From: Dictyostelium discoideum | Lineage: Eukaryota | DNA: 64,000 nucleotides | Reading direction: 5' to 3' | NCBI GenBank assembly: GCA_000004695.1 | Contig: CM000151.3 | Span: forward strand, 2,080,001 to 2,144,000 | Position numbers and translations under genes: made by a program | Notes under the pieces: generated by a model | Databases searched by the model: none | Seen by the model: the letters and a program-made list of their open reading frames with translations, nothing else | Told to the model about the DNA's origin: nothing | Part shown: positions 1 to 64,000 of the stretch, piece by piece | Layout: each line of letters begins with the position of its first letter | How positions within the stretch are numbered: position 1 is the first letter of the stretch

Positions 1-535
1 GCTGCTTCTAAATGACCAATTGAACTTTTAATTGATCCAATTAATAATGGTTGTTGACTTAAGGTGGAATTATTTGAAGAATGTGTTTTAAAAACTCTTG
101 ACATTCCATCCAATTCAACTGGATCACCAGTTGGTGTACCGGTACCATGTGCTTCAATATAAACTATATCTTCAAGTTTCACAGTTCCATTGGTTGATGA
201 AAATGCATTATTAACATTATCAGCTTGTGATATTGATGATGGTGAATAAAAGTTTTGTTTATCTTTTAAACCGTTACCATCAACATTTGAACTTGCACCT
301 TTAATAACACAATAAATGTTATTACCATCTGCAACTGATTGTTTTAAACTCTTTAAAACTAATAACGCAACACCTTCTCCTCTAACGAATCCATCTGCAC
401 TTTCATCAAATGTCATACATTTGCCTTGACTTTTACTTAACATATTCAAATATGAAAAAGATTTTGATGAATTTGTTTCTAAAAATCATAAAATAAAATA
501 AAATATGTTAGTATTTAAAAAAGTTTAAAATAGAG

Positions 536-577
<42 letters not shown>

Positions 578-1242
578 ATACCAAATAATGAATTTACACC
601 TCCAACAATTGATAAATTTGAGAAACCACTTTTAATTGATTGATAGCCTAATCTTATTGCATTTAATGATGATGAACATGCAGTATCTATAGTTATTGAT
701 TCACCAGAGAAATCAAAACAATGTGATATACGATTTGCAATGGTACTTAATGCCGATCCAAAAACGTTTGTTTGTGTTGAATTTGGATTTTTGCTAATAT
801 CTTTATAATCAACTGATGTACAACCAATGAAAACTGATGTTTTTGAACCACGAATTTTGATTGGATCAATATTTGAATCTTCTAATGCTTCCCATGTACA
901 TTTTAATAATAATCTTTGTTGTGGATCAATAGTTGATACTTCAGATGGATTAATACCAAAAAATAATGGATCAAATGATTTCCATTCATCAAGTGGTAGT
1001 AAACCTGCATTTCCATTTGAAATTTCACCCAATTCATTAAAATTATCGCTCCATCTTTCAGTGGTTTTAACAACACCATCAAATCCATTCATTAAATTAT
1101 TCCATAATTCTTTTGTTGAATCATTTGATTTACTTAAATCTCCTGATGGTAATCTGAATCCAATTCCAATAATTGCAATATCATCCTCGTTTTCATTTGG
1201 TTTCGCTAGTTTATAAGATGATAAGTTAGTATTGTTTGTCAT
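1..1242 (-). CDS. Type I polyketide synthase, 5' part only (ketosynthase domain). The gene runs off the left edge. Exon 1 is 582..1242 with ATG at 1242; the intron is 481..581 (GTATGT...TTTTTAG); exon 2 is 1..480 (partial).
   Basis: Translation gives [15 protein letters not shown]...[16 protein letters not shown] (KS active-site Cys) ...GGVNSLF | ETNSSKSF...[16 protein letters not shown]...[10 protein letters not shown]...GHLEAA. It is about 90% nt-identical to the 5' end of the complete PKS at 55150..56401. The upstream part of ORF 508..1287 (MFFFLFL...) is poly(T)/intron read-through. Confidence 0.85.
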
Positions 1243-1847
1243 TATTAAAAAAAAAAGTGAAAAAGTTAAAAATAAAAAAAAAAACAAATTTAAAATGATA
1301 GAAAGTTAATTATTGTAAGGTTGAAAAAATAATGGAATACAAATAAAAATAATTTCTATTTAAATAATTGGGTACAAAAAAAAAAAAACTACATTTTAGG
1401 GAATTTACGATTTTAGATAGGTGTATGTCGTGAAAAAAAAAAAAAAATTTAATAAAAAAAAAAAAAAAAAGTCTTTTTGTCGGAAAAATGTATTATGAAA
1501 ATAAAAAATTAAACCCCACATTAACATATTAATTAATTATTGGATTCACACTAAAATGTTAAATTTTTTTTTTTTTTTTTTTTCAAAAATTCTTTAAATT
1601 TATAAAGATTTTCGAAAAAAATAAAAAATAAAAAAATAAAAAAAAAATCAAATAATTTTATTTGCCAAATCTCATTATATCTGAAATTAAATCTCTAATT
1701 TGAAAATATTTTTGTAAGCTTTATCTTTTGCTTGAAAATAATTTTTTACAAGATAAGAAAAATATATTTTGTTGTTTTTTTTTATGGGAGTAGATCAACC
1801 CAAACTTTTATTTTTTTTTTTTTTCTGGTCTGGTTTTATGAAACTCG

Positions 1848-1934
1848 TCAATGGGTTTGTTTTTGTTTTTTTAATTGTGGGTGTTGAGATTTTTGATAAA
1901 TTGGTTTAATATTTTGAAAATTATTTTCAATTTC

Positions 1935-1991
<57 letters not shown>

Positions 1992-2099
1992 TGGTTGTTG
2001 TTGTTGTTCATTTGGTTGTTTAGGTTGCTTTGGATGTTGGGGTTGTTGTGGCGGTTTTGCTTGTTTTGCTCGTTGTTCTCTTGGTAGTTTTGGTTGTTT

Positions 2100-2180
<81 letters not shown>

Positions 2181-2426
2181 TGGTTGTTGTTGTTGTTTTG
2201 GTTGTTTTGGTTGTTTTGGTAGTTTTGGTTGTGGTTGTTCTCTTGGTTGTTCTGTTTGTGTCGATTTTTGTTGTTGCTGTTGTTGTTGATATTGTTTAAG
2301 ATGCTGTTGGATTAAAGCTTGATCTTGGTCTTCCAACTCTTGTGTGGTTTGGTATTGAACCTGTTGTGCTTTCATTTCAAGTTCAGGTTTAAAATTATTA
2401 AACCTGTTTGATTTATTTTGATAATG

Positions 2427-2519
<93 letters not shown>

Positions 2520-3841
2520 ATTAAAAATACTATTTTTATTATTATATGAACTATTATTATATAAATTATTATTATATAAATTATTTAAACAATCTTTAAT
2601 ATCATCAGAAGATTGTAGTTTTAATTCTGAATTAAAGAAATGATTATTTCTAAAGGTATTAATTAATTTATATTTAAGAGGAGATATATTTCCGCTATTG
2701 TTATTGTTATTATTATTACTATTATTATTATTAAATAGCTCTTCATAAAATTCAATTGATCTATTTGGAAGTATATTAAAAAATAAAGTTGGAGAGAATT
2801 GTAATTGTGATTGTTGATAAGGTGTTAATTTTGATTTATCAGTTTTAGTATTAAATAGAGTTGTTAGAGTATCAATTGCATCTGATTTTCTAAATTCTTT
2901 CTCCATTCTCTTTCTATCCATTATATTAAAATGTGGTGTTTCCTTATAAATTGGATGATAAATGGTTGGAAATAAATGTTTATTCGAATAGTCAATTAAT
3001 AATATACCAAATAATAATGGTACTGGTGGTAATGGATTCTTTAAAATATTTGAATAATTTTGAATTTTTAATAATTCTCTTTCAATTTCACAAATATCAA
3101 AATTATTATCATTATTACTATTATTATTATTATTATTATTATTTAGAAATCTAATTGGAAAATTCTTAAAAACTTCTGATGAAATAACTGATTTAATTGG
3201 AAAACTAAAATTAAAATCATTACATTTACCACCAAAATAATTTATGTGCCAAATTAAACCATAAAGATAATGATTTAATAAAATGTCTTTTTTACTATAA
3301 GCTGCTGCTGTAGTTGTTGTTGTTGTTATTGTTTCCTTTTCATTCATTTTAACATCTCCATCTTCATTTTCAATTTCATTTTCAATTTCATTCTCATTTT
3401 CAATTTCATTCTCATTTTCAATTTCATTTTCTTCAAAATCTTCATCTTCGTCTTGATTATCATCTTCATCTTCATCATTCTCATTACAACCATCATCCTC
3501 TTCTTCACTATTATCATCAGCATCATTATCATTACAACCATTTTTAACAGAAGTGAATAAATTGTATAATTTATAAATATATTTCTCTTTAATAATATTT
3601 ATATTTGATTCCCAAAATGGATGATTTATAGATAAAAATGATCTAATTAAATAATCTATATCATTTGATGAATCTACTATTTTATTTTCAATGATGATAT
3701 TATATCTTGTTTTTATTTTACTATTACTACCATTTCCCTTATCTTTTTCACATTTAAAATTTTGAGTTGGTTGACTTATTCCTTTTGATAAACAATAATA
3801 ATTACCTGCGTTATTAAATAATGATTTTAATATTTGAGGTG

Positions 3842-3937
<96 letters not shown>

Positions 3938-3970
3938 GCTGTTGCTGTTGTTGATTATTGTTAACATCGC

Positions 3971-4055
<85 letters not shown>

Positions 4056-5389
4056 AAAACGATTACGATAAAATAAACGTGGTTGTGAAGATTTTCCAAT
4101 TAATCTAAATAATAAATCTAAATTTATTAAACCTGTTTCTTCATTATATAATGGTTTCTTAATTTTACAATATTCACTCCATGCTGAGCCTATATTATAT
4201 GATGATACTTTTGGTAAATGATCAGTACCCATTAAAAATGTTAACATTACGAAATCAACTATTGCTTGTCTTCTTTTACTAATATCTTCTTCTTCCTCTT
4301 CTTCTTCCTCCTCTTCTTCTTCAATTTGCACCCCTTCTTCTTTTTCCTCTGTTGCTATTCCTTCACCTTCTCCTTCCACTTCTCCTCCTGATTTTTTTTG
4401 TTGTTTTTGTTTTTTTTGTTTCTTTTTATAACATTGTTGATAAATTTTATCTCTAATTTTATCAATTTTAATAATTTCTTCAGAATCTTTATTATAAATA
4501 TAAACATTTTTATATTTTGATAATAATGAAAATAATAAAATATCTGAATCACTAATAATAATAATAATAATAATAAAAATAATATTAATAAATGATTGAT
4601 GATAAACTATTATTATTATTGTTATTATTATTATTTTAATTAATACATACCTTGAAACTATTGTAAATGAATCATTTATTGGATAATTTGAATTTAAAAT
4701 TTGTTCGAAAATTTTAAATTCTCCTTCACCAATTCTATCAGATGCAGAAATAAAAATCTTTTTTGCAAAATATAATTTATTCTTTGTATAAAATATTAAA
4801 AAATCTTTTAATTTACCCATAAATGTAGTACCTGGTGTGAATTCTAATGTTGAGAATGAGCTATCAAATGATTTTAAATCATTTTCATTTAAATAATCAT
4901 AATCGTGAAGTTGAGGTGATTGTTGTTGTTGCTGTTGTTGCTGTTGTTGTTGCTCTTTATTTCTATTTATAAAATATTTTAATTTATCTATATTCCCATT
5001 CTATATAATAATAAATAATAATAATAATAATAAAAATGTTGTATACTACTATTAGTAATTGATGTATATATTTTATATTTTATATTTTATATTTTTACCT
5101 TTAATCTTCTTTCTCTTTGTAATATCATTTTTGATCTAGGACCAGGACCATCAATACCAAAGAATACGGAATGTTTAACACGAACTTTTCTTAAAATTCC
5201 ATCTATAAAAGATTTTAATATTCTAAAAACATTTACTTCTGTATTTAATTTGGAATTATCTCCCCTTTTAACTGATTTATGTAAATAATTATTTAAATCT
5301 ATATATACATGATCGGTGGTAATTTCTTTTACTTTTTCAACACAACCAAATTGTTTACCCATGAATAAATTTAATCCCTCAATACCCAT
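1848..5389 (-). CDS. Divergent XRN-family 5'-3' exoribonuclease-like protein with N/Q-rich insertions. Three exons: 5099..5389 (ATG at 5389), 4651..5000 and 1848..4551. Introns are 5001..5098 and 4552..4650.
   Basis: Exon 1 reads MGIEGL...DLNNYLH...GIDGPGPRSKMILQRERR (XRN N-terminal DG.APRAKMNQQR.RR). Exon 2 reads ...FDSSFSTLEFTPGTTFMGKLKDF...SASDRIGEGEFKI (FDSN.ITPGT.FM; GEGEHKI motif with H replaced by F). Exon 3 reads SDSDILLFSLL (GADADL), FVMLTFLMGTDHLP (FFVGNDFLP) and HYLYGLIWHINYFGGKCNDF (W.YYP.HY). Splice junctions keep frame, with GTAAAA and GTATGT donors. Long (CAA)n and (AAT)n coding tracts. Confidence 0.7.
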
Positions 5390-5672
5390 TTTATTTTATT
5401 TTATTTTCTTTTTTTTTTTTTATTATATATATATTATTACGTTTTTTTTTTTTTTTTTTTAATTTTTTTTTTAAAAAGTTTATGGCGAATCGGATTCCTA
5501 ATACACAAAAATAAATAAAAATAATAAACAAAAAATAAAAAAATAAAAATGTAAAAAAAAATAAAAAAATAAAAAATGTAAAAAAAATAAAAAAAAAAAT
5601 AAATTTTCGTTTTTTCTATTTTTTTTTATTTTCAATTTTTAATCAAACCGTTACCAAACTGTTATTTTTCTT

Positions 5673-5717
<45 letters not shown>

Positions 5718-5727
5718 TATTATTATT

Positions 5728-7495
5728 TTATAAAGAGGTACCACTAAATATGGAGAAAGGGTTAGATGGAGTATTCTGATTTTGATTTATTGTGATTGGT
5801 GACCACTCTCCAAATAATGATTGTGATTGTGACTGTGATTGTGGTTGTGTTTGTGGTTGTGACAATTGATTAAATTGTTTTGTTGGATTATTTTGTTGTT
5901 GAACTGATAATGGCCCAAATGATGTAAAAGGTAGTTGTTGTTGCTGTTGTATTTGTTGTTGTTCATTTTCATCATCTTTAAAGTTTGAAATTGTATTAAA
6001 CATTTCCCTTAATGATTTCAAATTACCTTGATTATCATTGTTTTTAATGTTATCATCATCTTCCTCATCTTCATTATTATTATTATTATTATTGTTGTTA
6101 TTGTTATTATTATTATTATTTTTATCAGAAGTTGAGGTTGTTGTTGTTGTAGTTGTGAATATTGATTTATTTGATAACTTTTGAATTTGATTTTGAATTT
6201 GATTTTGAATTTGATTTTGTTGTTGTTGGTGTTCTAGTATTAAAACTCTTTTCATTAAATCTTGAATTAATTTATCCTTTTTTTTATTCTCTTTATAGAA
6301 AGAATCTCTAGTTAATGAATTTGAATGTTTTATTATTGAAATTTCGAAATTCTGATTCACATTATTTTGTTGAATTATAGTTTCAAGTTTTTTAATTTTA
6401 TTTTCTTGTTTCTTTAATACAATCGATACCAATTCATTATGATATTGATGATTTCTAATGAAATGTTTTGATAATTCACTCCTTTTCATTAATTCATTAC
6501 ATGGTGATAATGGTATTATTGATGATGATAAAGATGATGATGATAATGATTGATTTGAGTTGTTTTCATCACTATCATTATTATCATTATCATTATTATT
6601 ATTATTATAAATAATTTTTAATGATTTAAATGGACATTCAATTTTAATTTCTTTACAATGATTTTCAATATGATTTTGTAATTTTAATCTTGTAAATTGT
6701 AAAGAACAATGTTGACAAGTAATTAAAACTTTTAAACATTCAAAGAGGATATGACCTTGCATTTGTTTCATTTGAACAGATTCATCACAATGGGTACATT
6801 TTTGAATGATGAAATCACATTGACTTTCATGTTTATCCCTTTCATTAAATCTAATTATTTCATTACATTGATTATTTATTGAACATTTGATAAATCTAAA
6901 TTCACATTTACTTTCATGTCTATCAATTTCATCAATTGTAATAATTTCTTTACATCCATTAAAGTTATTACTATTATCAAAATTTAAATAATTTGGACAA
7001 TGAATCTGCAATAATAAATTTTGAAATTATTAAATTGTTAAATATGTTAATTTTAATATTAATTTTTTTTTTGGAAAATGTGAATGTGTGTGTGTTGGGA
7101 AGCGTGAGATTCAACTTGGGAAATTTTATTTTATTTTTTTTTTTTTAAAAAAAGATTTATTTAATATATATAAAAGTTACTTTAATAGATTCAGATATTG
7201 ATTTAATAATAAATAAATTATTTGAAAGAGTATTCATTGATTGAATTTGAATTCTGCAAGTTGGACATTCACTTTTAATTTCTAATATACTTTCCCAACA
7301 AGTTAAACAAAAACAATGACCATTAATACATTGTAATGCTTTCATTCTATTTGGTATTAAACTACTAATAAGTAAACCTTCACAAATTTGACATTTAAAA
7401 TTATCTGAAAATGAAATTTCTTTTAAATTATTTTCTATACTTTCATTTTTTATTATTATAAGTTTATAAATTGGTATATCTCTACCCAATTTCAT
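5728..7495 (-). CDS. RING-finger + TRAF-type zinc-finger protein (TRAF-like). Exons 7181..7495 and 5728..7005; intron 7006..7180.
   Basis: Exon 1 reads MKLGRDIPIY...CQICEGLL...CINGHCFCLTCW...CPTCR (C3HC4 RING). Exon 2 reads IHCPNYLNF...repeated C-x-C...H...C TRAF-type fingers, a coiled coil KQENKIKKLETI, and N- and Q-rich tails. Donor GTAACT after ...SISESIK; acceptor TTATTGCAG. Confidence 0.7.
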
Positions 7496-7957
7496 TATTT
7501 TTTTTTTAATATTTATTTTTTAATTTTCTTTTTTAGTAAAAAAAAAAAGAGAAAATGGAAAAAAAAAAAATAATAATAAAAAAAGGTAAGTTGAAAAAAA
7601 AAAAAAAAAAAAATTAAAAATTAAAAAATTACTTTTTTATCAATAGATCTGTTTTGAAGTTTATTTAATAATTATTTTATATTATTATAGAGTATTTATC
7701 AATAATCTATAACTATTTTTTTGGAATTAAAAAAAATTAAAAAAATTAAAAAAACATATCAGAATAAAAAATTTAAAAATATCAAAAAAAGAATAATAAT
7801 AGGATTTTTATTAAAGCTTTAATCACATCAGAATTAAATTACCATTTAAAGGGCTTTAATTCTAAAAAAAAAAAAAAAAATGAAATAAATAAAAAACATT
7901 TTTAAAAATTAAAATAAAATGAATAAAATGAAATAAACCAAAAATTTTAAAAAAAAA

Positions 7958-8030
7958 CAGATAATATATTTTATTTTATTTTATTTTATTTTATTTTATT
8001 TTGTTTTATTTTATTTTATTACTATAATTT
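7958..8030. repeat. (TTTTA)n pentanucleotide microsatellite.
   Basis: attttattttattttattttattttattttgttttattttattttatt. Confidence 0.85.
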
Positions 8031-8079
8031 TTTATAGTATTTATACTATTACAGATATTAAATCTTGAGATTAGAATGA

Positions 8080-9768
8080 TTAAGGTGTATTAGTACCACC
8101 AGATAAATTGATATGATTACTACCATTTATACTACCATTACTACTACTACTTGGAATACTTCCACCATTGTTATTATTATTATTAATAATTGGTGATTGT
8201 GGCATACCAGTACTACCATTAATTAATTGAGGTATTGATTGTTGTGGTACATTCATTGCTTGTAATAATAAATCCAATTTAGTATTTAAAATATTAATAT
8301 TTTGTTGAATTGACTCAAATTTCTTCTTTTCCTTTATTTTAGCTTCCTTTTTCCAAGTATCTAAATCTTTTTTATGAACTTGTTGACCCATTAATTTCAA
8401 TTCAAAAGTTACACCAGTATTTTTAGCGGATTGAATTTGATCCAAATACTTTATTCTTGCCCTTTGAACTTTCATTAATAAATCTGCATAATCACATAAT
8501 GTCTCCTTCATCCTTAATACTTGGTTGAATTATCATAATTTCATCTTTAAATCTCGATGGATCAATACCATCAGTTTCAATTAAACCTGGCTTTTGATCA
8601 ATAAACATTAACACTAAATCATAAATGTCAAGTGAATTTGGAGTGAATAATAATAACAATGATTTCATTGTTCTCTCCCATCTAGTTAATAAATATCTCT
8701 TTGTTTTTTGTTTCTTTTCAAATGTATTACTAATATTTTGATAAGAATCTGAAATGATTGCAACAAACATATTAACTAAAATGAAAAACATAAAAATTGT
8801 AAATAATAAATAATACTATATATAATAACATCAAAAAAATAAAATAAAATATAATTATTAGTATATCTTTAATAATAATAATAGTAATAATTATAATTAT
8901 ACTTACAATTGGACCTAATGCTCTATTTGTATATGACATTGCTTCATAATCTGGTGGATTACCAATAATGAATTGTAATAATGTACCAAGACTAGTAACG
9001 AAGCCATTGAATGAGGCAATATCAGTACCAAAAGTTAACCAACCTGAAAATAAGAAACCCAACATCATAATACAAAACATAATTGTAAATGTAATTAATT
9101 GAAGTCTAGATTGTGAAATTGCAATCCATAAAATATATAATCTTCTATGTACTACTAAAAATCTAAATGTTTTAAATGACATTAATAAAATATCTTAATA
9201 ATAAAAATAAAAAATAAAAAATTAAAATTAATAAAACTAAATAATATTAAAATAGGTATTTTAAAAAATAATAAAAAATAATAATTACTAATTGCAGAAA
9301 TTTGGTATAAAACCAATGCAGTTTGACCTAAATTTTCAAGATATAATGGATAATCAGTAGTAGTTTGAATTTGAGAATTAATATTTAAATCTCTTGAATT
9401 GTCCCCTAAAAATGCTAAATATAATGCAATTGAAGCAATAAATAACTATTAAAAAAAAAAAAAAAAAAAGAAAATTAGTACTTTTTTATTTTTTATTTTA
9501 TTTTATTTTATTTTTTATGTAAACTTACAGTTAAATTTATAACATCGAAAATATTCTTAAAATTTGAAATATAGAATTTAAATCTACCCAATTTAAAGTC
9601 AATTCTAGCTTCATTAACAAAGTAATAGAAATAATATAAAATAAAAATAAAAAAGGAAACTTCTAAAAATCCTCTAAATTTATCCAATGCATCCATATAT
9701 AATTGAATTCTATAAGTTCTAATTGAATAATAGGGATTAACTGATCCTGATGCTGTCCACTCTGTTAA

Positions 9769-9808
<40 letters not shown>

Positions 9809-10097
9809 AGTTTTTTTTATTTTATTTTATTTATATAAAAATTATTAATTATTAATTATATTACCATTGTAAATACTGAAGTTCTAGATTGGAAATTTAA
9901 ATTTAATGTTGAGAATGAAATTATAACAGATCTAGTTTGAATATCGAAAAAACCATTATCAATTAATGATTCAACCCCTGTTTTAATATCTGAAACTGGT
10001 ATATCAATATAATATCCACTACGATCCCATACATATTGATTATGACCTAATTTTATTATTATCATTATTTTTGGTAAATTATTTATTTAATTAATAA

Positions 10098-10147
<50 letters not shown>

Positions 10148-10413
10148 CAAAAAAACATACCAAAAACATAAGAACCATGTGAATTTGAAGTATAGGTATA
10201 CATATCATTAGGACCAAATGGTGATCTATCTTTTGTATCTTTATCATAATTATTTGAGTAACATGTTAAATTAAAACCATTATTACTACATGAATCAGGT
10301 TTTACTCTTGCAGTTCTAATTCTAATTACATTTCCAATAATTTTATTCATTGCATCATTATTTTCCAATGACATATCTGATATTGATTCACAAAATGTTG
10401 AATTTAAATACTG

Positions 10414-10453
<40 letters not shown>

Positions 10454-10794
10454 AGTAAAATTTATTAAATTAAATAAATATTAAAATAATATTATTTACA
10501 GTTATAAAATCAGATGGATTATTAATTTCAAGGTATTGGCTATCTTGACTAAATAAAATTTGATTTTTTAGGGATGTATTGATAATGAATAATGATTGAG
10601 GATTTAATTGAAGTACAACGATTAATACGAATACAACAAAGAATACAAGGTGAATAATTAAATCTTTAACTAATCTTGCATTTCTTTGAGTTTCAACTGC
10701 TGCCAATAATGTTGCTTTCTCTTCTCTGGTTTTATTCTCTAATGCTTTAACAGCTTCAAGTCTTTGAGAGAAAACTGTCCTCTTTAATGTATTC

Positions 10795-10796
<2 letters not shown>
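8080..10796 (-). CDS. pkd2: Polycystin-2 / TRPP-type cation channel. Six exons are resolved confidently: 10500..10796 (ATG at 10796), 10161..10410, 9865..10046, 9529..9768, 9289..9445 and 8907..9193, plus a seventh exon at about 8815..8492. ORF 8080..8511 (coiled-coil tail) overlaps it in the +1 frame.
   Basis: TM1 LIIHLVFFVVFVLIVV; polycystin loop CESISDMSLENN...; FFIFILYYFYYFVNEARI / YISNFKNIFDVINLTV matching PKD2 TM2-TM3; MSFKTFRFLVVHRRLY...ITFTIMFCIMMLGFLFSGWLTFGTDIASFNGFVTSLGTLLQFIIGNPPDYEAMSYTNRALGPI | YYLLFTIFMFFILVNMFVAIISDSYQ (pore helix + TM6, compare PKD2 ...[40 protein letters not shown]). Donors GTAAAT, GTATGT, GTAATA, GTAAGT, GTAATT and GTAAGT with matching phases. The symbol is inferred from D. 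discoideum having a single PKD2 homologue. Line 8761 of my reading is offset by 1 nt from the ORF track. Confidence 0.75.
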
Positions 10797-10843
<47 letters not shown>

Positions 10844-12079
10844 TTTATATTATTAAATTCGAATAGGTTGAAATATAAATATAAAAAAGGATAAAAATTA
10901 ATATATGAAAAAAAAAAAAATTATAAAAAGGAGGGAGATAAAAGTGAAAAAGTCTTTTTTTCTTTTTTTCTTTTTTTTTTTTTTTTTTGAATTTTATGTT
11001 TTTTTTTTTTTTTTTTTAATTTTTTTTTTTTTTCCTATTTTTTTATTTTATATTATTTTAATTTTATATTTTGATTTTTTTTTTTTTTTGATTTTTTGAT
11101 TTTTTAATTGATCAATAATAAATTTAAAAATAGAACAGACTTTAAAAAAAAACTTAAAAAAAAAATAATAAAAATAAAAAAAAATAAAAATAAAACAATT
11201 TAAAAAAAAAATATAAATAATAAAATTAATTTTACATTTTTTTTAGTCAAATTATTGTTTAAATATTTAAACAATAAAATTTACCACACAAAAAGTTGTT
11301 TATTTTTTTTTTTTTTTTTTTTTTAAGTGATAAAAAAAGAAAAAAAATAAATAAAAAAAAAAAAAAATAAAAAAAAAACAAAAAAAAATTAAAAAAAAAA
11401 AAATGTAATTTTAGTAACCCCCTTGATTGGGTCAGTCTTCTATTTTTAGGAAATTAGAGAACTTAAAAAAAATAAGTTGTGAAAATAAGGTTGTATAAAA
11501 AAAAAAATAAAAAAAATTAAAAAAAAATGAAAATTTTTGGTAATGGTTTGTCGTTGCATGAAAGAGAAAAAAAAAAAAAAAAAAAGATATTTTCATTTGG
11601 AAAAAAAAAATTTTTTTAAAAAATATTGATGAAAACATTAAAATCTAACACTCAAAAAAAAAAAAAAATGAAAATACATTTTTAATTTTAGTTTAATTTT
11701 TTTATAGAAAAATAAAAAAAAAAAAAAAAATGGTGAATGTAATCATTCTAGTTCGTCAAAATAAAAAAACAATCAGAAAAAATGGATGATAAAAAATTTT
11801 AAAAATAAAATAAAAAAAAAAAAAAAAAAAATTCAAAAAAACAGAATGGTTATATTCATTTTTTTTATGTATAATATCATTTTGTTTATTTTTGAGTGAT
11901 CTATTTTTAAATACTAAATCCATATTAAAAATAAATATAATTAAATCAATGTGTGACAAAAAAAAAAATAAAAAAAAAATAAAAACAAAAAAAAAAAAAA
12001 AATTAAAATATTTTTTTGCAATGATTAAATTTTTATTTTTCCGTATTTTTTTATTTTTTTTTTTTTTAATTTGCCAAAA

Positions 12080-14128
<2,049 letters not shown>

Positions 14129-14379
14129 AAAAAATATAGTAATTATAATAATAATTATTTATTAATAAATAAAAATAAAAACTTTTTTAATTTTTTTTTT
14201 TTTAAATTATAAAAGGAAATTTTAATGTCGCTTTATTTCATTTTTTTTTTTTTTTTTTATTCGGATTACTATTTGATTTAAATTTAAATTTCTTTTACTT
14301 TTTTTTTTTTGAATTTCTTTTTTTTTTTTTGACTTTTTTTTTTTTTTTTTATTATTATTAAAAACTATTAAAATATTAA

Positions 14380-15226
14380 TTACATAATGATACATTTTTC
14401 TTTTTTTTCTTTAACTGGTGCACCTTCTTTCTTATATTTCTCTTTAATTCTTTTAACGATACTAAAGAAAACATTATCAACATTGATTCTATCCTTTGAA
14501 GAAGCTTCCCAGAAATCACAATTTGGATAAGAGTTGGCCAACTGTTTACCTTCGTTGGTTGAAACTTCTCTGTGAGCGTCTAAATCTATTTTGTTACCAA
14601 CTAAAACAATTGGTACTTCTTCTTCTTCTTTAACTCTAAATAATTGTTCGACGATATCTTTAATTTCTAAAAATGTTGATTTAACAAGAATACTGTACAC
14701 TAATATAAAACCTTCAGCATTTTTCATATATAATTCTCTCATTGCTACTAATACTTCTGAACCTGCTGTATCTAATACTTCAATACATACTTGTTCACCA
14801 TCTAATTCAAATGTTTTTGTATATGTATCTTCTACTGTTGGATCATACTATTTTATATTAATAAATTAATAAAAAAAAAAAAATAATAATTAATTAATTA
14901 ATTTATATTAATTAAAGGGAAGAAAGAAAAAAAAAATTTTGGTTAGCAAGAATTGGTTTTGTATGGGAAAAAAAAAATTTTGGAAAAAAAAAAAATCTAT
15001 TTTTTCGTTCTTTTTTTTTTTTTTTTTTTTTTGCGAGGGCACATAAAAAAAAAAAAAAATCAAATCAAACACCTACTTTATCAATGAAAACTCCTTGAGT
15101 GAATTGAACAGTGAGTGCTGATTTACCAACTGAACCAGCGCCCATTACTGCGACAAAGAATTTTGTTTTTGTTGAAGATTTCTCTGAACCTTTTGAATCT
15201 TTTGATTTACCATTTCCCTTACCCAT
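14380..15226 (-). CDS. Ras-superfamily small GTPase (Rap/Ras-like) with a K/S-rich N-terminal extension and CAAX box CIIM. Exons 15077..15226 and 14380..14847; intron 14848..15076.
   Basis: Exon 1 reads [50 protein letters not shown] (P-loop). Exon 2 reads [31 protein letters not shown]...LVGNKIDL...EASSKD...CIIM. GTAGGT donor and AAAATAG acceptor, phase 0. Confidence 0.85.
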
Positions 15227-15326
15227 TTTTATTTATTTATTTTATTTTATATTTTTTATTTTATTTTTTTTCTTTTTATATATATACTATAGGTTTTTTT
15301 TTTTTTTTTTTTTTATTATTACAATT

Positions 15327-15370
<44 letters not shown>

Positions 15371-15699
15371 ATCTTTATTTCCAAATGGATGAAAAAAAAA
15401 AAATGAATTAAAAAAAAATATATAAAGGTGAAGAACAACATTTTTTTTTTTGATTTTTTTTTTTTTTTTTTTTTAAAAAAAGAATAAAAAAAAAAAAAAA
15501 AATTTTCATGAAAAAAAAAAAAAAAAAAATCAAAAAAAAAAAAAAAAAAAAAAAAAAAGATTCAAAAAAAGTTTGTGTGTGATGAATAACGATTATGGTA
15601 GTTATTTTTAAACTACATTCACCATCAATAAATCTAATATTAGATAATCATTGAATTTAATTATTATTTAATTAATTGTTATAAAAAAAATTATTTTTA

Positions 15700-15875
15700 T
15701 TATTATTTATTATTTTATTTTTATTTTTATTTTTACTTTTATTTTTATTTTTATTTTTATTTTTATTTTTATTTTTATTTTTATACATATCTTTTTTTTT
15801 TATTTTTATTTTTATTTTTATTTTTATTTTTATTTTTATTTTTATTTTTATTTTTTTATTTTTTTTTTTTTTACC
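15700..15875. repeat. (TTTTTA)n / (TAAAAA)n hexanucleotide microsatellite in the intergenic region upstream of the Ras-like gene.
   Basis: tttttatttttatttttacttttatttttatttttattttt..., interrupted once at 15781..15800. Confidence 0.85.
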
Positions 15876-16456
15876 CGACATAAAACTTATCTTGTAATTT
15901 TATTCATTTGATGTTTTTATTTGAAATTGTGCTTGTAAAATGTTTCTGTTCTCAGTTTTTTGTGAATTAACAATTTAATCTTTGCTGAAATTTAATGATA
16001 TTGTAAATTGGGGTGCGAATTTTTTTATTTTTTTATTAAAATAATTTAATTTTTTTTTTTATAACCACAAAAATGTTTTTATCAAAAAAAAGAAATTCCT
16101 TTAAGGGTTATTTAATATCTAAAAAAAAAAAAAAAAAAAAAAAAAATTATATATAAAAAAATAATTAAAAATGAAAAAATTAAAAATTAATCCTTATACA
16201 AGTTTGATTGTTTTTTTTTTTTTTTATCTGATAGAACTAGTTTTTTATATTTGGTAATTTTTGTTTTTTCAAACAAAAACATTAAATAATTTTTATTAAT
16301 CAACTTCCTTTAATATTTGTTTTTTATTTGTTTTTTATTTTTTTTTTTTTAACCTTTTTTTAAATCATTAATCAAAATAGTTAAAAATAAAAAAAATAAA
16401 TAAAATTAGGAAAGGTTTTTTAAGGTAAATTTATAAACAATTGTCGTCATAAATAA

Positions 16457-16504
<48 letters not shown>

Positions 16505-16704
16505 ATAATTAAAATCAATTATTTATTAAATATAAAAATGATAATTAAAATGTCAATTTAAATTGATTTACTAATTAATTTTATATTATATTTTTTTAAA
16601 TCTTTTATAATATTAAAAGGACAACCAGAAATTGATGTTTCATTTTGAAGGCAGTTTTAGAATGAATGGTACAAATCGCCTTCTTAGAGCATCGAAAAAT
16701 ATAG

Positions 16705-17355
16705 GAAGATAAGAAAATTGATTTAATGGCATCAATTGGTACTGGAAAATTCAAAAATGAACCAACTTTTGGTAAGAATATTAAAGAAATATTGATACTT
16801 TTAGAAAGAAGTATAGCTGAAAGTGAGAAACAATGGGTTGATCTTGTTTCGGAAAATAAAAATTTAGTGGATGTAAATGCTTTTAGAATTAATAAGTTAT
16901 TTGATAATAAAATAGGTTTGGATGTCAAAGATAATAAAAGCTTTGAACTTCTAAAAAAAACTGTACACGAATTTAAAACTGAAAGACCAGTAATCGATTT
17001 GGTTTGCAAATCAATTTCATGTTTATTTTATCTCTCAGATTTACAATTATCAAGTATAATTACCAATCTTCCAAATGAAATTATTGCTCAATTAAAAGAT
17101 TCCACTGTTCCATTCGCATATAGATTAGAAAATAGTTCACTAAAAAATGTTCAAATTCAAAAAAGACATTATTTATCATCAAATCGTCCAATAGAATTAG
17201 TTTGTTGTATTCTATATCTACCTGCCAACATTGATATTATTTGTAAGGTTGTCCCCAAATCTAAATTTTTAAATGAAACATCAATATCTGGATGTCCTTT
17301 TGATTTGGAAATGGATTCATCTTTTTATGGTATTAAAAAGAAATTATCGTTATAA
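16705..17355 (+). pseudogene. Orphan 3' fragment resembling the C-terminal part of a patatin-like (iPLA2-type) phospholipase. No upstream catalytic exons are detectable.
   Basis: ...EDKKIDLMASIGTGKFKNEP...SIAESEKQWVDL...AFRINKLFDNKIGLDVKDNKSFELL resembles the patatin/iPLA2-gamma region after the catalytic DGG motif (VSLGTG...YFRFNP..IPLDE). There is an acceptor-like TATAG at 16701..16704, but the 1.4 kb upstream (15230..16700) is pure low-complexity AT sequence with no GGGxRG or GxSxG exons. Confidence 0.4.
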
Positions 17356-17425
17356 AATTAAAAACAATTTAAATCTTAATATTTTTTTTTTTTTTTTTTT
17401 ATTTTATTTTTTTAAATGTGGTACC

Positions 17426-17752
17426 TTATTTTCTTTTAATGGTTAATTTGACGGTACCATCAACAACTTCTGATCCATTGAAGAATTCGAGAGTACCATC
17501 GTAACCCTTTGAACGTACGGTATTCATTGATATGATCGAACGACCAATAAAGTCATTTTTACTTAAGACATCATGATCCCAAAGTTCAACGATGATATCT
17601 GTTACATTATCTTTAACAAAGAAATTTTCAACTTGATTCCATGTTGGAGTAAGTGTTTTCTTACATACATTACTTTTGAATAAAATTTTTGAAAATGAAT
17701 TATCTGGTTTAATGGCAATAATAACAAGGTATGGATCTGAAAAACCTAATTT

Positions 17753-17804
<52 letters not shown>

Positions 17805-18078
17805 GACTATTATTGTGAGTTTAATATTTCATAAGGTATAAATTACCATTGTTATCAGTTGCATTGGTAACAGTTCCCTCTATTAAATTGATGGTGTATG
17901 GACTTTGGGTAACAACTGGCTTTGGTGGTTTTGGTGTATTAACCTTTACAGCTTTTTTTTCTTTTTGTTTGTTTTCACGTAAAAGATATCCTAATGGTCC
18001 ACTTCTTCCACCCATGTTACCTTGTTTAACTGTTATTAATTAATATAAAAGTTAATATTTAAATAATAATTTAATTTT

Positions 18079-18114
<36 letters not shown>

Positions 18115-18173
18115 ATCTATTTTCTTTTTATCGACTTACCTTGGGCTCTCATAATTTCTTCATAGATTGACAT
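17426..18173 (-). CDS. Small C2-domain protein. Exons 18140..18173, 17847..18029 and 17426..17745; introns 18030..18139 and 17746..17846.
   Basis: MSIYEEIMRAQ | VKQGNMGGRSGPLGYLL...YTINLIEGTVTNATDNN | GFSDPYLVIIAIKPDNSFSKILFKSNVCKKTLTPTWNQVENFFVKDNVTDIIVELWDHDVLSKNDFIGRS...TVKLTIKRK*. Classic C2 beta-strand motifs. GTAAGT and GTAATT donors, phases consistent. Confidence 0.8.
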
Positions 18174-18483
18174 TTTTTTATTTTTTTTATATAATATTTT
18201 TTAAATATATGATGGTAAGTAATGAAAAACCTTTTTATTTTTTTATTTTTTTTTTTTTACAAATATAAAATTTTTTTGATTTCTTTTTTGATCAAAAAAA
18301 AAAAAAAAAAAAAAAAAATTAAAAAAAATTAAATTTTAAGATATTTTTGATATCTAGGGAACACTAAAAAATTAAATGTTGCAATTAATTTAAAATTTTT
18401 CAAATAATTTTTTTTTTTTTTTTTTAAAATCAAACATATTTTATTATAATTTTTTTTTTTTTTAAAATTCCAAGATTTTAGTA

Positions 18484-18876
18484 TCACCTTTTATTATTGT
18501 TTTTATTTTTGAAAATTTCGTGAACCTTTGAAGTTGTCCCAATGGTAATTGAAAATACAACCCCGTTTATAATTTCCTGTATATTTTTAAACCACTCTTC
18601 TCTTTGGTAAACATGTAACTAAAAAATAAATTTAAAAAAATCAAATATAAATTAAATTAATATTTTTAAAAAAAAATTATAATAAAAATTGATTTATATT
18701 TATATATCTTAACTTACTCTGAAAGCATCATTATATACACCTATAAATAAAAGTGGTGGTGATCTATATATAAAAATACCCCTTCCATTTTTTGAATTTG
18801 ATAAATTTATAATTGAATTTGTAGCTTTGGTTACTTTATATTCATTTCCTATTTTTAAAAATAATAAATAATTAAT

Positions 18877-18914
<38 letters not shown>

Positions 18915-19248
18915 TTTACAAACCTTTTATTTTTATAAATTTCCCAATTATTTCATCTGGGTGATAAAGACCATAATTTATAAAAGAAAGTTCATCAGAT
19001 AAAATAGTAAATCCAGATGATGAAGCACATGTGTAATTTCCACTCATAAAGCAAACTTTTGTAAATCCAATCTTTGGAAAACAATTTGGATTATCTGTAT
19101 AAAATATAATAAAATATATATAAAAGAAAATAAAAAAAAAAATAAAAAGAAAATTAATCAAAAAGTAAAAAAAAAACAAATAGAAAATTTTAAACATACC
19201 AATAGCATATTGCCAACAACTTGTTGAACAAATCTCTGACATTTTCAT
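18484..19248 (-). CDS. Small Cys-containing hypothetical protein of about 160 aa. Four exons: 19200..19248, 18924..19094, 18718..18848 and 18484..18618.
   Basis: MKMSEICSTSCWQYAI | DNPNCFPKIGFTKVCFMSGNYTCASSSGFTILSDELSFINYGLYHPDEIIGKFIKIK | GNEYKVTKATNSIINLSNSKNGRGIFIYRSPPLLFIGVYNDAFR | LHVYQREEWFKNIQEIINGVVFSITIGTTSKVHEIFKNKNNNKR*. Donors GTATGT, GTTTGT (atypical) and GTAAGT; all phases consistent. ORF 18916..19248 in the track is exon 2 read into its intron. Confidence 0.55.
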
Positions 19249-19807
19249 TAATTCAAGGAATTATTTCATAAAATAAAAAAAAAAATAATAATAAAGGAAA
19301 AAGAAAATAGAAAAAATAATTTAAAAAAAATAATAAGGAAAAAGAAAAAAGTTTCAATTGTTAATATAATAGAATAAAATAATAATAAATAAAAAAAAAA
19401 AAAATTAATAAAATAAAATAAAATAAAATAAAAAAAAAAAAAAAAATTAAAATAAAAAATAAATTAATATAAATGAAACAAAATTTTGATCAACCATGGA
19501 GCCAAACATCACAATAAAATTTTATATGGGTAATAATAACAAACACACACTCACACACAACCAAGTTTTTGGAAAACCACATAAAAAACACAGTTTTGGT
19601 TAATTTTAGTGGGTAATGAGTTTAATTTTTGGGGGGTTTGAGAGTGGTGGTGGTTTTGAGAGTTAATATCTTTATATATAAATCTATATTATTATTACCA
19701 TCATTACATGACAGATTTAAATTGATTTTCACTTAATTTTTTTGTTTTTTTTAATTATTTAATTTAAATTATTTACTTTATTTTTATTTTTTTATTTTTT
19801 TTTTTTT

Positions 19808-21319
19808 TTAAACCATTGTTACAAGTTCTTCTCTAAATTAATTAATTTATGATTTTTTTGGTTTTTTTTTTTTTTTTTTTTTTTTGGTTAGTATAAATTA
19901 ATATTGGATTTTTTTTAAAAATAAAATTAATAAAATTAATAAAACTTACGCAGATGTTGGATGAATTGCACAAGTATTATCCAAATCCCATTTTGTACAA
20001 CCCATTTTAACAGCAACAGCAAAACCTTGAATAATTTCATCACAACCATCACCAATAATGTGTAAACCAATAACTTTTTCCTCTTTACCTAAACAAACCA
20101 ATTTCATAGAGGTTCTAACTTTATGAACTTGAACTGAATAAAACATATTGATGAATGAGGTATTGTAACATTTGATATTTTCAGTACCATACTTGGTGAT
20201 TGCTTCTTGTTCGGTTAAACCAACGGTACCAATTGGTGGATGAGAGAATACAACAGTTGCAACATTTTCATATTCGAATTTCAAATCGGATTTTCCATTG
20301 AAAAGACGTTCAGAAAGACGACGACCAGCAGCGATTGCAACTGGTGTTAATAAAAAGTTACCACAAATATCACCAACTGCATGGACACCTGGTACATTTG
20401 TATTTTGGAATTCGTCTACTTTAATGAAACCACTTTGTTCTGTCAATTGAATACCAGCCTTGTCAATACCCAAATCATCAGTATTTGGTACACGACCAAT
20501 TGCCCAAATTACACATTCAACTGGTGGTAATTTTACACCTGCGTTTGTGGTGGCAATGATTCTCTTTCCATCGACATCTCTTTCCAATGATTTAATGGAT
20601 GCTTCAGTTACAAATTTGACACCATCGTCAGTCATTTGTTTCAAAAGGGTAGTGTGTAACATTTCATCAAAAGTACGAAGGAATTGTTTTTGACGGATCA
20701 CCATTGTTGTTTCGGAGCCTAATGAATGTAAGACACCAGCCAATTCCACTGCGATATATCCAGCACCGACTACCAATGTTGATTTTGGTAAATCTTCCAA
20801 CTCAAAGAATCCATCTGATGTAATACCCAATTCTTTACCTGGTACATCTGGTACAGTTGGTCTACCACCAGCTGCAATTAAAATATGATCAGCTGTATAC
20901 TTTTCACCGTTGGCACCATTGACTTGAATCTCTTTTGGTCCGCTAAATCTACCATAACCATTGATTCTAACGATATTATCTTTTGCGAGATTTGAGTCAT
21001 AAATTCCATTCAAACGTTTGATATATTCATCACGTGCTTTCTTAATTGTTGGCCAATTGAATTTAACTTGTTGACCACCAAAATCAAAACCATAACTTGG
21101 TGCTGCATTAATCATCTCTTTAATGAATGATGTATTCCACATAACTTTCTTTGGTACACAACCAACATTTACACATGTACCACCTGGTCTTGTTACCTCT
21201 ACAATACCAATACGATCTCCATTACCTTTAGCATTTAAATGTTTTGCTGCTCTTCTTGCTGATGCAATACCACCTGATCCTGCTCCTAAAACTAAATATG
21301 TAAAATGATTTGTTGAACT

Positions 21320-21322
<3 letters not shown>
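19808..21322 (-). CDS. gsr: Glutathione-disulfide reductase. Main exon 19950..21322 plus a 25-nt terminal micro-exon 19808..19832; intron 19833..19949.
   Basis: [26 protein letters not shown]...[13 protein letters not shown] (redox-active CVNVGC) ...HPTSA then GTAAGT donor inside the apparent stop codon. The acceptor TTAATTTAG gives ...EELVTMV*, the canonical GR C-terminus. The symbol follows from the enzyme identity. Confidence 0.85.
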
Positions 21323-21362
<40 letters not shown>

Positions 21363-21762
21363 CCTATTCAAAAATTTTTAAAAAAAAAAAAAAAAAAAAA
21401 AAATTAATATATTAATTTTAAATAAATAAAAAATAAACAAATAATTTAATAAAATACAAACAATTATACAATCAAAAAGGTTTGTGTTTGATTAAAATAA
21501 TTGAAATTAATTTTCAAAAAAAAAAAAAAAATTAAAAAAATTTATTTTTAAAAATAAAAAAAAAAAAAATAAAAATAAAAATAAAAAAAAAAAAAAAAAA
21601 TAAAAAATGATGATATAAATGTTTTCCATTTACTTCTAGAAGCTAAATCAAGAAATGTTTTTTTTTTTTTTCATCCAAATCCTACAGGGAAAGGAAATAA
21701 TTATCCCATAGTTATTAAATATGATTACTTATTTTTGGATTTTTTTTTTTTTTTCAGATTAC

Positions 21763-21829
<67 letters not shown>

Positions 21830-22036
21830 TTATAAGTACAAGTTTATTTTCACTTTTTTTATATCATTTTTTACAATATATATTTTTATTTTTTTTATTT
21901 TTTTATTTTTTATTTTTTTTTTTTTGTTTTCTAGTTATTACAAACTTTTTTGTTTTTGTTTTTGTTTTTTTTTTTTTTTAAAAAAACTTGAAGATAATTA
22001 AAAAAAAAGGTGGGGAAAAAAAGGAATTTGATGTAA

Positions 22037-22926
22037 TTTATTTTTGTTGTTTTTCAGATTTTTCTTGTTCTTTTTGAATTTCTTTTTCAGCTTCAACGAC
22101 AGCAACTAATTTATCAATTTCTTGTTCATCTAATAAAACGATTGGTTGTTTATTTCTAATGACTGCAATTTCAATATTTTTATTTCCACTTTCAACAATC
22201 TCTAATAAAGCTCTAACTGCTAATTTAATTGATTCCTCTTCACTAACGTCTGTATAATTCTTTTCTAAAAATTCACCAACACTCTTTGAACTACGACCAA
22301 TTGCAGCGGCTTTCCATGAACTATAGGATCCAGATGGATCAGTTTGATAAAGATTTGGTGTACCATCTGTATCAAAACCAACAATTAATGTTGAAATACC
22401 AAATGGTCTAACACCACCACTTTGAGTATAACGCTAAATTTATTATTAATTATTAATTTTTTATTTTAAAAGGGAGGAGGGTTGGAAAAGTAAAATAAAA
22501 TAAAATAAAATAAAATTAATATATAAGAAAATTTATAATTTTTATATTAAAAAAAAAAAAAAAACTTACTTGTTGAATACCAGCAATAAATTTAGAAATA
22601 TATTCAACTGATGGTGAATCTTCAACAGTTAATCTATAGGATTGACATTCCATTAATGCTTTACTAATTAATACACGTGAATCGGCAGTTAAACCAGCAA
22701 AGGTTAAACAAATGTGGTCATCTAATTTAACGATTTTTCTAATTGATCTTGCATCTTGAAGTTTAGCGGTTGCTTTCTTTTCAACACCTAAAACAATAAC
22801 ATCTTTACCACGTACACCAACTGCAACAGTACCTTTTCTTACTGCTTCCATGGCATATTCTACTTGAAAAAGATGACCATCTGGTGAGAAAACTGTAATT
22901 GCTCTATCGTATCTTGCACTTGACAT
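22037..22926 (-). CDS. psmA7: 20S proteasome subunit alpha type-7 (alpha4). Exons 22570..22926 and 22037..22433; intron 22434..22569.
   Basis: [33 protein letters not shown]...KFIAGIQQ | [62 protein letters not shown]... is near-identical in pattern to human PSMA7. GTAAGT donor and AATTTAG acceptor. Exon 2 has no start codon, so it is absent from the ORF track. Confidence 0.9.
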
Positions 22927-23929
22927 TATTATGTATTTATATATATATTATATTATTGGAAAAAAAGAAAAAAAAAAAAAAAATTTGGAGTTGATGTGTG
23001 TGTGAGAAATGAAAATTTTAATAAAAAAAAAAAAAAAAAAAAAAAATTAATTTAAAAAAATAAAAAAAAAAAAATTGATTGTGAAGTGCAAAACTTTTTT
23101 TTTTTTTAATTTTTTTAATTTATTTTTTTTTTTTTTTAATTTTTTTTATTTTTTTTTTTTTTTTATTAAAACGGAAAAAATTGAAAAATAAAAAAAAAAT
23201 AATAATAAACAAGATAATATTATTATTATTTCATTATTTATTTATAACTCTTAATTAAATATTTTTCGTTTTTTTATTTATAGTTTTATTAAATTTTAAA
23301 AAAACAAAATAAAAAAAAAAAAAAAAAAAGAAATAAAAAATAATAAAATTTTATTAAAAAAAAAATGAAATAATGAAAAATTATATCACAAAGTAATTAT
23401 TTATTTTGGAAAAAATATCAGGTCAATTTTTTTTATTTTTATTTTTATTTTTATTTTTTTTTTATTTTTTTATTTTTTTATTTTTTTTTTTTTTGATTAG
23501 ATTTACCACCACTCTAATTGATATTCCATTTAAAATAATTTGATAATTTCACTAATCTTTTTTAAATGTTTTTAAAAGATATTATTCAAATGTGTTTAAA
23601 AAAAAAAAATTATTCTCCAATCACACCATTTTCAAAAACACCAATCAGTGGTTTTTCAAAAAAAAAACAAAAAAATTAAATATTTCTATAACATCAAATT
23701 AAAAAATAATAATAATAAAAATTTTAAAAATATAAAAAAAATAATAATAATAATAGTAATACACTTGTAATAATAAAAAAAAAAAAAAAAAAAAAAATTA
23801 TTCTATCTATCTATTTATTAAAAAATAATTAAATTTTATTGTTTATAAACAAGAAATAATTTATGTTGAAAAAATAAAATTTATTCAAAATTTTATTTTC
23901 TTTGTGTATTTTTCAGATCTATTTAAGAT

Positions 23930-24345
23930 CTAAAAATCTAAGGAAAAAGGTTTATTAGCTTGTTGACTTAGAAATATTCTAATAATGATTTCTACGTTAT
24001 CTTTAATCCAAGTACCCTGGGATTCAGGAATATCAAATTCTTTTCCGTTGAATTCAATTTTACCTGATTTTATATGAAATTCCTTTTTGTCCCAAAGCTT
24101 ACCTTCAATTTTGTATTCGGTAAAACTCATAAAATATGGTGTTGGAAGAATACGGGGGGTTGGTGCTGGATGAGCTATATTTTTAAAAAAAGGAAGAGGA
24201 AATTAATGAAATGAAATGTAAGATTTTTAAATTTATATAAATAAAAATTAAATATTTAGAAATTAATAATTTCAATTAATTTACCTTTACCACTTATTGT
24301 TGATTCCCCATCTTCATTAATTAATGTAATTTTCAATTCAGCCAT
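23930..24345 (-). CDS. Small conserved hypothetical protein of about 101 aa, copy 1 of a tandem triplet. Exons 24285..24345 and 23930..24174; intron 24175..24284.
   Basis: [20 protein letters not shown] | [87 protein letters not shown] donor and ATATAG acceptor, phase 1. Confidence 0.75.
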
Positions 24346-25533
24346 TTTAAAATATATTTATTTATTTATTTAAAGTTATAATTTATATTATTTTTTAAAA
24401 AAAAAAGAGAATGTTATTAAATGAAGAAAAAAAAAAAAAAAAAAAAAAACAAAAAGAAAAAGAAAATTAAAAAAATTAATGGTTTTTTCACCCCAATTAT
24501 TATTATAATTTACATATCTCTCTTATATCTCTCTATTAAAAAAAAAAAAAAAAAAATTAAAATTATTTAAAATTGGCAAACTACAAAATCAATTCATCTT
24601 CACTCACCACCAAAACAGTTTTTTTTTTTTTTATCAATTTTTTGAAATTTTTTATTATTTTAATATAAGCTTAAATTAAAAGGTTTTATTATTTACAATT
24701 GTTACTAATTTAATCATGAGTTGGGCAGAGAATGTAATTGCAATAAAACACACATGCAGTTTTTAAAACCTAATTTTAATTTTAATAAATTAGAGTGTTG
24801 GTCTTCTTTTTATGTTCAAAGAACACCAAAAAGTATAAATATTGAATTTCTAATATATTTTTATTAAAATATAATAATTACTAAAAAAATGAGATAATAT
24901 ATAAGAAGGTTATAAATTTTATTAATTATGGTTTTAATAATAAGATGTTTAAAAAATAATAAAATAAATTATAAATTGGAAAAGAATAAATATTGCGAAA
25001 ATTTAAAAAGTATAAATATTGCGAAAAATTTAATAGAATATATTGAAAAAGTTTATGTTTTAAAGGGATTAAAAAACAATGTGGAATTTTCAATATATTT
25101 TTGGTGGAAATTATTTTGATTCTTATATATTTAAATCTTTTTTTTTTATTATTCATATTTTATAAAAAATAACACCCAAATACATTTGCATCATATATGT
25201 TTCTAATTTCTAAATCTGACAGTTCTTCAATTGAATTTTTTATTTTTTATTCTTTATTTTGGGTAAAATAAATTGCTTTATTTTAACATCCAATCAAATT
25301 TCTTTTAAAAAAATAATAAAAAAAAATATCAAAATTAAAATTATTATAAAATGTCCAACTACAATAAATCATCTCAACTCACCACCAAAACAGTTTTTTT
25401 TTTTTTTTTTTTTTTTTGTATCATCCACCATGCATTTATTTTTTAATGGTTTTATTTTTTTTTAATATTTTTAAATAATCAGCTGATAATGAATTAAAAC
25501 CAATAAATAAATAGTCTCTCCAATTAATTTATT

Positions 25534-25566
<33 letters not shown>

Positions 25567-25701
25567 TTTGAGACAAAATTTAAAAATTTTAATCTAAATA
25601 AATAAATTTATAAAATTTTATTCTATATTATATTTATGATGAAAATAAGATTAATGCAAATTTTTTATTTCTTTGTTTTTCATTGTATCTGTTTTTGAGA
25701 T

Positions 25702-26114
25702 CTAAAAATTTTTTTGGAAAATTTTTTTTGGTGGTACAATTAGATGTAAACTAACTTTGATGTGGTTTTCTTCATCATCTTTACTCCATGTGCCTTTAGA
25801 TTCAGTAATATCATATTCTTCTCCGCCGAATTCAATTTTACCTGATTTTATTTGAAAATCATTTTTGTCCCAAAGTTTACCTTCAGTTTTATATTGGATA
25901 AAACAGAAACAATATATTGGAGGAAATATTAGGGGAGCTGGTAATGGATGACCTATATTTTATAAAAAATCCAGAATAAAATGAAATGATATGTTAGATT
26001 TTTAAATATATATAAATAAAATTAAATATTTAGAAATTAATTATTCCAATTACCTTTACCACTTATTGTTGATTCCCCATCTTCATTAACTAATGTAATT
26101 TTCAAATCAGTCAT
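25702..26114 (-). CDS. Copy 2 of the small hypothetical protein family. Exons 26054..26114 and 25702..25952.
   Basis: [20 protein letters not shown] | [83 protein letters not shown]. Same GTAATT/ATATAG junctions as copy 1. Confidence 0.7.
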
Positions 26115-27191
26115 TTTAAAATTTATTATTATTATTATTTATTTATTTTTAAGAGTAATTATATTTAAATTGAATGTTGAAAAAAAATTTTATTAAATAA
26201 TTAAAAAAAAATAAAAAAAAGAAAAAAAAAAATAAAAAAAAAAAAATAAAAAAATTGTTTTTTTTAATAATAAATTATTGTAATTTATATCTCACTTGTA
26301 TCCCCATTAAAAAAAAATAATAAATAAAATAAAATAAAATGACAATCATCTTCACCCCTCCCACAATCAAAACAGTTTTTTTTTTTTTTTTATAAACAGT
26401 TTAAATTAGAGGTTTTATTATTATTTAAAAAAAGTTTATTCTATGTCAATTATTAAACTGATAACAATAATTTGTGATATGGTAATTTGGTGAGTGTTGT
26501 TGATGCTGTAATATATTATTAAAAGATTGAAAATCTTGATTTTTACCAATCATTGAATTTGATTTTCTAAAATTTGCTAAAATCTGACTAGCAAAAAAAA
26601 AAAAAAAAATAATAGAAAAAAAAAAAAATAATTAAAAAAAAAAAATTTGGCGCAAATTTTAAAGTAAATTGTTATTTAATCTTAAAACAATCAAATAACT
26701 GTTTATAAATAGTTTTTTTTATTGTTTTGGTTAAATTAATTGTTTTTAATTTAAAAAAAAAAAAAAAAAAATTTAGTGTGAAAACTCACTACAACAAATC
26801 TGCAAAATTAAAATCAAATAAAACAAATTATAAATAAAACTTTTTGTGGAAAGAATGTAATTGCAATAACTGAATGTTTGGTATAACTATATGATGAATA
26901 ATATTCTCCCATTTCAGAGGAAATGTAAATTATTAAACCTAATATGATGTTGAATTTCTTAATTTCAAAACTCCAAATACATTTGCATCATATATGTTTC
27001 TTATTTATTTAAATGTCAGATAAATTTATCTTATGTTTCCTCAATTGAACAAACAAAACCAAAACCACCTAATACATTTACATCATATATGTTTCTTATT
27101 TATTTAAATGTCAGATAATTAAATTTTAAAAACATAGAAATTATATATGATGAAAAAATAAGATTAATGAAATTTTTTATTTCTTTGTTTT

Positions 27192-27628
27192 CATTGTATC
27201 AGATCTGTTTTAAGATCTTTAATTTTTTGGGAAAAATTTTTCTGGTGGTCTAAATAGATGTAAATTAACATCGATTGCGTTTTCCTCATCATCTTTACTC
27301 CATGTGCCTTTAGATTCAGGAATATCATATTCTTCTCCGTCGAATTCAATTTTACCTGATTTTATTTGAAATTCATTTTTGTCCCAAAGTTTACCTTCAG
27401 TTTGGTATTGGGTAAAACGGAAAATATATATTGGAGGAAATATTAAGGGAGCTGGTAATGGATGACCTATATTTTTAAAAAGAGCCAGAATGAAATGAAA
27501 TGATATGTTAGATTTTTAAATATATATAAATAAAATTAAATATTTAGAAATTAATTATTCCAATTACCTTTACCGCTTATTGTTGATTCCCCATCTTCAT
27601 TAACTAATGTAATTTTCAAATCAACCAT
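27192..27628 (-). pseudogene. Copy 3 of the small protein family, disrupted by a +1 frameshift in exon 2. Exon 1 is 27568..27628; exon 2 starts at 27467.
   Basis: Exon 1 reads [20 protein letters not shown] and is intact. Relative to copy 2, exon 2 has one extra nt in an (AT)n run (ccaatatatattttcccg versus ccaatatattgtttctg). In the frame set by the splice junction this gives [23 protein letters not shown]. The rest ([41 protein letters not shown]...) is conserved but in the +1 frame. Confidence 0.55.
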
Positions 27629-28056
27629 TTTAAAATTTATTATTATTATTTATTTATTTTTAAGAGTAATTATATTTAAATTGAATGAGGAAAAAAAATT
27701 TTATTAAATAATTAAAAAAAAAAAATAAAAAGAAAAAAATAAAAAATAAAAAAAAAAGAAAAAAAAAATTAATTGTTTTATTTTAATAATAAATTATTGT
27801 AATTTATATCTCACTTGTATCCCCATTAAAAAAAAAAATAATAAATAAAACAAAATAAAATGACAATCATCTTCACCCCTCCCCCACAATCAAAACAGTT
27901 TTTTTTTTTTTATCATTCCACCATTTTTTTATAAACAGTTTAAATTAAAGGTTTTATTATTATTTATAAAAAGGTTTATTCTATGTCAAAATGGTGTAAT
28001 GATAAAAAAAAAAAACTGTATTTCCCAAATTAATTTTTTTTTTTTTTTTTTTTTTG

Positions 28057-28072
28057 AATTGGCGCCCAAATT
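28057..28072. promoter_or_regulatory. E2F-like palindromic element AATTGGCGCCCAAATT, about 95 bp upstream of the CTF18 ATG.
   Basis: TTGGCGC core (E2F consensus TTTSGCGC). It is very improbable by chance in about 80% AT DNA, and the same core recurs upstream of MCM6. Confidence 0.45.
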
Positions 28073-28162
28073 AAAAAATAAAGTCTTTTTTTTTTTTTTT
28101 TTTTTTTTTTATTCAACTTTATTTTTTCAAATGTTGTAATAGATACAACAAATAATAAAAAC

Positions 28163-28309
28163 ATGTTAGGTACAAAAAGAAACTTAAGTGATACAAATGA
28201 TATAATTAATGATGAGAATGTAGATAATAATAGTAATGATAATAGCAATAAAAGATTCAAAACAAATTCGATCTCATTTGAAAAGAAATCGAATCCACCA
28301 TCATTATCG

Positions 28310-28353
<44 letters not shown>

Positions 28354-28886
28354 AACATCAACAATACCATTAGGATCACAAAAGCGTATAAATATTACAT
28401 CATTTTCAGGTCACAGAATTACTAGAGTAGTAAAATCTCAAAATAGTGAGAATATTTCAACCTCTTTATCAAAATCAAATATATTATTTAACGATTTATT
28501 AAAGAAACCAATTAATGAAATTTTAGAAGAGATAGAGAATATTGTAAAATATTTTTATTAATATATTTATATTTATATATTATAGTAATAATAATAATTA
28601 TAATAATTATAATACTAATATTTTATTTCTCAGGAATCATTAAAATTAAAATCAGAATTAATTAAAAATTCAAATTCATTAACGCCAACCAAATCAAAAG
28701 GAGTTAGTGAAGAGATAGTAAAGAATAAAGACAATAGATTATGGGTAGATAAATATGCACCAACATCATTTCATGATTTACTTAGTGATACAACTATGAA
28801 TTTAGAAGTACTAAATTGGTTAGAATTATGGGATCATATTGTATTTGATAAACCGTTATCAAAAAATTTAATAATGCCTTCAACTT

Positions 28887-28959
<73 letters not shown>

Positions 28960-29430
28960 TAGTAGTAGTACAGGTGGTGGATATTTTAATAAATTTAATA
29001 GTAAATTTACAACAAGTAGTAATAGTAATCAACAACATCAAAACCAAGGTCAATATTTATTACAAGAGGATGGAACACCAATTGCAAAGATTATACTTTT
29101 AACAGGTGGACCAGGTTTAGGTAAAACCACATTAGCACATGTACTCGCTAAACAAGCCAATTATAATCCAGTGGAAATCAATGCAAGTGAAGATAGATCA
29201 GGTGAAGCATTTGAAAGTAAATTATTATCAGCAATTGAAATGAAATCATTATTCAATGATAATAAACCAAATTGTTTAATTATTGATGAAATTGATGGTA
29301 TTTCAGGTCGTGATAATGGTCCAATTGAATTATTAATTAAATTAATTGATAATAGTTTAAAATTAGGTAATCATAAAAAGTCAACTACAAACCCAGCCGC
29401 TAAAAAATCAGCTGGAAAAGATACAGAATC

Positions 29431-29470
<40 letters not shown>

Positions 29471-31066
29471 CATGAAGACCAAGATGAAGATGATGAAAAA
29501 TCAACAAAAACCAAAGGTAAAAAAGGTAAAAAGAAAGGATTTACAACAAGATTACTTAGACCAATCATTTGTATTTGTAATGATCAATATGTACCATCAT
29601 TAAGAAAACTTAGACAAAAAGCAATGGTATTTGATTTTCAAGCACCAAAGAAAAATGATTTATTATCAAGATTAAAGGTAATTTGTTCAAACGAAGGATT
29701 ATCAGCAACTGATGCAACTTTGAATGCATTAATCGATATGACAGGTAGTGATATTCGTGCGTGTATCAACTCTTTACAATTTATTAAATCAAAAACTACT
29801 GTATTAAATTCAGAATTATTAAAGAATAAATCAAATATTGTAATTGGTCAAAAAGATATGGAAAAAGGTTTAGTTGAAATTTGGAATAATATTTTTAAAA
29901 GTTCAAGTATTACAAGTTCAACTAATAAATTATCAAAATATTCAAATACTATATCATCATCGTCATCATCAATTGATTCTATTAATAGTATTAGTAATGA
30001 TTATTTAAATCAATTAGATTTTCAAATTGGTGCATGTAATCAAGTTGATAAATTAATTGATGGTGTTTATGAAAATTATTTAACAAATATGTCAAGTGAT
30101 TATACAATGCAGAAAACAATGGATTGTTTGGATTGGATGGTATTTGGTGATCAAATGTTAAATGTTCATGCTGATGAAAAGTATCGTTCTCTAGTTCCAT
30201 TGGCAATTCATCAACGTTGTTCAACTTATTCACCAAAGATACAATTACCTCATTCCGATTATGATAATTTCATTAAAAAGAAATCAAACTCAAATATTAA
30301 AGATTCCTTTTACTCAGATTTACCAGCCACAATCTATTCTTATCTTACAAAGAAATGCTTTGTCATTGATTTCATTTACCCATTTGTTGATATACTTTCC
30401 TTACCAGTACGTGTTACAAATGTTCAATTGTATAGCCAAACAGAGAAAACCAATTTAAATCGTTTGGTTGAAATTATGAAATTCTATAGATTATCTTATA
30501 AGTTGGAAAAAGTAAATAATTTTATCAAACAACAACATCAACCACAAAAAAAATTAGTTGATAGTCTGGATGAAAAAGATGATGAAGAATTACAACGTAA
30601 TAAAAAACAACAAAATCAACAAACTCAAGATATAACAATGCAATATAAATTGGAACCACCTATTGATACTTTATTATATTTTCAAAATCAAAATCCAAAA
30701 ACTATGGTAAAACATATTCGATTATCTCATAGTCAAAAACAAATTATTTCTACAGCTGTACAACAATATAAACCACCTCAAAAATCAACTACTACCACCG
30801 CCACCGACACCACCACTACTGTTAAAAATGATGAAAATCAAAAACAAAAAGATCAATTGAAAAAACCAATACCAACAAAAGAAGAATTCAAAAAACCTTT
30901 GGTACCAACAGTTTTAAAAGATTTCTTTGGTAGAGTCATTCAAACATCACCAGAAACTAAAAAGAAAACTATGGAAGCAACAGCTGGTCCAAATATTAAA
31001 TATAGATTCCAAGAAGGTTTTACAAATGCTGTTAAGAAAACAGTGTATGTAAAAGATTTCTTGTAA
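28163..31066 (+). CDS. ctf18: Chromosome transmission fidelity protein 18 (CTF18), an RFC-like AAA+ ATPase of the alternative clamp loader. Exons 28163..28543 and 28634..31066; intron 28544..28633.
   Basis: ...DNRLWVDKYAPTSFHDLLSDTTMNLEVLNWLELWDHIVF (Ctf18 signature) ...IILLTGGPGLGKTTLAHVLAKQANYNPVEINASEDRS (Walker A) ...CLIIDEIDGI (Walker B). GTAAAA donor after ...EEIENI and TTTCTCAG acceptor, in frame with ORF 28796..31066. Confidence 0.85.
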
Positions 31067-31122
31067 AAGATATAAAAATAAAATAAAAATTAAATTATTA
31101 ACTAAATAAATATTAATTATAA

Positions 31123-31163
<41 letters not shown>

Positions 31164-31170
31164 AATTTAT

Positions 31171-33956
31171 TTATTTATCAAATGAATAATTTGGATGTAT
31201 AATTAATATTCTATGATCAGGATATTGATTTGGTACTAATACAACAAGAGAATTGTCTTTGTTTATCATTTTATTGATAACCATTTTAGTGATTTTAGTT
31301 TCTTTTGTAACTTCATCATCAGTGATTATGCCAGACTCCAATTGATCTTTAATGTACCAATCGATAAGATCAATTTGTTTTATACCAGATTTCTCTTTTC
31401 CTGATTGTTTAATTTGTAAAACTAATAATTTTGATAATTGTGAATATTTTGAAAAATTCATAGTTAATTTGCCAATACCATCATCACCATCTTCTTCAGC
31501 ATGGTTATCGTTATCATTTTCAACATTTTTGACTAAATCATCATCATCATCACCTAAAATTACATCATTTGTTTCAACATGAACTATTGATTTCTCTAAT
31601 AATCTTGCAGCTTCATTTACATATTTTGGTAAAACTTTTGTATCTAAATGTAAACGAGCCAATGATTCCGATAAACGAACTAATGATTCCAATTGTCTAA
31701 CTGTGATTCTGTATGCTGGAGTTTTTGAACCACTGGTATCCATTTGACGTAATCTATCGTAATGTCCCACCAATAGTTGTACACTTTCATCTGGAATGGT
31801 TGGACAAATGAATTTTGTATACTTTATATAGTTTTTAATTTCAGTTGCAGAGAATGGTGCGTTGAATGCTTTTTCACGTTTTTGATGAGTCAACACGATA
31901 TGCTCTGCTATTCTATGATCAGATTCTGGATTACATTCATCCAATACCACAAAGAATAAATCGAAACGTGACATTAGTGGACCACCAATATTTAAATTTT
32001 GTTTTAAAGTTTTATTACGATCATAACGACCACCAATTGGATTTGCTGCTGCTAAAATACTAGTACGAGCATTCAATGATGCATGAATACCCGCCTTTGC
32101 AATGGAAATGGTTTGTTGTTCCATTGCTTCATGAATTGCAACTTGGTCACCTGGCTCCATTTTATCAAATTCATCAATACAACAAATACCATTATCTGCC
32201 AACATCAATGCACCTGCTTCAATATTAAAATCACCACTTTCTTGATCCTTTACAACTGTTGCCGTTAAACCTGCTGCACTACTTGCTTTACCAGATGTAT
32301 AAACTGTACGTGGTAAAAATGATACTAAATACTTTAAAAATGTACTCTTTGATGTTGATGGATCACCAACAATACAAACATTAATATCACCTCTTAATCT
32401 AATCTTTTCTGGTGTTTTCTTATGTACACCACCAAATAACATTAATAATACTCCTCTTTTAACTAAAATAAATAAATTAATAAATTAATAATTTTTTAAA
32501 TAAATATCTATATAAATTATTATTATAAATTATTATTATTATACTTTACTTTCTTCATGACCAAAAATTGAAGGACAAATTGAATTTACTAAATTTTGAT
32601 AAATTTTTTTACTTTTAATCATTTTCTTTAAACTATCTTTTTCTTTTTTTGGTAAAGAATCTAAAAAGGATTCTTTTGATTCAGGTTCTAAATCTTCATC
32701 AATGATACCAACTGAATGAGAATGACCACCATGATTATCACCAGATTCTTTACGATTGATTGAGGAAAGTGTTGAAACATTTGAACGAACACTTTGAGAG
32801 AAGAAACAAACTCTATAATTCATTTCTCTAACACCTAAATCTTTTAAACCACCAACACCACCAAAATCATCCTTACCATTTGCATTTGAACCTTCCTTTG
32901 TGCTCGATGCTACACCCTTGATAATTTGAGCATTATTACCAATGGACATTTTAGAAACATCTGGAATTACATTCATCGTACCAACAAATGTACATGTATC
33001 ACCAGCTCTAGCGGTTTCAACCGAATCACCACGTAGAATGATCTCTAATGATCTTGGTACGCTACCACCTGGAATTTCGGAATTGTTTTCTTGAACTCTA
33101 ACTTTTTGCCAATCAGTGAATGTCGACTCCTCTAAATTTATCTTCCAACGACGTTGATTTGAACATAACGGATTCAAACATTTGGTTGGTTCTGTATATT
33201 TAAATTGTTGGGCTATTGGTAACGATGAGGTATTACAATCCTTACAAATGAATGACCCAATAACCAACTCTGGTCTAACCTCTGACGTTCTCGTTACTGT
33301 ACCCGATATAGAACATAATGATCCTATCCTACTTGATCTAAGTTCTCTAATATGTACAAACGTTGAAACATTATAACAACAAATTGATAATACTATCCTT
33401 TCTTTATTAACTCTCTCCATAAATGATGGAAAATATTTTTGTATAAAAATTGATAATCCTTGTCTTATCGCTGGTTCTAATCTAATATTTATATAATTTT
33501 ATAATTAATTTAAATTCAACCAATTTTTTTTTTTTTTTTTTTTTTTCCTTTTTTTTTTTTTTTTTTTAAATCATACCTAAAATATTCCATTAATAATGCT
33601 TTTCCTAAACCTTTATCAAATTTCTCTAAATGTAAGAAATCTATATATAAACTTGATTTATCATTTTTTATCATTCTTTCAACTTGTTGACGATAATAAC
33701 TTTTATCTATTTTCTCTTTTTTAATACCATTTTCGTCATATTCATTTTCATTTTCATTATTATCTTCATTATCTTCATTATTATTATTATTATTATTTTT
33801 ATCAATTTTTTTTTTTAATTTAAAATTATTTAAAAATTCTAAAAATTTATTTTTTGTCCATTCTTTTGCTTCATCTTGTACCTTTTGAAATTGATGTGTT
33901 TGATTTGGTCTTATTGTTGCTTTATCTTCATCAACTCCAGCATCTGTATATATCAT
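31171..33956 (-). CDS. mcm6: DNA replication licensing factor MCM6. Exons 33577..33956, 32550..33481 and 31171..32462; introns 33482..33576 and 32463..32549.
   Basis: The N-terminus is ...FQKVQDEAKEWTKNKFLEFL...LLMEYF. It continues RLEPAIRQGLSIF..., the zinc finger CKDC...CLNPLC, ...IFGHEE | IKRGVLLMLFGGVHKK, Walker A GDPSTSKS, IDEFDKM, and an arginine finger SRFDLFF. The C-terminus VLPKYVNEAARLLEKSIVHVE...HPNYSFDK matches MCM6-specific tails. Donors GTATGA and GTAAAG, phases consistent. Confidence 0.9.
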
Positions 33957-34073
33957 CTTTTAATTTATTTATTATTATTTGTAAACAAAAATCTAATGCT
34001 CAAAAAATGAAAAAAAAAAAAAAGTTTGAAAAAGAAAAAATAAAAAAAAATAAAAAATAAAAAATAAAAAAAA

Positions 34074-34084
34074 AAATTGGCGCA
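34074..34084. promoter_or_regulatory. E2F-like element AATTGGCGCAC, about 120 bp upstream of the MCM6 ATG (minus-strand gene).
   Basis: TTGGCGC core at 34077..34083, followed by a second CG-containing stretch TTTCGACGC. It sits in otherwise A-only sequence. Confidence 0.45.
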
Positions 34085-34191
34085 CTTTTTCGACGCTATT
34101 TTCTTAGAAAAGTGTTAATCTAAATTTTAAACGATAATGATAAACTAATAAACTAATAAATTGGATTTTTTTTTTTTATATACAAGAATAA

Positions 34192-34860
34192 TTAATTAAG
34201 ATTTATTATTTGCTGATTTAATTGTTGAATTTGTAATTTAAGATGTTGAATTTGTAAAAATAATTGTTGATAATAATTTCGTATTGGAATACTATTATTA
34301 CTATCGTTATTATTTTTATTATTATTGTTGTTGTTATCATTATTATTATTCTTGGTAATATCTAATAAATTTATATATTGAGTTGTTTGAATTGTATGCA
34401 TTTCTTTTGAAATGGATTTAATTTGATTTTCTTTTACTAAAATTATATGTTTAGTATTCACTCTTTTTATAAAATTATTATATTGAGATGGTAACTTTAT
34501 GTGATTTGGTAATTGATGAGACTTCATATGATTCAAACATTTTATATATAATGGATCATTAATATCTATTTTATTCTCTTGAAGTTCATTTAATTTCTAT
34601 TTTTTTGGAGAGAAAAAAAAAAAAAAAAAAATAATAAAAGAAATTTTTTTAAATTAATAAAAAAAAAAATATACATACATTATATCCAATACAAAATAAT
34701 TTTATAATTTCTGTATTATTTTTATTATCACTTTGTTTTTCACTATTTATTGAGTATGTTGGAATTTGTATTTTGTGTGTATTAATTTTAAAGAAAAAAA
34801 AAAAAAAAAAAAAAGTATTTTAAGTAGTAGTAAAATCTGAAAGTTTAATATTGATTTCAT
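34192..34860 (-). CDS. Copy A of a tandem three-member gene family (possible roadblock/LC7-like small protein). Exon 2 is 34192..34596; the putative exon 1 is about 34679..34860; the intron is 34597..34678.
   Basis: Exon 2 reads KLNELQENKIDINDPLYIKCLNHMKSHQLPNHIKLPSQYNNFIKRVNTKHIILVKENQIKSISKEMHTIQTTQYINLLDITKNN...QQLFLQIQHLKLQIQQLNQQIINLN*, with acceptor AAAAAATAG. Exon 1 reads ...FKINTHKIQIPTYSINSEKQSDNKNNTEIIKLFCIGYN with donor GTATGT. The only upstream ATG (34860, MKSILNFQILLLLKIL) is separated from this frame by a T21 homopolymer and is +1 out of frame. Confidence 0.5.
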
Positions 34861-35194
34861 ATATAAAAAACTTTATTTTTAATGTTTTTTTTTTTTTTTT
34901 TTTAATATTTACACAATTTTTTTTTTCAATGGAAATTTACAAAAAATAAAAAAATAAAAAAAATCTAAAAAAAAAAAAAATCTGAAAAAAAAAAACATAA
35001 ATGATGCCATTTTTTTTGAATTGTAATAAAAAAATCCAAAATCGAGATCTTTGCAAACTTAATTTTCCATTCAACATTTTTTTTTAAAATCTTTCAATAA
35101 AGACTAGCAACATCAATGACGACCACAAATTTCAATAACAACACCAATGATATTTCTTTCCACTCCCATTCCAAACCATCACAGCCGCAAAATG

Positions 35195-35213
35195 CTACCC
35201 CAACTTTCTCCAC

Positions 35214-35270
<57 letters not shown>

Positions 35271-35799
35271 ATCTTAAAAAAAAACAAATCAAAAAAAATT
35301 TTAATGTATAAGAATAATAAATAAAGATTTATTATTTGCTGATTTAATTGTTGAATTTGTAAAAATAATTGTTGGTAATAATTTCTCATTGAAATACTAC
35401 TATTATTATTATCCTTATTATTATTTGTAATATCTAATAAATCTATATATTGATTAGTTTGAATTGTATGCATTTCTTTTGAAATGGATTTAATTTGATT
35501 TTCTTTTACTAAAAGTATATGTTTAGTATTCACTCTTTTTATAAAATTATTATATTGAGATGGTAACTTTATGTGATTTGGTAATTGATGAGATTTCATA
35601 TGGTTTAAACATTTTAAATATAATGGATCATTATTGTCTATTTTAATCTCTTGAAGTTCATTTAATTTCTAAATTTATTTAAAATAAATAATTAAAAAAA
35701 AAAAAAAAAAAACAAAAAAAAAAAAAGTGTAAGTTTTTTTTGTTTTAAAAATAAAAAAAATAAATGATAGAGATATAAAGATATGGATATACATACAGT
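35195..35799 (-). CDS. Copy B of the same family. It has lost its stop codon, giving a read-through into low-complexity sequence, and carries a 24-nt internal deletion. Exon 2 is 35195..35668; the exon 1 remnant ends at 35799.
   Basis: KLNELQEIKIDNNDPLYLKCLNHMKSHQLPNHIKLPSQYNNFIKRVNTKHILLVKENQIKSISKEMHTIQTNQYIDLLDIT...QQLFLQIQQLNQQIINLY then LLFLYIKIFF... TAATTA in copies A and C is TTATTA here. Exon 1 (HKIQIPTYSIINEKQSDNKNNLEIIKLFCIGYT, donor GTATGT) has no in-frame ATG. Confidence 0.4.
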
Positions 35800-36175
35800 A
35801 TATCCAATACAAAATAATTTTATAATTTCTAAATTATTTTTATTATCGCTTTGTTTTTCATTAATAATTGAGTATGTTGGAATTTGAATTTTGTGTTAAA
35901 GTTATTTCTAAAATTTGAATATTTTAATAATGATTTGATTTTTTAAAATTACATTCTTTTATACAAAGGTTTTTTTTTTTTTTATTAATATTGTTTTTAG
36001 TAAACTAAATGACTGAAACCATAATTTAAAAAAAAAAAAAAAAAAAAAATCCAAAAATGACACCACCCAGAAAATTAAAATCTGAAAAATAATTAAAAAA
36101 AAAAAAAAAAAATCCAAAAATAAAAAAAAAAACATGGGGTTTTAAGTAAAAAAAAAACTAAAAATGTAAAATTAG

Positions 36176-36209
<34 letters not shown>

Positions 36210-36292
36210 CAAAAGGTTTTAAGTTATCGTCTTCTAGAATACAGTTTTTTTATTTTTTTTGTTTTATTATGTTTTAAAATATCTTTTTAATC

Positions 36293-36595
36293 TTAACAAC
36301 ATCTACGATGATGACGACGACCAATATCAATGTCAACATTAATTATATTTATATTTCTACCTCCACTAATACAACAACCACCACCTCCCATACAACCATC
36401 AAAACCACCATCAAAACATGCAACTGAATTATTACCAATGTTTTTACCAAAGCTACTTAAAGTTGAAATTGAACTATTGATTGACTTTGTTGGATTGGAA
36501 ATTGATGAAATTGAATCTATTAAATAAAAAAAAAAAAACTATTAGTTTTGTTTTATTAATTTTTTTTTTTTTTAAAACCAAATTTCAATTACCGA
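36293..36595 (-). CDS. hssA/2C/7E-family small Gly/Ser/Cys-rich protein. Exons 36583..36595 and 36293..36516; intron 36517..36582.
   Basis: MAIF | [74 protein letters not shown]. The MxI-SISSISN N-terminus, a 13-nt first exon with GTAATT donor, and the G/C-rich tail are typical of this Dictyostelium family. Confidence 0.65.
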
Positions 36596-37003
36596 AAATT
36601 GCCATTGTTTGATTTTAAATTATTTGTTCTTTTATTAGTTTATATTTAAAAAATAATTAATAATAAAAATTTTAAAAAAAAAAAAAAAAAACATATTTTT
36701 ATAACTTTAAAACATTTTGAATAAATTGTCTATATAAATATTTTTTAATTGAAATAAAATGAAATGTGTTAATAGAAAAGTTTTTTTTTTTTAAACTATT
36801 GAAAGGAATTTTCTGAGCCATTTAAAGTATTTTAAATATTAATTAATAAATTCAAATATTTTTAAAGCTTTTTTTTTTTTTTTGGTAATAGGAAAAAAAA
36901 AAAAAAAAGAAAAAAAAAAAAAAACAAATGAATAAAATAAATGAGTAATGATAACAATAAAAATAATAAAGAACTAATGAAAATATTTTATATACAAGAA
37001 TAA

Positions 37004-37369
37004 TTAATAAAGATTTATTATTTGATTATTTAATTGTTGAATTTGTTGTTTAAGATGTTGAATTTGTAAAAATAATTGTTGGTAATAATTTCTTATTGAA
37101 ATACCACTATTATTATCATTGTTGTTTGTGATATCTAATAAATCTATATATTGAGTTGTTTGAATTGTATGCATTTCTTTTGAAATGGATTTAATTTGAT
37201 TTTCTTTTACTAAAATTATATGTTTAGTATTCACTCTTTTTATAAAATTATTATATTGAGATGGTAACTTTATGTGATTTGGTAATTGATGAGACTTCAT
37301 ATGATCCAAACATTTTATATATAATGGATCATTAATATCTATTTTATTCTCTTGAAGTTCATTTAATTT
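37004..37369 (-). pseudogene. Copy C of the tandem family. Exon 2 (37004..37369) is intact, but the segment homologous to exon 1 of copies A and B is present in inverted orientation at about 37495..37660.
   Basis: Exon 2 reads KLNELQENKIDINDPLYIKCLDHMKSHQLPNHIKLP...QQLFLQIQHLKQQIQQLNNQIINLY* with acceptor AAAAATAG. The plus strand at 37600..37650 reads cacaaaatgcaaattccaacatacacaattattaataatgaaaaac, which is the minus-strand exon 1 sequence of copies A and B. The nearby tgtataaaagaatgtaatttt is likewise the reverse complement of copy B's attacattcttttatacaaa. Confidence 0.4.
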
Positions 37370-38090
37370 CTATTTTTATTTTAAAAAATAAAAAAATTAA
37401 AAAATAAAAAAAGTGTTAGTATTTTGTTTTTAAAAAAAAAAAAAAAATAAAAAATTAAGATACTCAAACAATTTACTGACACAAAAAAAAAAATAGCATT
37501 GTATAAAAGAATGTAATTTTTTAAAAATGAATTCATTATCAAAACATTCCCAATAGTTATTTCAAGTAATTTTTAAATTAAACTCATCAACACAAAATGC
37601 AAATTCCAACATACACAATTATTAATAATGAAAAACATTTAACTTATATCAAAAAATAAATTAAAAAAATAAAAAAAAAAAAATTTAAGGTTTAACACCA
37701 CCAAAAAAAAAAAAAAAAAAATTGTGAAAAAAAAAAAAAAAAAGATTTTTGTAGTTATCACCTTTGAAATTCTTTTTTTTTTTATTTTTTTTTAAAATAT
37801 CTTGAATCTTAATTTCCTTTTTCACACTTTTTTTTAATAAACAATTTTTTGTTTTTTTATTTTTTAATTAACATATTTGTGTGAATAATTCAATCACGAT
37901 TGCGGTAATTTCTAAAATAAAAAATTTTCACCAAATTTTTTATTTTTTTTTATTTTTTTTTTTTTTTATTTTTTTATTTTTATTTTTTTTTTTTTTTTTT
38001 ATTGTCAATTTTGATCAGTCCCTCACAAGTTCATATTTTATTTTTAAATCAAACCAATAAAATAAGAAATAAAAAAATAAAAAATAAGAA

Positions 38091-38531
38091 ATGAGTATTG
38101 GTATACCAGTTAAAATTTTACATGAAGCAGATGGACATATAGTAACAGTGGAGTTAAAAAATGGTGAACTTTATAGAGGTACATTAATAGAGAGTGAAGA
38201 TAATATGAATTGTAGAATGAAGAATATTACAGTCACAGCAAGAGATGGCAGAAACTCTCAAATGGAATATTGTTATGTTAGAGGTAGTAAAGTTCGTTTC
38301 ATCATTTTACCAGATATCTTGAAAAATGCACCAATGTTCAAGAGAATCGATGGTCGTGTAGTACTTAAAGGTAAAGCATTAGGTATTGGTAAAGGTGCAA
38401 CCTTTGAACGTGGTAATTTCAGAGGTGGCCGTGGTGGTGGTGGTGATCGTGGTGGTTTCAAAGGTGGTCGTGGCGGTGGAGGTCGTGGTGGTTCTATGAA
38501 TACTTTCCAACAAAGAAGAGGTCCACAATAA
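38091..38531 (+). CDS. snrpD3: Small nuclear ribonucleoprotein Sm D3. Single exon.
   Basis: [83 protein letters not shown]... plus a C-terminal RGG/GRG tail. It is near-identical in pattern to human SNRPD3. The symbol follows from orthology. Confidence 0.9.
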
Positions 38532-38569
38532 AATTAAAAAAAAAAAAAAAAAAAAAAAAATTAAAGTTA

Positions 38570-38574
<5 letters not shown>

Positions 38575-38646
<72 letters not shown>
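38575..38646. repeat. (TAA)n microsatellite immediately 3' of the SmD3 gene.
   Basis: about 23 tandem aat/taa units. Confidence 0.85.
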
Positions 38647-38647
<1 letters not shown>

Positions 38648-38766
38648 GTACACGCTCTAAAAATTTTAATAACCTATACTAGTAACAGCCCATCATTAAA
38701 AACAAATAACACTCAAATTTATTCGTACGCATTCATTTCCACACAAATCAACAAAACTTATGCAAC

Positions 38767-38812
<46 letters not shown>

Positions 38813-39945
38813 AAAAAAATAAATAAATAAATTATTGTAAATAATAAGTATACTTTTTTTTTTTATTACTATTACTATTAGTATTATTTATTTTTATTTT
38901 ATTTTATTTTATTTTTATTAAATTTTATTTTATTTTATTTTAATTTTTTTTTTTTTTTAAAAATAATAATAATTAATTAATTTTTTATTACAATAGAAAT
39001 ATCAATTATTATAAATTAAAATAAGTTGTTTATTATAATGATTCTCATTGTTTTTTTTTTTTTTTTTTTACACTCAACTGAAAAATTGTTTTTTTTAAAT
39101 AATTACACGATTGTGTTATGACATCTTTTACAACAAAACACATTATTGTATAACCTTTTAGGATTTTTTAAATTATAGTTATTCGAAATATTATTATTAT
39201 TATTATTATTATTATTATGTTATCTTCATATGTATACATTTTTAAAATTGTAGGGAAATGGGGATAGAGTCAAAAATGAAATAGAAAGAGGGTTATGTTT
39301 TAATTATAATAAATAGGAAATGTTGGTTATTTTATTACAATTTCAGTTATTTTGTTTTTTTGTTTTTTTAGTTTTTTTTTTTTTCAATAAAATTTTTATT
39401 AAAAAATTCTAAAAAAAGGAATATATCCATAGTTTGTTCCAATATTTTATTTTCATAAAAAAAATTGTTTTATTTTTTTTTTTTTAAACAGTTTGGATTT
39501 TTAAACACCTTAACACACCCAACAAATAAAAAAATGGTTTTTTTTTTTTTTTTTTTTTTTAAAATTTTATTTTAATTTTATTTTATTTTTTAAAAATAAA
39601 AGTTATCAATTTGTAATTTAATTCATTGTGTTATTATTATTGAAAATACATATATATTTTTTTTGTTTTTTTTTAAAATTGATCTGATCTGTTAGAACTG
39701 CAGATTGTTTGTGGTGTGTGGGGTTAAAATTTTCTTTTTTTATCATTTTTATTTTTTTTTTTTTTTTTTTTGAATTCAAGAAAAAAATTAATATGATACA
39801 TTATTCCTTATTTATTTTCTTTGATATTAAAGTTCCTCTGAATTTTATTAGATTTGAAAAGTCCAATAGTTTTTATTATTATTATTTTTATTATTTTTAT
39901 TTTTTTTTTTAAAAAAAAAATAACCTCTTATAATTTTTAAGAAAG

Positions 39946-39977
<32 letters not shown>

Positions 39978-40598
39978 AATAATTAAAGAATCGTACTCAT
40001 TCCAAATTATTAGTAAATTATTAATAATATAATTATTCCAACATATATGATTTTTTTTTTTATTTTTTTTAACCTTTTTTATTTTTTTTATTTTTATTTT
40101 TTTTTTAATTTTTTTTTTTTACTTGAAATTGAGTATTTTCGTTGCTAGCTCTTATAATCTACTTTTGTCGTCAATATACCACCCTTCCCTCATTTTTAAC
40201 ACACATAAAACACAATAAAACACAAAACACGACCCACATTTTTAAATAATTTATCCACTCCATCCTTAGAATTTATGAATAAATTTTTAAGCTCATTAAC
40301 TAAATTTACAATATAGACTACCCTCTGTTCCTTCTTTTGTTAATGTTTTCATTAGATTAAATGAAATGAATTGTTGGTTTTTTTAAAATATTGATATAAT
40401 TTATTTCTTTTCTTTTTTCTCAAAGAGAGGAACACTTAACTGAAATAAAAAATGTGTGAATAAAAAAGTAGTAGAACTATTAGTATTGTTTTTTTATTTT
40501 TTTATTTTTTTATTTATTTATTTTATTTTTTATTTTTTATTTTATTAATTTTTTTAGTATTGTATATATATAAAATATTTAAAGTTGGGAATAAAAAA

Positions 40599-40637
<39 letters not shown>

Positions 40638-41523
40638 CTAATCAATGATTTTATAAAAATTCGTCATAACTAATTTATATAATTATCATTATCATTTCAA
40701 ACCACACACGCTCACACACACACACACAACTACCATATTTATCAAATTTTTTAATTATAATAAATTTTTTAATTTTAATTTTTTTGTTTTTATAAAAAAG
40801 AAAAAATAAAATTTATCATATTTTTTTATATTTATATATATAAAAAAATATATAATTATTTATTATTATTTTTAAAAATAATTTTATAAAAATAAAAAAA
40901 CATTTACCCTTCCCTAGTATTTAAATATATAAAGACACTTATTCAAATTCAAATACACACACCACACTCCACAATCCACCCATCCACAATCCACCCATCC
41001 ACAAGTAAAATAATTAACACACACTCACACACACACATAAATATATTTTTCTATTCTAATTTCATTTATGTGATAGTACTAATAGTAGTAGTAGTAGTAA
41101 AATTATAAAAAATAAAAATATATTTTTTTTATACCTAACAAGCAAATCTAAATATAATTATCACAAATTATTTTATAAATATAAAAATTATAAATAATCA
41201 AAAATAAAAAAAATAATAATAATAATAAATAAAAATAAAAAAAATAATAAAAACAAAATAAAAAAAAATAAATAAAATAAAATTAAAATTGGTTGGTTGT
41301 TGTTTAAATTCTTTTATTTATTTATTGTATTTTGTTATTTTCTTACACCCCAACCTACAAATAATTTTTTTTTTTTTAATCACCCATCAAAAATTTTATT
41401 ATTTTTTTTTTTTTCCCTCATAGCCCTTTTTTGTAAAAACAAAAAAAAAAAAAAATAGTAATTATAAATAAAAAAAATTTAAATTATTTTTTTTTGTAAA
41501 TAGTAAATTATCCAAAAAATAAA

Positions 41524-43626
<2,103 letters not shown>

Positions 43627-43897
43627 ATTATTTTTTATATAATAATAACCAACAATATAATATACACATTTTTTTTTTAATATAAATAAAAAAATAATAT
43701 AATACTACTTCATACTATCATTACAATCTAAACAAATTTTATTTTTTTAAAAAAAAAAAAAAAATTTTAAATAAAATACATTTTATTTCAACATACATTT
43801 TATTATTATTTTTATTATTGTTATTATTATTATTATTATTATAATTTATTATTATTATTATTATTATTATTTATTATTATTATACTATTTAAAAATT

Positions 43898-46411
43898 TTA
43901 CTCTAAATTTTTAATTAAATTATAAATTAAACCAGATTGTAAAATTGATTTGCAAGTATTTTCTTTTGCAGTTTTTTTATTTTGACCAGATTTAAAATGA
44001 GAATGTGCAGCTTCTTTATTTATATAGAAAGTAGCAATAGCATTAAAAAAACCAGAACCATCAGGAGTATGTTCCCAAGCTATACCAAAATCAAATGTAT
44101 GTCTTTTAACTTGAATAACCATCTCTTGAACCAAAGCACTAGCAGAAGCAAAATAGGAATTTGTATCCATTTCTTCATCAACTTGATTAACTTGAGTTGT
44201 ATAGTTTTGTTGTTTTAAAGATATTGGAAGTTCACCAGTTTTTAAGAAATTAATAGCCTCTTCTAAATATCTTTCTTGATTTTTAAAGAACTCATAGATG
44301 TTATCCTCTCTTGGATCATCAACTTTGACAATACCATAGAAATAACTATCCCTATTTCTTAATCTACCCCTTGATTGAATATTAGCAGTAACGGTTGTTG
44401 GTGGATCTAATCTAATTACAATATTACATTCTGGTACATCGAATCCTTCTTCCACTACACTAGTTGCAACTATAACATTACATTGATCACTTCTAAACTC
44501 TTCTATAGCCTTCTTTTGAGATGATATTGACATTCCACCAATAGAACCATGACCAACTACTAAATTTGGTTTAATAAAAGAGAATCTATCACCCATTCTT
44601 AATTGATCCAAAAGTGAATAAACTTTCTTTGCTACGTCTCTTGTTTTTACAAATATGATTGCTTTTAAATCATCACTCTTTTTTTCATCCAAAATTTGTA
44701 ACGCAATCTCTAACTTTGAAATACTATCCGCAATCTCTTCATCACAAGGTAACGAATGAACCATTGCTAAAATCTCTGATTGAAGTTCTACATCATCAAT
44801 ATTTGAAATCTCTTCAATTAAAAAGGATTTTAAATTTAAACCAACTGGAATTGCACTACCAAACATTTTAAAATTAATAAAATCATTAATTTTTTCAAAA
44901 AATGATGATAAAAACTTATTTAAATTATGATTTTGAGTACTACTATTGGAACCACCACCACCACCACCAACACCTAAACCTTTTAAAGTATTACTATCAA
45001 TTACTGAAGTAACAGAATCAAATAATTCTTGATTATTACTAAGATTTGGTTTATATTTTGAAATTAAATCTTTTAAGATTTGAATTGAGTGACGTTCTAA
45101 ATTATTTGTTGGAATTGGTATGATTTTAATATTCTTTTGATTAATATATGGAATGATTGATTGATTAGTTGGTTTTATAATTTCACAACGACTAACTTTT
45201 GAAATTAATTTCAAGGATAATAAAGTATTGAAAAAATCTTTTTTACCAGCTGGTGACGCAGTTAAACCTAAAATCTTTGGATGACAAATCTCTGGAATCG
45301 TATTTAATTTATCACGTAATAATTTAGCGAATGAATGCTCTTTAACTATATGATGAGCTTCATCGATAACAATCAAACAGAAACTAAGTATATTTAAATC
45401 ACCATTTGATAAAAGTTTATTGAATAAATCACCAATCACCACCAAAACATCAAATCTTTGCTTCAATTGAACTGGTTTAAATGTTTCACCGTGAGCTGAT
45501 AACACCTTTAACCCCGTCTCTGTCTCTATTACGTCTGATTGTTGGATTACCAATGGGATTCTATCTACAATGAAAACTATTTGCTTTGAAGGATTCAATT
45601 GCTTCATTTTCTTTATCACCAAACATGATATTAAAGTCTTACCTAAACCAGTTGGTAAACAACATATTATATCCTTTTCCATTGATTTTCTATAGAGTTC
45701 ACATTGATAATCTCTTGGTTTACTCTTATTCATCTCCATTGGTTTACCATCATCACCCTGTTGTAATGTTTTTATAATTGGCATACCAATTGTTTTAATT
45801 TGACCGAGTGTAAGATTATTACAATTTTCATCTTGAAAAATGCTATTCATAGTATCAACTCTTTGTTGTAAATCACCAAGTGTTCTCTTTAATCTTTCAA
45901 TTTCATTATCCTTTTCCATTTGAGTTGGTTCATTAAAATGTAAATAACTAAAACCACCACTTAATAAATTTCCATCATTTTTTTGTTTTTCAATTAATTC
46001 ATCTTTAATTTTATTTTTATCTATACTAATAAATTTTGAAAATAATGAATCTATTGATTGTTTTGTTTGATATGTTAATTGTTGTGGTTGTTGTGGTGGT
46101 GGTGATTCTATTTCTTGTTCTTGTTGTTGTCTAGTTTTTTTTTGTTCTTGATATTTATTATTTAAATCTTCTCTTCCCTGTTGATTTAAATAATTTAAAA
46201 CTTTTATTGCGCAACATGATTCTGCTGTTTTTTTATTTTTATACCAATCGGAATATACAATTTTATTGTTATGTTTTGAATTAATTTCACCAACGCGTAT
46301 GTGTGTACGATATTCTCTCTCGTGGTCAGGTCCTCTACACTCTGAATGGTATACTGGTAAATATCCTATTCTTTTTTGTTGAATATAAGTTTGTAAATCA
46401 TTTTTAGTCAT
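43898..46411 (-). CDS. DExH-box (Dicer/RIG-I-type) RNA helicase flanked by N- and C-terminal dsRNA-binding domains, HelF-like. Single exon.
   Basis: The N-terminal dsRBD reads LQTYIQQKRIGYLPVYHSE..GPDHEREYRTHIRVGE...AESCCAIKVLNYL. Helicase motifs: CCLPTGLGKTLIS (I), VIDEAHH (II), GLTASP (III), ATSVVEEGFDVPECN, QSRGR (VI). The C-terminal dsRBD reads FGIAWEHTPDGSGFFNAIATFYINKEAAHSHFKSGQNKKTAKENTCKSIL. Confidence 0.75.
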   Translation of the reverse strand: MTKNDLQTYIQQKRIGYLPVYHSECRGPDHEREYRTHIRVGEINSKHNNKIVYSDWYKNKKTAESCCAIKVLNYLNQQGREDLNNKYQEQKKTRQQQEQEIESPPPQQPQQLTYQTKQSIDSLFSKFISIDKNKIKDELIEKQKNDGNLLSGGFSYLHFNEPTQMEKDNEIERLKRTLGDLQQRVDTMNSIFQDENCNNLTLGQIKTIGMPIIKTLQQGDDGKPMEMNKSKPRDYQCELYRKSMEKDIICCLPTGLGKTLISCLVIKKMKQLNPSKQIVFIVDRIPLVIQQSDVIETETGLKVLSAHGETFKPVQLKQRFDVLVVIGDLFNKLLSNGDLNILSFCLIVIDEAHHIVKEHSFAKLLRDKLNTIPEICHPKILGLTASPAGKKDFFNTLLSLKLISKVSRCEIIKPTNQSIIPYINQKNIKIIPIPTNNLERHSIQILKDLISKYKPNLSNNQELFDSVTSVIDSNTLKGLGVGGGGGGSNSSTQNHNLNKFLSSFFEKINDFINFKMFGSAIPVGLNLKSFLIEEISNIDDVELQSEILAMVHSLPCDEEIADSISKLEIALQILDEKKSDDLKAIIFVKTRDVAKKVYSLLDQLRMGDRFSFIKPNLVVGHGSIGGMSISSQKKAIEEFRSDQCNVIVATSVVEEGFDVPECNIVIRLDPPTTVTANIQSRGRLRNRDSYFYGIVKVDDPREDNIYEFFKNQERYLEEAINFLKTGELPISLKQQNYTTQVNQVDEEMDTNSYFASASALVQEMVIQVKRHTFDFGIAWEHTPDGSGFFNAIATFYINKEAAHSHFKSGQNKKTAKENTCKSILQSGLIYNLIKNLE

Positions 46412-46675
46412 TTTATTAAATTTTATTTGTTTATATTATATTTTTATATATTGAAAGAAATAGGGGTAAAACATAATAAATTCCCGTTTTCTCGAAAATA
46501 TAAAAAAATAAAAATAAAAAAAAAAAAAAAATAAAAAAAAAAAGTGTTTGTTTCAACCAATCTTATTTTGTTTTTTTTTTTTCCCTGTAACACATTTTAA
46601 TCAAAATTTTATTTTATTTTTAGAATTTAATTATTAATCATTATTAAAAAAAACAATTACAATAAACGAGAGGGA

Positions 46676-46741
<66 letters not shown>

Positions 46742-46767
46742 GGTTATTTTCGGGGGACTGTGTATTT

Positions 46768-46799
<32 letters not shown>

Positions 46800-46876
46800 G
46801 TTTGAAAATATTATTACTATATAAAATAAAAGTAATAAAGATTAAAAATTTAATTTTTTTTTTTATTTTTTATTTG

Positions 46877-49800
46877 TTACTTTTTTTGTTTTAAATGATT
46901 AATAATCATTTGATTTATAATTTCTAAATTATTTTCTTGAATGGTGTCAGTATTACTATTACTATATTTTGTAATTATATTATGAAGTTGTAAATATTTA
47001 TAAACACAAGAAGAATTATTTGAATCTGTTAAAATTTGAATCCAATCATTAAATTCAATCTGTTTACAATTAAATTCACATTTTAATATTTGATTAATCT
47101 GTTGTGAATTTATATTATTATTATTACTATTATTATTATTTAAATTAATTGTATTAAATAATAATTTTCCTTTTTCATTATCATGCTCATAATAATTTTG
47201 ATTATTTATTTGATTTATAATTAAATTTGATAAATGATTAATTGGAATGGTTGGATATGATGTAGAAACGTTTGGATAAAATCCAATTGAATGACAAGAT
47301 TGTAAAAATAATTGTAATAATTCATTTTCATTTCCTAAACCAGTTTCAATATTTGAAAAAATTGGAGGAATTCTTATCATTGTTGATGGTATATTAAATT
47401 TTATTGAACAATCTTTTAGAAAATGTTCAATTAATAAACTACTTTGAATTTTTCCACTTGATAATGGTAATTTTTCAATTGATTCAAAATTTGGAATTTC
47501 AATACTATTATATTCATTTTCATTAATAAATTCATTTGATATTCCTAAATAAATATATATTGATGATATATTTATAATTGAAATTTTATTATTATTATTA
47601 TTATTATTATTATCATTATTATTACAATAACCATTAATTATTAAAGATTTAATTAATTCTTTAACCAAATTTAATTCAGTTTCATTAAATTCTTGTTCAA
47701 ATAAAATTGAATCTTGAAATGAATCACTTGAAACAATAATTATTAAATTTATATCATTATTTTTGATGAATAATTGATTATAGTCTTTTTCTGATGAAAC
47801 TGATATAATATTAATTTTTGAAATTTCATTTTGATTTAAATTAAAATATAATTGATGGTACTTTAGGCTTTGAATTATTAAATCAATTGATGTATTTAAA
47901 CAATAAACTATAGAACAATTTGAATCTTTAACTAAATTAAATAATAAATAAGTACTTAAATAACCACCACTTGAAAAAGGGAATAATATTCTTTTATTAT
48001 TTTTACTAGTACCACCATTTTTAGTAATATTTACATACGATGATGTTGATGATGAAAATTCATTACCAATAACTTTTAATTTAATTTGTTTTTTCCAAAA
48101 TTTTAAATTTTTAACATTATTATTTTTACTTTTACCCCCAATGAATGAACCAGTTTTAATATTTTCATTATTATTTGATTGTTGATTACTATCTTTTATT
48201 TTTTTATTATCAATAGCTGTAATGATAATTTTAATTACTAAAGAGATTGTATTATTTTGAATTTGTTGAATTGTAATAATATTTGGAGAGATTTCTTTAT
48301 CTATCCAATTTTTTAATTGAACAGTTAATAATGAGTCTGCACCATAATCAAGTAATCGTAAATCTTGATTAATTTTAGATGATTCAATTGAAAGGAATTC
48401 TGATATTTTATTAATGAAAATATCTTTAATATTTAATGAATCTACAACTTTTCCACCACCACCACTGCCACTACTACTATTGGAACCACCACCACCACCA
48501 TCGATTGAATTAATAATAAAATCAAATTTTTGTTTAGGAATTTGAGCATTTACTTTAAAAGCTGGAAAATTGAAATTACAAATTAAAAGATTTGTTGATA
48601 AATGTTGATTTTGAATTTGTAAATCTAATGAACCTAAAATTAAATTTGTAGAGATTGGATTTAAACCTTGACCAACTAACATTTCACCAACTGATTCAAA
48701 TCTTGATACAAATCCTGCATCACCTAAAGAACCATAATTTGTACAAATTGATGGTAACCCAATTGATTTTCTAAATCTTGATAATGAATCTAAAACATTA
48801 TTCGCACAAACATAAGAACATTGTTTTGAAGAACCGATGATTGAAGCAATTGAAGATGCCATTACAAATTGTTTTAATTTCCAATTCCTCTTTATCGATT
48901 GATTATGTAAATTAATTGCACCAAATGTTTTTGCACCATGTGAAATATCCAAACTTTCCATATCAATTTTATTAACTTTTCTAGAAACTTGTTGAAATGC
49001 AAAATGAAAAATTGAATCAACATTATTTATCAATGGATTATCTTTTAATATTTGATCGATTGATTCATTTACTAAACTTTCATTACAAATATCAATACTC
49101 TTAAAATGAAATCTAATATTTGAATTATTGTTTACTAATAATTCTAATTCCCATTTCATTGGTGATTTTGAAAATATTATAATATCTTTAACACAATCTG
49201 AAAATTTAACAATCCATTTTAATATCTCTAAAACTATCCCCGTTTGACCTGTAACTAATATTGTTGAACCTAAATTATCATTATTTATTTTATAATTTGA
49301 TTTTAAAATTGGTTCCTTAACATCAATACTACCACTACCACTACTACTACCACTACTACTACTACTATTGAAATTATTATTTTCAATTAATTTATTTATT
49401 AAATTAATATTATTATTTACAATAATTTTACCAATATGTTTACGTTCATTTATAAATTCAATTGCTTCTTTTATTTTTAAATTTGAATATTCATTAATTG
49501 GTATTAAATTTAATTGATTATTTTCAATTGCATTTGATATTTGTAAAAATAAAATTTGAAGTTTTCTTTTATTTATAAATAATAATTCAACATTATGATA
49601 ACCATAATTATATTTGAATTTACTAAAATCTATATATTCATTTGGATTTAAATGAGTGATTGATAAATCAACGATTCTACCACCACATTCCAAACATTTG
49701 AAATTTGAATCTAAATAATCACTTGATAATGTATTCAATATTAAATCAACACCTTTTTTATTTGATCCCAATTGTTTTAATTTTAATTTAATTTGTTTTA

Positions 49801-51037
49801 CATAATCTTTATTTCTTGTTGAATAAATTCCAGTGATAAAATCACCATAGGTGTCAATAAGATATTGCTCTTTCTCTTTTGAACCTACTGTAACGAATAG
49901 ATGTGATTTATGACCTTTCCATTTCAATATATTCAATGCAGATAAACCAACACCACCAGTACCTGAATGAATTAAAATTGATTCATTATCTTGGATATTG
50001 AAATTACCAATATTGAATATTGAATATAAAGATGTTAAATACACTGCTGGTATTGATGCTGCCTCTGAGTGGCTTAAATTGGTTGGTTTCTTTACAATGT
50101 AATCTTTATCAATGATAATATGAGAAGATGACGAATCGAACGCAATTCCATAAACTTCATCACCCACTTTAAATTGATCTTCACCACAATCTTTTCCAAC
50201 CCTTGTAATGATACCAGAGAAATCAATACCAATCTCTGGATTGTTAATATCACCTTTACGATTACAAATCTCTGGCGGAACCAATCCACAATATACTAAA
50301 TAATCTTTATAATTCACTCCTAAACTTAATACATTCACTTCAACCTTATTCGATTTAATAATTTCTTTTCTCGATTTTAATTTATATTCTAAATTTGATG
50401 TTAATTTTAAATAAACATTTGAAAAAGAATCATTACTAACACCAATACCATATTCAAATGAATTTGATTTAAATGTATTGATTAAATTTTTAATTGATTC
50501 TTTTTTATATCTTTCATAATAAATTTCATTATTCATTATTATAAATTCCTTTTGAGTATTAATAGTCTCATCAATTAAAGAATCAATTTTTGAAATTAAA
50601 TTTAAATTTTCAATTGATTGTTGATCAAAATCTATATAGAAAAGTTGTAATTGTTCTGAAAACTCTTCAAAATACTTTGCAGCTCCAATAACTGATGCTG
50701 ATAAATAATTTTTACCATTATTTACATTGGTTGTAATTAAAACATGTTTACATTTTAAATTATTTGATGATAATAATCTCTTATTAATTTCAATAAATTC
50801 AAATGTTACCAATTTAAAATTTTCAAAGTTTAATTGTTCAATAGGTTTAATAAAATAAATTATTGATTTATTTGTAATAATATTTGATTCTTCTAATTCT
50901 ATAAATTCTTTAATACTTGAAATTTTAATAATAATTTTAAATGAATAAATTGATTCTAACATTTTAATAAAATGATTATTATTATTCTTATTATCTTTAT
51001 CAATTTCATTACAAAATATAATAACATTATCTTCATA

Positions 51038-51118
<81 letters not shown>

Positions 51119-54100
51119 ATTAATTTCTAGAATTGATGGTTTTTTACAATGAATTAAAAAAGAAACTGATTCTAATTCTTTTGACATTATTATATATTTA
51201 AAATTATGATTTGTTAATAAATCGAACCAAGATTGTTGATTCATACAACAACTATCTTTTCTGATATCAGTATCTTGAAATGACCACCACTGATTGAAAA
51301 CACCAAATACATTATCTAGAATTATTGAATTAAATGGTGGTTCTATAAATAATAATTGACCATTTGGTACAAGAACTTTATAAATTTGATCAATTGAAAA
51401 TCTAATATCTTTAACCACATGTAATACATTTGACATTATTACATAATCATAATATGAATATTTCAAATTTTGTTTTTCAATTAATGGTTCTTCTAAATCT
51501 AATGAACGATAAATTATTTTTATACCAAATTTACCACCATCTAAATCTAAATCATTATTATTCTCATTATTATTATTATTATTATTATTGTTTATAATTT
51601 TTGATAATTTTAATTTTGCATCTGGTATGAATGACGTTGAAATATCACTCCATGTATATTCAATATCAATTTGATTAAAAACATTATTACTCTCTTCAAG
51701 TAATTGAGTAATTTTATTTAATACAACCATTGATAATGAAGAAACACCACCACCAAATTCTAAAATTCTTATTGTGATTTTCTCTTTTTTCAATACCAAT
51801 GGTTTAATAGATTCTTTAATAATTTCAGCAAGTAATTGATGATTTTTTGCAACAAATTCAGTATCTGAATAAAATTTATCAAGTAAACCATCTTCAAATA
51901 AAATTTGTGGACTATCTAAATTTGAATCATTTTCATTTTCAAATGGAAATAATTGTTTTGAAATTACTCTAGTTGATCTCTTTAAAATTTTATAATTATT
52001 ATTATTTTCCATTTGTTTTTTTAATTCTTTAAAATTATTATTATTATTATTTTTATAACCAAACATTTTTATAGTTTTAAAAACTGATTTAAATAATCTT
52101 TCATATTGAATTGAATTTTCTAAATTTTTATTAATAAAAATTGATTTAAAATTTAAAAATAATTGATCAATTGATTGATTTTCAATTTCTTTAATTGTTA
52201 TATTTGAATTTCTTTTATTAATATTTAAAAACAATGAAGATGATATAAAATTTTGATAAATTGAAATATTTGAACTATAGATATCTTTTGATTTAAATTG
52301 ATCAGATTCATAAAGTGATTTAAATGATGAAGGTGCACCAATTGGTGAATCTCTTGGTTGTAAATATCTTGAATATACTAAATCAATTGGATATTCAATT
52401 TCTAAGGGATTTTTAACTATTTTTAATGATTTACAAATTACTCTTTCAATTTCAATTAAAATCGTACCATCTTTTAACATTATAATAATTGATGCTAAAT
52501 ATGAATTTCCTAATCTTGATTTAAATTTTGAATAAACGAAAATACTATTATTACTACTATTAATATCATTTGTTTCATATACTTGTAAATTTGATGAATA
52601 ATATTTTAATCCTTCAATTTTATGAAAAACTAGTTGACAATTTTCTTGAATTAATGCAATCATTCCATGTAAACAACTATCTAATAATTGTGTTTTAAAA
52701 AATGATTTTGATGTTGATGAATTAACAGTAACTTCTGATAAAGAACAACTATCACCTAAAAAACACTGAATAACACCTTGAAATTCATCATTATAAGTTA
52801 AACCTGTTTTTGATTTTATATGTTGATATAAATCAATTCTTGATATTTTTGTTTTATTACACTTTTTTGAAATTATTTCTTGTAAATTTAATTTTTTATT
52901 ATTATTATTATTATTACTATTATTATTATTACTATTATTATTATTTAATAATTGAAAATTAGCAATACATGATTGTACCCATTCATTTGATTTATTATCT
53001 TTAAAGTGATAATAAAGTTTAAATTCAGTTTTACCAGTTTGGAAAACATTTGTTTGTAAACATTGATTAATACCATCTATTAAAATTAATGGTGATTTAA
53101 ATTCCATTGAACTAATAGTCAAATCTTGTGATGGATATAATTTCAATAGATTATCAATGTAACCACAACCTGGGAAATAGTATTTACCATTTACAATATG
53201 ACCTTTAAGATATTTGAATGGTTCTTTCTTTATATCAATAAATGTTTGATATGATTTAACATTTGATGAATTATCATAGTTTGATAAACCAAGTATATCA
53301 ATTGGTGGTCCCTCAATTCTATGTTTTTGTTGAATCAAATCTTCTTTCCAATACTTTTCATCATCCCATTGATAATTTGGTAATGGTTGTGGTTGTGGTT
53401 GTTGTAGTGGTGGTATTACTGTGTGGTTGTGGTTATTAATACTACCACAATCAAATTGTGATTTAAAATTAATATTATATCTATTTTCACAATAAAGTTT
53501 AGCAATTGTTTTTTGAATCTCCATAGTATCATTCTTTTTCTTATGAAGTGGTGAATAAATTGATATTTTCCCACTAAAATAATTTGTTGATACAGGTATC
53601 ATTTGTTTTAAATAAAATTGTAATGTTGGATGTGGTGCTAATTCAATGAATACAATATCAGTTCCCAATTTATTTATTTCAATATGTTTATATAAATTTG
53701 ATATAGTTTGTGAAAATTTAACTGGTTCTACTATATTATTATAAATATATTCAGAGTTAAATGGTGTTGTTGTTGTTTCTACATTATTATTATTATTATT
53801 ACTATTATTATTGCTATCATTAAAATTATTATAATATAAATTTGTTGTAACAGTTGAGAAAATTGGTATTTTTGGTAATTCATAATCAATATTTAATTTT
53901 GAAATATCATCTTTTACTATTTTTTGATTTGAAGTATGGAAAGATGATAATGAAGCTAACATTTTTGAGAAAATTCCTTTATCTTTTAATTCATTTGATA
54001 TTTGATTTAATTGTTGTTCTTTACCTCCTAATACAATTGAATTTGGTGAATTGTAACATGCAATTTCAATATCTGGGTATTTAGTTGAATAATTTGATGA

Positions 54101-54898
54101 TAAATAATCTTCAGAGCTAATATTAACTGATAACATTCTACCACCATTACAATGTGTTTGAATTTGTGCTAATGATCTATGATAAATTAAATAACATAAA
54201 GTATCCAATGTAATCATACCTGAGCAATAAGCTGCTGGAATCTCACCTAAACTATGACCAACTATAAATGATGCTTCAATACCCCAATGTTTATAAAATT
54301 CAAATAATGATATAGCTAACATACACATTATTGGTTGTGCGATTGTTGGATGTTGAATACTAATATCATCATCATGATCAGTAATTGATATGAATTTTTC
54401 AAAAACTGAATAACCATAATATTTAAATAATTTATTATCAAACATATTGATTGATTGTTTGAAAATTGGTTCACTATTATATAATTCCATTGCCATTCTA
54501 CTATATTGTGAACCTTGACCTGCAAATACAAATACAACTATAGGATTCTTACTATGAACCATTGACATTGTTGATGACTTTGAATTTAATGTTTGAACTC
54601 TATTTAATTGTTCTTTCTCTTCTCCTTCTCTTTCTTTTTCTTTTTCTTTTTCTTTTTGTGATTGTTTTTGTTTATTAAATTCATCCCAATTTGAAACCGA
54701 AAAAATTACTAAACGTTGATAAAGTGATAAAGATTTATTAAAAATTTGATTTTTAACAAATTCATTAAAATTTATTTTTAATTGAAATTCTTCACTTTCA
54801 ATAATTGATTGATATTTCTTTAATGATAAAGTTGAATTTGCTGAAAAAGGTATTAAATACTTTTTTGGTTGACTATTATCATATTGCTGCTGTCCTCG

Positions 54899-54960
<62 letters not shown>

Positions 54961-56353
54961 GATTTTCATTATTTTTAAATTGTGATAAAATTAAACAACA
55001 ATTTGAACCAGTAATACCAAAACTATTGATTAACATTGTTATTTGTTTATTTGTATTAAATTGAATTGGTTCAGTTACAACTTTTAAATTCCATTCATTA
55101 AATTTAATCATTGGATTTGGTTTATTAAAATTAATATTTGGAACAAAGTAACCATTTTTAAACATTAAACAACATTTAATTAATGATGCAACACCCGATG
55201 CTGCCTCTAAATGACCAATTGAGCTTTTAATTGACCCAATTAATAATGGTTGTTGAGTTGTATTATTATTACTACCACTACAACTACCACTACCAATAGC
55301 AATATCATTTAATTGTTTAAATGAATTTGAAATTGCTTCTAATTCAATTGGATCGCCAGTTGGTGTACCAGTACCATGTGCTTCAATATAATCGATATTA
55401 TTGAATTTAATTTTACCATTGGTTGATTGAATTGCCATTTTAATATTTTCACACTGTGATATTGATGAAGGTGAAAAAAAGTTTTGTTTATCTTTTAAAC
55501 CACCACCATCAACATTTGAACTTGCACCATTGATAATACAATAAATGGTATTACCATCTGATAATGCTTGTTTTAAACTTTTTAAAACCACAATTCCAAC
55601 ACCTTCTCCTCTGACATATCCATCAGCACTTTCATCAAATGTCATACACCTTGCTGTACCATTAGTTGATTTACTTAACATATTTAAATGGGTGAATGAT
55701 TTTGAAACGTTTGTATCCAACAATAAATTTACACCACCGACAATTGATAAATTACAATTGTTCTGCTTACTGAATTTAATTGATTGGTAACCCATTTTAA
55801 TAGCATTCAATGATGATGAACATGCTGTATCAATTGTAATTGATTCATTACGAAAATCAAAACAATATGATATACGATTTGAAATTGAATGATTTGTCAA
55901 CCCGAATATATTAGATTTGTTATTATTCATTTGATTTTGTTGTTGATTTTGATAATCATTAGTTGAACAACCAATGAAAACTGATGTATTTGAACCACGA
56001 ATTTTCATTGGATCAATTCTTGCATCTTCTAATGCTTCCCATGTACATTTTAATAATAGTCTTTGTTGTGGATCAATGCTTGGTGCTTCTGATGGATTAA
56101 TACCAAAAAATAATGGATCAAATGATTTCCATTCATCAAGTGGTAATAAACCAGCATTTCCATTTGAAATTTCACCCAATTCATTGAAATTATCACTCCA
56201 TCTTTCTCTACTTTCAATAATACCATCAAATCCATTCATTAAATTATCCCATAATTCAATTGGTGAATCATTTGATTTAGAAATATCTCCCGATGGTAAT
56301 CTAAATCCAATACCAACAATTGCAATTTCATCATTATCATCAATAATATTATT

Positions 56354-56400
<47 letters not shown>

Positions 56401-56401
56401 T
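46877..56401 (-). CDS. Type I iterative highly reducing polyketide synthase, 3174 aa, apparently intronless. Domain order is KS-AT-DH-CMeT-ER-KR-ACP, followed by a C-terminal domain of about 550 aa with no recognisable thioesterase or reductase motifs.
   Basis: KS reads [16 protein letters not shown]...[10 protein letters not shown]...GHLEAASG. AT reads VFVFAGQGSQY...GHSLGEIPAAY. DH reads LKGHIVNGKYYFPGCGY (HxxxGxxxxP). CMeT reads IRILEFGGGVSSLS...LLFIEPP. ER reads LIHSGTGGVGLSALNILKW. KR reads ILVTGQTGIVLEILKW...YVCANN. ACP reads LLDYGADSLLTVQL. There are N-terminal poly-N and internal poly-Q/N tracts. Confidence 0.9.
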
Positions 56402-57293
56402 ATTTTTGTTATTATTATTATTAAATTTATAAATGAGAATATTAGTAAATTAATAATTTTATATGTTTTAAAAAAAAAAAAAATTTTAATAATAAAATAA
56501 AATTAAATTAAATATATATTAATAGTTAATTAATTAATCTTACTTTTAAACCTTTTTAGAAATTTATCGTTTTTCAAATAAAATTTATTTACTAAAAAAA
56601 CTTCATTTTATCTCTTTATATCTGTTGCAGAATATACAAACTCAAATGAATGAAGAAAAAAAAAAAAAATTGAAAAAAAAAATTGTAAAAAAAAAAAAAA
56701 AAAGAATATTAACAAAAACACCAAATCGACACAAAAAAAAAAAAAAAAAAAAATCTCATTTTTATATCATTTTATGTATGTTTGGGTGCTCTTTTTTTCT
56801 TAAAATAAATAAAATTAAATAATTAATAAAAAAAAAATGAATAATAAAATGAAAAAAAAATAAAATAATGGTGCAGATCTAATCTTTTTAAACCACAAAA
56901 TATAGATTTTTTTTTGAAAATTATTTAATTATCTATTGTAAAAAAATTACACTTTAAAATTTCATTTTTTCATTCAAAAAAAAATAACAAGTAAAATGTT
57001 AATTATTAAATAATTAATTATTAATTACCTTAAAAATCACACCGGTTTTTTCACATGCAAAAAAAAAGAAAATGCTAAAAGTAATTTTTTTTTTTTAAAA
57101 TAATAACAAACTCCCAACTTCCGACACTTTTAAAACCCAAAAACATTGGGGAGTTAAAAAAAGAAAAATGATTTGATCTCTTGGAAGTTTTCAAATTTAT
57201 TTTTAAAAGGAAAAAAAAAAAAATAAAAAAAGATTCAGACTTTTTTATACTTCCATTTACGATTGGGTGAACTTAATCCTGGTCCCAATGTTG

Positions 57294-57324
<31 letters not shown>

Positions 57325-57820
57325 TATTAAGACTTGATTTCAAAGAATGAAAAAAAAAAAAAAAAAAACACCAAAATATGTTAACCTAAAAAAAAGATAA
57401 AAAAAAAAGGCAATGAAATGAATTTTTGATTTTTTGAAAGCATCGACTGGAAAAAAAAAAATTATAAAAAAATAAAAAAAATTAGATATTTTATTGTCAG
57501 TTAAAAATCCTTTTTTTTTTTTTTTTTTATTTTTTTTTTTTTTATCTTTTTTTTTATTTTTTTTTTTTCTCACCCCACACAATCACAAAATCAAACCCCC
57601 ACACTCTGACACAAAAATAAAAAAAATAATAATATAAAAATAAAAAATAAAACATTGTTTTTTATTTTTAATTTTTTAACTTTTGTTTTTTTTTTTTTTT
57701 TTTTTTTTTTTATTGGTTCAATTGAAACAATTGTTTCAGCAAATATTATAAGTATTAATATAAAAATAAAACAATAAAAAAACAATTATTTATTTTTATA
57801 AAAAAAAAAAAATTTAAAAG

Positions 57821-60800
57821 ATGGCAACTACCAATGTAGTTGCAAGTTTATTGAACAATGGTGTTCATGGTGCAGGTAAATATTTAAATATTGGGCATTA
57901 AAAAATAAAAAATAAAAAATAAAAAATAAATTTCAAGATCGGAATCTAATTATTGTTTTTTTTTATTAATTTTATTCCAAATAATTTCAAAAACAAATGA
58001 ATTATTAATGATTTTATTATAATAATAATTTTCAAAAAGATGGTCCAAATGGTCTTCATGGTGGTAGTGGAGGATATGGTGGTGGACGTGGTGGTGATGT
58101 AAGTTTTTTTTTTTTTCTCCAAACCATTAATAAAAGATTTTAAAATTATAAATATGTATACTAAATTATATTTTTATTTTTTTTATTTTTTTTTTTTTTT
58201 AAAAAAAAATAAAGGGATCTAGAGGTGCAGATGGTAATCATGGTACACCATCAGGTAGTATTGAAGTTTTTTTGGCAACAGATGGAATTAAAAATATTTT
58301 AGTAGATTATACATTAGGACCAACACCAATTCATCATGAAATTAGAAAAGGAGTTGAACCATTGGAATTAGGTAATCCTCAAACACATCTCTATTTATCA
58401 TCTAGAGGAGGAGATGGTGGTTGCGGTGGTCGTGGTGGTGATGGTGGTAGTGGTGGTCCTGGTAGCGCAGGTATGAATGCCACAAGACATAGTTCAGGTA
58501 CAAATGGTGGACCTGGTGGTAATGGTGGTAGTGGTGGTAATGGTGGTAGTGGTGGATCGTCAGGTAATGGTAATGATATTACAATTAGGAATAATCAAGA
58601 AGATATGGATTTGTTAATGATTTTAAAACAAGGAGTTAGTGATACAGGTCCAGGTATACCTGGAAAGGGTGGTGATAAAGGTCATGGTGGTAGAGGTGGA
58701 CCAGGAGGACCAGGTGGTAACTCTTATAGTTGGAGTGAAAGTTATCAAGTTTCAGATGGTAGAGGTGGTACAACAACTCAATATAGACATCATACAAATC
58801 CAGGTGGTATTAGTAAGTTTAAATTTAAATTCTAACATTAAAAAAGGAAAAAAAAAAAAAAAAAAAAATACTAACGAAAAAAAAAAAAAAAAAAAATAGG
58901 TGGTCCAAGTGGACATAGTGGTAGTAATGGTATTGGTAAGTTTAAATTTAAATTTTATTATTGAAAAAAAAGGAAAAAAAAAAAAAAAAAAATTACTAAT
59001 TTTAAAAAAAAAAAAAAAAAAATACTAGATGGTAATAATGGTATTTCAGGTATACCAGGAAAATATTCAATTTTATTAAATACTCATGAATATGGAGTTG
59101 TTAGATATGAAGCACCATATGATTTACATGTTGAAAAGATAAGATATATAGATACGATTGGATATAATATAATTGAACCAGATTCAGATGTTAGATTAAG
59201 TGTTGATCATTTAAATGTTGGTGGTATGCCAACACCATCACATCAAAATATTATGGCATATGTTGGTGATAATGGTTGGGTTGAATGTCCAATAGAGAAT
59301 AGGGTTGCAATGCAAAGATGGATAGTAGAGAAAACCAAATCAAGTTTACCAAAGGAAATTATATTTCATATTAAAGATTATCGTCATGATATTAGAGTGT
59401 TACCAAGAAATCCATTTATTCAAAGTTCTACAATGGATCATCAATGTTTAGTGGATCGTATCAATCAAAGCTTTGCAAGAGTATCAGCTACCAAATCACC
59501 ATTTACCATTGAATATCCAGTTCAGTCATCGATTATCAAAGGTTTAGACTGTGTCACAATGACAGATGAGGCACCATTTACCTATAGTATTTGGAATAAA
59601 TCATTACTATCGATTGGTGTTGAGTCGAATGAGTTTGATAAAAAATCACCAAATCGTGTTTTATTTACAACTCTTAAAATTAATTTAAATACACGTGGTG
59701 GTAATACATCAATTAACGCAACCGATATTATAGTGAGAGATGTTAATGGTAAAATATTCAATAATCCAGAGAATGGATTATATTCAACCATTGAATTAAT
59801 TAATCCACAACAATTGAAATTTGCATCGGCCACAATGACATTTGTAAATCCTGATATTAAACCATACACTCGTGTTTTGGTTGAGTCTTCACTTTATTTA
59901 GGTCATATTAAAGACATGATCAATTCACCACAACCAATCCAATCTAGACCATTTGAAATTCAATTATCAGAGGGTTACTTATCATCATTATTCAATTGTG
60001 ACATTTTATTAGTGGTTAACAACCAATCGGAATACGATGAAATCACTCAATGGAAGTTATTAGCCCATCAATTAGGTTTAACATTAAATGTTTGGAATTC
60101 TGGTTTATATCAAGGTTTTATGTTAAATCATAGAAAAGCAGATGGTCGTACACTTCTTCAAGATTTTAGATCAAAAACAATCATTTATCTAGATAATAAC
60201 TATGTAAAGGATGAATTGTTATATCCAGCCTCTGAGTATATTAGATCAAAAGAATTTTTAAATGCTGCCTATCATCATGGTATTCATGTTTTAATGGTTG
60301 GTAAAAATTTCTCAATCGAGAATGAAATCTTCCCAATTAATACATTTGAAAGAGCAACTTTGGTTTATTATAAACAACATAAACAATTATTATACGCTTT
60401 AAAACATAGAATTCCTTCTGGCACTGGTTGTGGTCAAATTATACCACCACATATGGCTGTTGATGATAATGGTGATCTATCATTAAATCTATTAGTTGAT
60501 AAAAAGAATGAATATTTCATTGTAATCTTTAGACAATTAACCCTACTTTCAATCTTTAAAAAATCAAATTCACTCTACCCAATTAAAACAATTCATTTAG
60601 ATAGTTTTAATTTAACTTGTTTAACTCAACCACATTCTGAAACTAATGAAATCATTACAATTAATTTAGAATTTCAACATTTAGGTTTTAAAATTAATTT
60701 TTCACCATCAAAAGATAAAAAACTTAAAGAAAATTCAATTTCAAAAATTCAACAATTTTTTGAAATTTTACAACAAATTAAAACTTTATCACCAATTAAT

Positions 60801-63410
60801 AATAATAATAATAATAATAATATAAATATAAATGAAAATAATAATAATAATAATTTAAATGGTTTAAATGTTTCAGGTGGTGGTGAAAGAAAAAGTGTTG
60901 GTCCAATTTCAACAATAATTGAAGATGATAATGATATTTATGGTGGTTATTTGTATGTTAAATTTAAAGCAGAAGGATCATATAAAAAATATTATTTCAA
61001 TTTATTAACAAATGCAAAGGTATTACATCAACGTGAAGAAAAGAGTAAAAAAAAATCTAACAACAACAATGTTGCAATTAAAATATTAAATTTAAAGAGA
61101 TTTTCATTGACAAGAGGTAATCAATTTGGTACAGAGAAACAACATCATTTACAAACTTTCCAATTGGTTACACCAGAGACAACTTGGTACTTTAGAACTA
61201 GTTCAAATGATGAATATCAAGAATGGTTAAGTAGATTATCACCAATGTCAATTGAATATAATCTAACCTATTCTGAGCCATCGTCGGTGGTTAAGGACCA
61301 AATCATTTTAAAGAAAGAGGATGCAAGAGGTATACATTTATCACCAAGAACTCCAATTTTAGAAGAGAAGCATATACCAATCATTCAAGTTGTTGATAGA
61401 TTTGTCATTGGAAAACCAAAGGAAAAAGATTTAATAAAGTATGCAGAGAAATTATCGGAAAAGTTAAATTCACGTTTCCCAAATCAAAGAAATATTGTTG
61501 TCTATGAATTTAAACCAAAACAAACTGACGGCTGGAAGAGAATGACACTTGGTAATGTTGAAGTACATAGATCACTAGATAAAATTCAACCACATTTTGC
61601 AAAACTTAATATTGAACAAGATGTTTATATTCATAGTCCAACAATGATTCAAACACCTTCAACCATTTATCATTTCTTTAAAGTTTTAGATTTTAGAGAG
61701 AAATTATCCCTATTGGATAGTTTAGCAGAAAATTTATATTCAAATGATGAAACTTTGAATTTACTCTCAAATATTTCATCTCAATCTAAATTAGGTTTAT
61801 TACTCTTATCAATTTGTTCAGATCTTGCTGAAGAACAACATTGGTTTAGAGATGGTTCAAATTGGAGAGATAAATTATCAATTGATAAAATTAAATTAAA
61901 TTTATTAAAATTAAATATTTTAAAGAATTTCCAATTCAATTCTTATAATAATAGTAATTCAACAAATGTTACAACTAGATTATCTTTACCAATTTCAGAT
62001 CTTTTAATTGAAATTGGTGCTCACTTAAAGATAATTCTTTCAAATTTCCCTAAAAACTTTGCTGATAAAATTTGTTTACGTCGTAGAGCTAATGATGTTA
62101 CTGATGCTTCAAATTCGCTTTGGAATGATATTGTCATGATTCATCTATTTGGTAAAGAATTAAAAGATGATAAACCTATTGGTAAATCTAATCCAAATGA
62201 ATCTCAACTTTTAAAATCAATTAAAGAAACTGAATTGAAAAAACAAAAAGAATGGCAAAATCATTTATTCACTCAACATGGTTCAACTGGTAGTTGGGGT
62301 TACAATTGTACAAAAGCTGATCCTTCAAAAAATAAAAAAGAGAAACGTTGGATTAAAGGCGCCCATGTTATTTTAGCTTATAGAAAACCACCCTTCACTT
62401 CTGTAACAAGTGTTATCGATTGTGAAATCCTTTTACCAACCATTATGTCAAAGCAATCATTCCTTTCAAACTATGTTCCTCCAGTTCAAGGTAGTGCAAT
62501 CGTTGAAGAAAGAACTATTTTCGGTAATAATCAAGAGGCTCGTCAACAATTTATAAATCGTATTGCAACTGAGAAACTAGGTTTCGATATTAATAATACT
62601 GATAGATCATCACATTTAACAGTTTTAGAAAATTATTCAACAATATTTAATAATAATAATCAATCATTAATTCCAGTTGTTCAATTAGAAAAACCAACTG
62701 ATTCAATGACTCAAATTTTACCAAATTCTTATTCTTCAACCGAACCTCTTTCCTCAACCCCTTCTGATAATATTATTAGTATAGATTTAACAAAGAATTT
62801 CCAATCACCTCCAACTACAACTGAAAAACAATTTATTATTGGTGATGATTCAAATGATAATAATAATCTAATTAATAATTCTTTTGAACCTTCAATGGTA
62901 ATTCCATTATCACATTCAAATAATCAACAACAACAACAACAACAACAAGGAGTTAGTGAACCATCTTCGCCTGTGATCATTGACGGAGCTTCAAAACATC
63001 AATATCAAAATGCTGAAAATAATATTATTAACAACGACACCACTACCACTACCACCATTACAGAAACGACTACATCAACAGTTAAAATTGAGAAATTAGA
63101 GAAAAAAGAAGATTTATCAAACACTTCATCATCATCAACACCATCATCATCAACACCATCATCATCAACAATTTCTTCACCATTATTACAACCAATCATT
63201 ACAGTAAACGAGCAAAATATTGAAATTTCTTTAACAACAGCAACTACAATAACACCAGTAATTGAAGAACCATCACCTTTAACAACACCTTCATCTTTAT
63301 CATTATCAATCTCTTCACCATTTTTACCTGAAGAAAATAATAATAATAATAACATCAGTAATAATACAACAAAAGAAGATGATTTAGTAATTGAAGAACA
63401 CCACAATTAA
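57821..63410 (+). CDS. Large protein of about 1700 aa with Gly-rich GGxGG repeats at the N-terminus, a central PH domain and a Ser/Thr-rich C-terminus. Five exons: 57821..57875, 58040..58098, 58215..58812, 58900..58935 and 59029..63410.
   Basis: MATTNVVASLLNNGVHGA | DGPNGLHGGSGGYGGGRGGD | GSRGADGNHGTPSGSIEVFLATDGIKN...GGDGGCGGRGGDGGSGGPGS...GNGGSGGNGGSGG...NPGGI | SGPSGHSGSNGI | GDGNNGISGIPGKYSILLNTHEYGVVRYEAPYDL..., then ORF 59226..63410. All donors are GTAAAT or GTAAGT, and acceptors are AAAAAG, ATAAAG, AAATAG and ATACTAG with consistent phases. The PH-like segment reads GGYLYVKFKAEGSYKKYYFNLLTNAKVLHQ...QTFQLVTPETTWYFRTSSNDEYQEWLSRL. Confidence 0.7.
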
Positions 63411-64000
63411 ATCTCCTTTTAATTTTTGTAAAAAATAAAAAGAAAAAGAAAAAGAAAAAGAAAAAGAAACAAAAAGAGTAACAAAAAAAAAACCTTTTAA
63501 ATAAACTATTAAAATTGAAAATGTGTAGAAATATTATTTATTAAATTTAAAATTCTTTTTTTTATTTTTAATATTATTAATTTAAAATCTATTTATTTTT
63601 AAAGTTTTTTGGAATAAATTGGTTAAAGGTATCTCCCTAACAAATAGGTAAAAAATTATTTCCATACAACGTAGACCCAACCAACTTAACAGTAGCAAAT
63701 TAAATATTTATATATCAAACTTTATCAAATAAATATATAATTGTTTATTTATTTTATCTGTTTATTAATTAGTAAATAATAAAAATTAAATAAATAAATA
63801 TATATATATATAACAAAATAAATTAAAATAAAATAAATAAAAATAAAAACAAATTTAAACAAATTAAAACAAAATTTTTTTTTTTTTATTTCAAAAAAGA
63901 AAAGATAAATTAATTTATGGACCATTTTTCTTAAAATTTGATAACTTGTAGACTCATACTATTTATAAAAGTGGGGTATGCGCCAACGAAAAAGAGTTAA

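What the first reader, a model, noticed from the sequence alone, without database searches (positions are those of the whole stretch)
1848..5389. Highly divergent XRN-family exoribonuclease paralogue with a His-to-Phe change in the GEGEHKI motif
All acidic catalytic positions can be matched: D in VYIDLNN, D in IDGPGPRSKM, GEGE, SDSD, and D in LMGTDHLP. However, the almost invariant GEGEHKI is GEGEFKI. The protein is split by three introns and padded with 30-50-residue poly-Q and poly-N tracts. The C-terminal 600 aa barely resemble Xrn1 or Xrn2. It looks like a third, fast-evolving XRN-like gene rather than the canonical xrn1 or xrn2 orthologue.
Basis: partly seen in the sequence, partly recalled or inferred. 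Interest (0 to 1): 0.55.

Follow-up and report, generated by a model that had tools for sequence, protein, structure and literature searches.

The report
Non-canonical XRN exoribonuclease gene in Dictyostelium
This is an intact gene for an RNA-degrading enzyme of the XRN family; its odd His-to-Phe change turns out to be the normal state of a large, widespread and unstudied branch of that family, so it is not a sign of decay.

Summary
The gene is real. It lies on the minus strand at 5389..1848, has three exons and two introns (not three), and encodes 1114 aa. It hits Pfam XRN_N at E=1.8e-41 over the full profile. All seven catalytic acidic residues, the 5'-phosphate pocket (K87, Q91, R94, R95) and the stacking His37 are present. 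GEGEFKI is confirmed (F192, codon TTT).

The His-to-Phe change is not a private quirk. An exhaustive profile search found many XRN-like proteins with a hydrophobic or aromatic residue at this position (I, L, V, F, W, Y). They come from Amoebozoa, Heterolobosea, chytrid fungi, green algae, a haptophyte and giant-virus-like contigs, and their catalytic residues are nearly invariant.

The position co-varies with the residue after the last catalytic Asp. Canonical XRNs have His+Phe and the non-canonical group has hydrophobic+Tyr. The window protein and two D. purpureum relatives have aromatic+His (F192+H325).

Many relatives carry a bona fide dsRBD between the two conserved XRN core regions. In the window protein this insert is only a degenerate remnant.

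The D. purpureum orthologue shares both intron positions and a downstream neighbour gene. Dictyostelids carry two to three such genes in addition to canonical Xrn1 and Xrn2. The protein is most likely an active 5'-3' exoribonuclease, but its substrate is unknown.

The parts
5099..5389 (-). Exon 1 (aa 1-97). Starts MGIEGL and contains D31, H37, D80, K87, Q91, R94 and R95.
   Evidence: An in-frame stop lies 3 codons upstream of the ATG. The alignment offsets to 3pie place these residues at Xrn1 D35, H41, D86, K93, Q97, R100 and R101.
5001..5098 (-). Intron 1 (98 nt, GT..AG, 9.2% GC)
   Evidence: D. purpureum has an intron at the same position, after RERRLK.
4651..5000 (-). Exon 2 (aa 98-214). 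Contains the Q11 tract, FTPGT and GEGEFKI.
4710..4730 (-). GEGEFKI motif (E189, E191, F192, K193). The F192 codon is TTT at 4716-4718.
   Evidence: F aligns to the His of GEGEHK in Xrn2 and Xrn1.
4552..4650 (-). Intron 2 (99 nt, GT..AG, 8.1% GC). It is in-frame and stop-free in this species.
   Evidence: D. purpureum has an intron at the same position, and there it contains stop codons.
1848..4551 (-). Exon 3 (aa 214-1114 plus the TGA stop), a single uninterrupted ORF.
4218..4223 (-). D324-H325 of LMGTDHLP: the last catalytic Asp followed by His. Canonical XRNs have Phe at this second position and the non-canonical group has Tyr.
3843..4052 (-). Poly-N (27) and poly-Q (37) tract inserted after conserved region 1.
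3603..3842 (-). Degenerate dsRBD-like insert (aa 451-530), predicted helix, three strands, helix.
   Evidence: AF2 topology, block pLDDT 72-93. The homologous insert in relatives hits Pfam dsrm and PDB dsRBDs. The window sequence itself gives no dsrm hit.
3303..3536 (-). Acidic low-complexity insert (aa 553-630).
   Evidence: An acidic insert sits at the same place in D. purpureum.
2748..3302 (-). XRN conserved region 2 (aa 631-815): YLYGLIW..YFGGKC, PLPPVPLLFGILL, LTPYQQSQLQFSPTLFF.
   Evidence: The family profile aligns to K. lactis Xrn1 up to residue 664. Foldseek gives a full-length alignment. Pfam XRN_M is sub-threshold on its own.
1851..2516 (-). C-terminal tail: N29 run followed by a Q/P/K-rich basic region (KQP repeats).
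   Evidence: D. purpureum (KPQ repeats), P. violaceum and A. subglobosum orthologues have tails of similar composition.

Best explanation
The gene encodes a catalytically competent, Mg2+-dependent 5'-to-3' exoribonuclease for 5'-monophosphate RNA. It belongs to an old non-canonical branch of the XRN family, distinct from Xrn1 and Xrn2.

Shown:
- It has the complete XRN core (conserved regions 1 and 2).
- All seven metal-binding acidic residues are present (D31, D80, E189, E191, D215, D217, D324).
- The 5'-phosphate pocket (K87, Q91, R94, R95) and the base-stacking His37 are present.
- Phe192 replaces the canonical His as part of a group-wide, co-varying pair. Canonical XRNs pair His with Phe after the last catalytic Asp. 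The non-canonical group pairs a hydrophobic residue with Tyr. This protein and its two D. purpureum relatives pair an aromatic residue with His (F192 + H325).

Inferred:
- The two positions pack together behind the metal site and share one polar group, so the active site is compensated rather than damaged.
- The insert between the two core regions descends from a dsRBD that is intact in many relatives. There it probably tethers the enzyme to structured or double-stranded RNA. In dictyostelids it has lost the recognisable RNA-binding signature and may be only structural.
- The basic Q/P/K-rich tail suggests nuclear or nucleolar RNA processing. This echoes the diverged nucleolar XRNE of trypanosomes but was not tested here.
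For: - XRN_N scores E=1.8e-41 over the full profile.
- The residue mapping to Xrn1 D35/H41/D86/K93/Q97/R100/R101 follows from the alignment offsets. The roles of these residues are given in PMC8850482 and PMC5499597.
- In 169 aligned XRN-like proteins, nearly every sequence with a residue aligned at these positions keeps the acidic and pocket residue. The exception is the 'His' site, which is I36, L34, V27, F23, H20, Y6, W4, C4.
- The exhaustive profile search returned 8455 hits, canonical XRNs included.
- The family profile matches Xrn1 residues 1-664 at E=5e-80 and Xrn2 at 2.6e-79.
- The AF2 core model has pLDDT 82.5 and pTM 0.81, and Foldseek matches it to Rat1/Xrn2/Xrn1 at E~1e-19 over about 650-700 columns.
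- Co-variation table: H with F 42/46, L/I/V with Y 112/113, and His at the partner site only in the window protein and D. purpureum P0031 and P0035.
- The D. purpureum orthologue has an intact full-length ORF, both introns at the same positions, conserved core blocks at 37-61% identity, and a downstream PKS gene in the same order.
- Evidence for a dsRBD in relatives: Pfam dsrm at 1e-9, 1.4e-7 and 2e-6. The insert profile hits PKR, RNase III, ADAR2 and Staufen.
Against: - No biochemical or expression data could be obtained.
- The role of the canonical His in GEGEHK could not be found in the literature available here, so its replacement could still change activity or specificity.
- The window's own insert gives no dsrm signal. 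The isolated-insert model has no significant Foldseek match (best E=1.3).
- Long homopolymer and acidic inserts interrupt the fold, and their effect is unknown.
- The deep phylogeny is only a neighbour-joining tree with weak support, so monophyly of the non-His group is not established.
Confidence: 0.72

Rival explanations
1. It is a catalytically dead pseudo-nuclease. Loss of the almost invariant His of GEGEHK disables hydrolysis, and the protein survives as an RNA-binding or scaffolding factor.
For: Among the aligned XRN-like proteins with the canonical His-type motif, His at this site pairs with Phe (or Tyr in 4 of 46) at the partner site. The protein also carries long low-complexity inserts.
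Against: All seven acidic residues, the invariant Lys after the substituted site and the 5'-phosphate pocket are kept here. They are also kept in essentially every aligned non-His relative across several eukaryotic supergroups and giant-virus-like contigs. That pattern is not expected for a dead enzyme. A co-varying partner position points to compensation.
Confidence: 0.12
2. It is simply the canonical Xrn2/Rat1 (or Xrn1) orthologue of this species, made hard to recognise by Dictyostelium low-complexity expansion.
For: The best single-sequence PDB hits and the top Foldseek hits are Xrn2/Rat1. One relative, from Acrasis kona, is labelled 'RAT1' by its source.
Against: D. discoideum has separate Xrn1 (XP_643245.1) and Xrn2 (XP_646407.1) with far stronger reciprocal hits (PMC5862402). 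The family profile is equidistant from Xrn1 (5e-80) and Xrn2 (2.6e-79). No Xrn1 C-terminal domains were found. Other dictyostelids carry two to three copies of this type.
Confidence: 0.04
3. It is a gene acquired from a giant virus by an amoebozoan ancestor. On this view the non-His XRN-likes are primarily viral enzymes used to degrade host or viral RNA.
For: Many relatives of 420-500 aa lie on dense, intron-less, ORFan-rich contigs with RNase H, PCIF1_WW, ankyrin and ubiquitin-system genes (L002). BFVD holds many giant-virus XRNs. PMC5499597 lists 32 dsDNA-virus XRN_N proteins.
Against: Viral models are no closer to the window model than cellular Xrn1/Xrn2 are (E~1e-18 in both). The nearest relatives are cellular: dictyostelids, other Amoebozoa and Heterolobosea. 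The gene has introns conserved between species and a conserved neighbour. The direction of any transfer is unresolved.
Confidence: 0.1

Closest known systems
Xrn2/Rat1 and Xrn1 (canonical XRN 5'-3' exoribonucleases; PDB 3FQD, 5FIR, 7OPK, 3PIE, 2Y35, 9E70)
   Same: The whole catalytic core is shared: XRN_N plus conserved region 2, seven acidic residues, the K/Q/R/R 5'-phosphate pocket, the stacking His and the Met-Gly N-terminus.
   Different: It has Phe instead of His after the second Glu and His instead of Phe after the last Asp. It has DGPGP instead of DGVAP. A dsRBD-derived insert and low-complexity tracts lie between the two core regions. It lacks the Xrn1 C-terminal domains. Rai1-binding features were not tested. 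It co-exists with canonical Xrn1 and Xrn2.
Uncharacterised 'Xrn1 N-terminal domain-containing' proteins: D. purpureum DICPUDRAFT_18829 and 158467, P. violaceum CYY_000544, A. subglobosum 041890, and more distantly Cavenderia DFA_04210, Heterostelium PPL_01155, Balamuthia, Planoprotostelium, Acrasis, Willaertia, Batrachochytrium BATDEDRAFT_34347, Emiliania 451138
   Same: They share the architecture, a non-His residue at the GEGE-x site, the DGP(G/A)P motif and, in most, Tyr or His at the partner site. DICPUDRAFT_18829 is the orthologue: 53% identity in the N-terminal domain, the same introns and a conserved downstream neighbour.
   Different: The dictyostelid orthologues have Trp where this protein has Phe. 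Most non-dictyostelid members keep a recognisable dsRBD. The chytrid members have an acidic linker there instead.
Trypanosoma brucei XRNE and XRNF (highly diverged XRN homologues; XRNE is nucleolar and needed for 5.8S rRNA 5' maturation; PMC3854532)
   Same: Both are extra, highly diverged XRN_N proteins that keep the catalytic residues, have no identifiable domain outside the XRN region by sequence, and carry a basic C-terminal tail.
   Different: Whether they belong to the same non-His group or have the dsRBD insert is untested, so the resemblance is a lead only.
Giant-virus XRN-like exonucleases (for example Mimivirus R528, CeV, Pithovirus, Hokovirus)
   Same: They share the XRN core fold (Foldseek E 1e-18 to 1e-9). 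The giant-virus-like contig L002 examined here carries a 473-aa relative with a non-His GESEIK motif, and several other short relatives (P0010, P0017, P0020) also lack His.
   Different: They are shorter (about 420-600 aa), have no introns, lack the tail, and are no closer than cellular XRNs.

Membership tests
XRN 5'-3' exoribonuclease family (Pfam XRN_N, PF03159) | Significant full-length match to the XRN_N profile | tested here: met
   E=1.8e-41, 142.6 bits against a cut-off of 22.9. Protein aa 1-233 match profile positions 1-238 of 241.
XRN 5'-3' exoribonuclease family (Pfam XRN_N, PF03159) | Seven conserved acidic metal-binding residues (Xrn1 D35, D86, E176, E178, D206, D208, D291/292; PMC5499597) | tested here: met
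   D31, D80, E189, E191, D215, D217 and D324 align to them.
XRN 5'-3' exoribonuclease family (Pfam XRN_N, PF03159) | Basic 5'-phosphate pocket (K93, Q97, R100, R101) and stacking His41 (PMC8850482) | tested here: met
   K87, Q91, R94, R95 and H37 are at the aligned positions.
XRN 5'-3' exoribonuclease family (Pfam XRN_N, PF03159) | His in the GEGEHK motif | tested here: not met
   Phe192 (TTT) is at this position. The same site is non-His in 148 of the 169 closest XRN-like proteins (20 have His and one is gapped there), so this feature defines canonical XRNs rather than the whole family.
XRN 5'-3' exoribonuclease family (Pfam XRN_N, PF03159) | Second conserved core region (XRN_M / CR2) | tested here: met
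   Pfam XRN_M alone is sub-threshold (20.3 bits against 23.8). The family profile aligns through K. lactis Xrn1 residue 664, and the model aligns to full Xrn2/Xrn1 cores.
XRN 5'-3' exoribonuclease family (Pfam XRN_N, PF03159) | Processive 5'-3' hydrolysis of 5'-monophosphate RNA | not testable with these tools
   This needs an enzyme assay.
Xrn1 subfamily | C-terminal domains D1-D4 (Pfam PF18129, PF18332, PF18334) following the core | tested here: not met
   At E<=1 the Pfam scan found only XRN_N and weak XRN_M. In contrast, a true Xrn1-like hit, P0012, carries these domains.
Xrn2/Rat1 subfamily | Orthology to Rat1 (reciprocal best hit; Rai1- or PAXT-1-binding segment) | tested here: not met
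   D. discoideum has a separate Rat1 reciprocal-best hit, XP_646407.1. The family profile is equidistant from Xrn1 and Xrn2. The partner-binding segment was not tested.
dsRBD (Pfam dsrm, PF00035), for the insert at aa 451-530 | Significant dsrm profile match | tested here: not met
   The window segment gives no hit. The dictyostelid-only profile gives no dsRBD hit in PDB. The insert HMM built from relatives does not hit it. The homologous insert in relatives does pass (P0043 39.2 bits, P0022 32.4, P0039 28.7).
dsRBD (Pfam dsrm, PF00035), for the insert at aa 451-530 | Alpha-beta-beta-beta-alpha fold | tested here: inconclusive
   The full-length model shows that topology with block pLDDT 72-93. 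The isolated-insert model has no significant Foldseek match (best E=1.3). The sub-threshold list includes mL44, ADAR1 dsRBD3, Dcr1 dsRBD and RNase III.

The most novel reading that the evidence does not exclude
The non-His XRN-likes form an ancient third lineage of eukaryotic XRN exoribonucleases that was lost in animals, yeasts and land plants. On this reading they keep a FEN1-like second shell of hydrophobic residue plus Tyr. They also carry a built-in dsRBD that directs 5'-3' decay to structured or double-stranded RNA ends. Possible targets are RNase III or Dicer products and pre-rRNA spacers. The Dictyostelium genes would then be unstudied components of RNAi or rRNA processing.
Probability: 0.2. 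Interest if true: 0.75.

Novelty: new variant of a known kind. Interest (0 to 1): 0.5.

Why it matters
XRN enzymes are usually described as two types, Xrn1 and Xrn2. This gene points to a further, widely distributed set of XRN-like proteins that appears to be uncharacterised. Every named member I retrieved is annotated 'hypothetical' or 'Xrn1 N-terminal domain-containing', apart from one labelled 'RAT1', and I found no paper describing them.

- The group shows that the 'invariant' His of GEGEHK is dispensable when a partner residue changes with it. That gives a concrete pair of positions to test by mutagenesis.
- Many members carry an embedded dsRBD, which suggests a substrate class (structured or double-stranded RNA) different from that of Xrn1 and Xrn2.
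- Dictyostelium is genetically tractable and has an RNAi system, so knockouts of this gene and its paralogues are feasible.
- For annotation, the result warns against calling such genes degenerate or mislabelling them as RAT1.

Tried and rejected
- The first homologue search used the whole protein with runs trimmed. Low-complexity words flooded it and it returned only 7 hits. Cleaner alignments worked better.
- The source species' own protein never appeared in the databases.
- Literature searches for 'GEGEHK', for an XRN phylogeny and for an XRN with a dsRBD found nothing describing this group.
- Jinek 2011 and Nagarajan 2013 are not held, so the structural role of the canonical His stays unknown to me.
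- The AlphaFold-DB library was unavailable.
- A dictyostelid-only insert profile gave no dsRBD hits. Foldseek on the isolated insert was not significant. I therefore do not claim a dsRBD for the window protein, only descent from one.
- I considered a sequencing error for H-to-F and rejected it. CAY to TTT needs two substitutions, and the orthologues also lack His.
- I considered a third intron and rejected it, because exon 3 is a continuous ORF in both species.
- I considered a pseudogene and rejected it. The ORF is intact at 1114 aa, and the introns and a neighbouring gene are conserved between species.
- The neighbour-joining tree resolves the window + D. purpureum 18829 pair (100%) and the addition of 158467 (82%). 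It does not resolve deep branching, so I do not claim monophyly of the non-His group.
Full report
**1. What is in the sequence**

The window has 21.8% GC. Homopolymer-rich coding sequence and short AT-rich introns point to a Dictyostelium genome. It is most likely D. discoideum or a very close relative, which is an inference.

On the minus strand, an ATG at 5389 opens a gene of three exons: 5389..5099, 5000..4651 and 4551..1848. An in-frame stop lies three codons upstream of the ATG. The gene ends at TGA 1850-1848. The coding sequence is 3345 nt, giving 1114 aa.

Both introns begin GT and end AG. They are 98 and 99 nt long with 9.2% and 8.1% GC, against 23-26% in the exons. Intron 2 is in-frame and free of stops here, so the mechanical ORF 1848..4820 reads through it. 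The D. purpureum orthologue has an intron at exactly the same place, and there it is full of stops.

**2. XRN identity**

Pfam XRN_N matches aa 1-233 across profile positions 1-238 of 241, with E=1.8e-41 and 142.6 bits. XRN_M is weak at 20.3 bits, below the 23.8 cut-off. The best PDB sequence matches are Xrn2 (5FIR 9e-15, 3FQD 5e-14) and Xrn1 (3PIE 2e-12).

The alignment offsets place the residues as follows:

| Window protein | Xrn1 equivalent |
|---|---|
| D31 | D35 |
| H37 | H41 |
| D80 | D86 |
| K87, Q91, R94, R95 | K93, Q97, R100, R101 |
| E189, E191 | E176, E178 |
| D215, D217 | D206, D208 |
| D324 | D291/292 |

The seven acidic residues are listed in PMC5499597. The 5'-phosphate pocket and His41 are described in PMC8850482. 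GEGEFKI is at aa 188-194, and F192 is encoded by TTT at 4718-4716.

**3. The His-to-Phe change is a group-wide feature**

Homologue searches immediately returned proteins with GEGEFKI(F/Y): Polysphondylium violaceum CYY_007490, Cavenderia fasciculata DFA_04210 and several metagenome or transcriptome proteins.

An exhaustive HMMER search of 1.84 billion representatives, using a profile of these proteins, gave 8455 hits at E<=1e-3, canonical XRNs included. I aligned the best 150 together with the earlier hits, 169 sequences in all. Among sequences with a residue aligned at each position, nearly all keep the acidic residue, the Lys after the substituted site, and K87, Q91, R94 and R95. The 'His' column instead reads I36, L34, V27, F23, H20, Y6, W4, C4.

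Named members come from these groups:
- Dictyostelids
- Other Amoebozoa: Balamuthia, Endostelium, Planoprotostelium
- Heterolobosea: Acrasis, Willaertia
- Chytrid fungi: Batrachochytrium, Powellomyces
- A green alga: Chloroparvula
- A haptophyte: Emiliania

All are annotated 'hypothetical' or 'Xrn1 N-terminal domain-containing', except one labelled 'RAT1'. One short relative that I examined, P0009 (473 aa), sits on a contig whose gene content looks like a giant virus. BFVD contains many giant-virus XRNs.

**4. A co-varying partner position**

I compared His-type and non-His sequences column by column and then tabulated 221 aligned proteins. The GEGE-x residue co-varies with the residue after the last catalytic Asp (G-x-D-x).

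| Residue at GEGE-x | Residue after the last Asp |
|---|---|
| His | Phe in 42 of 46, Tyr in the other 4 |
| Leu, Ile or Val | Tyr in 112 of 113 |
| Phe | Tyr 17, Leu 7, Phe 7, His 1 |
| Trp | Tyr 2, His 2 |

Only three proteins have His at the second site. They are the window protein (F192 + H325) and two D. purpureum proteins (W + H).

From memory, FEN1 and EXO1 have Ala after the second acidic residue and Tyr after the equivalent Asp ('SDY'). If so, hydrophobic+Tyr would be the ancestral FEN-like state and His+Phe the derived state of Xrn1 and Xrn2. This is a lead, not a tested result. My inference is that the two side chains pack together behind the metal site and share one polar group. 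The active site of this protein would then be compensated rather than impaired. I could not read model coordinates, so the contact itself is untested.

**5. The C-terminal part**

A profile of 40 family members tells a different story. It aligns in one stretch to K. lactis Xrn1 residues 1-664 (E=5e-80). The alignment includes the YxxGLxW..YY..GC block, the P..QL..VLP block and the final 'LSPDEK..F' block. The same profile matches Xrn2 almost equally well (2.6e-79).

An AlphaFold2 model of the protein with low-complexity runs removed (634 aa) has pLDDT 82.5 and pTM 0.81. Foldseek aligns it over about 650-700 columns to Rat1/Xrn2 (3FQD 3e-19, 7OPK, 5FIR) and Xrn1 (9E70, 3PIE, 2Y35), with TM about 0.55. 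The XRN core therefore runs to about aa 815-847. The non-XRN material is the set of inserts and the tail from about aa 870.

No Xrn1 C-terminal domains are detected.

**6. A dsRBD inside the core**

Between the two conserved regions, the model shows a helix, three strands and a helix at full-length aa 452-519. The homologous segment of relatives matches Pfam dsrm above threshold:
- P0043: 1.1e-9, 39.2 bits
- P0022: 1.4e-7
- P0039: 2.1e-6

The Acytostelium orthologue matches weakly (dsrm 0.019, DSRM_2 0.0025). A profile of 24 such inserts hits almost only dsRBD proteins in PDB: PKR 8e-9, RNase III 4e-8, ADAR2, Staufen, DGCR8, TRBP and mL44.

The evidence for the window protein's own insert is weaker:
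- It gives no dsrm hit.
- A dictyostelid-only profile finds no dsRBDs.
- An HMM built from non-dictyostelid inserts finds only the Acytostelium protein among dictyostelids (E=0.001).
- The isolated-insert model has no significant Foldseek match, although dsRBD proteins populate the sub-threshold list.

I conclude that many members of the group carry a real dsRBD. The window protein retains a degenerate descendant of it, and its RNA-binding ability is doubtful. Chytrid members have an acidic linker at this position instead.

**7. Orthology and copy number**

By BLASTP the nearest relatives are:
- D. purpureum DICPUDRAFT_18829: 53% identity over the N-terminal domain, GEGEW
- D. purpureum DICPUDRAFT_158467: 32% over the full length, GEGEW
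- P. violaceum CYY_000544
- A. subglobosum 041890

A second dictyostelid set, with F or Y at the site, is more distant. It contains Cavenderia DFA_04210, Heterostelium PPL_01155, A. subglobosum 125880, Synstelium and P. violaceum 007490. A neighbour-joining tree supports window + 18829 at 100% and the addition of 158467 at 82%. Deep nodes are unresolved.

The D. purpureum locus (L001) contains a full-length gene, although its annotated model is truncated at 310 aa. It has both introns at the same positions and the same core blocks (37-61% identity by tblastn). It also has an acidic insert, an N-rich run and a KPQ-rich basic tail. A polyketide-synthase gene lies downstream on the same strand in both species (56% identity).

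Canonical D. discoideum Xrn1 (XP_643245.1) and Xrn2 (XP_646407.1) are listed in PMC5862402. The gene is therefore one of several non-canonical XRN paralogues, not 'the third'.

**8. How it probably works**

Shown: a complete, conserved XRN catalytic apparatus.

Inferred:
- Mg2+-dependent processive 5'-3' hydrolysis of 5'-monophosphate RNA.
- A compensated second-shell pair (F192/H325).
- An ancestral dsRBD that targeted structured or double-stranded RNA and is now degenerate in dictyostelids.
- A basic Q/P/K-rich tail that may direct nuclear or nucleolar localisation.

The only experimentally studied 'highly diverged XRN' I found is T. brucei XRNE. It is nucleolar, is needed for 5.8S rRNA 5' maturation and has a Lys-rich tail (PMC3854532). 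Its relationship to this group is untested.

**9. Verdict**

The interpretation needs revision. This is an ordinary-looking but unstudied member of a broad non-canonical XRN group, and its 'anomaly' is the group's norm. It is a new variant of a known kind and of moderate interest.

Noticed in passing
window 43898-46411 (-): An 837-aa ORF with an N-terminal dsRBD (dsrm 4e-14) followed by DEAD/ResIII and Helicase_C domains. From memory, this architecture matches Dictyostelium HelF, a nuclear suppressor of RNAi. It lies about 40 kb from the XRN-like gene, and no functional link is shown.
   Followed up: partly
window 46877-56401 (-) and 508-1287 (-): There is a 3174-aa type I polyketide synthase (KS-AT-MT-ER-KR-ACP). 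The start of another PKS (ketoacyl-synt) lies just downstream of the XRN-like gene. That second PKS is conserved in position in D. purpureum (56% identity).
   Followed up: partly
window 4552-4650 (-): Intron 2 is 99 nt, in-frame and stop-free. If it were retained, it would insert 33 hydrophobic residues immediately before the catalytic SDSD motif. The equivalent D. purpureum intron contains stops.
   Followed up: partly
L001 10001-13300 (D. purpureum GL870953.1): The public model DICPUDRAFT_18829 (310 aa, 'partial') is truncated. After the two introns, the reading frame continues for roughly 1000 codons in all and covers the whole XRN core and tail.
   Followed up: yes
P0003 (Polysphondylium violaceum CYY_007490): The gene model fuses a COX17 domain (PF05051) to an XRN-like protein that lacks its first ~60 residues. 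This is probably a mis-merged annotation of two adjacent genes.
   Followed up: no
L002 (Logan SRR28423913 contig, 42 kb): A 473-aa XRN-like protein (GESEIK) sits among dense intron-less ORFans together with RNase H, PCIF1_WW, ankyrin, RING and E2 genes. This is giant-virus-like gene content. Several other relatives of 420-500 aa with non-His motifs look similar but were not examined.
   Followed up: partly
window 5728-7011 (-), 19946-21322 (-), 28796-31066 (+), 31171-32442 (-): Neighbouring ORFs are a TRAF/Sina-type zinc-finger protein with N/Q runs, a pyridine nucleotide-disulphide oxidoreductase (glutathione-reductase-like), an RFC1-like AAA+ protein and the C-terminal part of MCM6. They look like ordinary housekeeping genes.
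   Followed up: partly
221 aligned XRN-like proteins: The stacking His41-equivalent is Tyr in 36 of 169 relatives. PMC8850482 reports that His41 is needed for removal of NAD caps but not for 5'-P decay, so these members may differ in cap-related activities.
   Followed up: no

Follow-up and report, generated by a model that had tools for sequence, protein, structure and literature searches.

A frame break in the last exon of the Dictyostelium discoideum polycystin-2 gene pkd2/trpP and its probable origin in the reference sequence

In the reference sequence of Dictyostelium discoideum the last exon of a polycystin-2-type channel gene holds two reading frames: the frame of the channel runs into a stop codon, and a second frame, displaced by one nucleotide, is already open before this stop and continues for a long stretch beyond it. 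This raises the question whether the second frame encodes the C-terminal tail of the channel, and what separates it from the channel frame. A sequence-only reading of the locus had left a sequence error, a real frameshift or pseudogenisation of the tail, and a very short intron side by side as explanations. The comparisons described here, made on a stretch of 64,000 nucleotides (contig CM000151.3, positions 2,080,001 to 2,144,000; "the window"), favour a sequence error and speak against both a very short intron and an old pseudogenisation of the tail.

The pkd2/trpP gene and the two frames of its last exon

The gene is the known D. discoideum pkd2/trpP (DDB_G0272999), which encodes a polycystin-2-type TRP channel (UniProt Q558Y3, RefSeq XP_644933, as cited in PMC3919814). 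Our hand-built and checked model lies on the minus strand, as do all pkd2 features below, extends from the ATG at 10796 to the TAA at 8080 (10796..8080) and comprises seven exons (10796-10500, 10410-10161, 10046-9865, 9768-9529, 9445-9289, 9193-8907 and 8815-8080). Its six introns measure 83-114 nt, have a GC content of 3-9% and are bounded by GTAA or GTAT and AG, and the GC content of the exons is 23-28%. As it stands in the window, the coding sequence amounts to 2149 nt, i.e. a multiple of three plus one, and deletion of the G at 8503 yields a single open frame with a pkd2 product of 715 aa and no internal stop.

With the extra G counted in, ATG 10796 to TAA 8080 spans 2717 bp, and 2717 bp is also the length given for 'pkd2' (DDB_G0272999, Polycystin-2 homologue) by Allan et al. 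(2024; PMC11012017). The published primers POLYF (ATGAATACATTAAAGAGGACAGT) and POLYR (reverse complement of TGGTGGTACTAATACACCTTAA) match both ends of the gene exactly, POLYR falling on the stop codon of the tail, the TAA at 8080. Length and primer matches thus identify the locus as pkd2/trpP with the length it has in the reference, and indicate that the accepted gene includes the tail. For the primer pair POLYF and PolyMR (10796..9694) an RT-PCR product of 787 bp has been reported (Allan et al., 2024), where our exon model gives 804 nt of cDNA; the published figure may be imprecise by these 17 nt. At each of the three junctions between the two primers, the exon model aligns with a distant orthologue without a gap.

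The identification of the gene as a polycystin-2 channel, already proposed from the sequence alone, is borne out by domain and structure searches. The PKD_channel domain (PF08016, S1-S6 with the pore) is found at residues 275-498 with 92.9 bits (Pfam cut-off 22.4) and the Polycystin_dom (PF20519, the TOP domain in the extracellular loop between S1 and S2) at residues 88-263 with 45.8 bits (cut-off 23.6), and structures of PKD2L1 and PKD2 in the PDB align to residues 43-510 of the product with E = 2e-42 to 1e-38, i.e. around 1e-42 for the best of them.

The last exon (8815..8080) codes for TM6, a linker, the YYADLLMKV motif and then a helical tail. It is 736 nt long in the window and 735 nt long in conspecific contigs, where it forms one continuous frame. 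In the window the channel frame reads ...IMIIQPSIKDEGDIM, i.e. ...IETDGIDPSRFKDEIMIIQPSIKDEGDIM, and ends as ...SIKDEGDIM* at a TGA (8494..8492). The +1 frame opens after a TAA (8532..8530) and runs from 8529 to 8080, where after 149 open codons it reaches the TAA at 8082..8080; its first ATG, at 8511, starts a stretch of 143 codons (product MKETLCDYADLLMKVQRARIKYLDQ...TNTP) that overlaps the channel frame by 20 nt, counted from this ATG to the stop. The sequence-only reading had placed the end of the channel frame at 8492 and the 143-codon frame at 8511 with the same overlap, and our coordinates agree. It had also pointed to an offset of 1 nt in line 8761, for which we found no matching feature in the sequence; the actual 1-nt anomaly lies at 8503. 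As a control, the +1 frame was followed across the pkd2 coding sequence, where it meets a stop every ~14 codons (7.1%) and stays open for 62 codons at most, and when the 450 nt in question were shuffled 200,000 times, the frame never stayed open. Given this off-frame stop rate and the outcome of the shuffles, the open run of 149 codons is not a product of chance.

Several features around the gene were recorded in passing. A run of ~44 A lies directly upstream of the pkd2 ATG (10797..10843, minus strand) and another of ~50 nt in intron 2 (10089..10146, minus strand), and short-read contigs of the pkd2 locus break at these homopolymers. The downstream neighbour (5728..7495, minus strand) seems to be a gene of two exons, the first of which would encode a Cys-rich, RING-like segment (CQICEG...CPTCR) and the second repeated Cys/His motifs resembling TRAF-type zinc fingers, followed by long Asn/Gln runs. 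In the intron between its ORFs 7157..7495 and 5728..7011, the Logan contig L005 has one A fewer than the window in a poly-A tract and one CA fewer in a (CA)n tract (~7146 and ~7095, minus strand), which could reflect microsatellite variation between strains or miscounted homopolymers. On the other side of pkd2, a long CAT/ATG repeat (12747..12959), read as a run of ~45 His on the plus strand and as a Met run on the minus strand, is located just upstream of a 389-aa ORF (12959..14128). Long triplet repeats are typical of Dictyostelium.

Conservation of the tail across dictyostelids

A protein search with the product of the last exon returned one cluster with two members, P0001 from D. citrinum and P0002 from Logan assemblies of public read sets, both of which are uninterrupted across the break (...IMIIQPSIKDEGTLCYYADLLMKVQRARIKYLDQ...). 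P0002 is a continuous ORF of 236 aa on two independent Logan contigs of D. discoideum, L002 (SRR26869267, 8 samples) and L003 (SRR28564543), i.e. in nine samples in total, and these contigs are genomic, because they contain the sequence of intron 6. A full HMMER scan with P0001 added two further dictyostelid polycystins, P0003 (749 aa, from GCA_001606155.1, which we take to be Tieghemostelium lacteum) and P0004 (511 aa). Both carry channel and tail in one chain, with the motif YYADL[LV]MKV[QH]R[AS]R.KYL and both of its tyrosines invariant, and in the genome of P0003 the last exon is one block of 209 codons. The contiguity of channel and tail is therefore seen in four relatives, and the alignment with C-termini of other dictyostelid PKD2 proteins, which had been suggested as a check, places channel and tail in one frame in every one of them: conspecific contigs, D. 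citrinum and the two farther polycystins all read ...SIKDEG-TLCYYADLLMKVQRARIKYL... across the site. The best-conserved stretch of the tail, (Y)YADLLMKVQRARIKYL (8493..8443), shows no or almost no variation among the five dictyostelid sequences aligned, and begins 10 nt past the inserted base.

Selection on the two sides of the break was compared between the window and D. citrinum by the method of Nei and Gojobori. The 96 codons upstream of 8503 gave a dS of 0.29 and a dN/dS of 0.015; the 140 codons of the tail gave a dS of 0.28 and a dN/dS of 0.158, and the first 95 of them a dS of 0.33 and a dN/dS of 0.052. With dS alike on both sides of 8503 (0.28-0.33), the low dN/dS of the tail indicates that it has been translated in what is now the +1 frame essentially since D. 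discoideum and D. citrinum split. Judging from this substitution pattern, the tail is under purifying selection. An old pseudogenisation or decay of the tail was rejected on the same values (dN/dS of 0.158 overall and 0.052 over the first 95 codons) and on the 149 codons over which the frame has stayed open. The view of the tail as a conserved part of the channel protein has thus held up, and by alignment the +1 frame (8529..8080) is the true continuation of the channel protein.

Further downstream, a long helix is predicted in the tail (KKDLDTWKKEAKIKEKKKFESIQQNINILNTKLDLLLQAM, 8373..8254), which would be the 'coiled coil' of the literature; a C-terminal coiled coil in the pkd2 product has been described by Lima et al. 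(2014; PMC3919814). Read from the sequence, the last 22 residues of this helix, in FESIQQNINILNTKLDLLLQAM, follow a clear heptad a/d pattern F-I-I-L-L-L-M, and a single-sequence AlphaFold model places the helix at residues 133-172 of P0001, with low confidence (pLDDT 39).

The D. citrinum orthologue differs from the window in its gene structure. It has a canonical, very AT-rich intron of 96 nt (L001 4234..4329; GTAAGA...TACTAAT...AAAG) at the place that corresponds to 8544|8543 on the minus strand of the window, where it splits an Asp codon (GA|T) in ...RFKD|EIM.... This intron is absent from the window, from the conspecific Logan contigs and from the last exon of a distant dictyostelid (L004 3304..3930), and constitutes a precise presence/absence difference between sibling species. 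The annotation of D. citrinum presents the pkd2 orthologue as two genes of 471 aa and 231 aa (L001 1666..3858 and 4001..4792), the first of which seems to run through the donor of intron 6 (GTATAG) and to end at a stop behind it; the public proteins of D. citrinum pkd2 are accordingly fragments.

Two base changes and the candidate bridges between the frames

The alignment of the window with L002/L003, which covers ~900 nt from within intron 6 through the entire last exon to 90 nt into the 3'UTR, contains two differences only. The first is an extra G at 8503 (GAA GGA [G] ACA), a 1-nt insertion relative both to the D. discoideum contigs L002/L003 and to D. citrinum, which pushes all downstream sequence into the +1 frame. 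At the second, 8493, the window has G where its relatives have T and where P0001, P0002, P0003 and P0004 have Tyr; this G turns TTA into TGA in the shifted channel frame and the invariant Tyr into Asp in the tail frame (TGT GAT versus TGT TAT). The apparent stop of the channel frame at 8494..8492 arises solely from these two changes. With the extra G, the window reads GAAGGA-G-ACATTA, and GGAGACATTATGTGAT (also written GAAGGAGACATTATGTGATTATGCAG) across 8490..8506, and the junction in the version that lacks it is GGAACATTATGTTAT (also written GAAGGAACATTATGTTATTATGCAG). D. citrinum DNA is identical to L002/L003 at both positions and reads GGA-ACA TTA TGT TAT. On the evidence of these alignments the state of the window is derived, and the species normally has a continuous frame. 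The frameshifted ORFs of the window itself (143 aa and 99 aa) are absent from the public assemblies, in which the sole D. discoideum samples, two SRA series, come from another strain, and a metagenome scan for either version of the junction gave 0 matches.

In the arrangement that we propose, the last exon would be one frame leading from TM helix 6 through the linker and the invariant YYADLLMKVQRARIKYL motif into the coiled-coil-like helical tail of a 715-aa protein. The extra G at 8503 would shift the downstream sequence into +1, the T-to-G change 10 nt further on (8493) would create the TGA of the apparent end, and neither an intron nor a ribosomal frameshift would join the frames.

The extra G might nevertheless be real in laboratory strains, with the two frames joined by splicing of a very short intron. 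Such an intron could be either the 49-nt candidate of the sequence-only reading (GTATTG..CCAAG, 8568..8520, GC 0.29) or a 37-nt pair (GTATTA..TGCAG, 8520..8484, GC 0.35); both have GT..AG ends and a fitting phase, and splicing them leaves an open product of 703 or 699 aa, and the donor GTATTA resembles the genuine pkd2 donors GTAATA and GTAATT. The public gene model extends to the stop of the tail and may hold such a bridge, and in-frame C-terminal tags on cDNA-derived constructs, discussed below, fit splicing as well. However, with 37 or 49 nt these segments are shorter than half of the shortest real intron (83 nt), and their GC content of 29-35% compares with 3-9% in the six real introns. 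Both are conserved, translated coding sequence in conspecific contigs, in D. citrinum and in farther dictyostelids: the 37-nt splice would remove the invariant YYAD, and the 49-nt splice, in a region where relatives encode GIDPSRFKDEIMIIQP, would swap 22 conserved residues for six unrelated ones (VLRMKE). The 49-nt pair had been described as the only phase-compatible one, which does not hold. When all GT..AG pairs joining the two frames were enumerated, dozens proved phase-compatible, among them pairs of 37 (8520..8484), 52, 67, 85, 100 and 103 nt, and such pairs occur by dozens by chance. The accompanying statement that no plausible intron joins the frames stands, since all of these pairs have an exon-like GC content of 26-35% as compared with the 3-9% of real introns. 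Both candidates were rejected on length, composition and the conservation of the segments as coding sequence, and we regard splicing of a 37- or 49-nt intron as very improbable.

A programmed +1 ribosomal frameshift at the stop would join the frames on the geometry of the site. If AUG UGA U were read as AUG-[U]-GAU, in the manner of antizyme, skipping the U of the UGA at 8494 would lead exactly into the frame of the tail and produce ...DEGDIM-DYADLLMKV..., and selection does act on the tail. But the shift site owes its existence to two derived base changes, and the frame break occurs in no relative, hence there is no conserved recoding site. Folding of 81 nt from 8500 gave a minimum free energy of -5.9 kcal/mol (z = +1.47), and 195 of 200 shuffles folded at least as well, so that no stimulatory RNA structure was found in these 81 nt 3' of the shift site. 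With no downstream structure and no conservation of the break, a programmed frameshift was discarded, and its probability appears close to negligible.

Reference error, strain-private mutation and known systems

Evidence on the state of the tail in laboratory strains comes from tagged proteins. Traynor and Kay (2017; PMC5312093) amplified the trpP coding sequence without its stop by RT-PCR from Ax2 cDNA and fused it in frame to a C-terminal GFP, obtaining fluorescence at the plasma membrane; the 3' primer position is taken here from the gene model. In the same work the plasmid pDT41, expressing TrpP from the same coding sequence under its own promoter, restored the response in the null mutant, and in DH1-derived cells a Flag tag at the C-terminus of PKD2 proved detectable (Lima et al., 2014; PMC3919814). 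The GFP and Flag fusions, being in frame, indicate that the tail is translated in frame in laboratory strains, and exclude an unspliced frameshift for those NC4-derived lines. They fit both a gene that lacks the extra G and one from which the extra G is removed by splicing, and do not by themselves separate the two.

That the break is a local base-call error in the Sanger-era reference is what we consider probable; the insertion at 8503 is observed in the window, and its status as an error is suggested by the following points. In independent AX4 lines, Saxer et al. (2012; PMC3466296) counted 1,916 differences from the reference that the lines have in common, which they ascribed largely to reference errors or stock differences, and put the mutation rate at 2.9e-11 per site and generation. 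Discrepancies of the reference, then, far outnumber real private mutations. In addition, the two changes at 8503 and 8493 lie 10 nt apart with no third difference in 900 nt, a spacing that for independent mutations would have a probability of ~2% by our estimate. Such clustering is what a short stretch of low-quality Sanger sequence gives, unusual as it still is for finished sequence.

The comparison with the Logan samples has to be read in the light of their origin, as they stem from another D. discoideum strain than the window and inform on the state ancestral for the species, not on that of AX4. This follows from three synonymous third-position SNPs (33361, 33211 and 33115) in a minus-strand ORF (32539..33420) with an MCM_OB domain, which are common to all Logan contigs of this MCM-like gene in both SRA series (SRR26869266-68 and SRR28564540-43). 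Being of another strain, the Logan samples leave room for a lesion private to the window's lineage. The insertion at 8503 and the change at 8493 would then be real mutations of AX4 or of the sequenced clone, and polycystin-2 would be truncated after ...SIKDEGDIM, lacking YYADLLMKV and the coiled-coil tail. Compared with D. citrinum and a wild-type-like strain of D. discoideum, the window is in a derived state, as would be expected for a lineage-specific mutation, and the intact tail ORF with its low dN/dS is also what a lesion of very recent date would leave behind. AX4 also carries other strain-specific lesions, e.g. the axeB deletion (PMC4374526). On the other hand, with GFP in frame on Ax2 cDNA and Flag in frame in DH1-derived cells, the lesion could only have arisen after AX4 had separated from these lines; the measured rate of 2.9e-11 allows no more than a handful of mutations of this kind in the whole genome, against ~1,900 reference discrepancies, and paired changes 10 nt apart would need a rare complex event. 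We therefore hold a truncated polycystin-2 in AX4 to be improbable. The broader possibility that the AX4 lineage does carry the extra G, with polycystin-2 either truncated or its tail rescued by an intron of 37-49 nt or by a +1 shift at AUG-UGA-U, is somewhat less improbable, and still unlikely. A truncation, if true, would set AX4 apart from Ax2 in a channel on which purinergic and mechanical calcium responses depend. The supplements of Bloomfield et al. (2015) contain no mention of pkd2/trpP, and the papers on pkd2/trpP consulted here make no mention of the frame break in the last exon.

With a reference error as the probable cause, the flagged +1-frame tail most likely represents no biological feature of its own; pkd2, the channel that it encodes and the coiled-coil tail had been described before. 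The practical consequences concern gene models and constructs. A model built on the window sequence is left with two choices, a truncated protein or an invented tiny intron, and a public gene model that reaches the stop of the tail would have to bridge the break artificially. Truncated or mini-intron models remove or garble residues around the most conserved motif of the tail, in that ...SIKDEGTLCYYADLLMKV..., which is the corrected junction, becomes ...PNLLMKV... or ...TDVLRMKETLCDYADLL.... For C-terminal constructs, CRISPR guides and mutants near residues 590-610 of PKD2/TrpP the use of the corrected sequence is advisable. For genome scans the locus advises caution, as a clean +1 continuation with low dN/dS at a stop marks recoding no more often than it marks a sequence error.

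The break can be set beside two known phenomena. Its geometry is like that of the antizyme-type +1 frameshift, where a +1 shift at a UGA likewise enters the downstream frame; unlike in the antizyme type, the shift in pkd2 is not conserved, is accompanied by no stimulatory structure in the 81 nt folded, and corresponds to a plain continuous ORF in the relatives. It is also like the base-level errors of the 2005 AX4 reference, which are local discrepancies between reference and species; the count in PMC3466296 covered substitutions and not indels and does not list this site, so that pkd2 would join this class by analogy.

The channel itself resembles human PKD2 and PKD2L1 (5z1w, 5k47, 5t4d) throughout the S1-S6 core and the polycystin (TOP) domain, i.e. 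over residues 43-510. Past residue ~510 the tail has no match in Pfam or the PDB and no sequence match to the coiled coil of human PC2, and what the dictyostelid tail has in common with the human C-terminus is at most a helical coiled-coil character, not a detectable sequence homology. The Dictyostelium pkd2 product has been described as lacking an EF-hand and an ER-retention segment (PMC3919814). The published features of pkd2/trpP, namely six TM helices, a pore, a C-terminal coiled coil and localization at the plasma membrane, fit the corrected product of 715 aa.

Follow-up and report, generated by a model that had tools for sequence, protein, structure and literature searches.

The csbC-csbB-csbA cluster

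The window analysed here, 64 kb in length, carries on its minus strand three short two-exon genes in head-to-tail order. We identify the region as the csbC-csbB-csbA locus of chromosome 2 of D. discoideum AX4, that is, as three intact tandem paralogues belonging to the dictyostelid-specific Dicty_CAD family, and put the probability of this reading at about 0.93. The cluster is already known; its members are the named and expressed "contact site B" genes. The layout of the genes and of the elements upstream of them is given in Table 1.

Table 1. Genes, exons, introns and upstream elements of the csb locus, in window coordinates
Feature	Position	Strand	Remarks
csbC (copy 1), encoding CsbC, 'Contact site B protein C'	23930..24345	-	product 101 aa; spliced translation
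csbC exon 1	24285-24345	-	
csbC intron	24175-24284	-	110 nt, GT..AG, phase 1
csbC exon 2	23930-24174	-	includes TAG stop
G-rich upstream element, csbC type (ACTGTTTTGGTGGTGAGTGAAGATGA)	24594..24619	-	follows an A-run; starts 274 nt upstream of csbC ATG
Orphan csbC-type upstream element	25369..25394	-	between csbC and csbB; pattern match
csbB / gp24B (copy 2)	25702..26114	-	product 103 aa; spliced translation
csbB exon 1	26054-26114	-	
csbB intron	25953-26053	-	101 nt, GT..AG, phase 1
csbB exon 2	25702-25952	-	includes TAG stop
G-rich upstream element, csbA/B type (ACTGTTTTGATTGTGGGAGGGGTGAAGATGA)	26346..26376	-	family D16; starts 262 nt upstream of csbB ATG
csbA / gp24A (copy 3)	27219..27628	-	product 102 aa; intact, without frameshift
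csbA exon 1	27568-27628	-	
csbA intron	27467-27567	-	101 nt, GT..AG, phase 1
csbA exon 2	27219-27466	-	includes TAA stop
G-rich upstream element, csbA/B type	27867..27899	-	family D16; starts 271 nt upstream of csbA ATG

The identification is carried by the translations. The csbC product is 100% identical to P0007 ('Contact site B protein C'), the csbB product is 100% identical to P0001 ('Glycoprotein 24B'), and the csbA product matches P0002 ('Glycoprotein 24A') residue for residue, all three being entries from D. discoideum AX4. The proteins of the window and those of the named genes are identical over their full length, the window shows the tandem arrangement of those genes, and there is no sequence difference between them. 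csbA and csbB are said to have been described as a tandem pair by Loomis and Fuller in 1990. In Pfam, the three proteins match PF05720 (Dicty_CAD) only, with E values of 1.6e-38 for csbC, 8e-37 for csbB and 2.6e-40 for csbA. Their scores of 131, 125.5 and 136.7 bits, over positions 1-80 or 1-82 of the 82 in the profile, are far above the curated gathering threshold of 23 bits.

Exactly three csb copies are found in the window by tblastn. Units 2 and 3 are 90.2% identical over 860 nt (blastn, E = 0), and unit 1 matches units 2 and 3 at 79% over 590-658 nt (E 1e-108 to 1e-114). Of the three genes, csbA and csbB form the younger pair, with about 90% DNA identity that takes in promoter and intron. 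The first-pass annotation had described a tandem triplication of a two-exon, minus-strand gene, a description borne out by the spliced translations and by a similarity between units that is far above chance. The shared first exon of 20 codons is likewise present, as a 61-nt exon (20 codons plus one nucleotide) in all three copies, and it is followed by an intron of the expected length of about 100 nt and by a conserved exon 2. The C-termini diverge, as had been noted, over the final ~20 residues.

The same annotation held the third copy to be damaged by an extra nucleotide in an (AT)4 run, with a premature TGA as the consequence; the gene was considered to be of unknown function, with no obvious homologue of known function. 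Under that account, the locus would hold an uncharacterised gene family with a pseudogene as its third member, produced by a +1 slip. The observation behind it is that copy 3 has ATATATAT at the site where copy 2 has ATATATTG. These stretches are, however, of equal length, as are the longer ones seen in a three-way DNA alignment of the units (CCAATATATTGTTTCTG in copy 2, CCAATATATATTTTCCG in copy 3); therefore, the difference is a substitution, not an insertion. The supposed (AT)4 run is a TG-to-AT change that converts Cys35 to Ile. The alignment of copies 2 and 3 is free of gaps over exon 2 up to its last few codons, and copy 3, when spliced at the junction homologous to that of the other copies, has an uninterrupted frame of 102 codons that encodes the annotated CsbA protein. 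Since this frame is open to the TAA at 27219-27221 and its product is identical to CsbA, the coding sequence ends at 27219 and not at 27192, where the earlier coordinates had placed it; those of copies 1 and 2 were exact. In addition, csbA transcription and csbA transcripts have been reported (PMC10730084, PMC12750705). A pseudogene, which would require a frameshift or premature stop relative to its intact paralogues, is rejected, and we give that account virtually no weight.

Nor do the genes lack a described biology, given their names, their family and the published expression and mutant data, which are as follows. Expression of the csb genes begins at aggregation and relies on cAMP signalling; csbA belongs to the 'post-jump' markers, a class of genes that requires cAMP, and live imaging of aggregating cells has followed its transcription at the endogenous locus (PMC10730084). 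Chronic hypoxia induces the csbA, csbB and csbC transcripts and the CsbC protein (PMC12750705). The CsbC protein shows early developmental regulation and has been described as 'not further characterized' (PMC6830349). A mutant deficient in csbA, csbB and csbC forms fewer cell aggregates, according to a passage of PMC5735089 that cites Xu et al. 1996.

G-rich elements upstream of the genes

A conserved G-rich element is found about 270 nt upstream of each csb ATG, in one form at csbC and in another at csbA and csbB. A 15-mer of the element occurs four times in the 64 kb, against 0.01 occurrences expected, and the csbC-type element is kept upstream of csb copies in two related assemblies, L001 and L002. 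The csbA/B type is also present in both assemblies.

A further csbC-type element lies between csbC and csbB with no gene of its own. Its surroundings, 25314-25407, match the segment 24537-24632 at 86% over 98 nt (blastn), and tblastn found no csb coding remnant near it. A fourth unit that has since been lost probably left this orphan element behind. The conserved upstream segment was also considered as a small ncRNA gene, on account of a DUSE-like CCCACAA on the opposite strand. This proposal is unsupported: no RNA gene was found by Rfam, at the gathering threshold for the whole window and at E <= 5 for the locus, or by ARAGORN. An inverted-repeat scan of the locus was uninformative, being dominated by poly-A and poly-T tracts.

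Family distribution and rate of change

When 1.84 billion representatives were searched exhaustively with HMMER, only 12 matches were returned, and the credible ones are all dictyostelid. P0019-P0021, which are long metagenomic proteins, gave weak matches in multiple stretches with no individually significant domain. Since these proteins also match many unrelated Pfam families weakly, they were treated as repetitive or compositional noise. The other proteins with a Dicty_CAD domain are restricted to dictyostelids. Among them, staC of D. discoideum shares the domain with Csb but differs in expression, being a stalk marker. The homologues of Cavenderia fasciculata also have the domain, and they include a fusion of Kelch and Dicty_CAD, P0017, of 461 aa, whose N-terminal Kelch region gives it an architecture unlike that of Csb.

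AX4 was compared with the two closely related assemblies, in which the flanking genes (a pyridine-nucleotide disulphide oxidoreductase, a proteasome alpha gene, an RFC1-like AAA gene and MCM6) are syntenic with csb arrays. The number of csb copies ranges from 3 to about 7 across the three assemblies, and the arrays include fragments and local inversions as well as an orphan promoter. Between AX4 and the other two, omega is about 0.9-2.3 for the csb copies and 0.07-0.20 for the flanking genes; values above 1 are not significant in a test on genes this short (p 0.05-0.4). The csb dS values fall within the range of the flanking genes, whereas dN is 10-20 times higher, and exon 2 is more diverged than intron or promoter. 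The csb genes thus evolve at about the neutral rate, beside strongly constrained neighbours. It is tempting, though doubtful, to see in Csb a tandem family that evolves fast by birth and death and not a set of ordinary housekeeping adhesion genes; its rate, copy number and predicted fold would then suit a module for recognition or adhesion, diversifying and self-associating, behind the 'gp24' label.

Fold, the gp24 name and adhesion

Csb is a single-domain, all-beta protein of ~11.7 kDa, the three products ranging from 11.6 to 11.8 kDa. Its predicted fold, which is unrelated to DdCAD-1, may be a barrel like those of Hcp and tail-tube proteins, and no relative of it has been solved. At E <= 10, no PDB sequence matched either CsbB by itself or a profile of nine sequences. 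A resemblance of the models could be taken to mean that Csb proteins are Hcp- or phage-tail-tube-like modules, which would self-assemble into rings or stacks and whose fold dictyostelids would have domesticated from bacteria or phages. We consider this very improbable. The Z scores are below 8, in the grey zone, at identities of 4-14%, and both structure models were built on one shared, shallow alignment of nine sequences. PilZ and FMN-binding split barrels score almost equally, and Csb may therefore be a generic small beta-barrel. Foldseek found nothing in the PDB (best E 0.1), PHROGs and NCBIfam gave no meaningful matches for Csb, and no Hcp or tail-tube family was matched at E <= 1 in these two collections or in Pfam. 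T6SS Hcp and phage tail-tube proteins have no sequence similarity to Csb, a typical Hcp is about 60 residues longer, and the Csb family, unlike them, is eukaryotic and confined to dictyostelids.

The name of the csb genes presents a conflict. The name gp24, which stands for a 24-kDa, EDTA-sensitive adhesion molecule, is now given to DdCAD-1, the product of cadA (PMC2138044, PMC2173991), an unrelated and Ca2+-dependent adhesion protein, and the older 'gp24 / contact site B' name stays with csb. It is for DdCAD-1 that Brar and Siu, and Wong et al., use the name gp24. DdCAD-1 (PDB 1YHP, 2B1O; sequence verified against 1YHP) resembles Csb in bearing the label of early EDTA-sensitive adhesion, in being encoded by an early developmental gene and in having no signal peptide. 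In contrast, it matches PF08964 (Crystall_3, N-terminal, beta/gamma-crystallin-like) and PF14564 (Membrane_bind, C-terminal) and not PF05720, and the Csb proteins carry neither of its domains. A comparison of the two by hhalign gave a probability of 0.3%. Sequence profile, Pfam and fold search all show no relationship between Csb and DdCAD-1. No N-glycosylation sequon, signal peptide, or transmembrane or hydrophobic segment was found in the three Csb proteins; 'glycoprotein' is an ill-fitting name for a 12-kDa product without sequons or a signal peptide.

How the Csb proteins might act can be proposed as follows. Made without signal peptide, transmembrane segment or sequon, they would use a non-classical route to arrive or act at the surface or cortex of the cell. 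There they would help starving cells to cohere in the early, EDTA-sensitive way ('contact sites B'). Against an adhesive role stands the present attribution of gp24 to DdCAD-1. A possible alternative, to which we give the smaller share of credence, keeps the names csbA, csbB and csbC but sees in their products small cytosolic or secreted beta-barrels that are co-induced at aggregation and do not themselves serve as the adhesion molecules. The csb genes would then owe the 'gp24 / contact site B' label to a historical misassignment, the true gp24 would be DdCAD-1, and the mutant phenotype would be indirect. This agrees with the equation of gp24 with DdCAD-1 in the field, with the lack of relationship between the two proteins, with a mass of 12 kDa rather than 24 kDa and a sequence devoid of export or glycosylation signals, and with the sparse description of CsbC cited above. 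On the other side is the reduced aggregate formation reported for the triple mutant in the cited passage of PMC5735089. Moreover, DdCAD-1 is found at the cell surface although it, too, has no signal peptide; therefore, the missing signal peptide does not exclude a surface role for Csb.

As a finding, the locus is of little import, since its genes already have names and the organism is a model one; the frameshift claim was an error of reading. Its residual value lies in the conflict over the gp24 name, in a fold without a solved relative, and in an approximately neutral rate and variable copy number next to constrained neighbours. These side points are cheap to test, and they are relevant to work on early adhesion or kin recognition in Dictyostelium.

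The csbC-csbB-csbA cluster

The tandem triplication on the minus strand is the already known csbC-csbB-csbA cluster, a set of genes that already have names, are expressed, and belong to a Pfam family. Copies 1, 2, and 3 match PF05720 (Dicty_CAD, "cell-cell adhesion domain") with E values of 1.6e-38, 8e-37, and 2.6e-40. Among 5.8 billion proteins searched, nine relatives turned up, every one of them from Dictyostelium; three of the nine, all from D. discoideum AX4, are 100% identical to the translations, as follows. Copy 1 is P0007, "Contact site B protein C"; copy 2 is P0001, "Glycoprotein 24B / contact site B protein"; and copy 3 is P0002, "Glycoprotein 24A". The csb arrays of two closely related assemblies, L001 and L002, are flanked by the same neighbour genes. 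From protein identity and shared neighbours, it follows that the locus is csbC-csbB-csbA; the four flanking genes served only as synteny anchors. The csbA and csbB genes are said to have been reported as a tandem pair by Loomis and Fuller in 1990. Given the family membership, the identity to named proteins, and the published data, the first-pass annotation's description of these genes as being of unknown function, with no obvious homologue of known function, does not stand.

The minus strand of 23700-27900 was read and spliced at the shared junctions ...GGTAAAG/GTAA... and ...ATATAG/. All three copies have a 61-nt exon 1 and a phase 1 intron, and all three are open after splicing, which agrees with the two-exon structure and intron of about 100 nt first described. 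AT content is extremely high throughout the window, GC per 2-kb bin being 16-31%. The similarity among the repeat units is well above chance level. Comparison of the region with itself by blastn gave 90.2% identity over 860 nt for 25627-26449 and 27140-27989, 79% for 23989-24563 and 25767-26335, and 79% for 23999-24636 and 27291-27915. With the three proteins as tblastn queries, exactly three csb loci are found in the 64 kb; the triplication itself is confirmed.

The frameshift, the feature that made the observation notable, does not exist. Copy 3 had been described as ending at 27192, with an extra nucleotide in an AT run of exon 2 leading to a premature TGA. In a three-way MAFFT alignment, exon 2 of copies 2 and 3 is gap-free from the first base to the last few codons. 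At the disputed site, copy 2 has CCAATATATTGTTTCTG and copy 3 has CCAATATATATTTTCCG, of equal length; the longer AT run of copy 3 is the result of a TG-to-AT substitution, changing codon TGT (Cys) to ATT (Ile), which excludes an inserted nucleotide. No premature TGA is met in the spliced frame of copy 3. The sole length difference between csbA and csbB is at the extreme end, AAA AAT TAA in csbA versus AAA AAT TTT TAG in csbB, so that the csbA frame is one codon shorter. Without a gap or an in-frame TGA, and with only this end difference, the frameshift is refuted, and the copy 3 CDS runs to 27219 instead of 27192.

Features of the csb locus and its flanks (window positions)
Feature	Position	Strand	Details
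Pyridine-nucleotide disulphide oxidoreductase	19946-21322	minus	flanking ORF
Proteasome alpha subunit	22516-22926	minus	flanking ORF
AGATCT, csbC	23920-23940	minus	at or just past stop codon
csbC (copy 1)	23930-24345	minus	exon 1 24285-24345, intron 110 nt, exon 2 23930-24174; 101 aa
G-rich element, csbC	24594-24619	minus	starts 274 nt upstream of ATG
26-nt repeat	25179-25204	minus	downstream of orphan element
G-rich element, orphan	25369-25394	minus	between csbC and csbB
AGATCT, csbB	25692-25710	minus	at or just past stop codon
csbB (copy 2)	25702-26114	minus	exon 1 26054-26114, intron 101 nt, exon 2 25702-25952; 103 aa
G-rich element, csbB	26346-26376	minus	starts 262 nt upstream of ATG
26-nt repeat	26976-27001	minus	downstream of csbA
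26-nt repeat	27071-27096	minus	downstream of csbA
AGATCT, csbA	27200-27225	minus	at or just past stop codon
csbA (copy 3)	27219-27628	minus	exon 1 27568-27628, intron 101 nt, exon 2 27219-27466; 102 aa
G-rich element, csbA	27867-27899	minus	starts 271 nt upstream of ATG
RFC1-like AAA ATPase	28796-31066	plus	flanking ORF; probably multi-exon, 5' exon 28163-28561
MCM6	31171-33420	minus	flanking ORF; region to 33956

The Csb proteins and the gp24 name

The Csb proteins are acidic and of 11.6-11.8 kDa. Sequence analysis of CsbA, CsbB, and CsbC found no hydrophobic N-terminus or signal peptide, no segment near transmembrane hydropathy, and no N-X-S/T sequon (0 of 3); these are the proteins that bear the name "glycoprotein 24". 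AlphaFold2 models built from the 9-sequence alignment are confident (pLDDT 88.8 for CsbB and 91.6 for CsbC) and all-beta, with eight strands; the modelled fold is an unsolved barrel, possibly Hcp-like.

Today, gp24 and contact sites B are equated with DdCAD-1, the product of cadA (PMC2138044, PMC2173991). The DdCAD-1 query was verified against PDB 1YHP/2B1O, to which it is identical from residue 2 to residue 213 (E 7e-146). Its Pfam domains are Crystall_3 and Membrane_bind, and PF05720 is not among them. Alignment of the Csb family to DdCAD-1 by hhalign has a probability of 0.3%, no PDB sequence matches the Csb profile at E <= 10, and DdCAD-1 is not among the fold neighbours listed for the Csb models. 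Therefore, two unrelated families share one functional label, and the database name "glycoprotein 24" for Csb is probably a historical misassignment. The field's assignment of gp24 to DdCAD-1 and the lack of relationship by Pfam, hhalign, and listed fold neighbours could be carried further, to the proposal that the csb products are not themselves adhesion molecules and owe the gp24 label to that misassignment; we consider this proposal rather unlikely. Our own proposal is that a non-classical route would take the Csb proteins out of the cell, or would let them act at the cortex, and that they may contribute to early EDTA-sensitive cohesion; its weak side is the equation of gp24 and contact sites B with DdCAD-1. 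DdCAD-1 is a precedent in that it, like Csb, has no signal peptide, yet it gets to the cell surface by way of contractile vacuoles (PMC2138044).

Published work describes csbA as a post-"jump" gene that "encodes a cell adhesion protein". Copy 3 is indeed transcribed: nascent csbA transcription, imaged at the endogenous locus, was confined to aggregating cells. Post-jump genes depend on cAMP signalling; in its absence, some induction persisted for csbC alone (PMC10730084). Markedly fewer aggregates are formed by cells deficient in csbA, csbB, and csbC, according to a passage in PMC5735089 citing Xu et al. 1996. Chronic hypoxia raises the transcripts of all three genes and CsbC protein (PMC12750705), and chimeric aggregates show up-regulation of csbA and csbC (PMC4118049). 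The csbB transcript has been followed by qPCR under the name "12 kDa protein / contact site B" (PMC2920877). CsbC protein is under developmental control from an early stage, yet it "has not been further characterized" (PMC6830349).

Evolution of the array

Credible relatives in an exhaustive HMMER scan are all from dictyostelids, namely D. dimigraforme, D. citrinum, lineages labelled "D. discoideum", and Cavenderia fasciculata. The C. fasciculata protein P0017 (DFA_03076, 461 aa) has Dicty_CAD at the C-terminus of a Kelch-repeat protein, the sole multi-domain context seen for the domain.

L001 has three csb copies, and L002 about seven, including two fragments. Between csbA and csbB, identity is 97% in the upstream part, 95% in both exon 1 and the intron, and only 90% in exon 2, with a Nei-Gojobori omega of 1.16. 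By the same method, AX4 copies compared with the closest L001 or L002 copies, orthology being uncertain within a birth-and-death array, give dS 0.02-0.20, dN 0.10-0.18, and omega 0.9-2.3. In contrast, the oxidoreductase (19946-21322), RFC1 (28796-31066), and MCM6 (31171-32442), AX4 versus L001, give dS 0.07-0.12, dN 0.008-0.014, and omega 0.07-0.20. Protein identity between AX4 and L001 or L002 is only 45-80% for Csb versus 96-100% for flanking housekeeping proteins, and Nd:Sd differs strongly between csb and the flanks (Fisher p 1e-5 to 5e-11). Omega above 1 is itself not significant for these short genes (p 0.05-0.4). Given this and the uncertain orthology, no more can safely be said than that Csb protein evolution runs at roughly the neutral rate, with 30 alignment columns invariant. 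Such a pattern is compatible with weak constraint or with diversifying selection that acts on part of the protein.

The three L001 copies (L001 6600-11100) are inverted relative to the flanks; the csbA/B-type upstream element retains the AX4 orientation and is thus orphaned beside RFC1. In L002 (7590-16400), this element is inverted in place. One csbA/B-like L001 copy (6635-7043), lacking gene annotation, has TTGAAATTACA where AX4 has TTGAAAATTACA; the A-run is 1 nt shorter, breaking the exon 1 frame, and exon 2 is intact. Either the copy is a true pseudogene, or the assembly has an error in this homopolymer. P0004, an annotated product, looks like a chimera of two neighbouring csb copies.

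Upstream element and other non-coding repeats

Each gene is preceded by a G-rich element with an A-run ahead, starting ACTGTTTTG(G/A)T(G/T)GTG and ending GA(A/G)GATGA (in brief, A-run, CTGTTTTGRTKGTG...GARGATGA). Gene-ward of it lie a TATA-like GAGATATAAATTA and then long T-runs. A 15-mer of the element has four occurrences in the window, where 0.01 would be expected. The element is conserved in L001 and L002, where it also precedes csb copies and falls into two subtypes. It has no Rfam match and is probably a cis-regulatory site. The orphan element lies inside a 98-nt block that shares 86% identity with the region upstream of csbC (blastn), and tblastn finds no coding sequence downstream of it. 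A fourth csb unit, since lost, is a plausible origin for this element.

The 26-nt repeat AGAAACATATATGATGYAAATGTATT is found in the window only at the csb locus, three times against none expected by chance; L001 and L002 have no exact match. The palindromic hexamer AGATCT stands at or directly behind the stop codon of all three AX4 copies. In csbC, csbA, and an L001 copy (L001 7040-7070), a second one follows after another 5-10 nt (AGATCTGA); the second hexamer of csbB has decayed to AGATAC. This is a conserved 3' UTR motif, predicted to be able to form a short hairpin.

What the locus offers, as leads rather than results, is the naming conflict between Csb and DdCAD-1, a barrel that is unsolved and may be Hcp-like, near-neutral protein evolution coupled with copy-number change, and a conserved upstream element with its orphan copy.

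Follow-up and report, generated by a model that had tools for sequence, protein, structure and literature searches.

Introduction

The S-phase promoters of animals and plants, including those of mammalian MCM5/MCM6, DHFR, and CDC6, contain binding sites for the E2F/DP heterodimer (TTTSSCGC; TTTGGCGCCAAA, TTTCCCGCCAAA), and MCM6 is among the classic mammalian E2F targets. The HT-SELEX motifs of E2F1–4 approximate TTTGGCGCCAAA, and those of E2F7/8 approximate TTTCCCGCCAAA. The RRXYD recognition helix, which reads the GCGC core, is reported to be invariant in E2F/DP proteins across eukaryotes (PMC4862756). Dictyostelium also encodes an E2F (e2f, DDB_G0284129) and a DP protein (tfdp2, DDB_G0276799) (PMC3386910), and nearly all of the S-phase and mitotic genes of this organism are known targets of repression by its pocket protein, RblA. 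The RblA-repressed genes tabulated by Strasser et al. (2012, PMC3386910, Table S2), 57 of them S-phase and 41 mitotic, include mcm2–7, rfc1–5, dcc1, and ctf8; according to their RNA-seq data, mcm6 is derepressed in the rblA mutant 3.72-fold during growth and 11.43-fold during development, and the same study places the peak of mcm6 expression in late G2. A "consensus E2F element" was also remarked on in Tdd-5, an RblA-repressed Dictyostelium transposon (PMC3386910). This one-line remark is all that the searchable literature yielded, and no mapped E2F site was found there for any Dictyostelium gene promoter.

Here, we describe candidate E2F/DP sites upstream of two DNA replication genes, CTF18 and MCM6, in a 64-kb stretch of the Dictyostelium discoideum genome (hereafter, the window), and their conservation among dictyostelids.

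Results and Discussion

Replication genes in the window

CTF18 lies on the plus strand (exons 28163–28543 and 28634–31066, with one intron) and encodes a 937-aa protein with AAA and RFC1-like lid domains, the best named homologues of which are designated "chromosome transmission fidelity protein 18 homolog". MCM6 lies on the minus strand (exons 33956–33577, 33481–32550, and 32462–31171) and encodes an 867-aa protein with MCM_N, MCM_OB, MCM, MCM_lid, and MCM6_C domains, corresponding to mcm6 (DDB_G0272760). For both genes, the domains and homologues agree with the identities given in a preliminary description of this DNA. That description had also treated this pair as all the replication genes of the window, and Pfam scans of the other large ORFs indeed found no further one. 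These ORFs encode a TRAF/Sina RING protein, a PKD channel, a glutathione reductase-like protein, a proteasome alpha subunit, three Dicty_CAD proteins, an LSM protein, a dsRBD-helicase, a PKS, and a PH-domain protein. A Ras-like GTPase was additionally assigned by eye from a GxxxxGKS stretch.

Frequency and position of the TTGGCGC motif

When both strands were counted, the heptamer TTGGCGC occurred exactly four times in the window, against an expectation of 0.21 copies in dinucleotide-preserving shuffles (n = 100), none of which reached four copies (0/100). The count is far above chance, as the preliminary description had claimed on the basis of about 0.3 expected copies. The looser pattern TTSSCGC recovered the same four sites and no extra ones. 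The GCGC tetramer was found eight times in the 64 kb, four times in coding sequence and four times in a TTGGCGC context; in other words, outside the known coding sequence of the window, GCGC occurs only inside this motif. Three of the copies are on the plus strand, at 26647–26653 (between Dicty_CAD copies 2 and 3), 28059–28065 (in the CTF18 promoter), and 34077–34083 (in the promoter of MCM6, itself a minus-strand gene), and the fourth is on the minus strand at 63980–63986, reading GCGCCAA on the top strand at the window edge. The CTF18 and MCM6 copies are promoter-proximal.

Upstream of CTF18, the sequence AATTGGCGCCCAAATT at 28057–28072, located exactly where the preliminary description had placed it, includes the near-palindrome TTGGCGCCCAA (28059–28069, plus strand), which reads TTGGCGC on the top strand and TTGGGCGC on the bottom strand and fits the palindromic TTGGCGCC-AA form of the E2F consensus. 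This element is 94–104 bp upstream of the ATG, consistent with the approximately 95 bp proposed earlier, and the heptamer itself is at 98–104 bp. A run of 25 T residues (28086–28110, plus strand) followed by ATTCAAC lies between the element and the likely transcription start, which is the usual layout of a Dictyostelium core promoter, and the T-run followed by CAA(A/C) is kept in an alignment of CTF18 promoters. Upstream of MCM6, the sequence AATTGGCGCAC occupies positions 34075–34085, one base from the interval originally reported (34074–34084), and the reported distance of about 120 bp holds: the element, AAAAAGTGCGCCAATTTTT in gene orientation (34077–34083, minus strand), is 121–127 bp upstream of the ATG, with approximately 85 bp of T-rich sequence on its gene-proximal side. 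Because the upstream neighbor of MCM6 is in tandem orientation, this site can belong only to MCM6.

Conservation among dictyostelids

Phylogenetic footprinting was based on 13 orthologous CTF18/MCM6 promoters from nine other dictyostelid genomes; with the window's own pair, the set comprised 15 promoters from 10 genomes and eight species. One E2F-type core per promoter was found in the 450 bp upstream of the gene in all 15 cases, two CCCTCC variants being counted post hoc. The CTF18 orthologs carry TTGGCGCCAAA in D. discoideum strain 2 (at −79), TTGCGCCAAAA in D. citrinum (−98), TTGGCGCCCAAA in D. firmibasis (−99), TGCCCGCCAAA in P. violaceum (−109), and TTTTCCCGCC in T. lacteum (−57). The MCM6 orthologs carry GTGCGCCAATTTT in D. 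discoideum strain 2 (−142), GTGCGCCCAATTTT in D. citrinum (−386), AGCGCTCAATTTT in D. firmibasis (−104), AGCGCCACAAAATTT in D. purpureum (−143), TTTCCCGCCTTTT in T. lacteum (−64), and TTTTGGCGGGA in H. album (−173). With the exception of D. citrinum MCM6, the orthologous cores (12/13) fall between −57 and −173, so the core is kept at a similar position while the flanking AT-rich DNA diverges. In the four group-4 CTF18 promoters, GCGCC is invariant, against a mean column identity of 66%.

The form of the element differs among lineages. In group-4 Dictyostelium it is GCGCC(C)AA, and in Tieghemostelium, Polysphondylium, and Heterostelium it is TTTCCCGCC (both T. lacteum promoters), CCCGCCAAA (P. 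violaceum CTF18), or TTTGGCGGG (H. album MCM6). Among the group-4 MCM6 sites, three depart from the consensus by a single base (TTGGGCGC, TTGAGCGC, and GTGGCGC), and P. violaceum MCM6 and C. fasciculata CTF18 have CCCTCC instead of CCCGCC, which breaks the CGC core.

The pattern TTSSCGS was present within 300 bp upstream in 9 of the 13 target promoters outside the window and in none of 45 neighboring control genes (Fisher p = 6.7e-8), a comparison that is a local proxy drawn from the fetched loci and whose p value overstates the evidence, as closely related species are phylogenetically non-independent. All remaining TTSSCGS matches in the approximately 190 kb are coding, apart from two orphan sites in the window. 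One might suppose that rare GC-rich heptamers lie near two replication genes by coincidence, given that only two genes are concerned and that two further copies have no obvious target. The observed count (four against 0.21), the conserved position in 13 orthologous promoters of nine other genomes, and the control comparison leave this explanation next to no probability, and the conservation data effectively refute it. The box might instead be a structural or core-promoter feature with no cell-cycle role, such as a nucleosome-excluding or start-positioning GC island between poly(dA:dT) tracts, since it always lies between long A/T runs near the presumed transcription start. However, such a generic feature would neither be limited to two replication genes nor retain an E2F-specific sequence across species, and no control promoter in the same loci carries the element (0/45), which makes this reading highly improbable. 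The CTF18 and MCM6 motifs are real and are conserved across social amoebae.

E2F/DP as the predicted binding factor

Both target sites fit TTSSCGC and match seven of the eight positions of TTTSSCGC. The third T is missing at both of them and at the window-edge copy and is present only at the orphan copy at 26647. We consider it very probable that the elements at 28059–28069 and 34077–34083, just upstream of T-rich core promoters, are binding sites of an E2F/DP heterodimer. This factor is favored over any other with a preference for TTGGC because distant species carry the textbook sites TTTCCCGCC, CCCGCCAAA, and TTTGGCGGG. The proposal that E2F-type elements serve CTF18 and MCM6, already made in the preliminary description, is thus supported by their promoter position, by conservation in the 13 promoters, by the canonical forms in distant species, and by the derepression of mcm6.

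Several other motif classes were considered and rejected. An NFI/CTF site (TTGGC N5 GCCAA) does not fit, since the halves of TTGGCGCCCAA overlap without the 5-nt spacer and distant orthologous sites (TTTCCCGCC) do not contain any TTGGC; moreover, NFI is a metazoan family. For an MCB element, no ACGCGT occurs in either promoter, and the sole CGCG of the 64 kb, at 46294, lies in the helicase coding region. A CDE/CHR element of the DREAM/MuvB type was rejected because no TTYGAA lies 4 nt downstream of either D. discoideum site; TTTGAA adjoins the box in just two variants, those of P. violaceum MCM6 and C. fasciculata CTF18.

These variants, which read CCCTCCAAA(A)TTT(T)GAAA and include the CHR-like TTTGAA, bear on the broader idea that a different factor acts on the conserved GC-rich box, whether a GC-box protein or a LIN54/MuvB-type complex reading a CDE/CHR-like element. 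The D. firmibasis sequence AGCGCTCAA also deviates from the E2F core, and Dictyostelium has lin9 and lin54, both regulated by RblA. On the other hand, textbook E2F sites make up the majority, including every site in T. lacteum and H. album, a CHR at the canonical 4-nt spacing is absent from the D. discoideum sites, and AT-rich DNA frequently contains TTTGAA by chance. Furthermore, a MuvB/DREAM-type complex would itself use E2F/DP to read such a site. A different factor is therefore improbable.

If E2F/DP is the binding factor, the predicted binder would be the product of e2f (DDB_G0284129) together with that of tfdp2 (DDB_G0276799). In differentiating cells, and in cycling cells for the greater part of the cycle, the heterodimer would recruit RblA to the two promoters, and CTF18 and MCM6 would be repressed; in late G2, RblA would be inactivated, and E2F/DP would activate both genes. 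As Dictyostelium has no G1, replication proteins would in this way be ready for the S phase that directly follows mitosis. Comparison with the published RblA gene set, which the preliminary description had suggested, bore out the expectation for mcm6, which is repressed by RblA; among the Table S2 rows listed, ctf18 was not found by name, description, or neighboring gene IDs (PMC3386910). The "ELG1" entry of that table is a different gene (DDB_G0281907). Its listed rows do contain the CTF18 partners dcc1 and ctf8 (PMC3386910), and the conserved sites suggest that ctf18 belongs to the RblA regulon with them. We infer that E2F/DP binds the elements, that the sites mediate the effect of RblA, and that ctf18 is co-regulated.

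Orphan copies of the motif

Two of the four copies in the window (26647 and 63980) have no identified cell-cycle gene. The copy at 26647–26653, TTTGGCGCAAA, is the sole one with the full TTTGGCGC consensus, and its layout, GCGCCAA followed by a T-run, is that of the MCM6 promoter. It is upstream of a 35-codon minus-strand ORF (26553–26446), at 94 bp, and of the ATG of Dicty_CAD copy 2 (26114), at 533 bp. Filtered blastn found no counterpart of the surrounding region (26449–26800) in the second D. discoideum strain, permissive blastn of 26440–26800 returned low-complexity noise only, and GGCGC is absent from the counterpart of this region in D. citrinum; this orphan is strain-specific. An origin of the 26647 and 28059 copies as paralogues from the tandem duplication of Dicty_CAD was rejected, as the repeat homology ends at 26448/27990 and the two copies are out of register (1,412 bp apart, compared with a unit of approximately 1,514 bp).

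The edge copy, GCGCCAA (63980–63986, minus strand), was present as described earlier, three bases from the coordinates then given (63977–63983). At 570 bp beyond the PH-domain gene's stop codon, it overlaps a putative reading frame (ATG CGC CAA CGA…) that extends past the window edge. In D. citrinum, the sequence downstream of the ortholog differs, and the site is not conserved there.

Three further readings can be offered, which are doubtful when taken jointly. First, group-4 Dictyostelium may have shifted from an ancestral asymmetric TTTCCCGCC / TTTGGCGGG element to a short GCGCC(C)AA of fixed orientation with a GGCGCC center. Second, the CCCTCCAAA-TTTGAAA variant common to P. violaceum MCM6 and C. 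fasciculata CTF18 may function as an E2F element and a CHR-like element combined. Third, the strain-specific TTTGGCGC at 26647 may represent an E2F-driven promoter of recent origin; if so, it could give rise to an unannotated transcript or provide an upstream start for a gene of the Dicty_CAD adhesion family, which would tie RblA/E2F to adhesion and cell fate.

Comparison with known systems

As very probable E2F/DP sites, the elements upstream of CTF18 and MCM6 would be of a common type that is to be expected in cell-cycle promoters, a new example of a well-known element. Their value lies mainly in Dictyostelium itself, where sites such as TTGGCGCCCAA and TTGGCGCAC provide short, mutable cis-elements for testing the direct action of RblA through E2F/DP, and where extreme AT-richness makes the motif an almost noise-free predictor that could separate direct from indirect RblA targets. 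For eukaryotes at large, these putative sites are confirmatory and extend the ancestral E2F–MCM link to Amoebozoa at the level of DNA sites.

Among the described systems, the Tdd-5 element is from the same organism and presumably belongs to the same pathway, but the remark on it comes with neither a sequence nor a position or conservation analysis, and the mcm6 and ctf18 promoters are not mentioned with it (PMC3386910). The fungal MCB and SCB elements (ACGCGT and CACGAAA, bound by MBF and SBF) are analogous G1/S promoter elements that partly overlap E2F sites (PMC4862756); SBF/MBF are fungus-specific. The mammalian CDE/CHR elements of G2/M genes (DREAM/MuvB) serve mitotic targets, whereas the genes here are replication genes, and no CHR (TTYGAA) follows the D. 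discoideum sites at 4 nt. The E2F/DP sites of animal and plant S-phase promoters are the closest match: they share a GCGC/CGCC core with T/A flanks (a near-palindrome at CTF18), a location near the transcription start, and replication factors as targets, and the Dictyostelium system likewise has a single Rb (RblA), E2F, and DP, with mcm6 derepressed upon loss of Rb. In contrast to the animal and plant sites, the putative D. discoideum target sites carry two T residues instead of three ahead of the core and are the only GC-rich words in intergenic DNA of approximately 85% AT; in addition, as Dictyostelium has no G1, the expression peak falls in late G2 instead of at G1/S.

TTGGCGC copies in the window and the two replication genes

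The GC content of the window is 22%, its coding repeats are of the AAC/poly-N type, and its best protein matches in homologue searches were from Dictyostelium discoideum, D. citrinum, and D. firmibasis. TTGGCGC occurred four times (26647, 28059, and 34077 on the plus strand and 63980 on the minus strand) against an expected 0.21, and none of 100 dinucleotide-preserving shuffles of the window reached four; the degenerate TTSSCGC recovered the same four sites. The tetramer GCGC occurred just eight times in 64 kb, four times in the TTGGCGC context and four times in coding sequence, namely in a Ras-like GTPase (one copy; gene assigned by eye from the sequence), a helicase (one), and a PH-domain gene (two). 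These counts confirm the copies reported in the preliminary description, the coordinates of which were correct for CTF18 and for the copy given at 26646 but off by one for the MCM6 copy and by three for the edge copy.

CTF18 (exons 28163–28543 and 28634–31066, plus strand) has two exons and encodes 937 aa with an AAA domain, an RFC1-type lid, and the LWVDKYAP motif; its named homologues are annotated “chromosome transmission fidelity protein 18 homolog.” MCM6 (exons 33956–33577, 33481–32550, and 32462–31171, minus strand) has three exons and encodes 867 aa; all domains of an MCM6 protein are present, among them the C-terminal winged helix that is specific to MCM6. Domains, and for CTF18 also homologue names, thus established the identities that had been proposed for the window's replication genes, and Pfam scans detected no further replication or cell-cycle gene among the remaining large ORFs. 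Because the two genes are convergent, with promoters approximately 6 kb apart, these promoters are independent. None of the homologue search matches was identical to MCM6, CTF18, or the PH-domain protein of the window; the nearest “D. discoideum” CTF18 was only 94% identical, and its promoter differed (TTGGCGCCAAATC versus TTGGCGCCCAAATT in the window). GCA_054859385.1, labelled D. discoideum, is therefore from a strain noticeably divergent from that of the window.

Structure of the CTF18 and MCM6 sites

The CTF18 site (28059–28069) is the near-palindrome gaaTTGGCGCCCAAatt, followed by a TATA-like AAAAAATAAAG, 25 T's, and ATTCAAC, with 101 bp from the GCGC core to the ATG. The intergenic region around it is divergent, but the site is much closer to CTF18 (104 bp) than to the Dicty_CAD gene on the opposite side (431 bp). 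In D. firmibasis, a proteasome gene takes the place of the Dicty_CAD gene, and the site is still approximately 100 bp (−99 to −102) from CTF18. At 28133–28149, 14 bp before the CTF18 ATG, two perfect 6-bp inverted arms also enclose a 5-nt loop (GTTGTA ATAGA TACAAC). This repeat, which could be a 5′UTR hairpin or a palindromic protein site, is unchanged in the second D. discoideum strain and in D. citrinum but not in D. firmibasis.

The MCM6 site (34077–34083) reads AAAAAGTGCGCCAATTTTTTTTTTT in gene orientation and is followed by approximately 85 bp of T-rich sequence, with 127 bp from core to ATG. In all Dictyostelium genomes examined, the upstream neighbor is oriented in tandem with MCM6, and this site can therefore serve MCM6 alone. 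Nearby are a TTCnnnGAA (GAS/STAT-type) palindrome, TTCTTAGAA (34101–34109), 18 bp distal to the box and kept in the second D. discoideum strain, and a second GC-rich word, TCGACGC (34090–34096), which is not conserved.

Conservation of the sites among dictyostelids

Orthologous promoters were retrieved by homologue searches and contig look-ups, giving six CTF18 and seven MCM6 promoters from outside the window. Exactly one E2F-type core was found within 450 bp 5′ of the ATG in all 15 promoters, including the window's two. For CTF18, the sites were TTGGCGCCCAAA in the window (−101) and D. firmibasis (−99), TTGGCGCCAAA in D. discoideum strain 2 (−79), TTGCGCCAAAA in D. citrinum (−98), TGCCCGCCAAA in Polysphondylium violaceum (−109), TTTTCCCGCC in Tieghemostelium lacteum (−57), and TTTTCCCTCCAAAA in Cavenderia fasciculata (−104). 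For MCM6, they were GTGCGCCAA in the window (−127) and the same D. discoideum strain 2 (−142), GTGCGCCCAA in D. citrinum (−386), AGCGCTCAA in D. firmibasis (−104), AGCGCCACAAAA in D. purpureum (−143), TTTTCCCTCCAAA in P. violaceum (−110), TTTCCCGCC in T. lacteum (−64), and TTTTGGCGGGA in Heterostelium album (−173). The D. citrinum MCM6 box has moved from approximately −130 to −386 because of an (AAT)n-like expansion of approximately 280 bp (positions 9700–9980 of locus L001) between box and ATG. In alignments of the group-4 (Dictyostelium) promoters, the GC core formed an island of identity flanked by T-runs of variable length.

A nearly identical 20-mer, ATTTTCCCTCCAAA(A)TTT(T)GAAA, is common to P. 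violaceum MCM6 (locus L007, ~2880–2900, −110) and C. fasciculata CTF18 (locus L011, ~2885–2905, −104), at the position that a canonical E2F site occupies in the other species; in it, the core CGC is changed to CTC and directly followed by TTTGAA (CHR-like).

Specificity of the motif and alternative explanations

In approximately 190 kb of dictyostelid DNA, non-coding TTSSCGS was found only in these CTF18 and MCM6 promoters and at positions 26647 and 63980 of the window. Among the non-window loci, an exact TTSSCGS lay within 300 bp upstream of 9 of 13 CTF18/MCM6 genes and 0 of 45 neighboring genes (Fisher p = 6.7e-8, a generous value because close species share ancestry). The canonical sites of the distant species, in four promoters (T. 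lacteum CTF18 and MCM6, P. violaceum CTF18, and H. album MCM6), are effectively independent. Given these statistics, a chance occurrence near both genes is extremely improbable, and the absence of the motif from the 45 control promoters makes a generic core-promoter feature very unlikely. The distant-species sites are textbook E2F sequences (TTTCCCGC, TTTGGCGG), which distinguishes E2F from any factor merely recognizing TTGGC; a different GC-box or MuvB-type factor is therefore also unlikely, if somewhat less so.

The copies at 26647 and 63980

Three small minus-strand Dicty_CAD genes form a tandem array (window 23900–27700; ATGs at 24345, 26114, and 27628; unit ~1.5–1.8 kb) that adjoins the CTF18 promoter, and the site at 26647 (TTTGGCGCAAA) separates its second and third genes. 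The array region is a hotspot of copy-number change and inversion, with two inverted copies in the second D. discoideum strain (L010, 6585–8600), one in D. citrinum (L001, 18596–20138), and none in D. firmibasis. On the minus strand, the 26647 copy has the MCM6-promoter layout (GCGCCAA, T-runs, ~40 nt, ATG), with the ATG opening a 35-codon ORF only (26553–26446). On the plus strand, TATAAATAG and a T-run (~26703–26730) lie beyond the orphan TTTGGCGC. Because the segment carrying it (26449–26800) has no counterpart in the second strain, GGCGC is absent at the D. citrinum equivalent, and D. firmibasis lacks the array, the site is recent and lineage-specific.

The 63980 copy, 20 bp short of the right end of the window, is not conserved 3′ of the D. 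citrinum orthologue of the PH-domain gene. As the frame ATG CGC CAA CGA AAA AGA GTT... (63977–64000) has no stop before the window ends and is preceded by TATTTATAAAAG, the copy may represent codons 2–3 of an ORF leaving the window, rather than a promoter element. The PH-domain gene (57821–63410; exons 57821–57875, 58040–58098, 58215–58812, 58900–58935, and 59029–63410) has five exons and encodes 1709 aa, of which the N-terminal part (DUF7932) is rich in glycine; it has orthologues across Dictyostelia and also in Planoprotostelium.

Relation to the RblA/E2F pathway

The pathway of Dictyostelium comprises a single Rb (rblA), a single activator E2F (DDB_G0284129), and DP (DDB_G0276799), and genes derepressed in the rblA disruptant, with a late-G2 peak, include mcm2–7, rfc1–5, pcna, dcc1, and ctf8 (Strasser et al. 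2012, PMC3386910). Table S2 of that paper lists mcm6 (DDB_G0272760) at 3.72-fold in growth and 11.43-fold in development; ctf18 was not found among the table entries covered by our search. The paper makes a single promoter-level statement, on a Tdd-5 transposon that “contains a consensus E2F element,” and our literature search found no paper mapping E2F sites in Dictyostelium gene promoters. According to Medina et al. 2016 (PMC4862756), the RRXYD helix, which reads the GCGC core, does not vary among eukaryotic E2F/DP proteins.

The RblA dependence of mcm6 is thus already published, and the presence, position, conservation, and specificity of the motif support the E2F-type reading originally proposed for both sites. 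Very probably, E2F/DP, the presumed binding factor, would bind the two boxes, RblA tethered to it would repress CTF18 and MCM6 in differentiating cells and at all cell-cycle stages except late G2, and relief from RblA would allow a late-G2 burst supplying replication proteins for the S phase that follows mitosis. We also infer the causal role of the boxes, the co-regulation of ctf18, and the transcription start. The sites will not surprise a specialist; their value is practical, as they offer defined places to test direct RblA/E2F control, ctf18 is a likely addition to the regulon, and a TTGGCGC-type motif would be nearly noise-free for genome-wide target prediction. They are a new, well-footprinted case of a very well-known element, in an organism in which the upstream pathway is already known.

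Follow-up and report, generated by a model that had tools for sequence, protein, structure and literature searches.

A tandem trio of Dictyostelium-restricted genes that has probably lost all of its ancestral starts in the NC4 lineage

The window analysed here is a 64,000-nt stretch of Dictyostelium discoideum AX4 chromosome 2 (CM000151.3, positions 2,080,001 to 2,144,000), in which a small gene array lies between SmD3 and MCM6. The array includes three direct-repeat copies, A, B and C, all on the minus strand, with 91-94% nucleotide identity over a 300-nt core; their full units also align with each other. Copy A is DDB_G0272853, copy C is DDB_G0272762 (the protein is 100% identical), and copy B is unannotated in AX4. 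In Table 1, we report the coordinates of the features. The exon-2 open reading frames lie where the original prediction placed them (A 34596..34192, B 35668..35195, C 37369..37004), but its uniform length of 120 codons is replaced by 134, 116 and 121 codons for A, B and C, and its identical acceptor by a near-identical one (AAATAG in A and C, ATTTAG in B). Rfam and tRNA scans of positions 33900-38100 gave no matches, and a literature search for the gene IDs DDB_G0272762 and DDB_G0272853 found no papers mentioning either.

Table 1. Features of the array between SmD3 and MCM6, in window coordinates.
Feature	Position	Strand	Description
Copy A exon 2	34192..34596	-	134 codons + TAA at 34194-34192; ORF intact; DDB_G0272853
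Copy A intron	34597..34678	-	82 nt, GTATGT...AAATAG, phase 0
Copy A ancestral exon 1	34679..34771	-	93 nt; start ATG>ATA at 34771-34769
T21 run (A21 on plus strand)	34794..34814	-	non-coding 5' flank of copy A; exactly 21 bases
Copy B read-through tail	35195..35317	-	LLFLYIKIFF...FFFFLWRKLG through 3' flank to TAG at 35197-35195
Copy B exon 2 to former stop	35318..35668	-	stop now TTA at 35320-35318
Copy B intron	35669..35796	-	128 nt, GTATGT...ATTTAG
Copy B ancestral exon 1	35797..35889	-	93 nt; start ATG>ATT at 35889-35887
hssA/2C/7E-type gene	36293..36605	-	exons 36605-36593 + 36516-36293; 78 aa, ends GRRHHRRCC
Copy C exon 2	37004..37369	-	121 codons + TAA; ORF intact; DDB_G0272762
Copy C ancestral-intron remnant	37370..37461	-	colinear with orthologue, GTATCT... 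to AAATAG acceptor
Copy C inverted block	37462..37637	+	176 bp: 135 nt ancestral 5' flank + first 41 nt of exon 1
DDB_G0272762 model first exon + donor	37609..37638	-	ATG TTT TTC ATT ATT AAT AAT TGT = MFFIINNC (37638-37615); GTATGT 37614-37609
13-nt filler	37638..37650		TTTAACTTATATC on plus strand; distal inversion junction

Between copies B and C lies a gene of the hssA type, with a Pfam PF05710 score of 27.4 bits against a cut-off of 21.4 and the Gly/Cys-rich C-terminus of that family. It had been recognised in the original prediction, where it was taken for an insertion. A divergent strain has the gene in the same place, and in D. citrinum and D. firmibasis it lies beside the single copy; this conserved position in relatives rules out an insertion and makes it an ancestral neighbour.

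The three copies match, aligned throughout, the exon-2 protein of the DDB_G0272762/DDB_G0272853 orphan family, small helical proteins of Dictyostelium group 4 (KLNELQ...HQLPNHIKLPSQYNN...HIILVKENQIK...zipper), with E values of 1e-28 to 7e-69 in the protein search, and the array occupies the SmD3 (LSM)/MCM6 interval that is characteristic of the family. A profile search of 1.84 billion representatives found no homologues outside Dictyostelium; its only hits were two Dictyostelium proteins. A template of the ancestral gene can be drawn from eight copies in five other genomes. It has two exons: the first starts at ATG-QIP and reads ATG-QIPTYS...KLFCIGYT up to a GTATGT donor, and the second begins with KLNELQ after a phase-0 intron of 63-172 nt and ends at a TAA stop, for a protein of about 150-166 aa. 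The exon-1 segment EI(I/V)KLFCIGY is almost invariant among species. An intronless paralogue in another Dictyostelium genome reads straight across the exon 1/2 junction, a continuity that shows the splice to be in use in vivo in one lineage or more. We considered the possibility that the paralogue also exists in AX4 as a retrogene whose compensation made the loss of the array neutral; its 57-kb contig gave no anchor to AX4. For the gene adjoining the paralogue no relative turned up, either in AX4 or elsewhere, and the paralogue's neighbours lack Pfam domains.

One copy is annotated in each of D. citrinum, D. dimigraforme and D. firmibasis; D. cf. discoideum has two, and the D. discoideum clade has three. 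The single-copy orthologues (ACTFIV_007337, ACTFIU_008743, ACTA71_002679 and RB653_010295) are in the same SmD3/MCM6 interval, and they keep the two-exon structure with an MQIP start, the KLFCIGY, HQLPNHI and HIILVKENQIK motifs, and the C-terminal zipper. The database models for D. firmibasis and D. dimigraforme have foreign C-termini that come from predicted introns, whereas in the plain exon-2 ORFs the C-terminus is the conserved zipper; the D. firmibasis model is also fused to the adjoining hssA gene.

The closest comparison is with a divergent D. discoideum isolate (ACTFIW_011711, _011712 and _011713 in assembly GCA_054859355.1, from Holland et al. 2025, PMC12745789), which has the same synteny, SmD3 - C - hssA - B - A - MCM6. 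It carries the same three copies with the same copy-specific indels as AX4, at a nucleotide identity of 86-91%. In the isolate, each of the three genes has an ATG start, exon 1 in the forward orientation, a TAA stop and the full set of heptads, whereas in AX4 every copy has a damaged 5' end and copy B is damaged at its other end as well. Copies A and B keep the donor and the intron of the ATG-QIP/GTATGT/phase-0 structure with ATA and ATT in the place of the start, and copy C has no forward exon 1. Each copy has lost an ancestral start, stop or frame that is intact in its orthologues. As judged from their sequences, the three copies are members of the family by descent and structurally disabled. 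The comparison at the DNA level covers one lesion-bearing lineage (NC4-derived) and one lesion-free strain of the discoideum clade; the exact SmD3 protein, taken as an entry point to the locus in further strains, gave no database record.

The start-codon changes of copies A and B, at positions where the orthologues have ATG, were overlooked in the original prediction. Copy A is orthologous to the 166-aa gene of the divergent isolate, on the grounds of synteny, a common long N-rich insert and the NLN C-terminus. No in-frame ATG exists between the upstream stop and its exon 1. The last codon of exon 1 has changed from ACT to AAT, which creates a new ATG (34681-34679) that is the one used by the AX4 'MY...' model. 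In copy B, an in-frame TAA lies two codons upstream of the mutated start. At the other end, the proposed loss of the stop by TAA>TTA is borne out (copies A and C have TAA), with a low-complexity tail of 41 codons, including the TTA, instead of 40. The accompanying deletion, at about 35365-35340, spans 21 nt and not 24 nt, and removes exactly one heptad (7 codons, HLKLQIQ). Copy B also has three changes at residues invariant in all eight other copies, for which the wild copies of the D. discoideum clade show 0 or 1 change.

In copy C, the 5' segment does have the reverse orientation that had been proposed, although it extends over 37462-37637 and not 37495..37660, and it is accompanied by the 13-nt filler and by a loss of about 59 nt that had both gone unnoticed. 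The plus strand of this block matches the minus strand of A and B, as well as the forward strand of the divergent-isolate orthologue (91%), and the forward orientation in all outgroups gives the polarity of the inversion. Inside the block, an intact ATG at 37597-37599 is read on the plus strand towards SmD3, with a residual ORF of MQIPTYTIINNEKHLTYIKK before the stop. The ancestral sequence without an AX4 counterpart, about 59 nt, corresponds to the 3' part of exon 1 and the GTAT of the donor. Exon 2 has no changes at the 62 invariant positions covered. The ATG of the DDB_G0272762 model (37638-37636) spans the inversion junction, its donor GTATGT is what the old Thr-Tyr codons ACATAC give on the opposite strand, and the implied intron has 245 nt.

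We predict the family protein to be a small dimerising coiled-coil protein. The AlphaFold2 model is all-alpha, with four helices and no strands (pLDDT 79, pTM 0.63), and the C-terminal LFLQIQHLKQQIQQLNQQIINL, with L every 7 residues (d) and I at the a positions over three to four heptads, is predicted to be one long helix. The L/I heptad spacing is that of leucine-zipper coiled coils. In bZIP proteins a basic DNA-binding region precedes the zipper, but here the sequence before it is N/S-rich and of low complexity (...NNNSISIRNYYQQ), and therefore the family protein is not a bZIP; a bZIP match is also absent in Pfam. The suggested resemblance to roadblock/LC7 proteins (PF03259) is limited to small size and the hydrophobic-polar pattern around HIILVKENQIKSIS. 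The roadblock/LC7 fold is an alpha/beta fold with a central antiparallel sheet, in contrast with the all-helical prediction for the family. Pfam gives no Robl_LC7 match even at E<=10 and no other match above the cut-offs, and a PDB profile search with the family protein found nothing relevant. Amongst the 50 best Foldseek matches to the PDB there are only generic helical bundles (E>=0.36) and no roadblock entry. Two weak Pfam matches, Dcp2 box A (E = 0.009) and DUF3242, are under the cut-offs.

The family evolves under purifying selection, with an interspecies dN/dS of 0.26-0.43. The AX4-versus-wild dN/dS is also low (0.12-0.21), and the ratio of nonsynonymous to synonymous changes is 18:12 on the AX4 branch versus 9:14 on the wild branch, a trend that is not significant (Fisher p = 0.17). 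Because exon 2 of copies A and C is intact, the AX4-wild dN/dS is low and copy C lacks changes at invariant residues, either the lesions are very recent or the exon-2 products are still selected.

Our preferred reading, which we consider probable, is that of a young, Dictyostelium-restricted tandem trio in which all ancestral starts have been lost in the NC4 lineage, with B dead and A and C recently disabled relics. The array would have grown from one to three copies within the D. discoideum clade, at an ancestral locus that already included the hssA-type neighbour. In the NC4-derived lineage, represented by AX4 and an AX2-like assembly, the ancestral translation start is lost, independently, in every copy: in A by ATG>ATA; in B by ATG>ATT, to which TAA>TTA, a one-heptad deletion between 12-nt direct repeats, probably by slippage, and the three invariant-residue substitutions are added; and in C by the inversion, the deletion and the filler, which leave the promoter, the ATG and the first 13 codons facing away from exon 2. 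The birth and decay of a tandem three-copy family that the original prediction had described are thus borne out by the comparative copy numbers and by the lesions relative to intact orthologues.

Independent disabling lesions in recent paralogues are what is generally seen in the pseudogenisation of tandem duplicates, and the in-frame deletion of copy B between short direct repeats fits generic slippage. The array differs from the generic case in that the same element, the start, is damaged in all three copies, and in that two of the lesions create new ATGs that annotators used. The changes in copies A (G>A) and B (G>T) strike the sole G of the ATG, and the start-codon hits may reflect AT-biased mutation in an AT-rich genome. 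Under pure neutrality, three independent start-disabling lesions within a short time would be somewhat improbable. As near-cognate initiators, AUA and AUU could support low-level translation of A and B. We conclude that copy B is probably a dead pseudogene. Copies A and C were most likely disabled only recently and are relics in which the exon-2 ORFs have yet to decay, and the AX4 'MY...' and 'MFFIINNC...' models appear to be gene-predictor patches on ATGs made by the lesions. For the annotation, this means that two AX4 reference models appear to patch damaged genes and that the third copy is unannotated and probably a pseudogene. The array would present the life cycle of a taxonomically restricted gene in a compact and fully resolved form, from one to three copies and then three start lesions, and the intact state in a related isolate next to the AX4 lesions would offer a natural loss-of-function contrast for the family. 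As an instance of gene-family birth and decay the array is tidy but ordinary, with no bearing on a long-standing open question.

The intact exon 2 of A and C, with few or no invariant-residue changes, and the low AX4-versus-wild dN/dS are also what would be expected if both genes were functional as annotated, making near-complete exon-2 proteins from new first exons and without the exon-1 helix. The first exon of C would be born from the inversion, with the junction ATG and the antisense GTATGT donor, and A would start at the ATG made by ACT>AAT at the old donor, with the donor moved 4 nt downstream (GTATAT). The signals are usable, with an A at -3 of both ATGs and a consensus donor for C, and the identical 129-aa model is called again in the second assembly. 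However, both models are the output of gene predictors, and AX4 proteins may have served as a guide for the second annotation. The ancestral promoter of C points away from exon 2 from inside the proposed intron, the A model passes over an intact GTATGT for the weaker GTATAT that overlaps it and includes a second intron of an implausible 33 nt, and EI(I/V)KLFCIGY would be lost despite its conservation. We regard this possibility as unlikely. A related proposal, which we hold to be rather doubtful, is that copy C was rebuilt by the micro-inversion and copy A by a parallel replacement ATG at the old donor, all three starts being lost because the NC4 lineage no longer needed the N-terminal helix or was harmed by it. 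If it were true, the 8-codon MFFIINNC exon would splice to an untouched exon 2, and we would be observing the birth of a first exon from the antisense strand of the exon that it replaced.

A still different fate would be translation of all three copies from the first in-frame AUG of exon 2 (Met55, HMKSHQ, at 34530-34528 in A, 35599-35597 in B and 37303-37301 in C), giving coiled coils of about 98-134 aa with the last two helices only. In the ORF listing every copy has ATG or near-ATG ORFs, 101-134 aa long, most orthologues have the methionine, and helices 3 and 4 would be kept along with the zipper. Such products would nevertheless lack 54 conserved residues, with helix 1 and most of helix 2, and in all copies the nucleotide conservation extends upstream beyond the methionine as far as the acceptor. 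Nor is the methionine conserved as an alternative start, since D. citrinum GS8B carries Ile in its place. We find this alternative quite improbable.

The original prediction attributed the damage in copy A to the T21 run, which puts the only ATG upstream of exon 1 out of frame. On this reading the gene would start at the ATG at 34860 and be frameshifted by a change in tract length, either a sequencing error or a phase-variable tract. The 21-base homopolymer is there, and an ATG-initiated 37-codon ORF does cross it out of frame with exon 1. But the start codon of eight orthologues or paralogues lies immediately in front of QIPTY, at 39-51 nt downstream of the T-run, which places the tract in the non-coding 5' flank and the disabling change at the ancestral start, ATA in AX4. 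The intact orthologue of copy A has T22 there, with an upstream ATG directly followed by TAA; the equivalent upstream ATG of copy B is also followed by TAA; and the length check in an independent assembly returned the same T21. We give the frameshift almost no credence.

Extreme AT-richness and abundant homopolymers make the region a difficult context for assembly, and it could be argued that the inversion, and perhaps other lesions, are AX4 assembly or sequencing artefacts; a second assembly, GCA_054883475.1, makes this extremely unlikely. It is a de novo assembly from Nanopore plus Illumina data (PMC12745789), probably of AX2-214, 99.2% identical to the window and colinear over 8 kb. It contains the inversion, the ATA, the ATT, the TTA and every other lesion, and a shared error is implausible for a 176-bp inversion of unique sequence. 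An assembly artefact at the inversion is what the original prediction had named as evidence against itself, and the inversion survived this check. Since all lesions recur in an independent de novo assembly, none of them is an assembly artefact. Within positions 33900-38100 the substitutions between the two assemblies amount to six bases, grouped in three clusters that are intergenic or intronic; the remaining differences are indels in repeat tracts other than T21. The database models in the AX2-like assembly are mis-joined, as in D. firmibasis and D. dimigraforme.

In a window with a G+C content of about 20%, copies A, B and C all lie on the minus strand (3/3). In a repeat search, a 300-nt core turns up three times at 91-94% identity, and the alignment of the whole units spans from the acceptor to past the stop. 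A protein search matches the exon-2 product of copy C, at 100% identity, to DDB_G0272762 on chromosome 2 of Dictyostelium discoideum AX4; DDB_G0272853 is the counterpart of copy A. The exon-2 coordinates originally proposed for the three copies are confirmed by the verified open reading frames. In the loci compared, the family's place is constant, with the SmD3 (LSM) gene on one side and MCM6 on the other. There is one annotated copy each in D. citrinum, D. dimigraforme and D. firmibasis, two in D. cf. discoideum, and three both in AX4 and in a divergent D. discoideum isolate (GCA_054859355.1). Downstream of the lone annotated copy of D. citrinum, a 23-codon piece (L003:7870-7938) matches the family's C-terminal zipper, and may be the leftover of a second copy.

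Features of the array, its neighbours and related loci (bare coordinates are window positions; L001, divergent D. discoideum isolate; L003, D. citrinum; L005, D. firmibasis; L007, 57-kb contig of GCA_054859385.1)
Feature	Position	Strand	Remark
Copy A exon-2 ORF	34596-34192	-	ORF verified
Copy B exon-2 ORF	35668-35195	-	ORF verified
Copy C exon-2 ORF	37369-37004	-	ORF verified
MCM6 first exon (MCM_N domain)	33516-33956	-	Array-flanking gene
SmD3 (LSM domain)	38091-38531	+	Array-flanking gene; 146-aa product listed for AX4
hssA-type gene	36605-36293	-	PF05710, 27.4 bits against a 21.4 cut-off
hssA-type (PF05710) genes	L005:6474-6671 and 7889-8083		On both sides of the family
hssA-type (PF05710) genes	L003:6340-6555; L006:8067-8276; L001:9332-9580		Beside the family
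Intronless paralogue ACTFIR_009713	L007:7001-7384		127 aa, MESVKLFCIGYY then KLNELQ...; locus unrelated to the array

The protein search matches only Dictyostelium proteins. Those from outside AX4 (divergent D. discoideum isolate, D. cf. discoideum, D. citrinum, D. dimigraforme and D. firmibasis) start with MQIPTYS...KLFCIGY(T/S/R), joined to KLNELQ.... Our template for the ancestral gene is the set of eight non-AX4 copies extracted from these loci. All eight have an ATG immediately ahead of QIP, an exon 1 of 93-102 nt with a GTATGT donor, an intron in phase 0 that is 63-172 nt long, and a TAA that closes exon 2. Independent evidence that this splice is really used comes from the intronless paralogue ACTFIR_009713, which is uninterrupted across the exon 1/2 junction (GGATATTAT directly followed by AAATTAAAT). 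It looks like a retrocopy truncated at its 5' end, with a new ATG derived from ATA; the genes next to it lack both Pfam domains and homologues elsewhere. In pairwise comparisons between species, dN/dS is 0.26-0.43, which shows that the family is truly protein-coding and under purifying selection.

The family protein has no significant match in Pfam, where the suggested resemblance to roadblock/LC7 finds no match either. An HMM profile built from seven members and run against 1.84 billion representatives recovers just two Dictyostelium sequences, and PDB sequences searched with a profile yield no match. Using the family alignment, AlphaFold2 predicts four helices (residues 6-38, 46-57, 68-113 and 117-151) with a mean pLDDT of 79.3 and a pTM of 0.63, two of the five models being confident. 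The best Foldseek match in the PDB has E = 0.36, and the matches listed are all generic helical bundles. The C-terminus has leucines spaced by seven with isoleucines at a positions in between, which is the pattern of leucine zippers but without the basic region. We infer that the protein would be a small dimerising coiled coil.

Lesions were read by aligning each AX4 copy to its own orthologue in the divergent isolate. The start codon is ATA in copy A (34771-34769) and ATT in copy B (35889-35887), where both orthologues have ATG, and in neither copy is there an in-frame ATG in the stretch from the nearest upstream stop to exon 1. This key lesion had been overlooked in the original prediction, which had copy A frameshifted by a T21 run. 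The run (34794-34814) is real, but it shifts no coding frame, since the true start lies 39-51 nt downstream of it. In the intact orthologue the tract is T22, and a TAA comes directly after the upstream ATG. In copy B, the stop has changed from TAA to TTA (35320-35318) with a gain of 41 low-complexity codons (not 40), 21 nt (not 24) that make up exactly one heptad, HLKLQIQ, are deleted, and three substitutions fall at residues invariant across all eight other copies. The segment missing from B is flanked in copy A by two 12-nt direct repeats, ACAAATTCAACA. In a second, AX2-like assembly, a single gene model of 268 aa covers B and A jointly (L002:5613-7444), presumably as a result of the loss of the B stop codon.

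Copy C carries an inversion: 37462-37637 matches, reversed and at 91%, the 5' flank of the orthologue plus the first 41 nt of its exon 1. Sequence on both sides is colinear with the orthologue, about 59 nt comprising the remainder of exon 1 and the first donor bases are missing, and the distal junction has a 13-nt filler. Since the orientation is forward in every outgroup, the inverted state in AX4 is derived. The inverted ancestral promoter and ATG now point at SmD3 (ATG at 38091) and open a 20-codon ORF, MQIPTYTIINNEKHLTYIKK, ending in a stop (37597-37659, plus strand). If the inverted promoter still fires, transcripts would run into the region upstream of SmD3.

Judged from sequence, copy B is clearly dead, and the evidence on copies A and C is mixed. 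Exon 2 is intact in both, and none of the 62 invariant residues is changed in C. AX4-versus-wild dN/dS is 0.12-0.21, and polarised nonsynonymous to synonymous changes number 18:12 for the AX4 branch and 9:14 for the wild one (p = 0.17). These data fit a recent disablement; exon 2 of A and C may still be in use through new or internal starts. A literature search for DDB_G0272762 and DDB_G0272853 found neither gene mentioned in any paper. The original finding is real and its birth-and-decay reading broadly right, with the exception of the mechanism in copy A, the status of the hssA-type gene and the guessed fold. Events of this type, in which young tandem duplicates become pseudogenes, are ordinary; the resolution here is unusually good.

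Both AX4 gene models look like predictor patches. The DDB_G0272762 model starts MFFIINNC from an exon at 37638-37615 (minus strand) whose ATG straddles the inversion junction, with CA from the inverted block and T from the filler. As donor, this exon has a GTATGT that arose as the reverse complement of the former Thr-Tyr codons, and the implied 245-nt intron encloses the inverted ancestral promoter. These candidate signals are good enough that they may be used in vivo, and an inversion-born exon in copy C is a small possibility. The DDB_G0272853 model starts MY at an ATG born from an ACT to AAT change in the last codon of the old exon 1; this ATG overlaps the original GTATGT donor, and the model, which includes a 33-nt "intron", requires a GTATAT donor 4 nt downstream.

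An assembly artefact is ruled out, as the inversion, ATA, ATT, TTA and T21 are all common to AX4 and the AX2-like assembly (L002, GCA_054883475.1), whose sequence follows the window colinearly for 8 kb at 99.2%. Against 33900-38100 it has six substituted bases in three clusters, intergenic or intronic, and a few indels in homopolymer or repeat tracts other than T21. The compared assemblies are de novo Nanopore and Illumina builds (Holland et al. 2025, PMC12745789), for which the wild isolates were picked as genetically distinct from AX4; we therefore infer that the 99.2% assembly is AX2-214. Two isolates, CR116C and OT3A, form macrocysts with AX2, and the intact-array isolate, being labelled D. 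discoideum, is one of these two.

The hssA-type gene had been taken for an insertion. Both the divergent isolate and D. cf. discoideum have it at the same position, and D. citrinum and D. firmibasis have it next to their single family copy; these shared positions show a neighbour ancestral to the locus. Genes of this type lie beside the family in all genomes examined but D. dimigraforme, and the two families may have duplicated jointly, as a single unit. The database models of D. firmibasis RB653_010295 (L005:7001-8086), which is spliced onto the downstream hssA-type gene, and D. dimigraforme ACTA71_002679 (L004:7001-7971) have foreign C-termini and are probably annotation mis-joins; in each of the two species, the plain exon-2 ORF closes with the conserved leucine zipper.

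Follow-up and report, generated by a model that had tools for sequence, protein, structure and literature searches.

Among the 40 PKSs of Dictyostelium discoideum, 19 have a probable thioester reductase (TR) offloading domain after the ACP and 19 have no offloading domain (PMC12828403, 2025). In fungal PKS-NRPSs, the R* domains such as those of CpaS and equisetin synthetase follow an NRPS module and act without redox chemistry, cyclising beta-ketoacyl-aminoacyl thioesters to tetramates. The iterative highly reducing PKS LovB carries a truncated condensation (CON) domain at its C-terminus, and relies on a separate thioesterase, LovG, to release its product. Here we describe a D. discoideum PKS with a C-terminal tail that belongs, by its homology, to the TR family and that has lost its cofactor-binding and catalytic residues while remaining under selection.

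The gene lies on chromosome 2 of D. discoideum AX4, adjoins the helicase gene DDB_G0294407, and is a real and intact polyketide synthase ORF within the window, the stretch of 64,000 nucleotides that was analysed (Table 1). At the local base composition, the probability of finding zero stops across 3174 codons is ~1e-145, and the two other frames of the same strand contain 249 and 598 stops over the gene. Moreover, an independent NCBI gene call in the Dictyostelium assembly GCA_054883475.1 gives an identical 3174-aa product, bearing out the uninterrupted 3174-codon ORF described in an earlier note on this DNA. The same note had read the protein as a highly reducing PKS with the order KS-AT-DH-CMeT-ER-KR-ACP, and Pfam recovers this order in one polypeptide, including the CMeT and ER domains that the note had singled out for an HMM check. 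For the DH, both Pfam matches fall under the gathering score and there are no others, while the motifs HxxxGxxxxP (HIVNGKYYFP) and DxxxH (DSCLH) were found by motif check. The active-site residues of the KS are present (Cys in DTACSS, His in HGTGT and GHLE), the phosphopantetheine-attachment residue of the ACP is Ser2690 within GADSL, and the KS Cys/His/His, AT GHSxG, DH HxxxGxxxxP, ER GGVG and ACP DSL motifs are also kept in the orthologues L002 and L004 from two diverged assemblies. Motif I of the methyltransferase-type domain is ILEFGGGVSS, with GGGVS where GxGxG is expected; the presence of this domain suggests that the PKS may C-methylate its product. The domains and motifs identify the protein as a type I PKS of the dictyostelid DdPKS family, iterative and highly reducing, with an intact set of core catalytic motifs.

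Table 1 Features of the PKS gene and of the neighbouring paralogue, in window coordinates.
Feature	Residues (aa)	Coordinates	Strand	Basis or remark
Paralogous pks gene, 5' end (KS domain)		1..1194	minus	blastn, tblastn, Pfam KS match
Paralogue, exon 1		about 583..1194		
Paralogue, intron		about 486..582		
Paralogue, exon 2		485 and below, continuing beyond the window edge		
PKS gene, single exon, complete	1-3174	46877..56401	minus	ORF list and translation; 3174 aa plus stop
Ketosynthase (KS)	24-511	54869..56332	minus	PF00109 E=5.5e-65, plus PF02801, PF16197
Acyltransferase (AT)	623-934	53600..54535	minus	PF00698 E=1.6e-37; motifs GHSLG, SSFH
Dehydratase (DH)	1056-1326	52424..53236	minus	PF21089 18.5 bits, PF14765 19.2 bits
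C-methyltransferase-type domain (MT)	1537-1736	51194..51793	minus	PF08242 38.6 bits, PF13489 32 bits
Enoylreductase (ER)	2017-2328	49418..50353	minus	PF08240, PF13602; motif HSGTGGVG
Ketoreductase (KR), catalytic subdomain	2380-2559	48725..49264	minus	PF08659 E=7.2e-24
Acyl carrier protein (ACP)	2654-2741	48179..48442	minus	PF23297 E=5e-33, PF00550
Post-ACP tail	2742-3174	46880..48178	minus	Low-complexity linker, then degenerate thioester-reductase-like (TR0) domain
LFPFSSGGYLS, remnant of Gly-rich NAD(P)H loop	2806-2816	47954..47986	minus	Alignment with nine homologues
VYCLNTS	2832-2838	47888..47908	minus	Alignment; Arg after YCL (family YCLxR) and ~7 residues deleted
NIISVSSEK	2864-2872	47786..47812	minus	Alignment; VS and an 8-residue deletion in place of GDLxKxxLGLS
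NISSI	2944-2948	47558..47572	minus	Ser2946 in invariant column S205, alignment A1
SSGKIQSSLL	2981-2990	47432..47461	minus	Site of catalytic GYxQSK motif

The tail comprises 433 aa after the ACP (411 when counted from KNLKFWKK) and not the roughly 550 aa first estimated, and its TR0 domain starts with the FWKKQIKL helix at about aa 2768. A phmmer search with the tail against 1.84 billion representatives gave 14 matches, the best (E=4.6e-24) being to dictyostelid PKS TR domains; those matches whose source was looked up were dictyostelid or came from a eukaryotic proteome set, the searchable protein sets omitting relatives above ~50% identity and with them the closest D. discoideum paralogues. 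PF07993 is present at the matched position in all eight Pfam-scanned homologues, mostly after an ACP_SdgA_C domain. When nine TR domains other than the tail are made into a profile, the tail scores 173.5 bits against it, and leave-one-out scores of these nine members are 281-474 bits. General profiles find it less readily: TIGR01746 matches with E=6e-7 over profile positions 163-318 only (29 bits against a cut-off of 213), and PF07993 with E=0.007 (16 bits, where the gathering score is 20.1). The family profile, with the tail included, matches the R domain of MxaA (4u7w) with E=4.5e-52 as well as the R domains of CAR, AusA, PhqB and psoA. In Foldseek, the best matches to an AF2 model of the tail (pTM 0.72; moderate confidence, mean pLDDT 64) are the terminal R domains 4w4t, 8v1x, 6vtj, 8aep and 6nki, a fold match that is not independent of the sequence homology because TR homologues made up the alignment from which the model was derived. 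In agreement with the earlier note, the tail contains no GxSxG motif and has no thioesterase or abhydrolase Pfam match, GxxGxxG and YxxxK occur nowhere in it by motif check, and neither the tail nor the rest of the PKS has a Pfam match to type III PKS (Chal_sti_synt). Altogether, homology to TR/R domains, a predicted extended-SDR fold and the position after a carrier protein show the tail to be a diverged thioester-reductase domain (TR/R, PF07993/TIGR01746) rather than a new domain. The note had considered the C-terminal domain unassigned and the most novel part of the enzyme; it had also named a known TE or R domain at the C-terminus as grounds for refutation, and because the tail is an R domain, this claim falls at the level of fold and family. 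Probable TR domains after the ACP have, moreover, already been reported for D. discoideum PKSs (PMC12828403).

Aligned with nine homologues, the tail lacks each of the elements for NAD(P)H-dependent hydride transfer, namely the Gly-rich loop, the Arg after beta-2 (that following YCL), the GDL loop, the NSAA motif and the catalytic Tyr and Lys. The loop consensus is (L/I)TGxTG(F/Y)LG; in the tail, G is replaced by S2810, T by G2812 and G by S2816, and one residue is inserted, leaving SSGGYLS (SxxGxxS) in place of TGxTGFLG with two of the three loop glycines gone, and this degenerate motif is identical in L002 and L004. The Arg that follows YCL in the family, which we take to bind the NADPH 2'-phosphate in R/SDR domains, is deleted, and the GD dipeptide and the NSAA motif are gone. 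Of the Ser/Thr-Tyr-Lys triad only Ser2946 is kept: the catalytic Tyr is replaced by Lys2984 and the catalytic Lys by Ser2988 (GYxQSK reads GKIQSS), positions at which Y and K are invariant in nine of nine homologues and in MxaA, the alignment being anchored here by identical G, IQS and E residues and the MxaA comparison being made through a profile that includes the tail. The losses are concentrated, in that the tail keeps 24 of the 43 columns conserved in at least eight of the nine homologues, with 2 of 11 cofactor or catalytic columns retained versus 22 of 32 other columns (Fisher p=0.005). What remains is the core of the fold, together with the block that follows the catalytic helix, IPxxxIRxPxIF..TG.G..LLQL..YP. 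Loss of both the NAD(P)H-binding and the catalytic residues suggests that the tail is probably no reductase; counting against a loss of activity, atypical SDRs sometimes bind their cofactor despite degenerate loops.

Comparison with the homologues P0001 and P0006 gives identities of 54-61% in the KR and ACP and only 29-34% in the TR, and the TR domains of these two homologues are 43% identical to each other, suggesting that evolution of the TR was accelerated specifically in the lineage of this PKS. The ORFs of the orthologues L002 (3124 aa) and L004 (3145 aa) are intact and, with the exception of one single-residue deletion, every indel in them falls within or next to a low-complexity run rich in Asn, Ser or Asp/Asn. 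Identity to L002 is 95.5% for the tail, 95.2% for the KS and 93.7% for the AT. With L002 and L004, dN/dS is 0.23-0.24 for the tail core and 0.22-0.24 for the whole gene, and the value for the tail is below 1 (binomial p 2e-4), an estimate based on 14-16 synonymous and 15-16 non-synonymous differences that is coarse and covers recent history only because the orthologues are close (dS about 0.11). The tail is accordingly under purifying selection of the same strength as the gene as a whole. Because the degenerate motifs are the same across these lineages, the loss of the canonical residues predates the split, with the sequence conserved since.

We therefore favor a model, with a probability of roughly 0.65, whereby the tail is a redox-dead TR domain that has been retained for a selected non-redox role and the polyketide is released non-reductively. 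In this lineage, the TR domain has lost its NAD(P)H-binding and catalytic elements while keeping the fold core, and we infer that the chain would no longer be released as an aldehyde or alcohol. Most likely, the polyketide would leave as an acid, an ester or another acyl-transfer product, non-reductive release being necessary also for those D. discoideum PKSs without any offloading domain. The role of TR0 could be structural, in docking or constraining the acyl-phosphopantetheine on the ACP, or R*-like, in that TR0 itself assists thioester cleavage or cyclisation. The earlier note held that the release mechanism is not established; this stands for the present enzyme, with a TR domain that is devoid of cofactor and catalytic residues. 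The new element, loss of the cofactor and catalytic residues in a TR domain under selection, would be a modest twist on a known architecture.

It is conceivable, although unlikely, that the redox-dead TR instead catalyses release itself, by a cofactor-free cleavage of the thioester as in R* domains, whether by Claisen/Dieckmann-type cyclisation or by hydrolysis or acyl transfer via Ser2946 and Lys2984, the two routes being taken together in this estimate. There is precedent in CpaS, in which the R* domain has no Ser-Tyr-Lys triad (Tyr to Leu) and performs a Dieckmann cyclisation without NAD(P)H (PMC3202784, PMC4979870), and catalysis of this kind would fit with purifying selection on the tail equal to that on the catalytic domains, with the retention of Ser2946, and with the best-conserved block (tail 263-330, matching 69% of the family consensus) lying right after the catalytic helix and beside the active-site motifs. 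For cyclisation of this kind, the reference residues are the catalytic Asp and His of CpaS. However, the PKS has no NRPS module and hence not the beta-ketoacyl-aminoacyl substrate of the known R* domains, and in a fully reducing PKS few beta-keto groups are left for ring closure of the Dieckmann or Claisen type. Moreover, no residues of the tail stand out from the reductive homologues as new catalytic candidates, its His residues being common to P0001 or P0002, and the known R* domains, including that of CpaS, keep GxxG/SxxG (PMC3202784) whereas the whole cofactor site of the tail is eroded. A bolder proposal, which we regard as improbable, is that the SDR fold was repurposed into a new cofactor-independent release domain in which a Ser2946-Lys2984 dyad hydrolyses or transfers the acyl chain from the ACP. 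If true, a thioester reductase would here have given rise to a thioesterase or acyltransferase, which would account for the purifying selection on the tail and would provide the first handle on product release by dictyostelid PKSs without TE domains.

Decay of the tail into a functionless relic, or of the whole gene into a pseudogene, seems quite improbable and would have to be recent. It would be in keeping with the tail being the most divergent family member (173 bits versus 281-474), with its having evolved faster than the protein's own KR and ACP, and with the deletions and poly-Asn insertions within its Rossmann half. Yet all three lineages keep the 433 codons free of stops (P ~1e-20 for one lineage at ~22% GC), the dN/dS of the tail does not exceed that of the catalytic domains, the same degenerate motifs persist across lineages at a dS of about 0.11, and all other catalytic motifs of the PKS are intact. 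Purifying selection, together with the TR fold and family and with the retention of one loop Gly, the triad Ser and the IRxP Arg, would fit with a working thioester reductase that has an unconventional cofactor site and, as in the paralogues, yields an aldehyde or alcohol. This we consider very improbable, given that the otherwise invariant catalytic Tyr and Lys are both replaced, that the cofactor site is missing two of its three loop glycines, the Arg after YCL, the GD dipeptide and a loop of 8 residues, and that general TR/SDR profiles match the C-terminal half only.

The 5' end of a second pks gene lies 45 kb from the PKS gene at the edge of the window. Its identity to the PKS gene is lower than the 90% given in the earlier note, with blastn values of 82.4% for a 615-nt and 74.6% for a 528-nt stretch and tblastn amino-acid identities of 73% and 66%, and it contains a GT..AG intron while the PKS gene has none. 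The suggestion of a pks cluster is not upheld, as the intervening 45 kb are filled by housekeeping genes rather than by a biosynthetic cluster. Of the nearby scanned ORFs of 100-200 aa or more, several of which have no Pfam match, none could be recognised as a TE, a hydrolase or a tailoring gene.

Like the terminal TR/R domains of dictyostelid, bacterial and fungal enzymes (MxaA, 4u7w/4w4t; the S. coelicolor PKS TR, 8v1x; CAR; AusA; PhqB), the tail follows the carrier protein, is predicted to have an extended-SDR fold, and has the FWxxExxL N-terminal helix, the YCL motif, the triad Ser and the IPxxxIRxPxIF..TG.G block. Unlike them, it is without the TGxTGxLG loop, the Arg after YCL, the GDLxKxxLGL loop, NSAA and the catalytic Tyr and Lys; its score is far lower than that of any other member of the TR profile, and it is presumably no reductase. 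With the R* domains of CpaS and equisetin synthetase it shares the R fold, the position at the C-terminus of a megasynthase and the loss of the catalytic Tyr, a relationship at the level of general R-family membership; the tail follows a PKS ACP, and no condensation, adenylation or PCP domain was matched by Pfam in the PKS. The Steely PKSs StlA/Pks1 and StlB/Pks37 of the same organism and PKS family also carry an extra domain after the ACP, which is a type III PKS (chalcone synthase) and not an SDR fold as in the tail. Finally, we note that LovB differs in that its remnant has the fold of an NRPS C domain and in that its thioesterase acts in trans, whereas no trans-acting thioesterase was recognised among the scanned ORFs near the PKS gene; in both cases, the ACP of a highly reducing iterative PKS would be followed by a non-catalytic relic of an offloading-type domain, and release of the product would be left to something else.

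We favor a reading, to which we give a probability of roughly 65% as a joint claim, whereby the tail of this highly reducing polyketide synthase (HR-PKS), that is, the region following the acyl carrier protein (ACP) domain, would be a redox-dead thioester-reductase domain (TR0), the polyketide chain would be released non-reductively, and the TR0 would be maintained by selection for a non-redox role. That role would most likely be structural or in ACP docking, with the polyketide leaving by the non-reductive route common to the 19 D. discoideum PKSs that lack an offloading domain, among them the FAS-like Pks16.

The uninterrupted reading frame claimed in an earlier note is present, with 3174 codons plus a stop. 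In this region of ~22% G+C, a stop-free run of that length has a probability of ~1e-145 at the regional base composition, and 249 and 598 stops interrupt the remaining two frames of this strand. The gene is also called, independently, in the NCBI assembly GCA_054883475.1, where the predicted protein of 3174 aa is identical and a single nucleotide differs, synonymously; together with the neighboring DDB_G0294407, this call shows that the PKS is a genuine D. discoideum pks gene that has already been annotated. With three lineages and the independent gene call in agreement, an artefactual ORF is ruled out. The exact protein was absent from a collection of 15 billion sequences, though its gene is called in that assembly; it may be pks15, a protein of 3174 aa. 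Pfam recovers the domain order KS-AT-DH-CMeT-ER-KR-ACP as it had been claimed, and the core catalytic motifs are all found (DTACSS, HGTGT, GHLE, GHSLG, HxxxGxxxxP, DxxxH, HSGTGGVG, and GADSL). Because motif I of the methyltransferase reads GGGVS instead of the usual GxGxG, C-methylation is plausible and no more. The iterative core is apparently competent, and the protein belongs to the known dictyostelid HR-PKS family. A 152-aa ORF antisense to the PKS start and its poly-Asn tract is probably no gene and just reflects the AAT repeat on the opposite strand.

Features of the studied PKS and its surroundings (aa, residues of the PKS; all other positions, nucleotides of the window)
Feature	Position	Strand	Remark
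PKS	46877..56401	-	
KS	aa 24-511		Pfam
AT	aa 623-934		Pfam
DH	aa 1056-1326		Pfam, two sub-threshold matches only
Methyltransferase	aa 1537-1736		Pfam
ER	aa 2017-2328		Pfam
KR	aa 2380-2559		Pfam
ACP	aa 2654-2741		Pfam
Tail	aa 2742-3174		
Poly-Asn tract	~47100-47140 (aa ~3090-3100)		in C-terminal subdomain of the tail
152-aa ORF	55974-56432	+	
5' end of pks paralogue at left edge	1..1194	-	intron of ~97 nt at ~486-582
XRN-like gene	ORF 1848-4820, 990 aa	-	weak XRN_M match
RFC1-like AAA ATPase	28796-31066	+	housekeeping replication gene
MCM6, multi-exon	31171-33420	-	housekeeping replication gene
Helicase, dsRBD + DEAD/Helicase_C, 837 aa	43898..46411	-	identical to DDB_G0294407 (Q86L44), D. discoideum AX4
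PH-domain gene	59226-63410		

The earlier note had presented the C-terminal domain as ~550 aa long and as the most novel part of the protein; we measure 433 aa after the ACP (411 aa counted from KNLKFWKK), and homology makes it a degenerate version of the known TR/R domain. The motif absences described there are borne out: GxSxG and GxxGxxG are both missing from the tail, as is any type III PKS match. A thioesterase is ruled out by the missing GxSxG and the lack of a Pfam match, and a type III PKS fusion by the lack of a match; YxxxK does not occur anywhere in the 433 aa. Searched alone, the tail matches PF07993 (NAD_binding_4) at E=0.007, under the gathering score, TIGR01746 (thioester reductase domain) at E=6e-7 over profile positions 163-318 only (the C-terminal half), and, in the PDB, the terminal reductase of bacterial MxaA at E=0.03. 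Word-indexed protein searches, with the raw tail or with Asn, Gln, and Gly runs removed, returned a D. citrinum fragment (P0001) as sole match, the raw query probably having been swamped by low-complexity words. When 1.84 billion representatives were searched exhaustively with phmmer, 14 relatives of the tail emerged (best E=4.6e-24, identity 32-35%) and none above ~36% identity. Of the ten relatives whose origin was traced, nine are dictyostelid (D. firmibasis, D. cf. discoideum, D. dimigraforme, D. purpureum, P. violaceum, A. subglobosum, and D. discoideum), and the tenth belongs to a eukaryotic proteome set. All eight relatives scanned have a strong PF07993 match (E 1e-18 to 1e-48) precisely at the position matching the tail, mostly directly following an ACP_SdgA_C domain.

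Against a profile of the TR domains of nine relatives, from which it was excluded, the tail scores 173.5 bits, which puts its homology to TR domains beyond doubt; leave-one-out scores of the nine members are 281-474 bits, making the tail the most divergent member. The family profile matches the MxaA R domain at E=4.5e-52 and also finds the PKS TR of S. coelicolor, R domains of archaeal and mycobacterial NRPSs, CAR, AusA, PhqB, and psoA. Modelled with AlphaFold2 (mean pLDDT 64, pTM 0.72), the tail has terminal R domains as its best structure matches (4w4t, 8v1x, 6vtj, 8aep, and 6nki; E ~1e-11 to 1e-12), a fold match that is supportive rather than independent evidence because the model was built on an alignment of TR homologues. 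Judged by its sequence, the tail is a TR/R family member by descent. Of the 40 PKSs of D. discoideum, 21 are reported to have an offloading domain after the ACP, a probable TR domain in 19 of the 40 (PMC12828403), so that the domain class of the tail is neither unassigned nor new.

Aligned with nine canonical dictyostelid TR domains, the tail has SSGGYLS in place of the Gly-rich loop TGxTG(F/Y)LG (G to S2810, T to G2812, and G to S2816, preceded by a one-residue insertion), VS and an 8-residue deletion in place of GDLxKxxLGL, VSSD in place of NSAA, and GKIQSS in place of the catalytic GYxQSK (Tyr to Lys2984 and Lys to Ser2988), while the Arg after YCL is deleted along with ~7 residues. We rule out misalignment as the source of the Tyr to Lys change, because the stretch is anchored by G, IQS, and E, all identical; alignments with MxaA give the same correspondence. 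Ser2946 is the sole survivor of the catalytic triad. The tail retains 24 of the 43 columns conserved in at least eight of the nine homologues, but only 2/11 cofactor or catalytic columns vs 22/32 others (Fisher p=0.005), where columns count as cofactor-binding by our assignment from general SDR and R-domain knowledge. Its best-kept block, tail residues 263-330 (IPSTMIRIPPIFSNIETGLG...LLQLFLQSC..IGFYP), retains 69% of the consensus and comes after the catalytic helix. On these comparisons the tail is a TR-family domain without the residues for NAD(P)H binding or hydride transfer, and because it fails in the TR-defining Gly-rich loop and Tyr-Lys pair, we call it TR-like or TR0 rather than a thioester reductase. 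In the literature consulted, we found no description of this degenerate state.

The KR and ACP of the studied PKS are 54-61% identical to those of two TR-bearing homologues, P0001 and P0006; its KR is at least as close to theirs, and its ACP about as close, as theirs are to each other. Its TR is 29-34% identical to theirs, vs 43% between P0001 and P0006, indicating that it evolved faster than the remainder of the protein. Using the helicase as synteny anchor, we fetched orthologous loci from two diverged assemblies that carry the label D. discoideum: L002 (GCA_054859385.1) and L004 (GCA_054859355.1). The PKS ORF is intact in both (3124 and 3145 aa, respectively), the degenerate motifs FPFSSGGYLS and SGKIQSS are identical, and all indels lie within or beside low-complexity Asn-, Ser-, or Asp/Asn-rich runs, except for one single-residue deletion. 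Identity to L002 is 95.5% for the tail, 95.2% for KS, 93.7% for AT, and 96.5% for ER. By the Nei-Gojobori method, dN/dS is 0.23-0.24 for the tail core, 0.22-0.24 for the whole gene, and 0.08-0.37 for individual domains. Neutrality of the tail is rejected (binomial test p=2e-4) and the tail is under purifying selection, an estimate that reaches recent history only, given the small counts (~15 synonymous and ~15 non-synonymous changes). The shared degenerate motifs and low dN/dS imply that redox loss is older than the lineage split and that the tail has since been conserved as if functional. The helicase orthologues of the two assemblies are ~92% identical to ours (P0017 measured, P0028 in the same 90% cluster), and this together with a PKS dS of ~0.11 suggests cryptic sister lineages, not ordinary strains. 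The poly-Asn tract of the tail reads NNNNSNNNN here and has ~45 consecutive Asn in L004; a folded TR-like domain thus tolerates a large in-frame change in poly-Asn length.

The PKS is flanked by the PH-domain gene and the helicase, the latter beginning on the same strand 466 nt past the PKS stop codon. The syntenic interval of D. purpureum (GL871022.1 6376-12580) contains a PH-domain gene, Img2, and the helicase with no PKS between, indicating lineage-specific gain or loss at this locus and fitting reported lineage-specific PKS expansions (PMC3188802). For the pks paralogue at the left edge, a 90% nucleotide identity had been claimed; we measured 82.4% over 615 nt and 74.6% over 528 nt (73% and 66% in amino acids). 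A poly-T-rich GT..AG intron splits its KS at a site corresponding to aa 227/228 of the studied PKS, which is intronless there. The suggested pks cluster is rejected as a biosynthetic gene cluster, since the genes identifiable between the two pks genes are housekeeping ones: XRN-like, TRAF zinc-finger, pyridine-nucleotide oxidoreductase, RFC1-like AAA ATPase, MCM6, LSM, and helicase. Among the ORFs of at least 100-200 aa that were scanned across the 64-kb window, several of them without a Pfam match, we recognised neither a thioesterase nor a tailoring gene. The XRN-like gene is multi-exon, and the product of its long ORF is not recorded as a called protein; the ORF includes an Ile-rich stretch (…VLIKIIIITIIIIVYHQSFINIIFIIIIIIIS…) resembling an unspliced in-frame intron.

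Only a few D. discoideum PKSs have a known product, and chain release from these enzymes in general has been little tested. Here, a TR-family domain appears to have been stripped of its redox machinery and is yet as tightly conserved as KS or AT. Aldehyde or alcohol products should hence not be predicted automatically for "TR-containing" D. discoideum PKSs, and this PKS lends itself to testing which non-reductive roles the R fold can take, whether structural, in ACP docking, or in R*-like release. The result corrects the impression of the tail as a new domain; its practical weight is modest, in that it refines the annotation of a known gene family and gives experiments a reasonable starting point rather than revealing a new system.

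With its cofactor-binding and catalytic positions largely lost, a tail that is still an active reductase is the least credible alternative, and a functionless relic, which would have to be squared with the purifying selection, is hardly less improbable. The main rival, which we consider unlikely, holds that the TR0 itself acts directly in cofactor-independent release in the manner of R* domains, for which CpaS, with Tyr to Leu and release by Dieckmann cyclisation, is a precedent (PMC3202784); speaking against it, the studied PKS has no NRPS module and its domain set is fully reducing. Fungal R* domains require an upstream NRPS module, of which the tail has none, while sharing with it a Tyr-less R fold.
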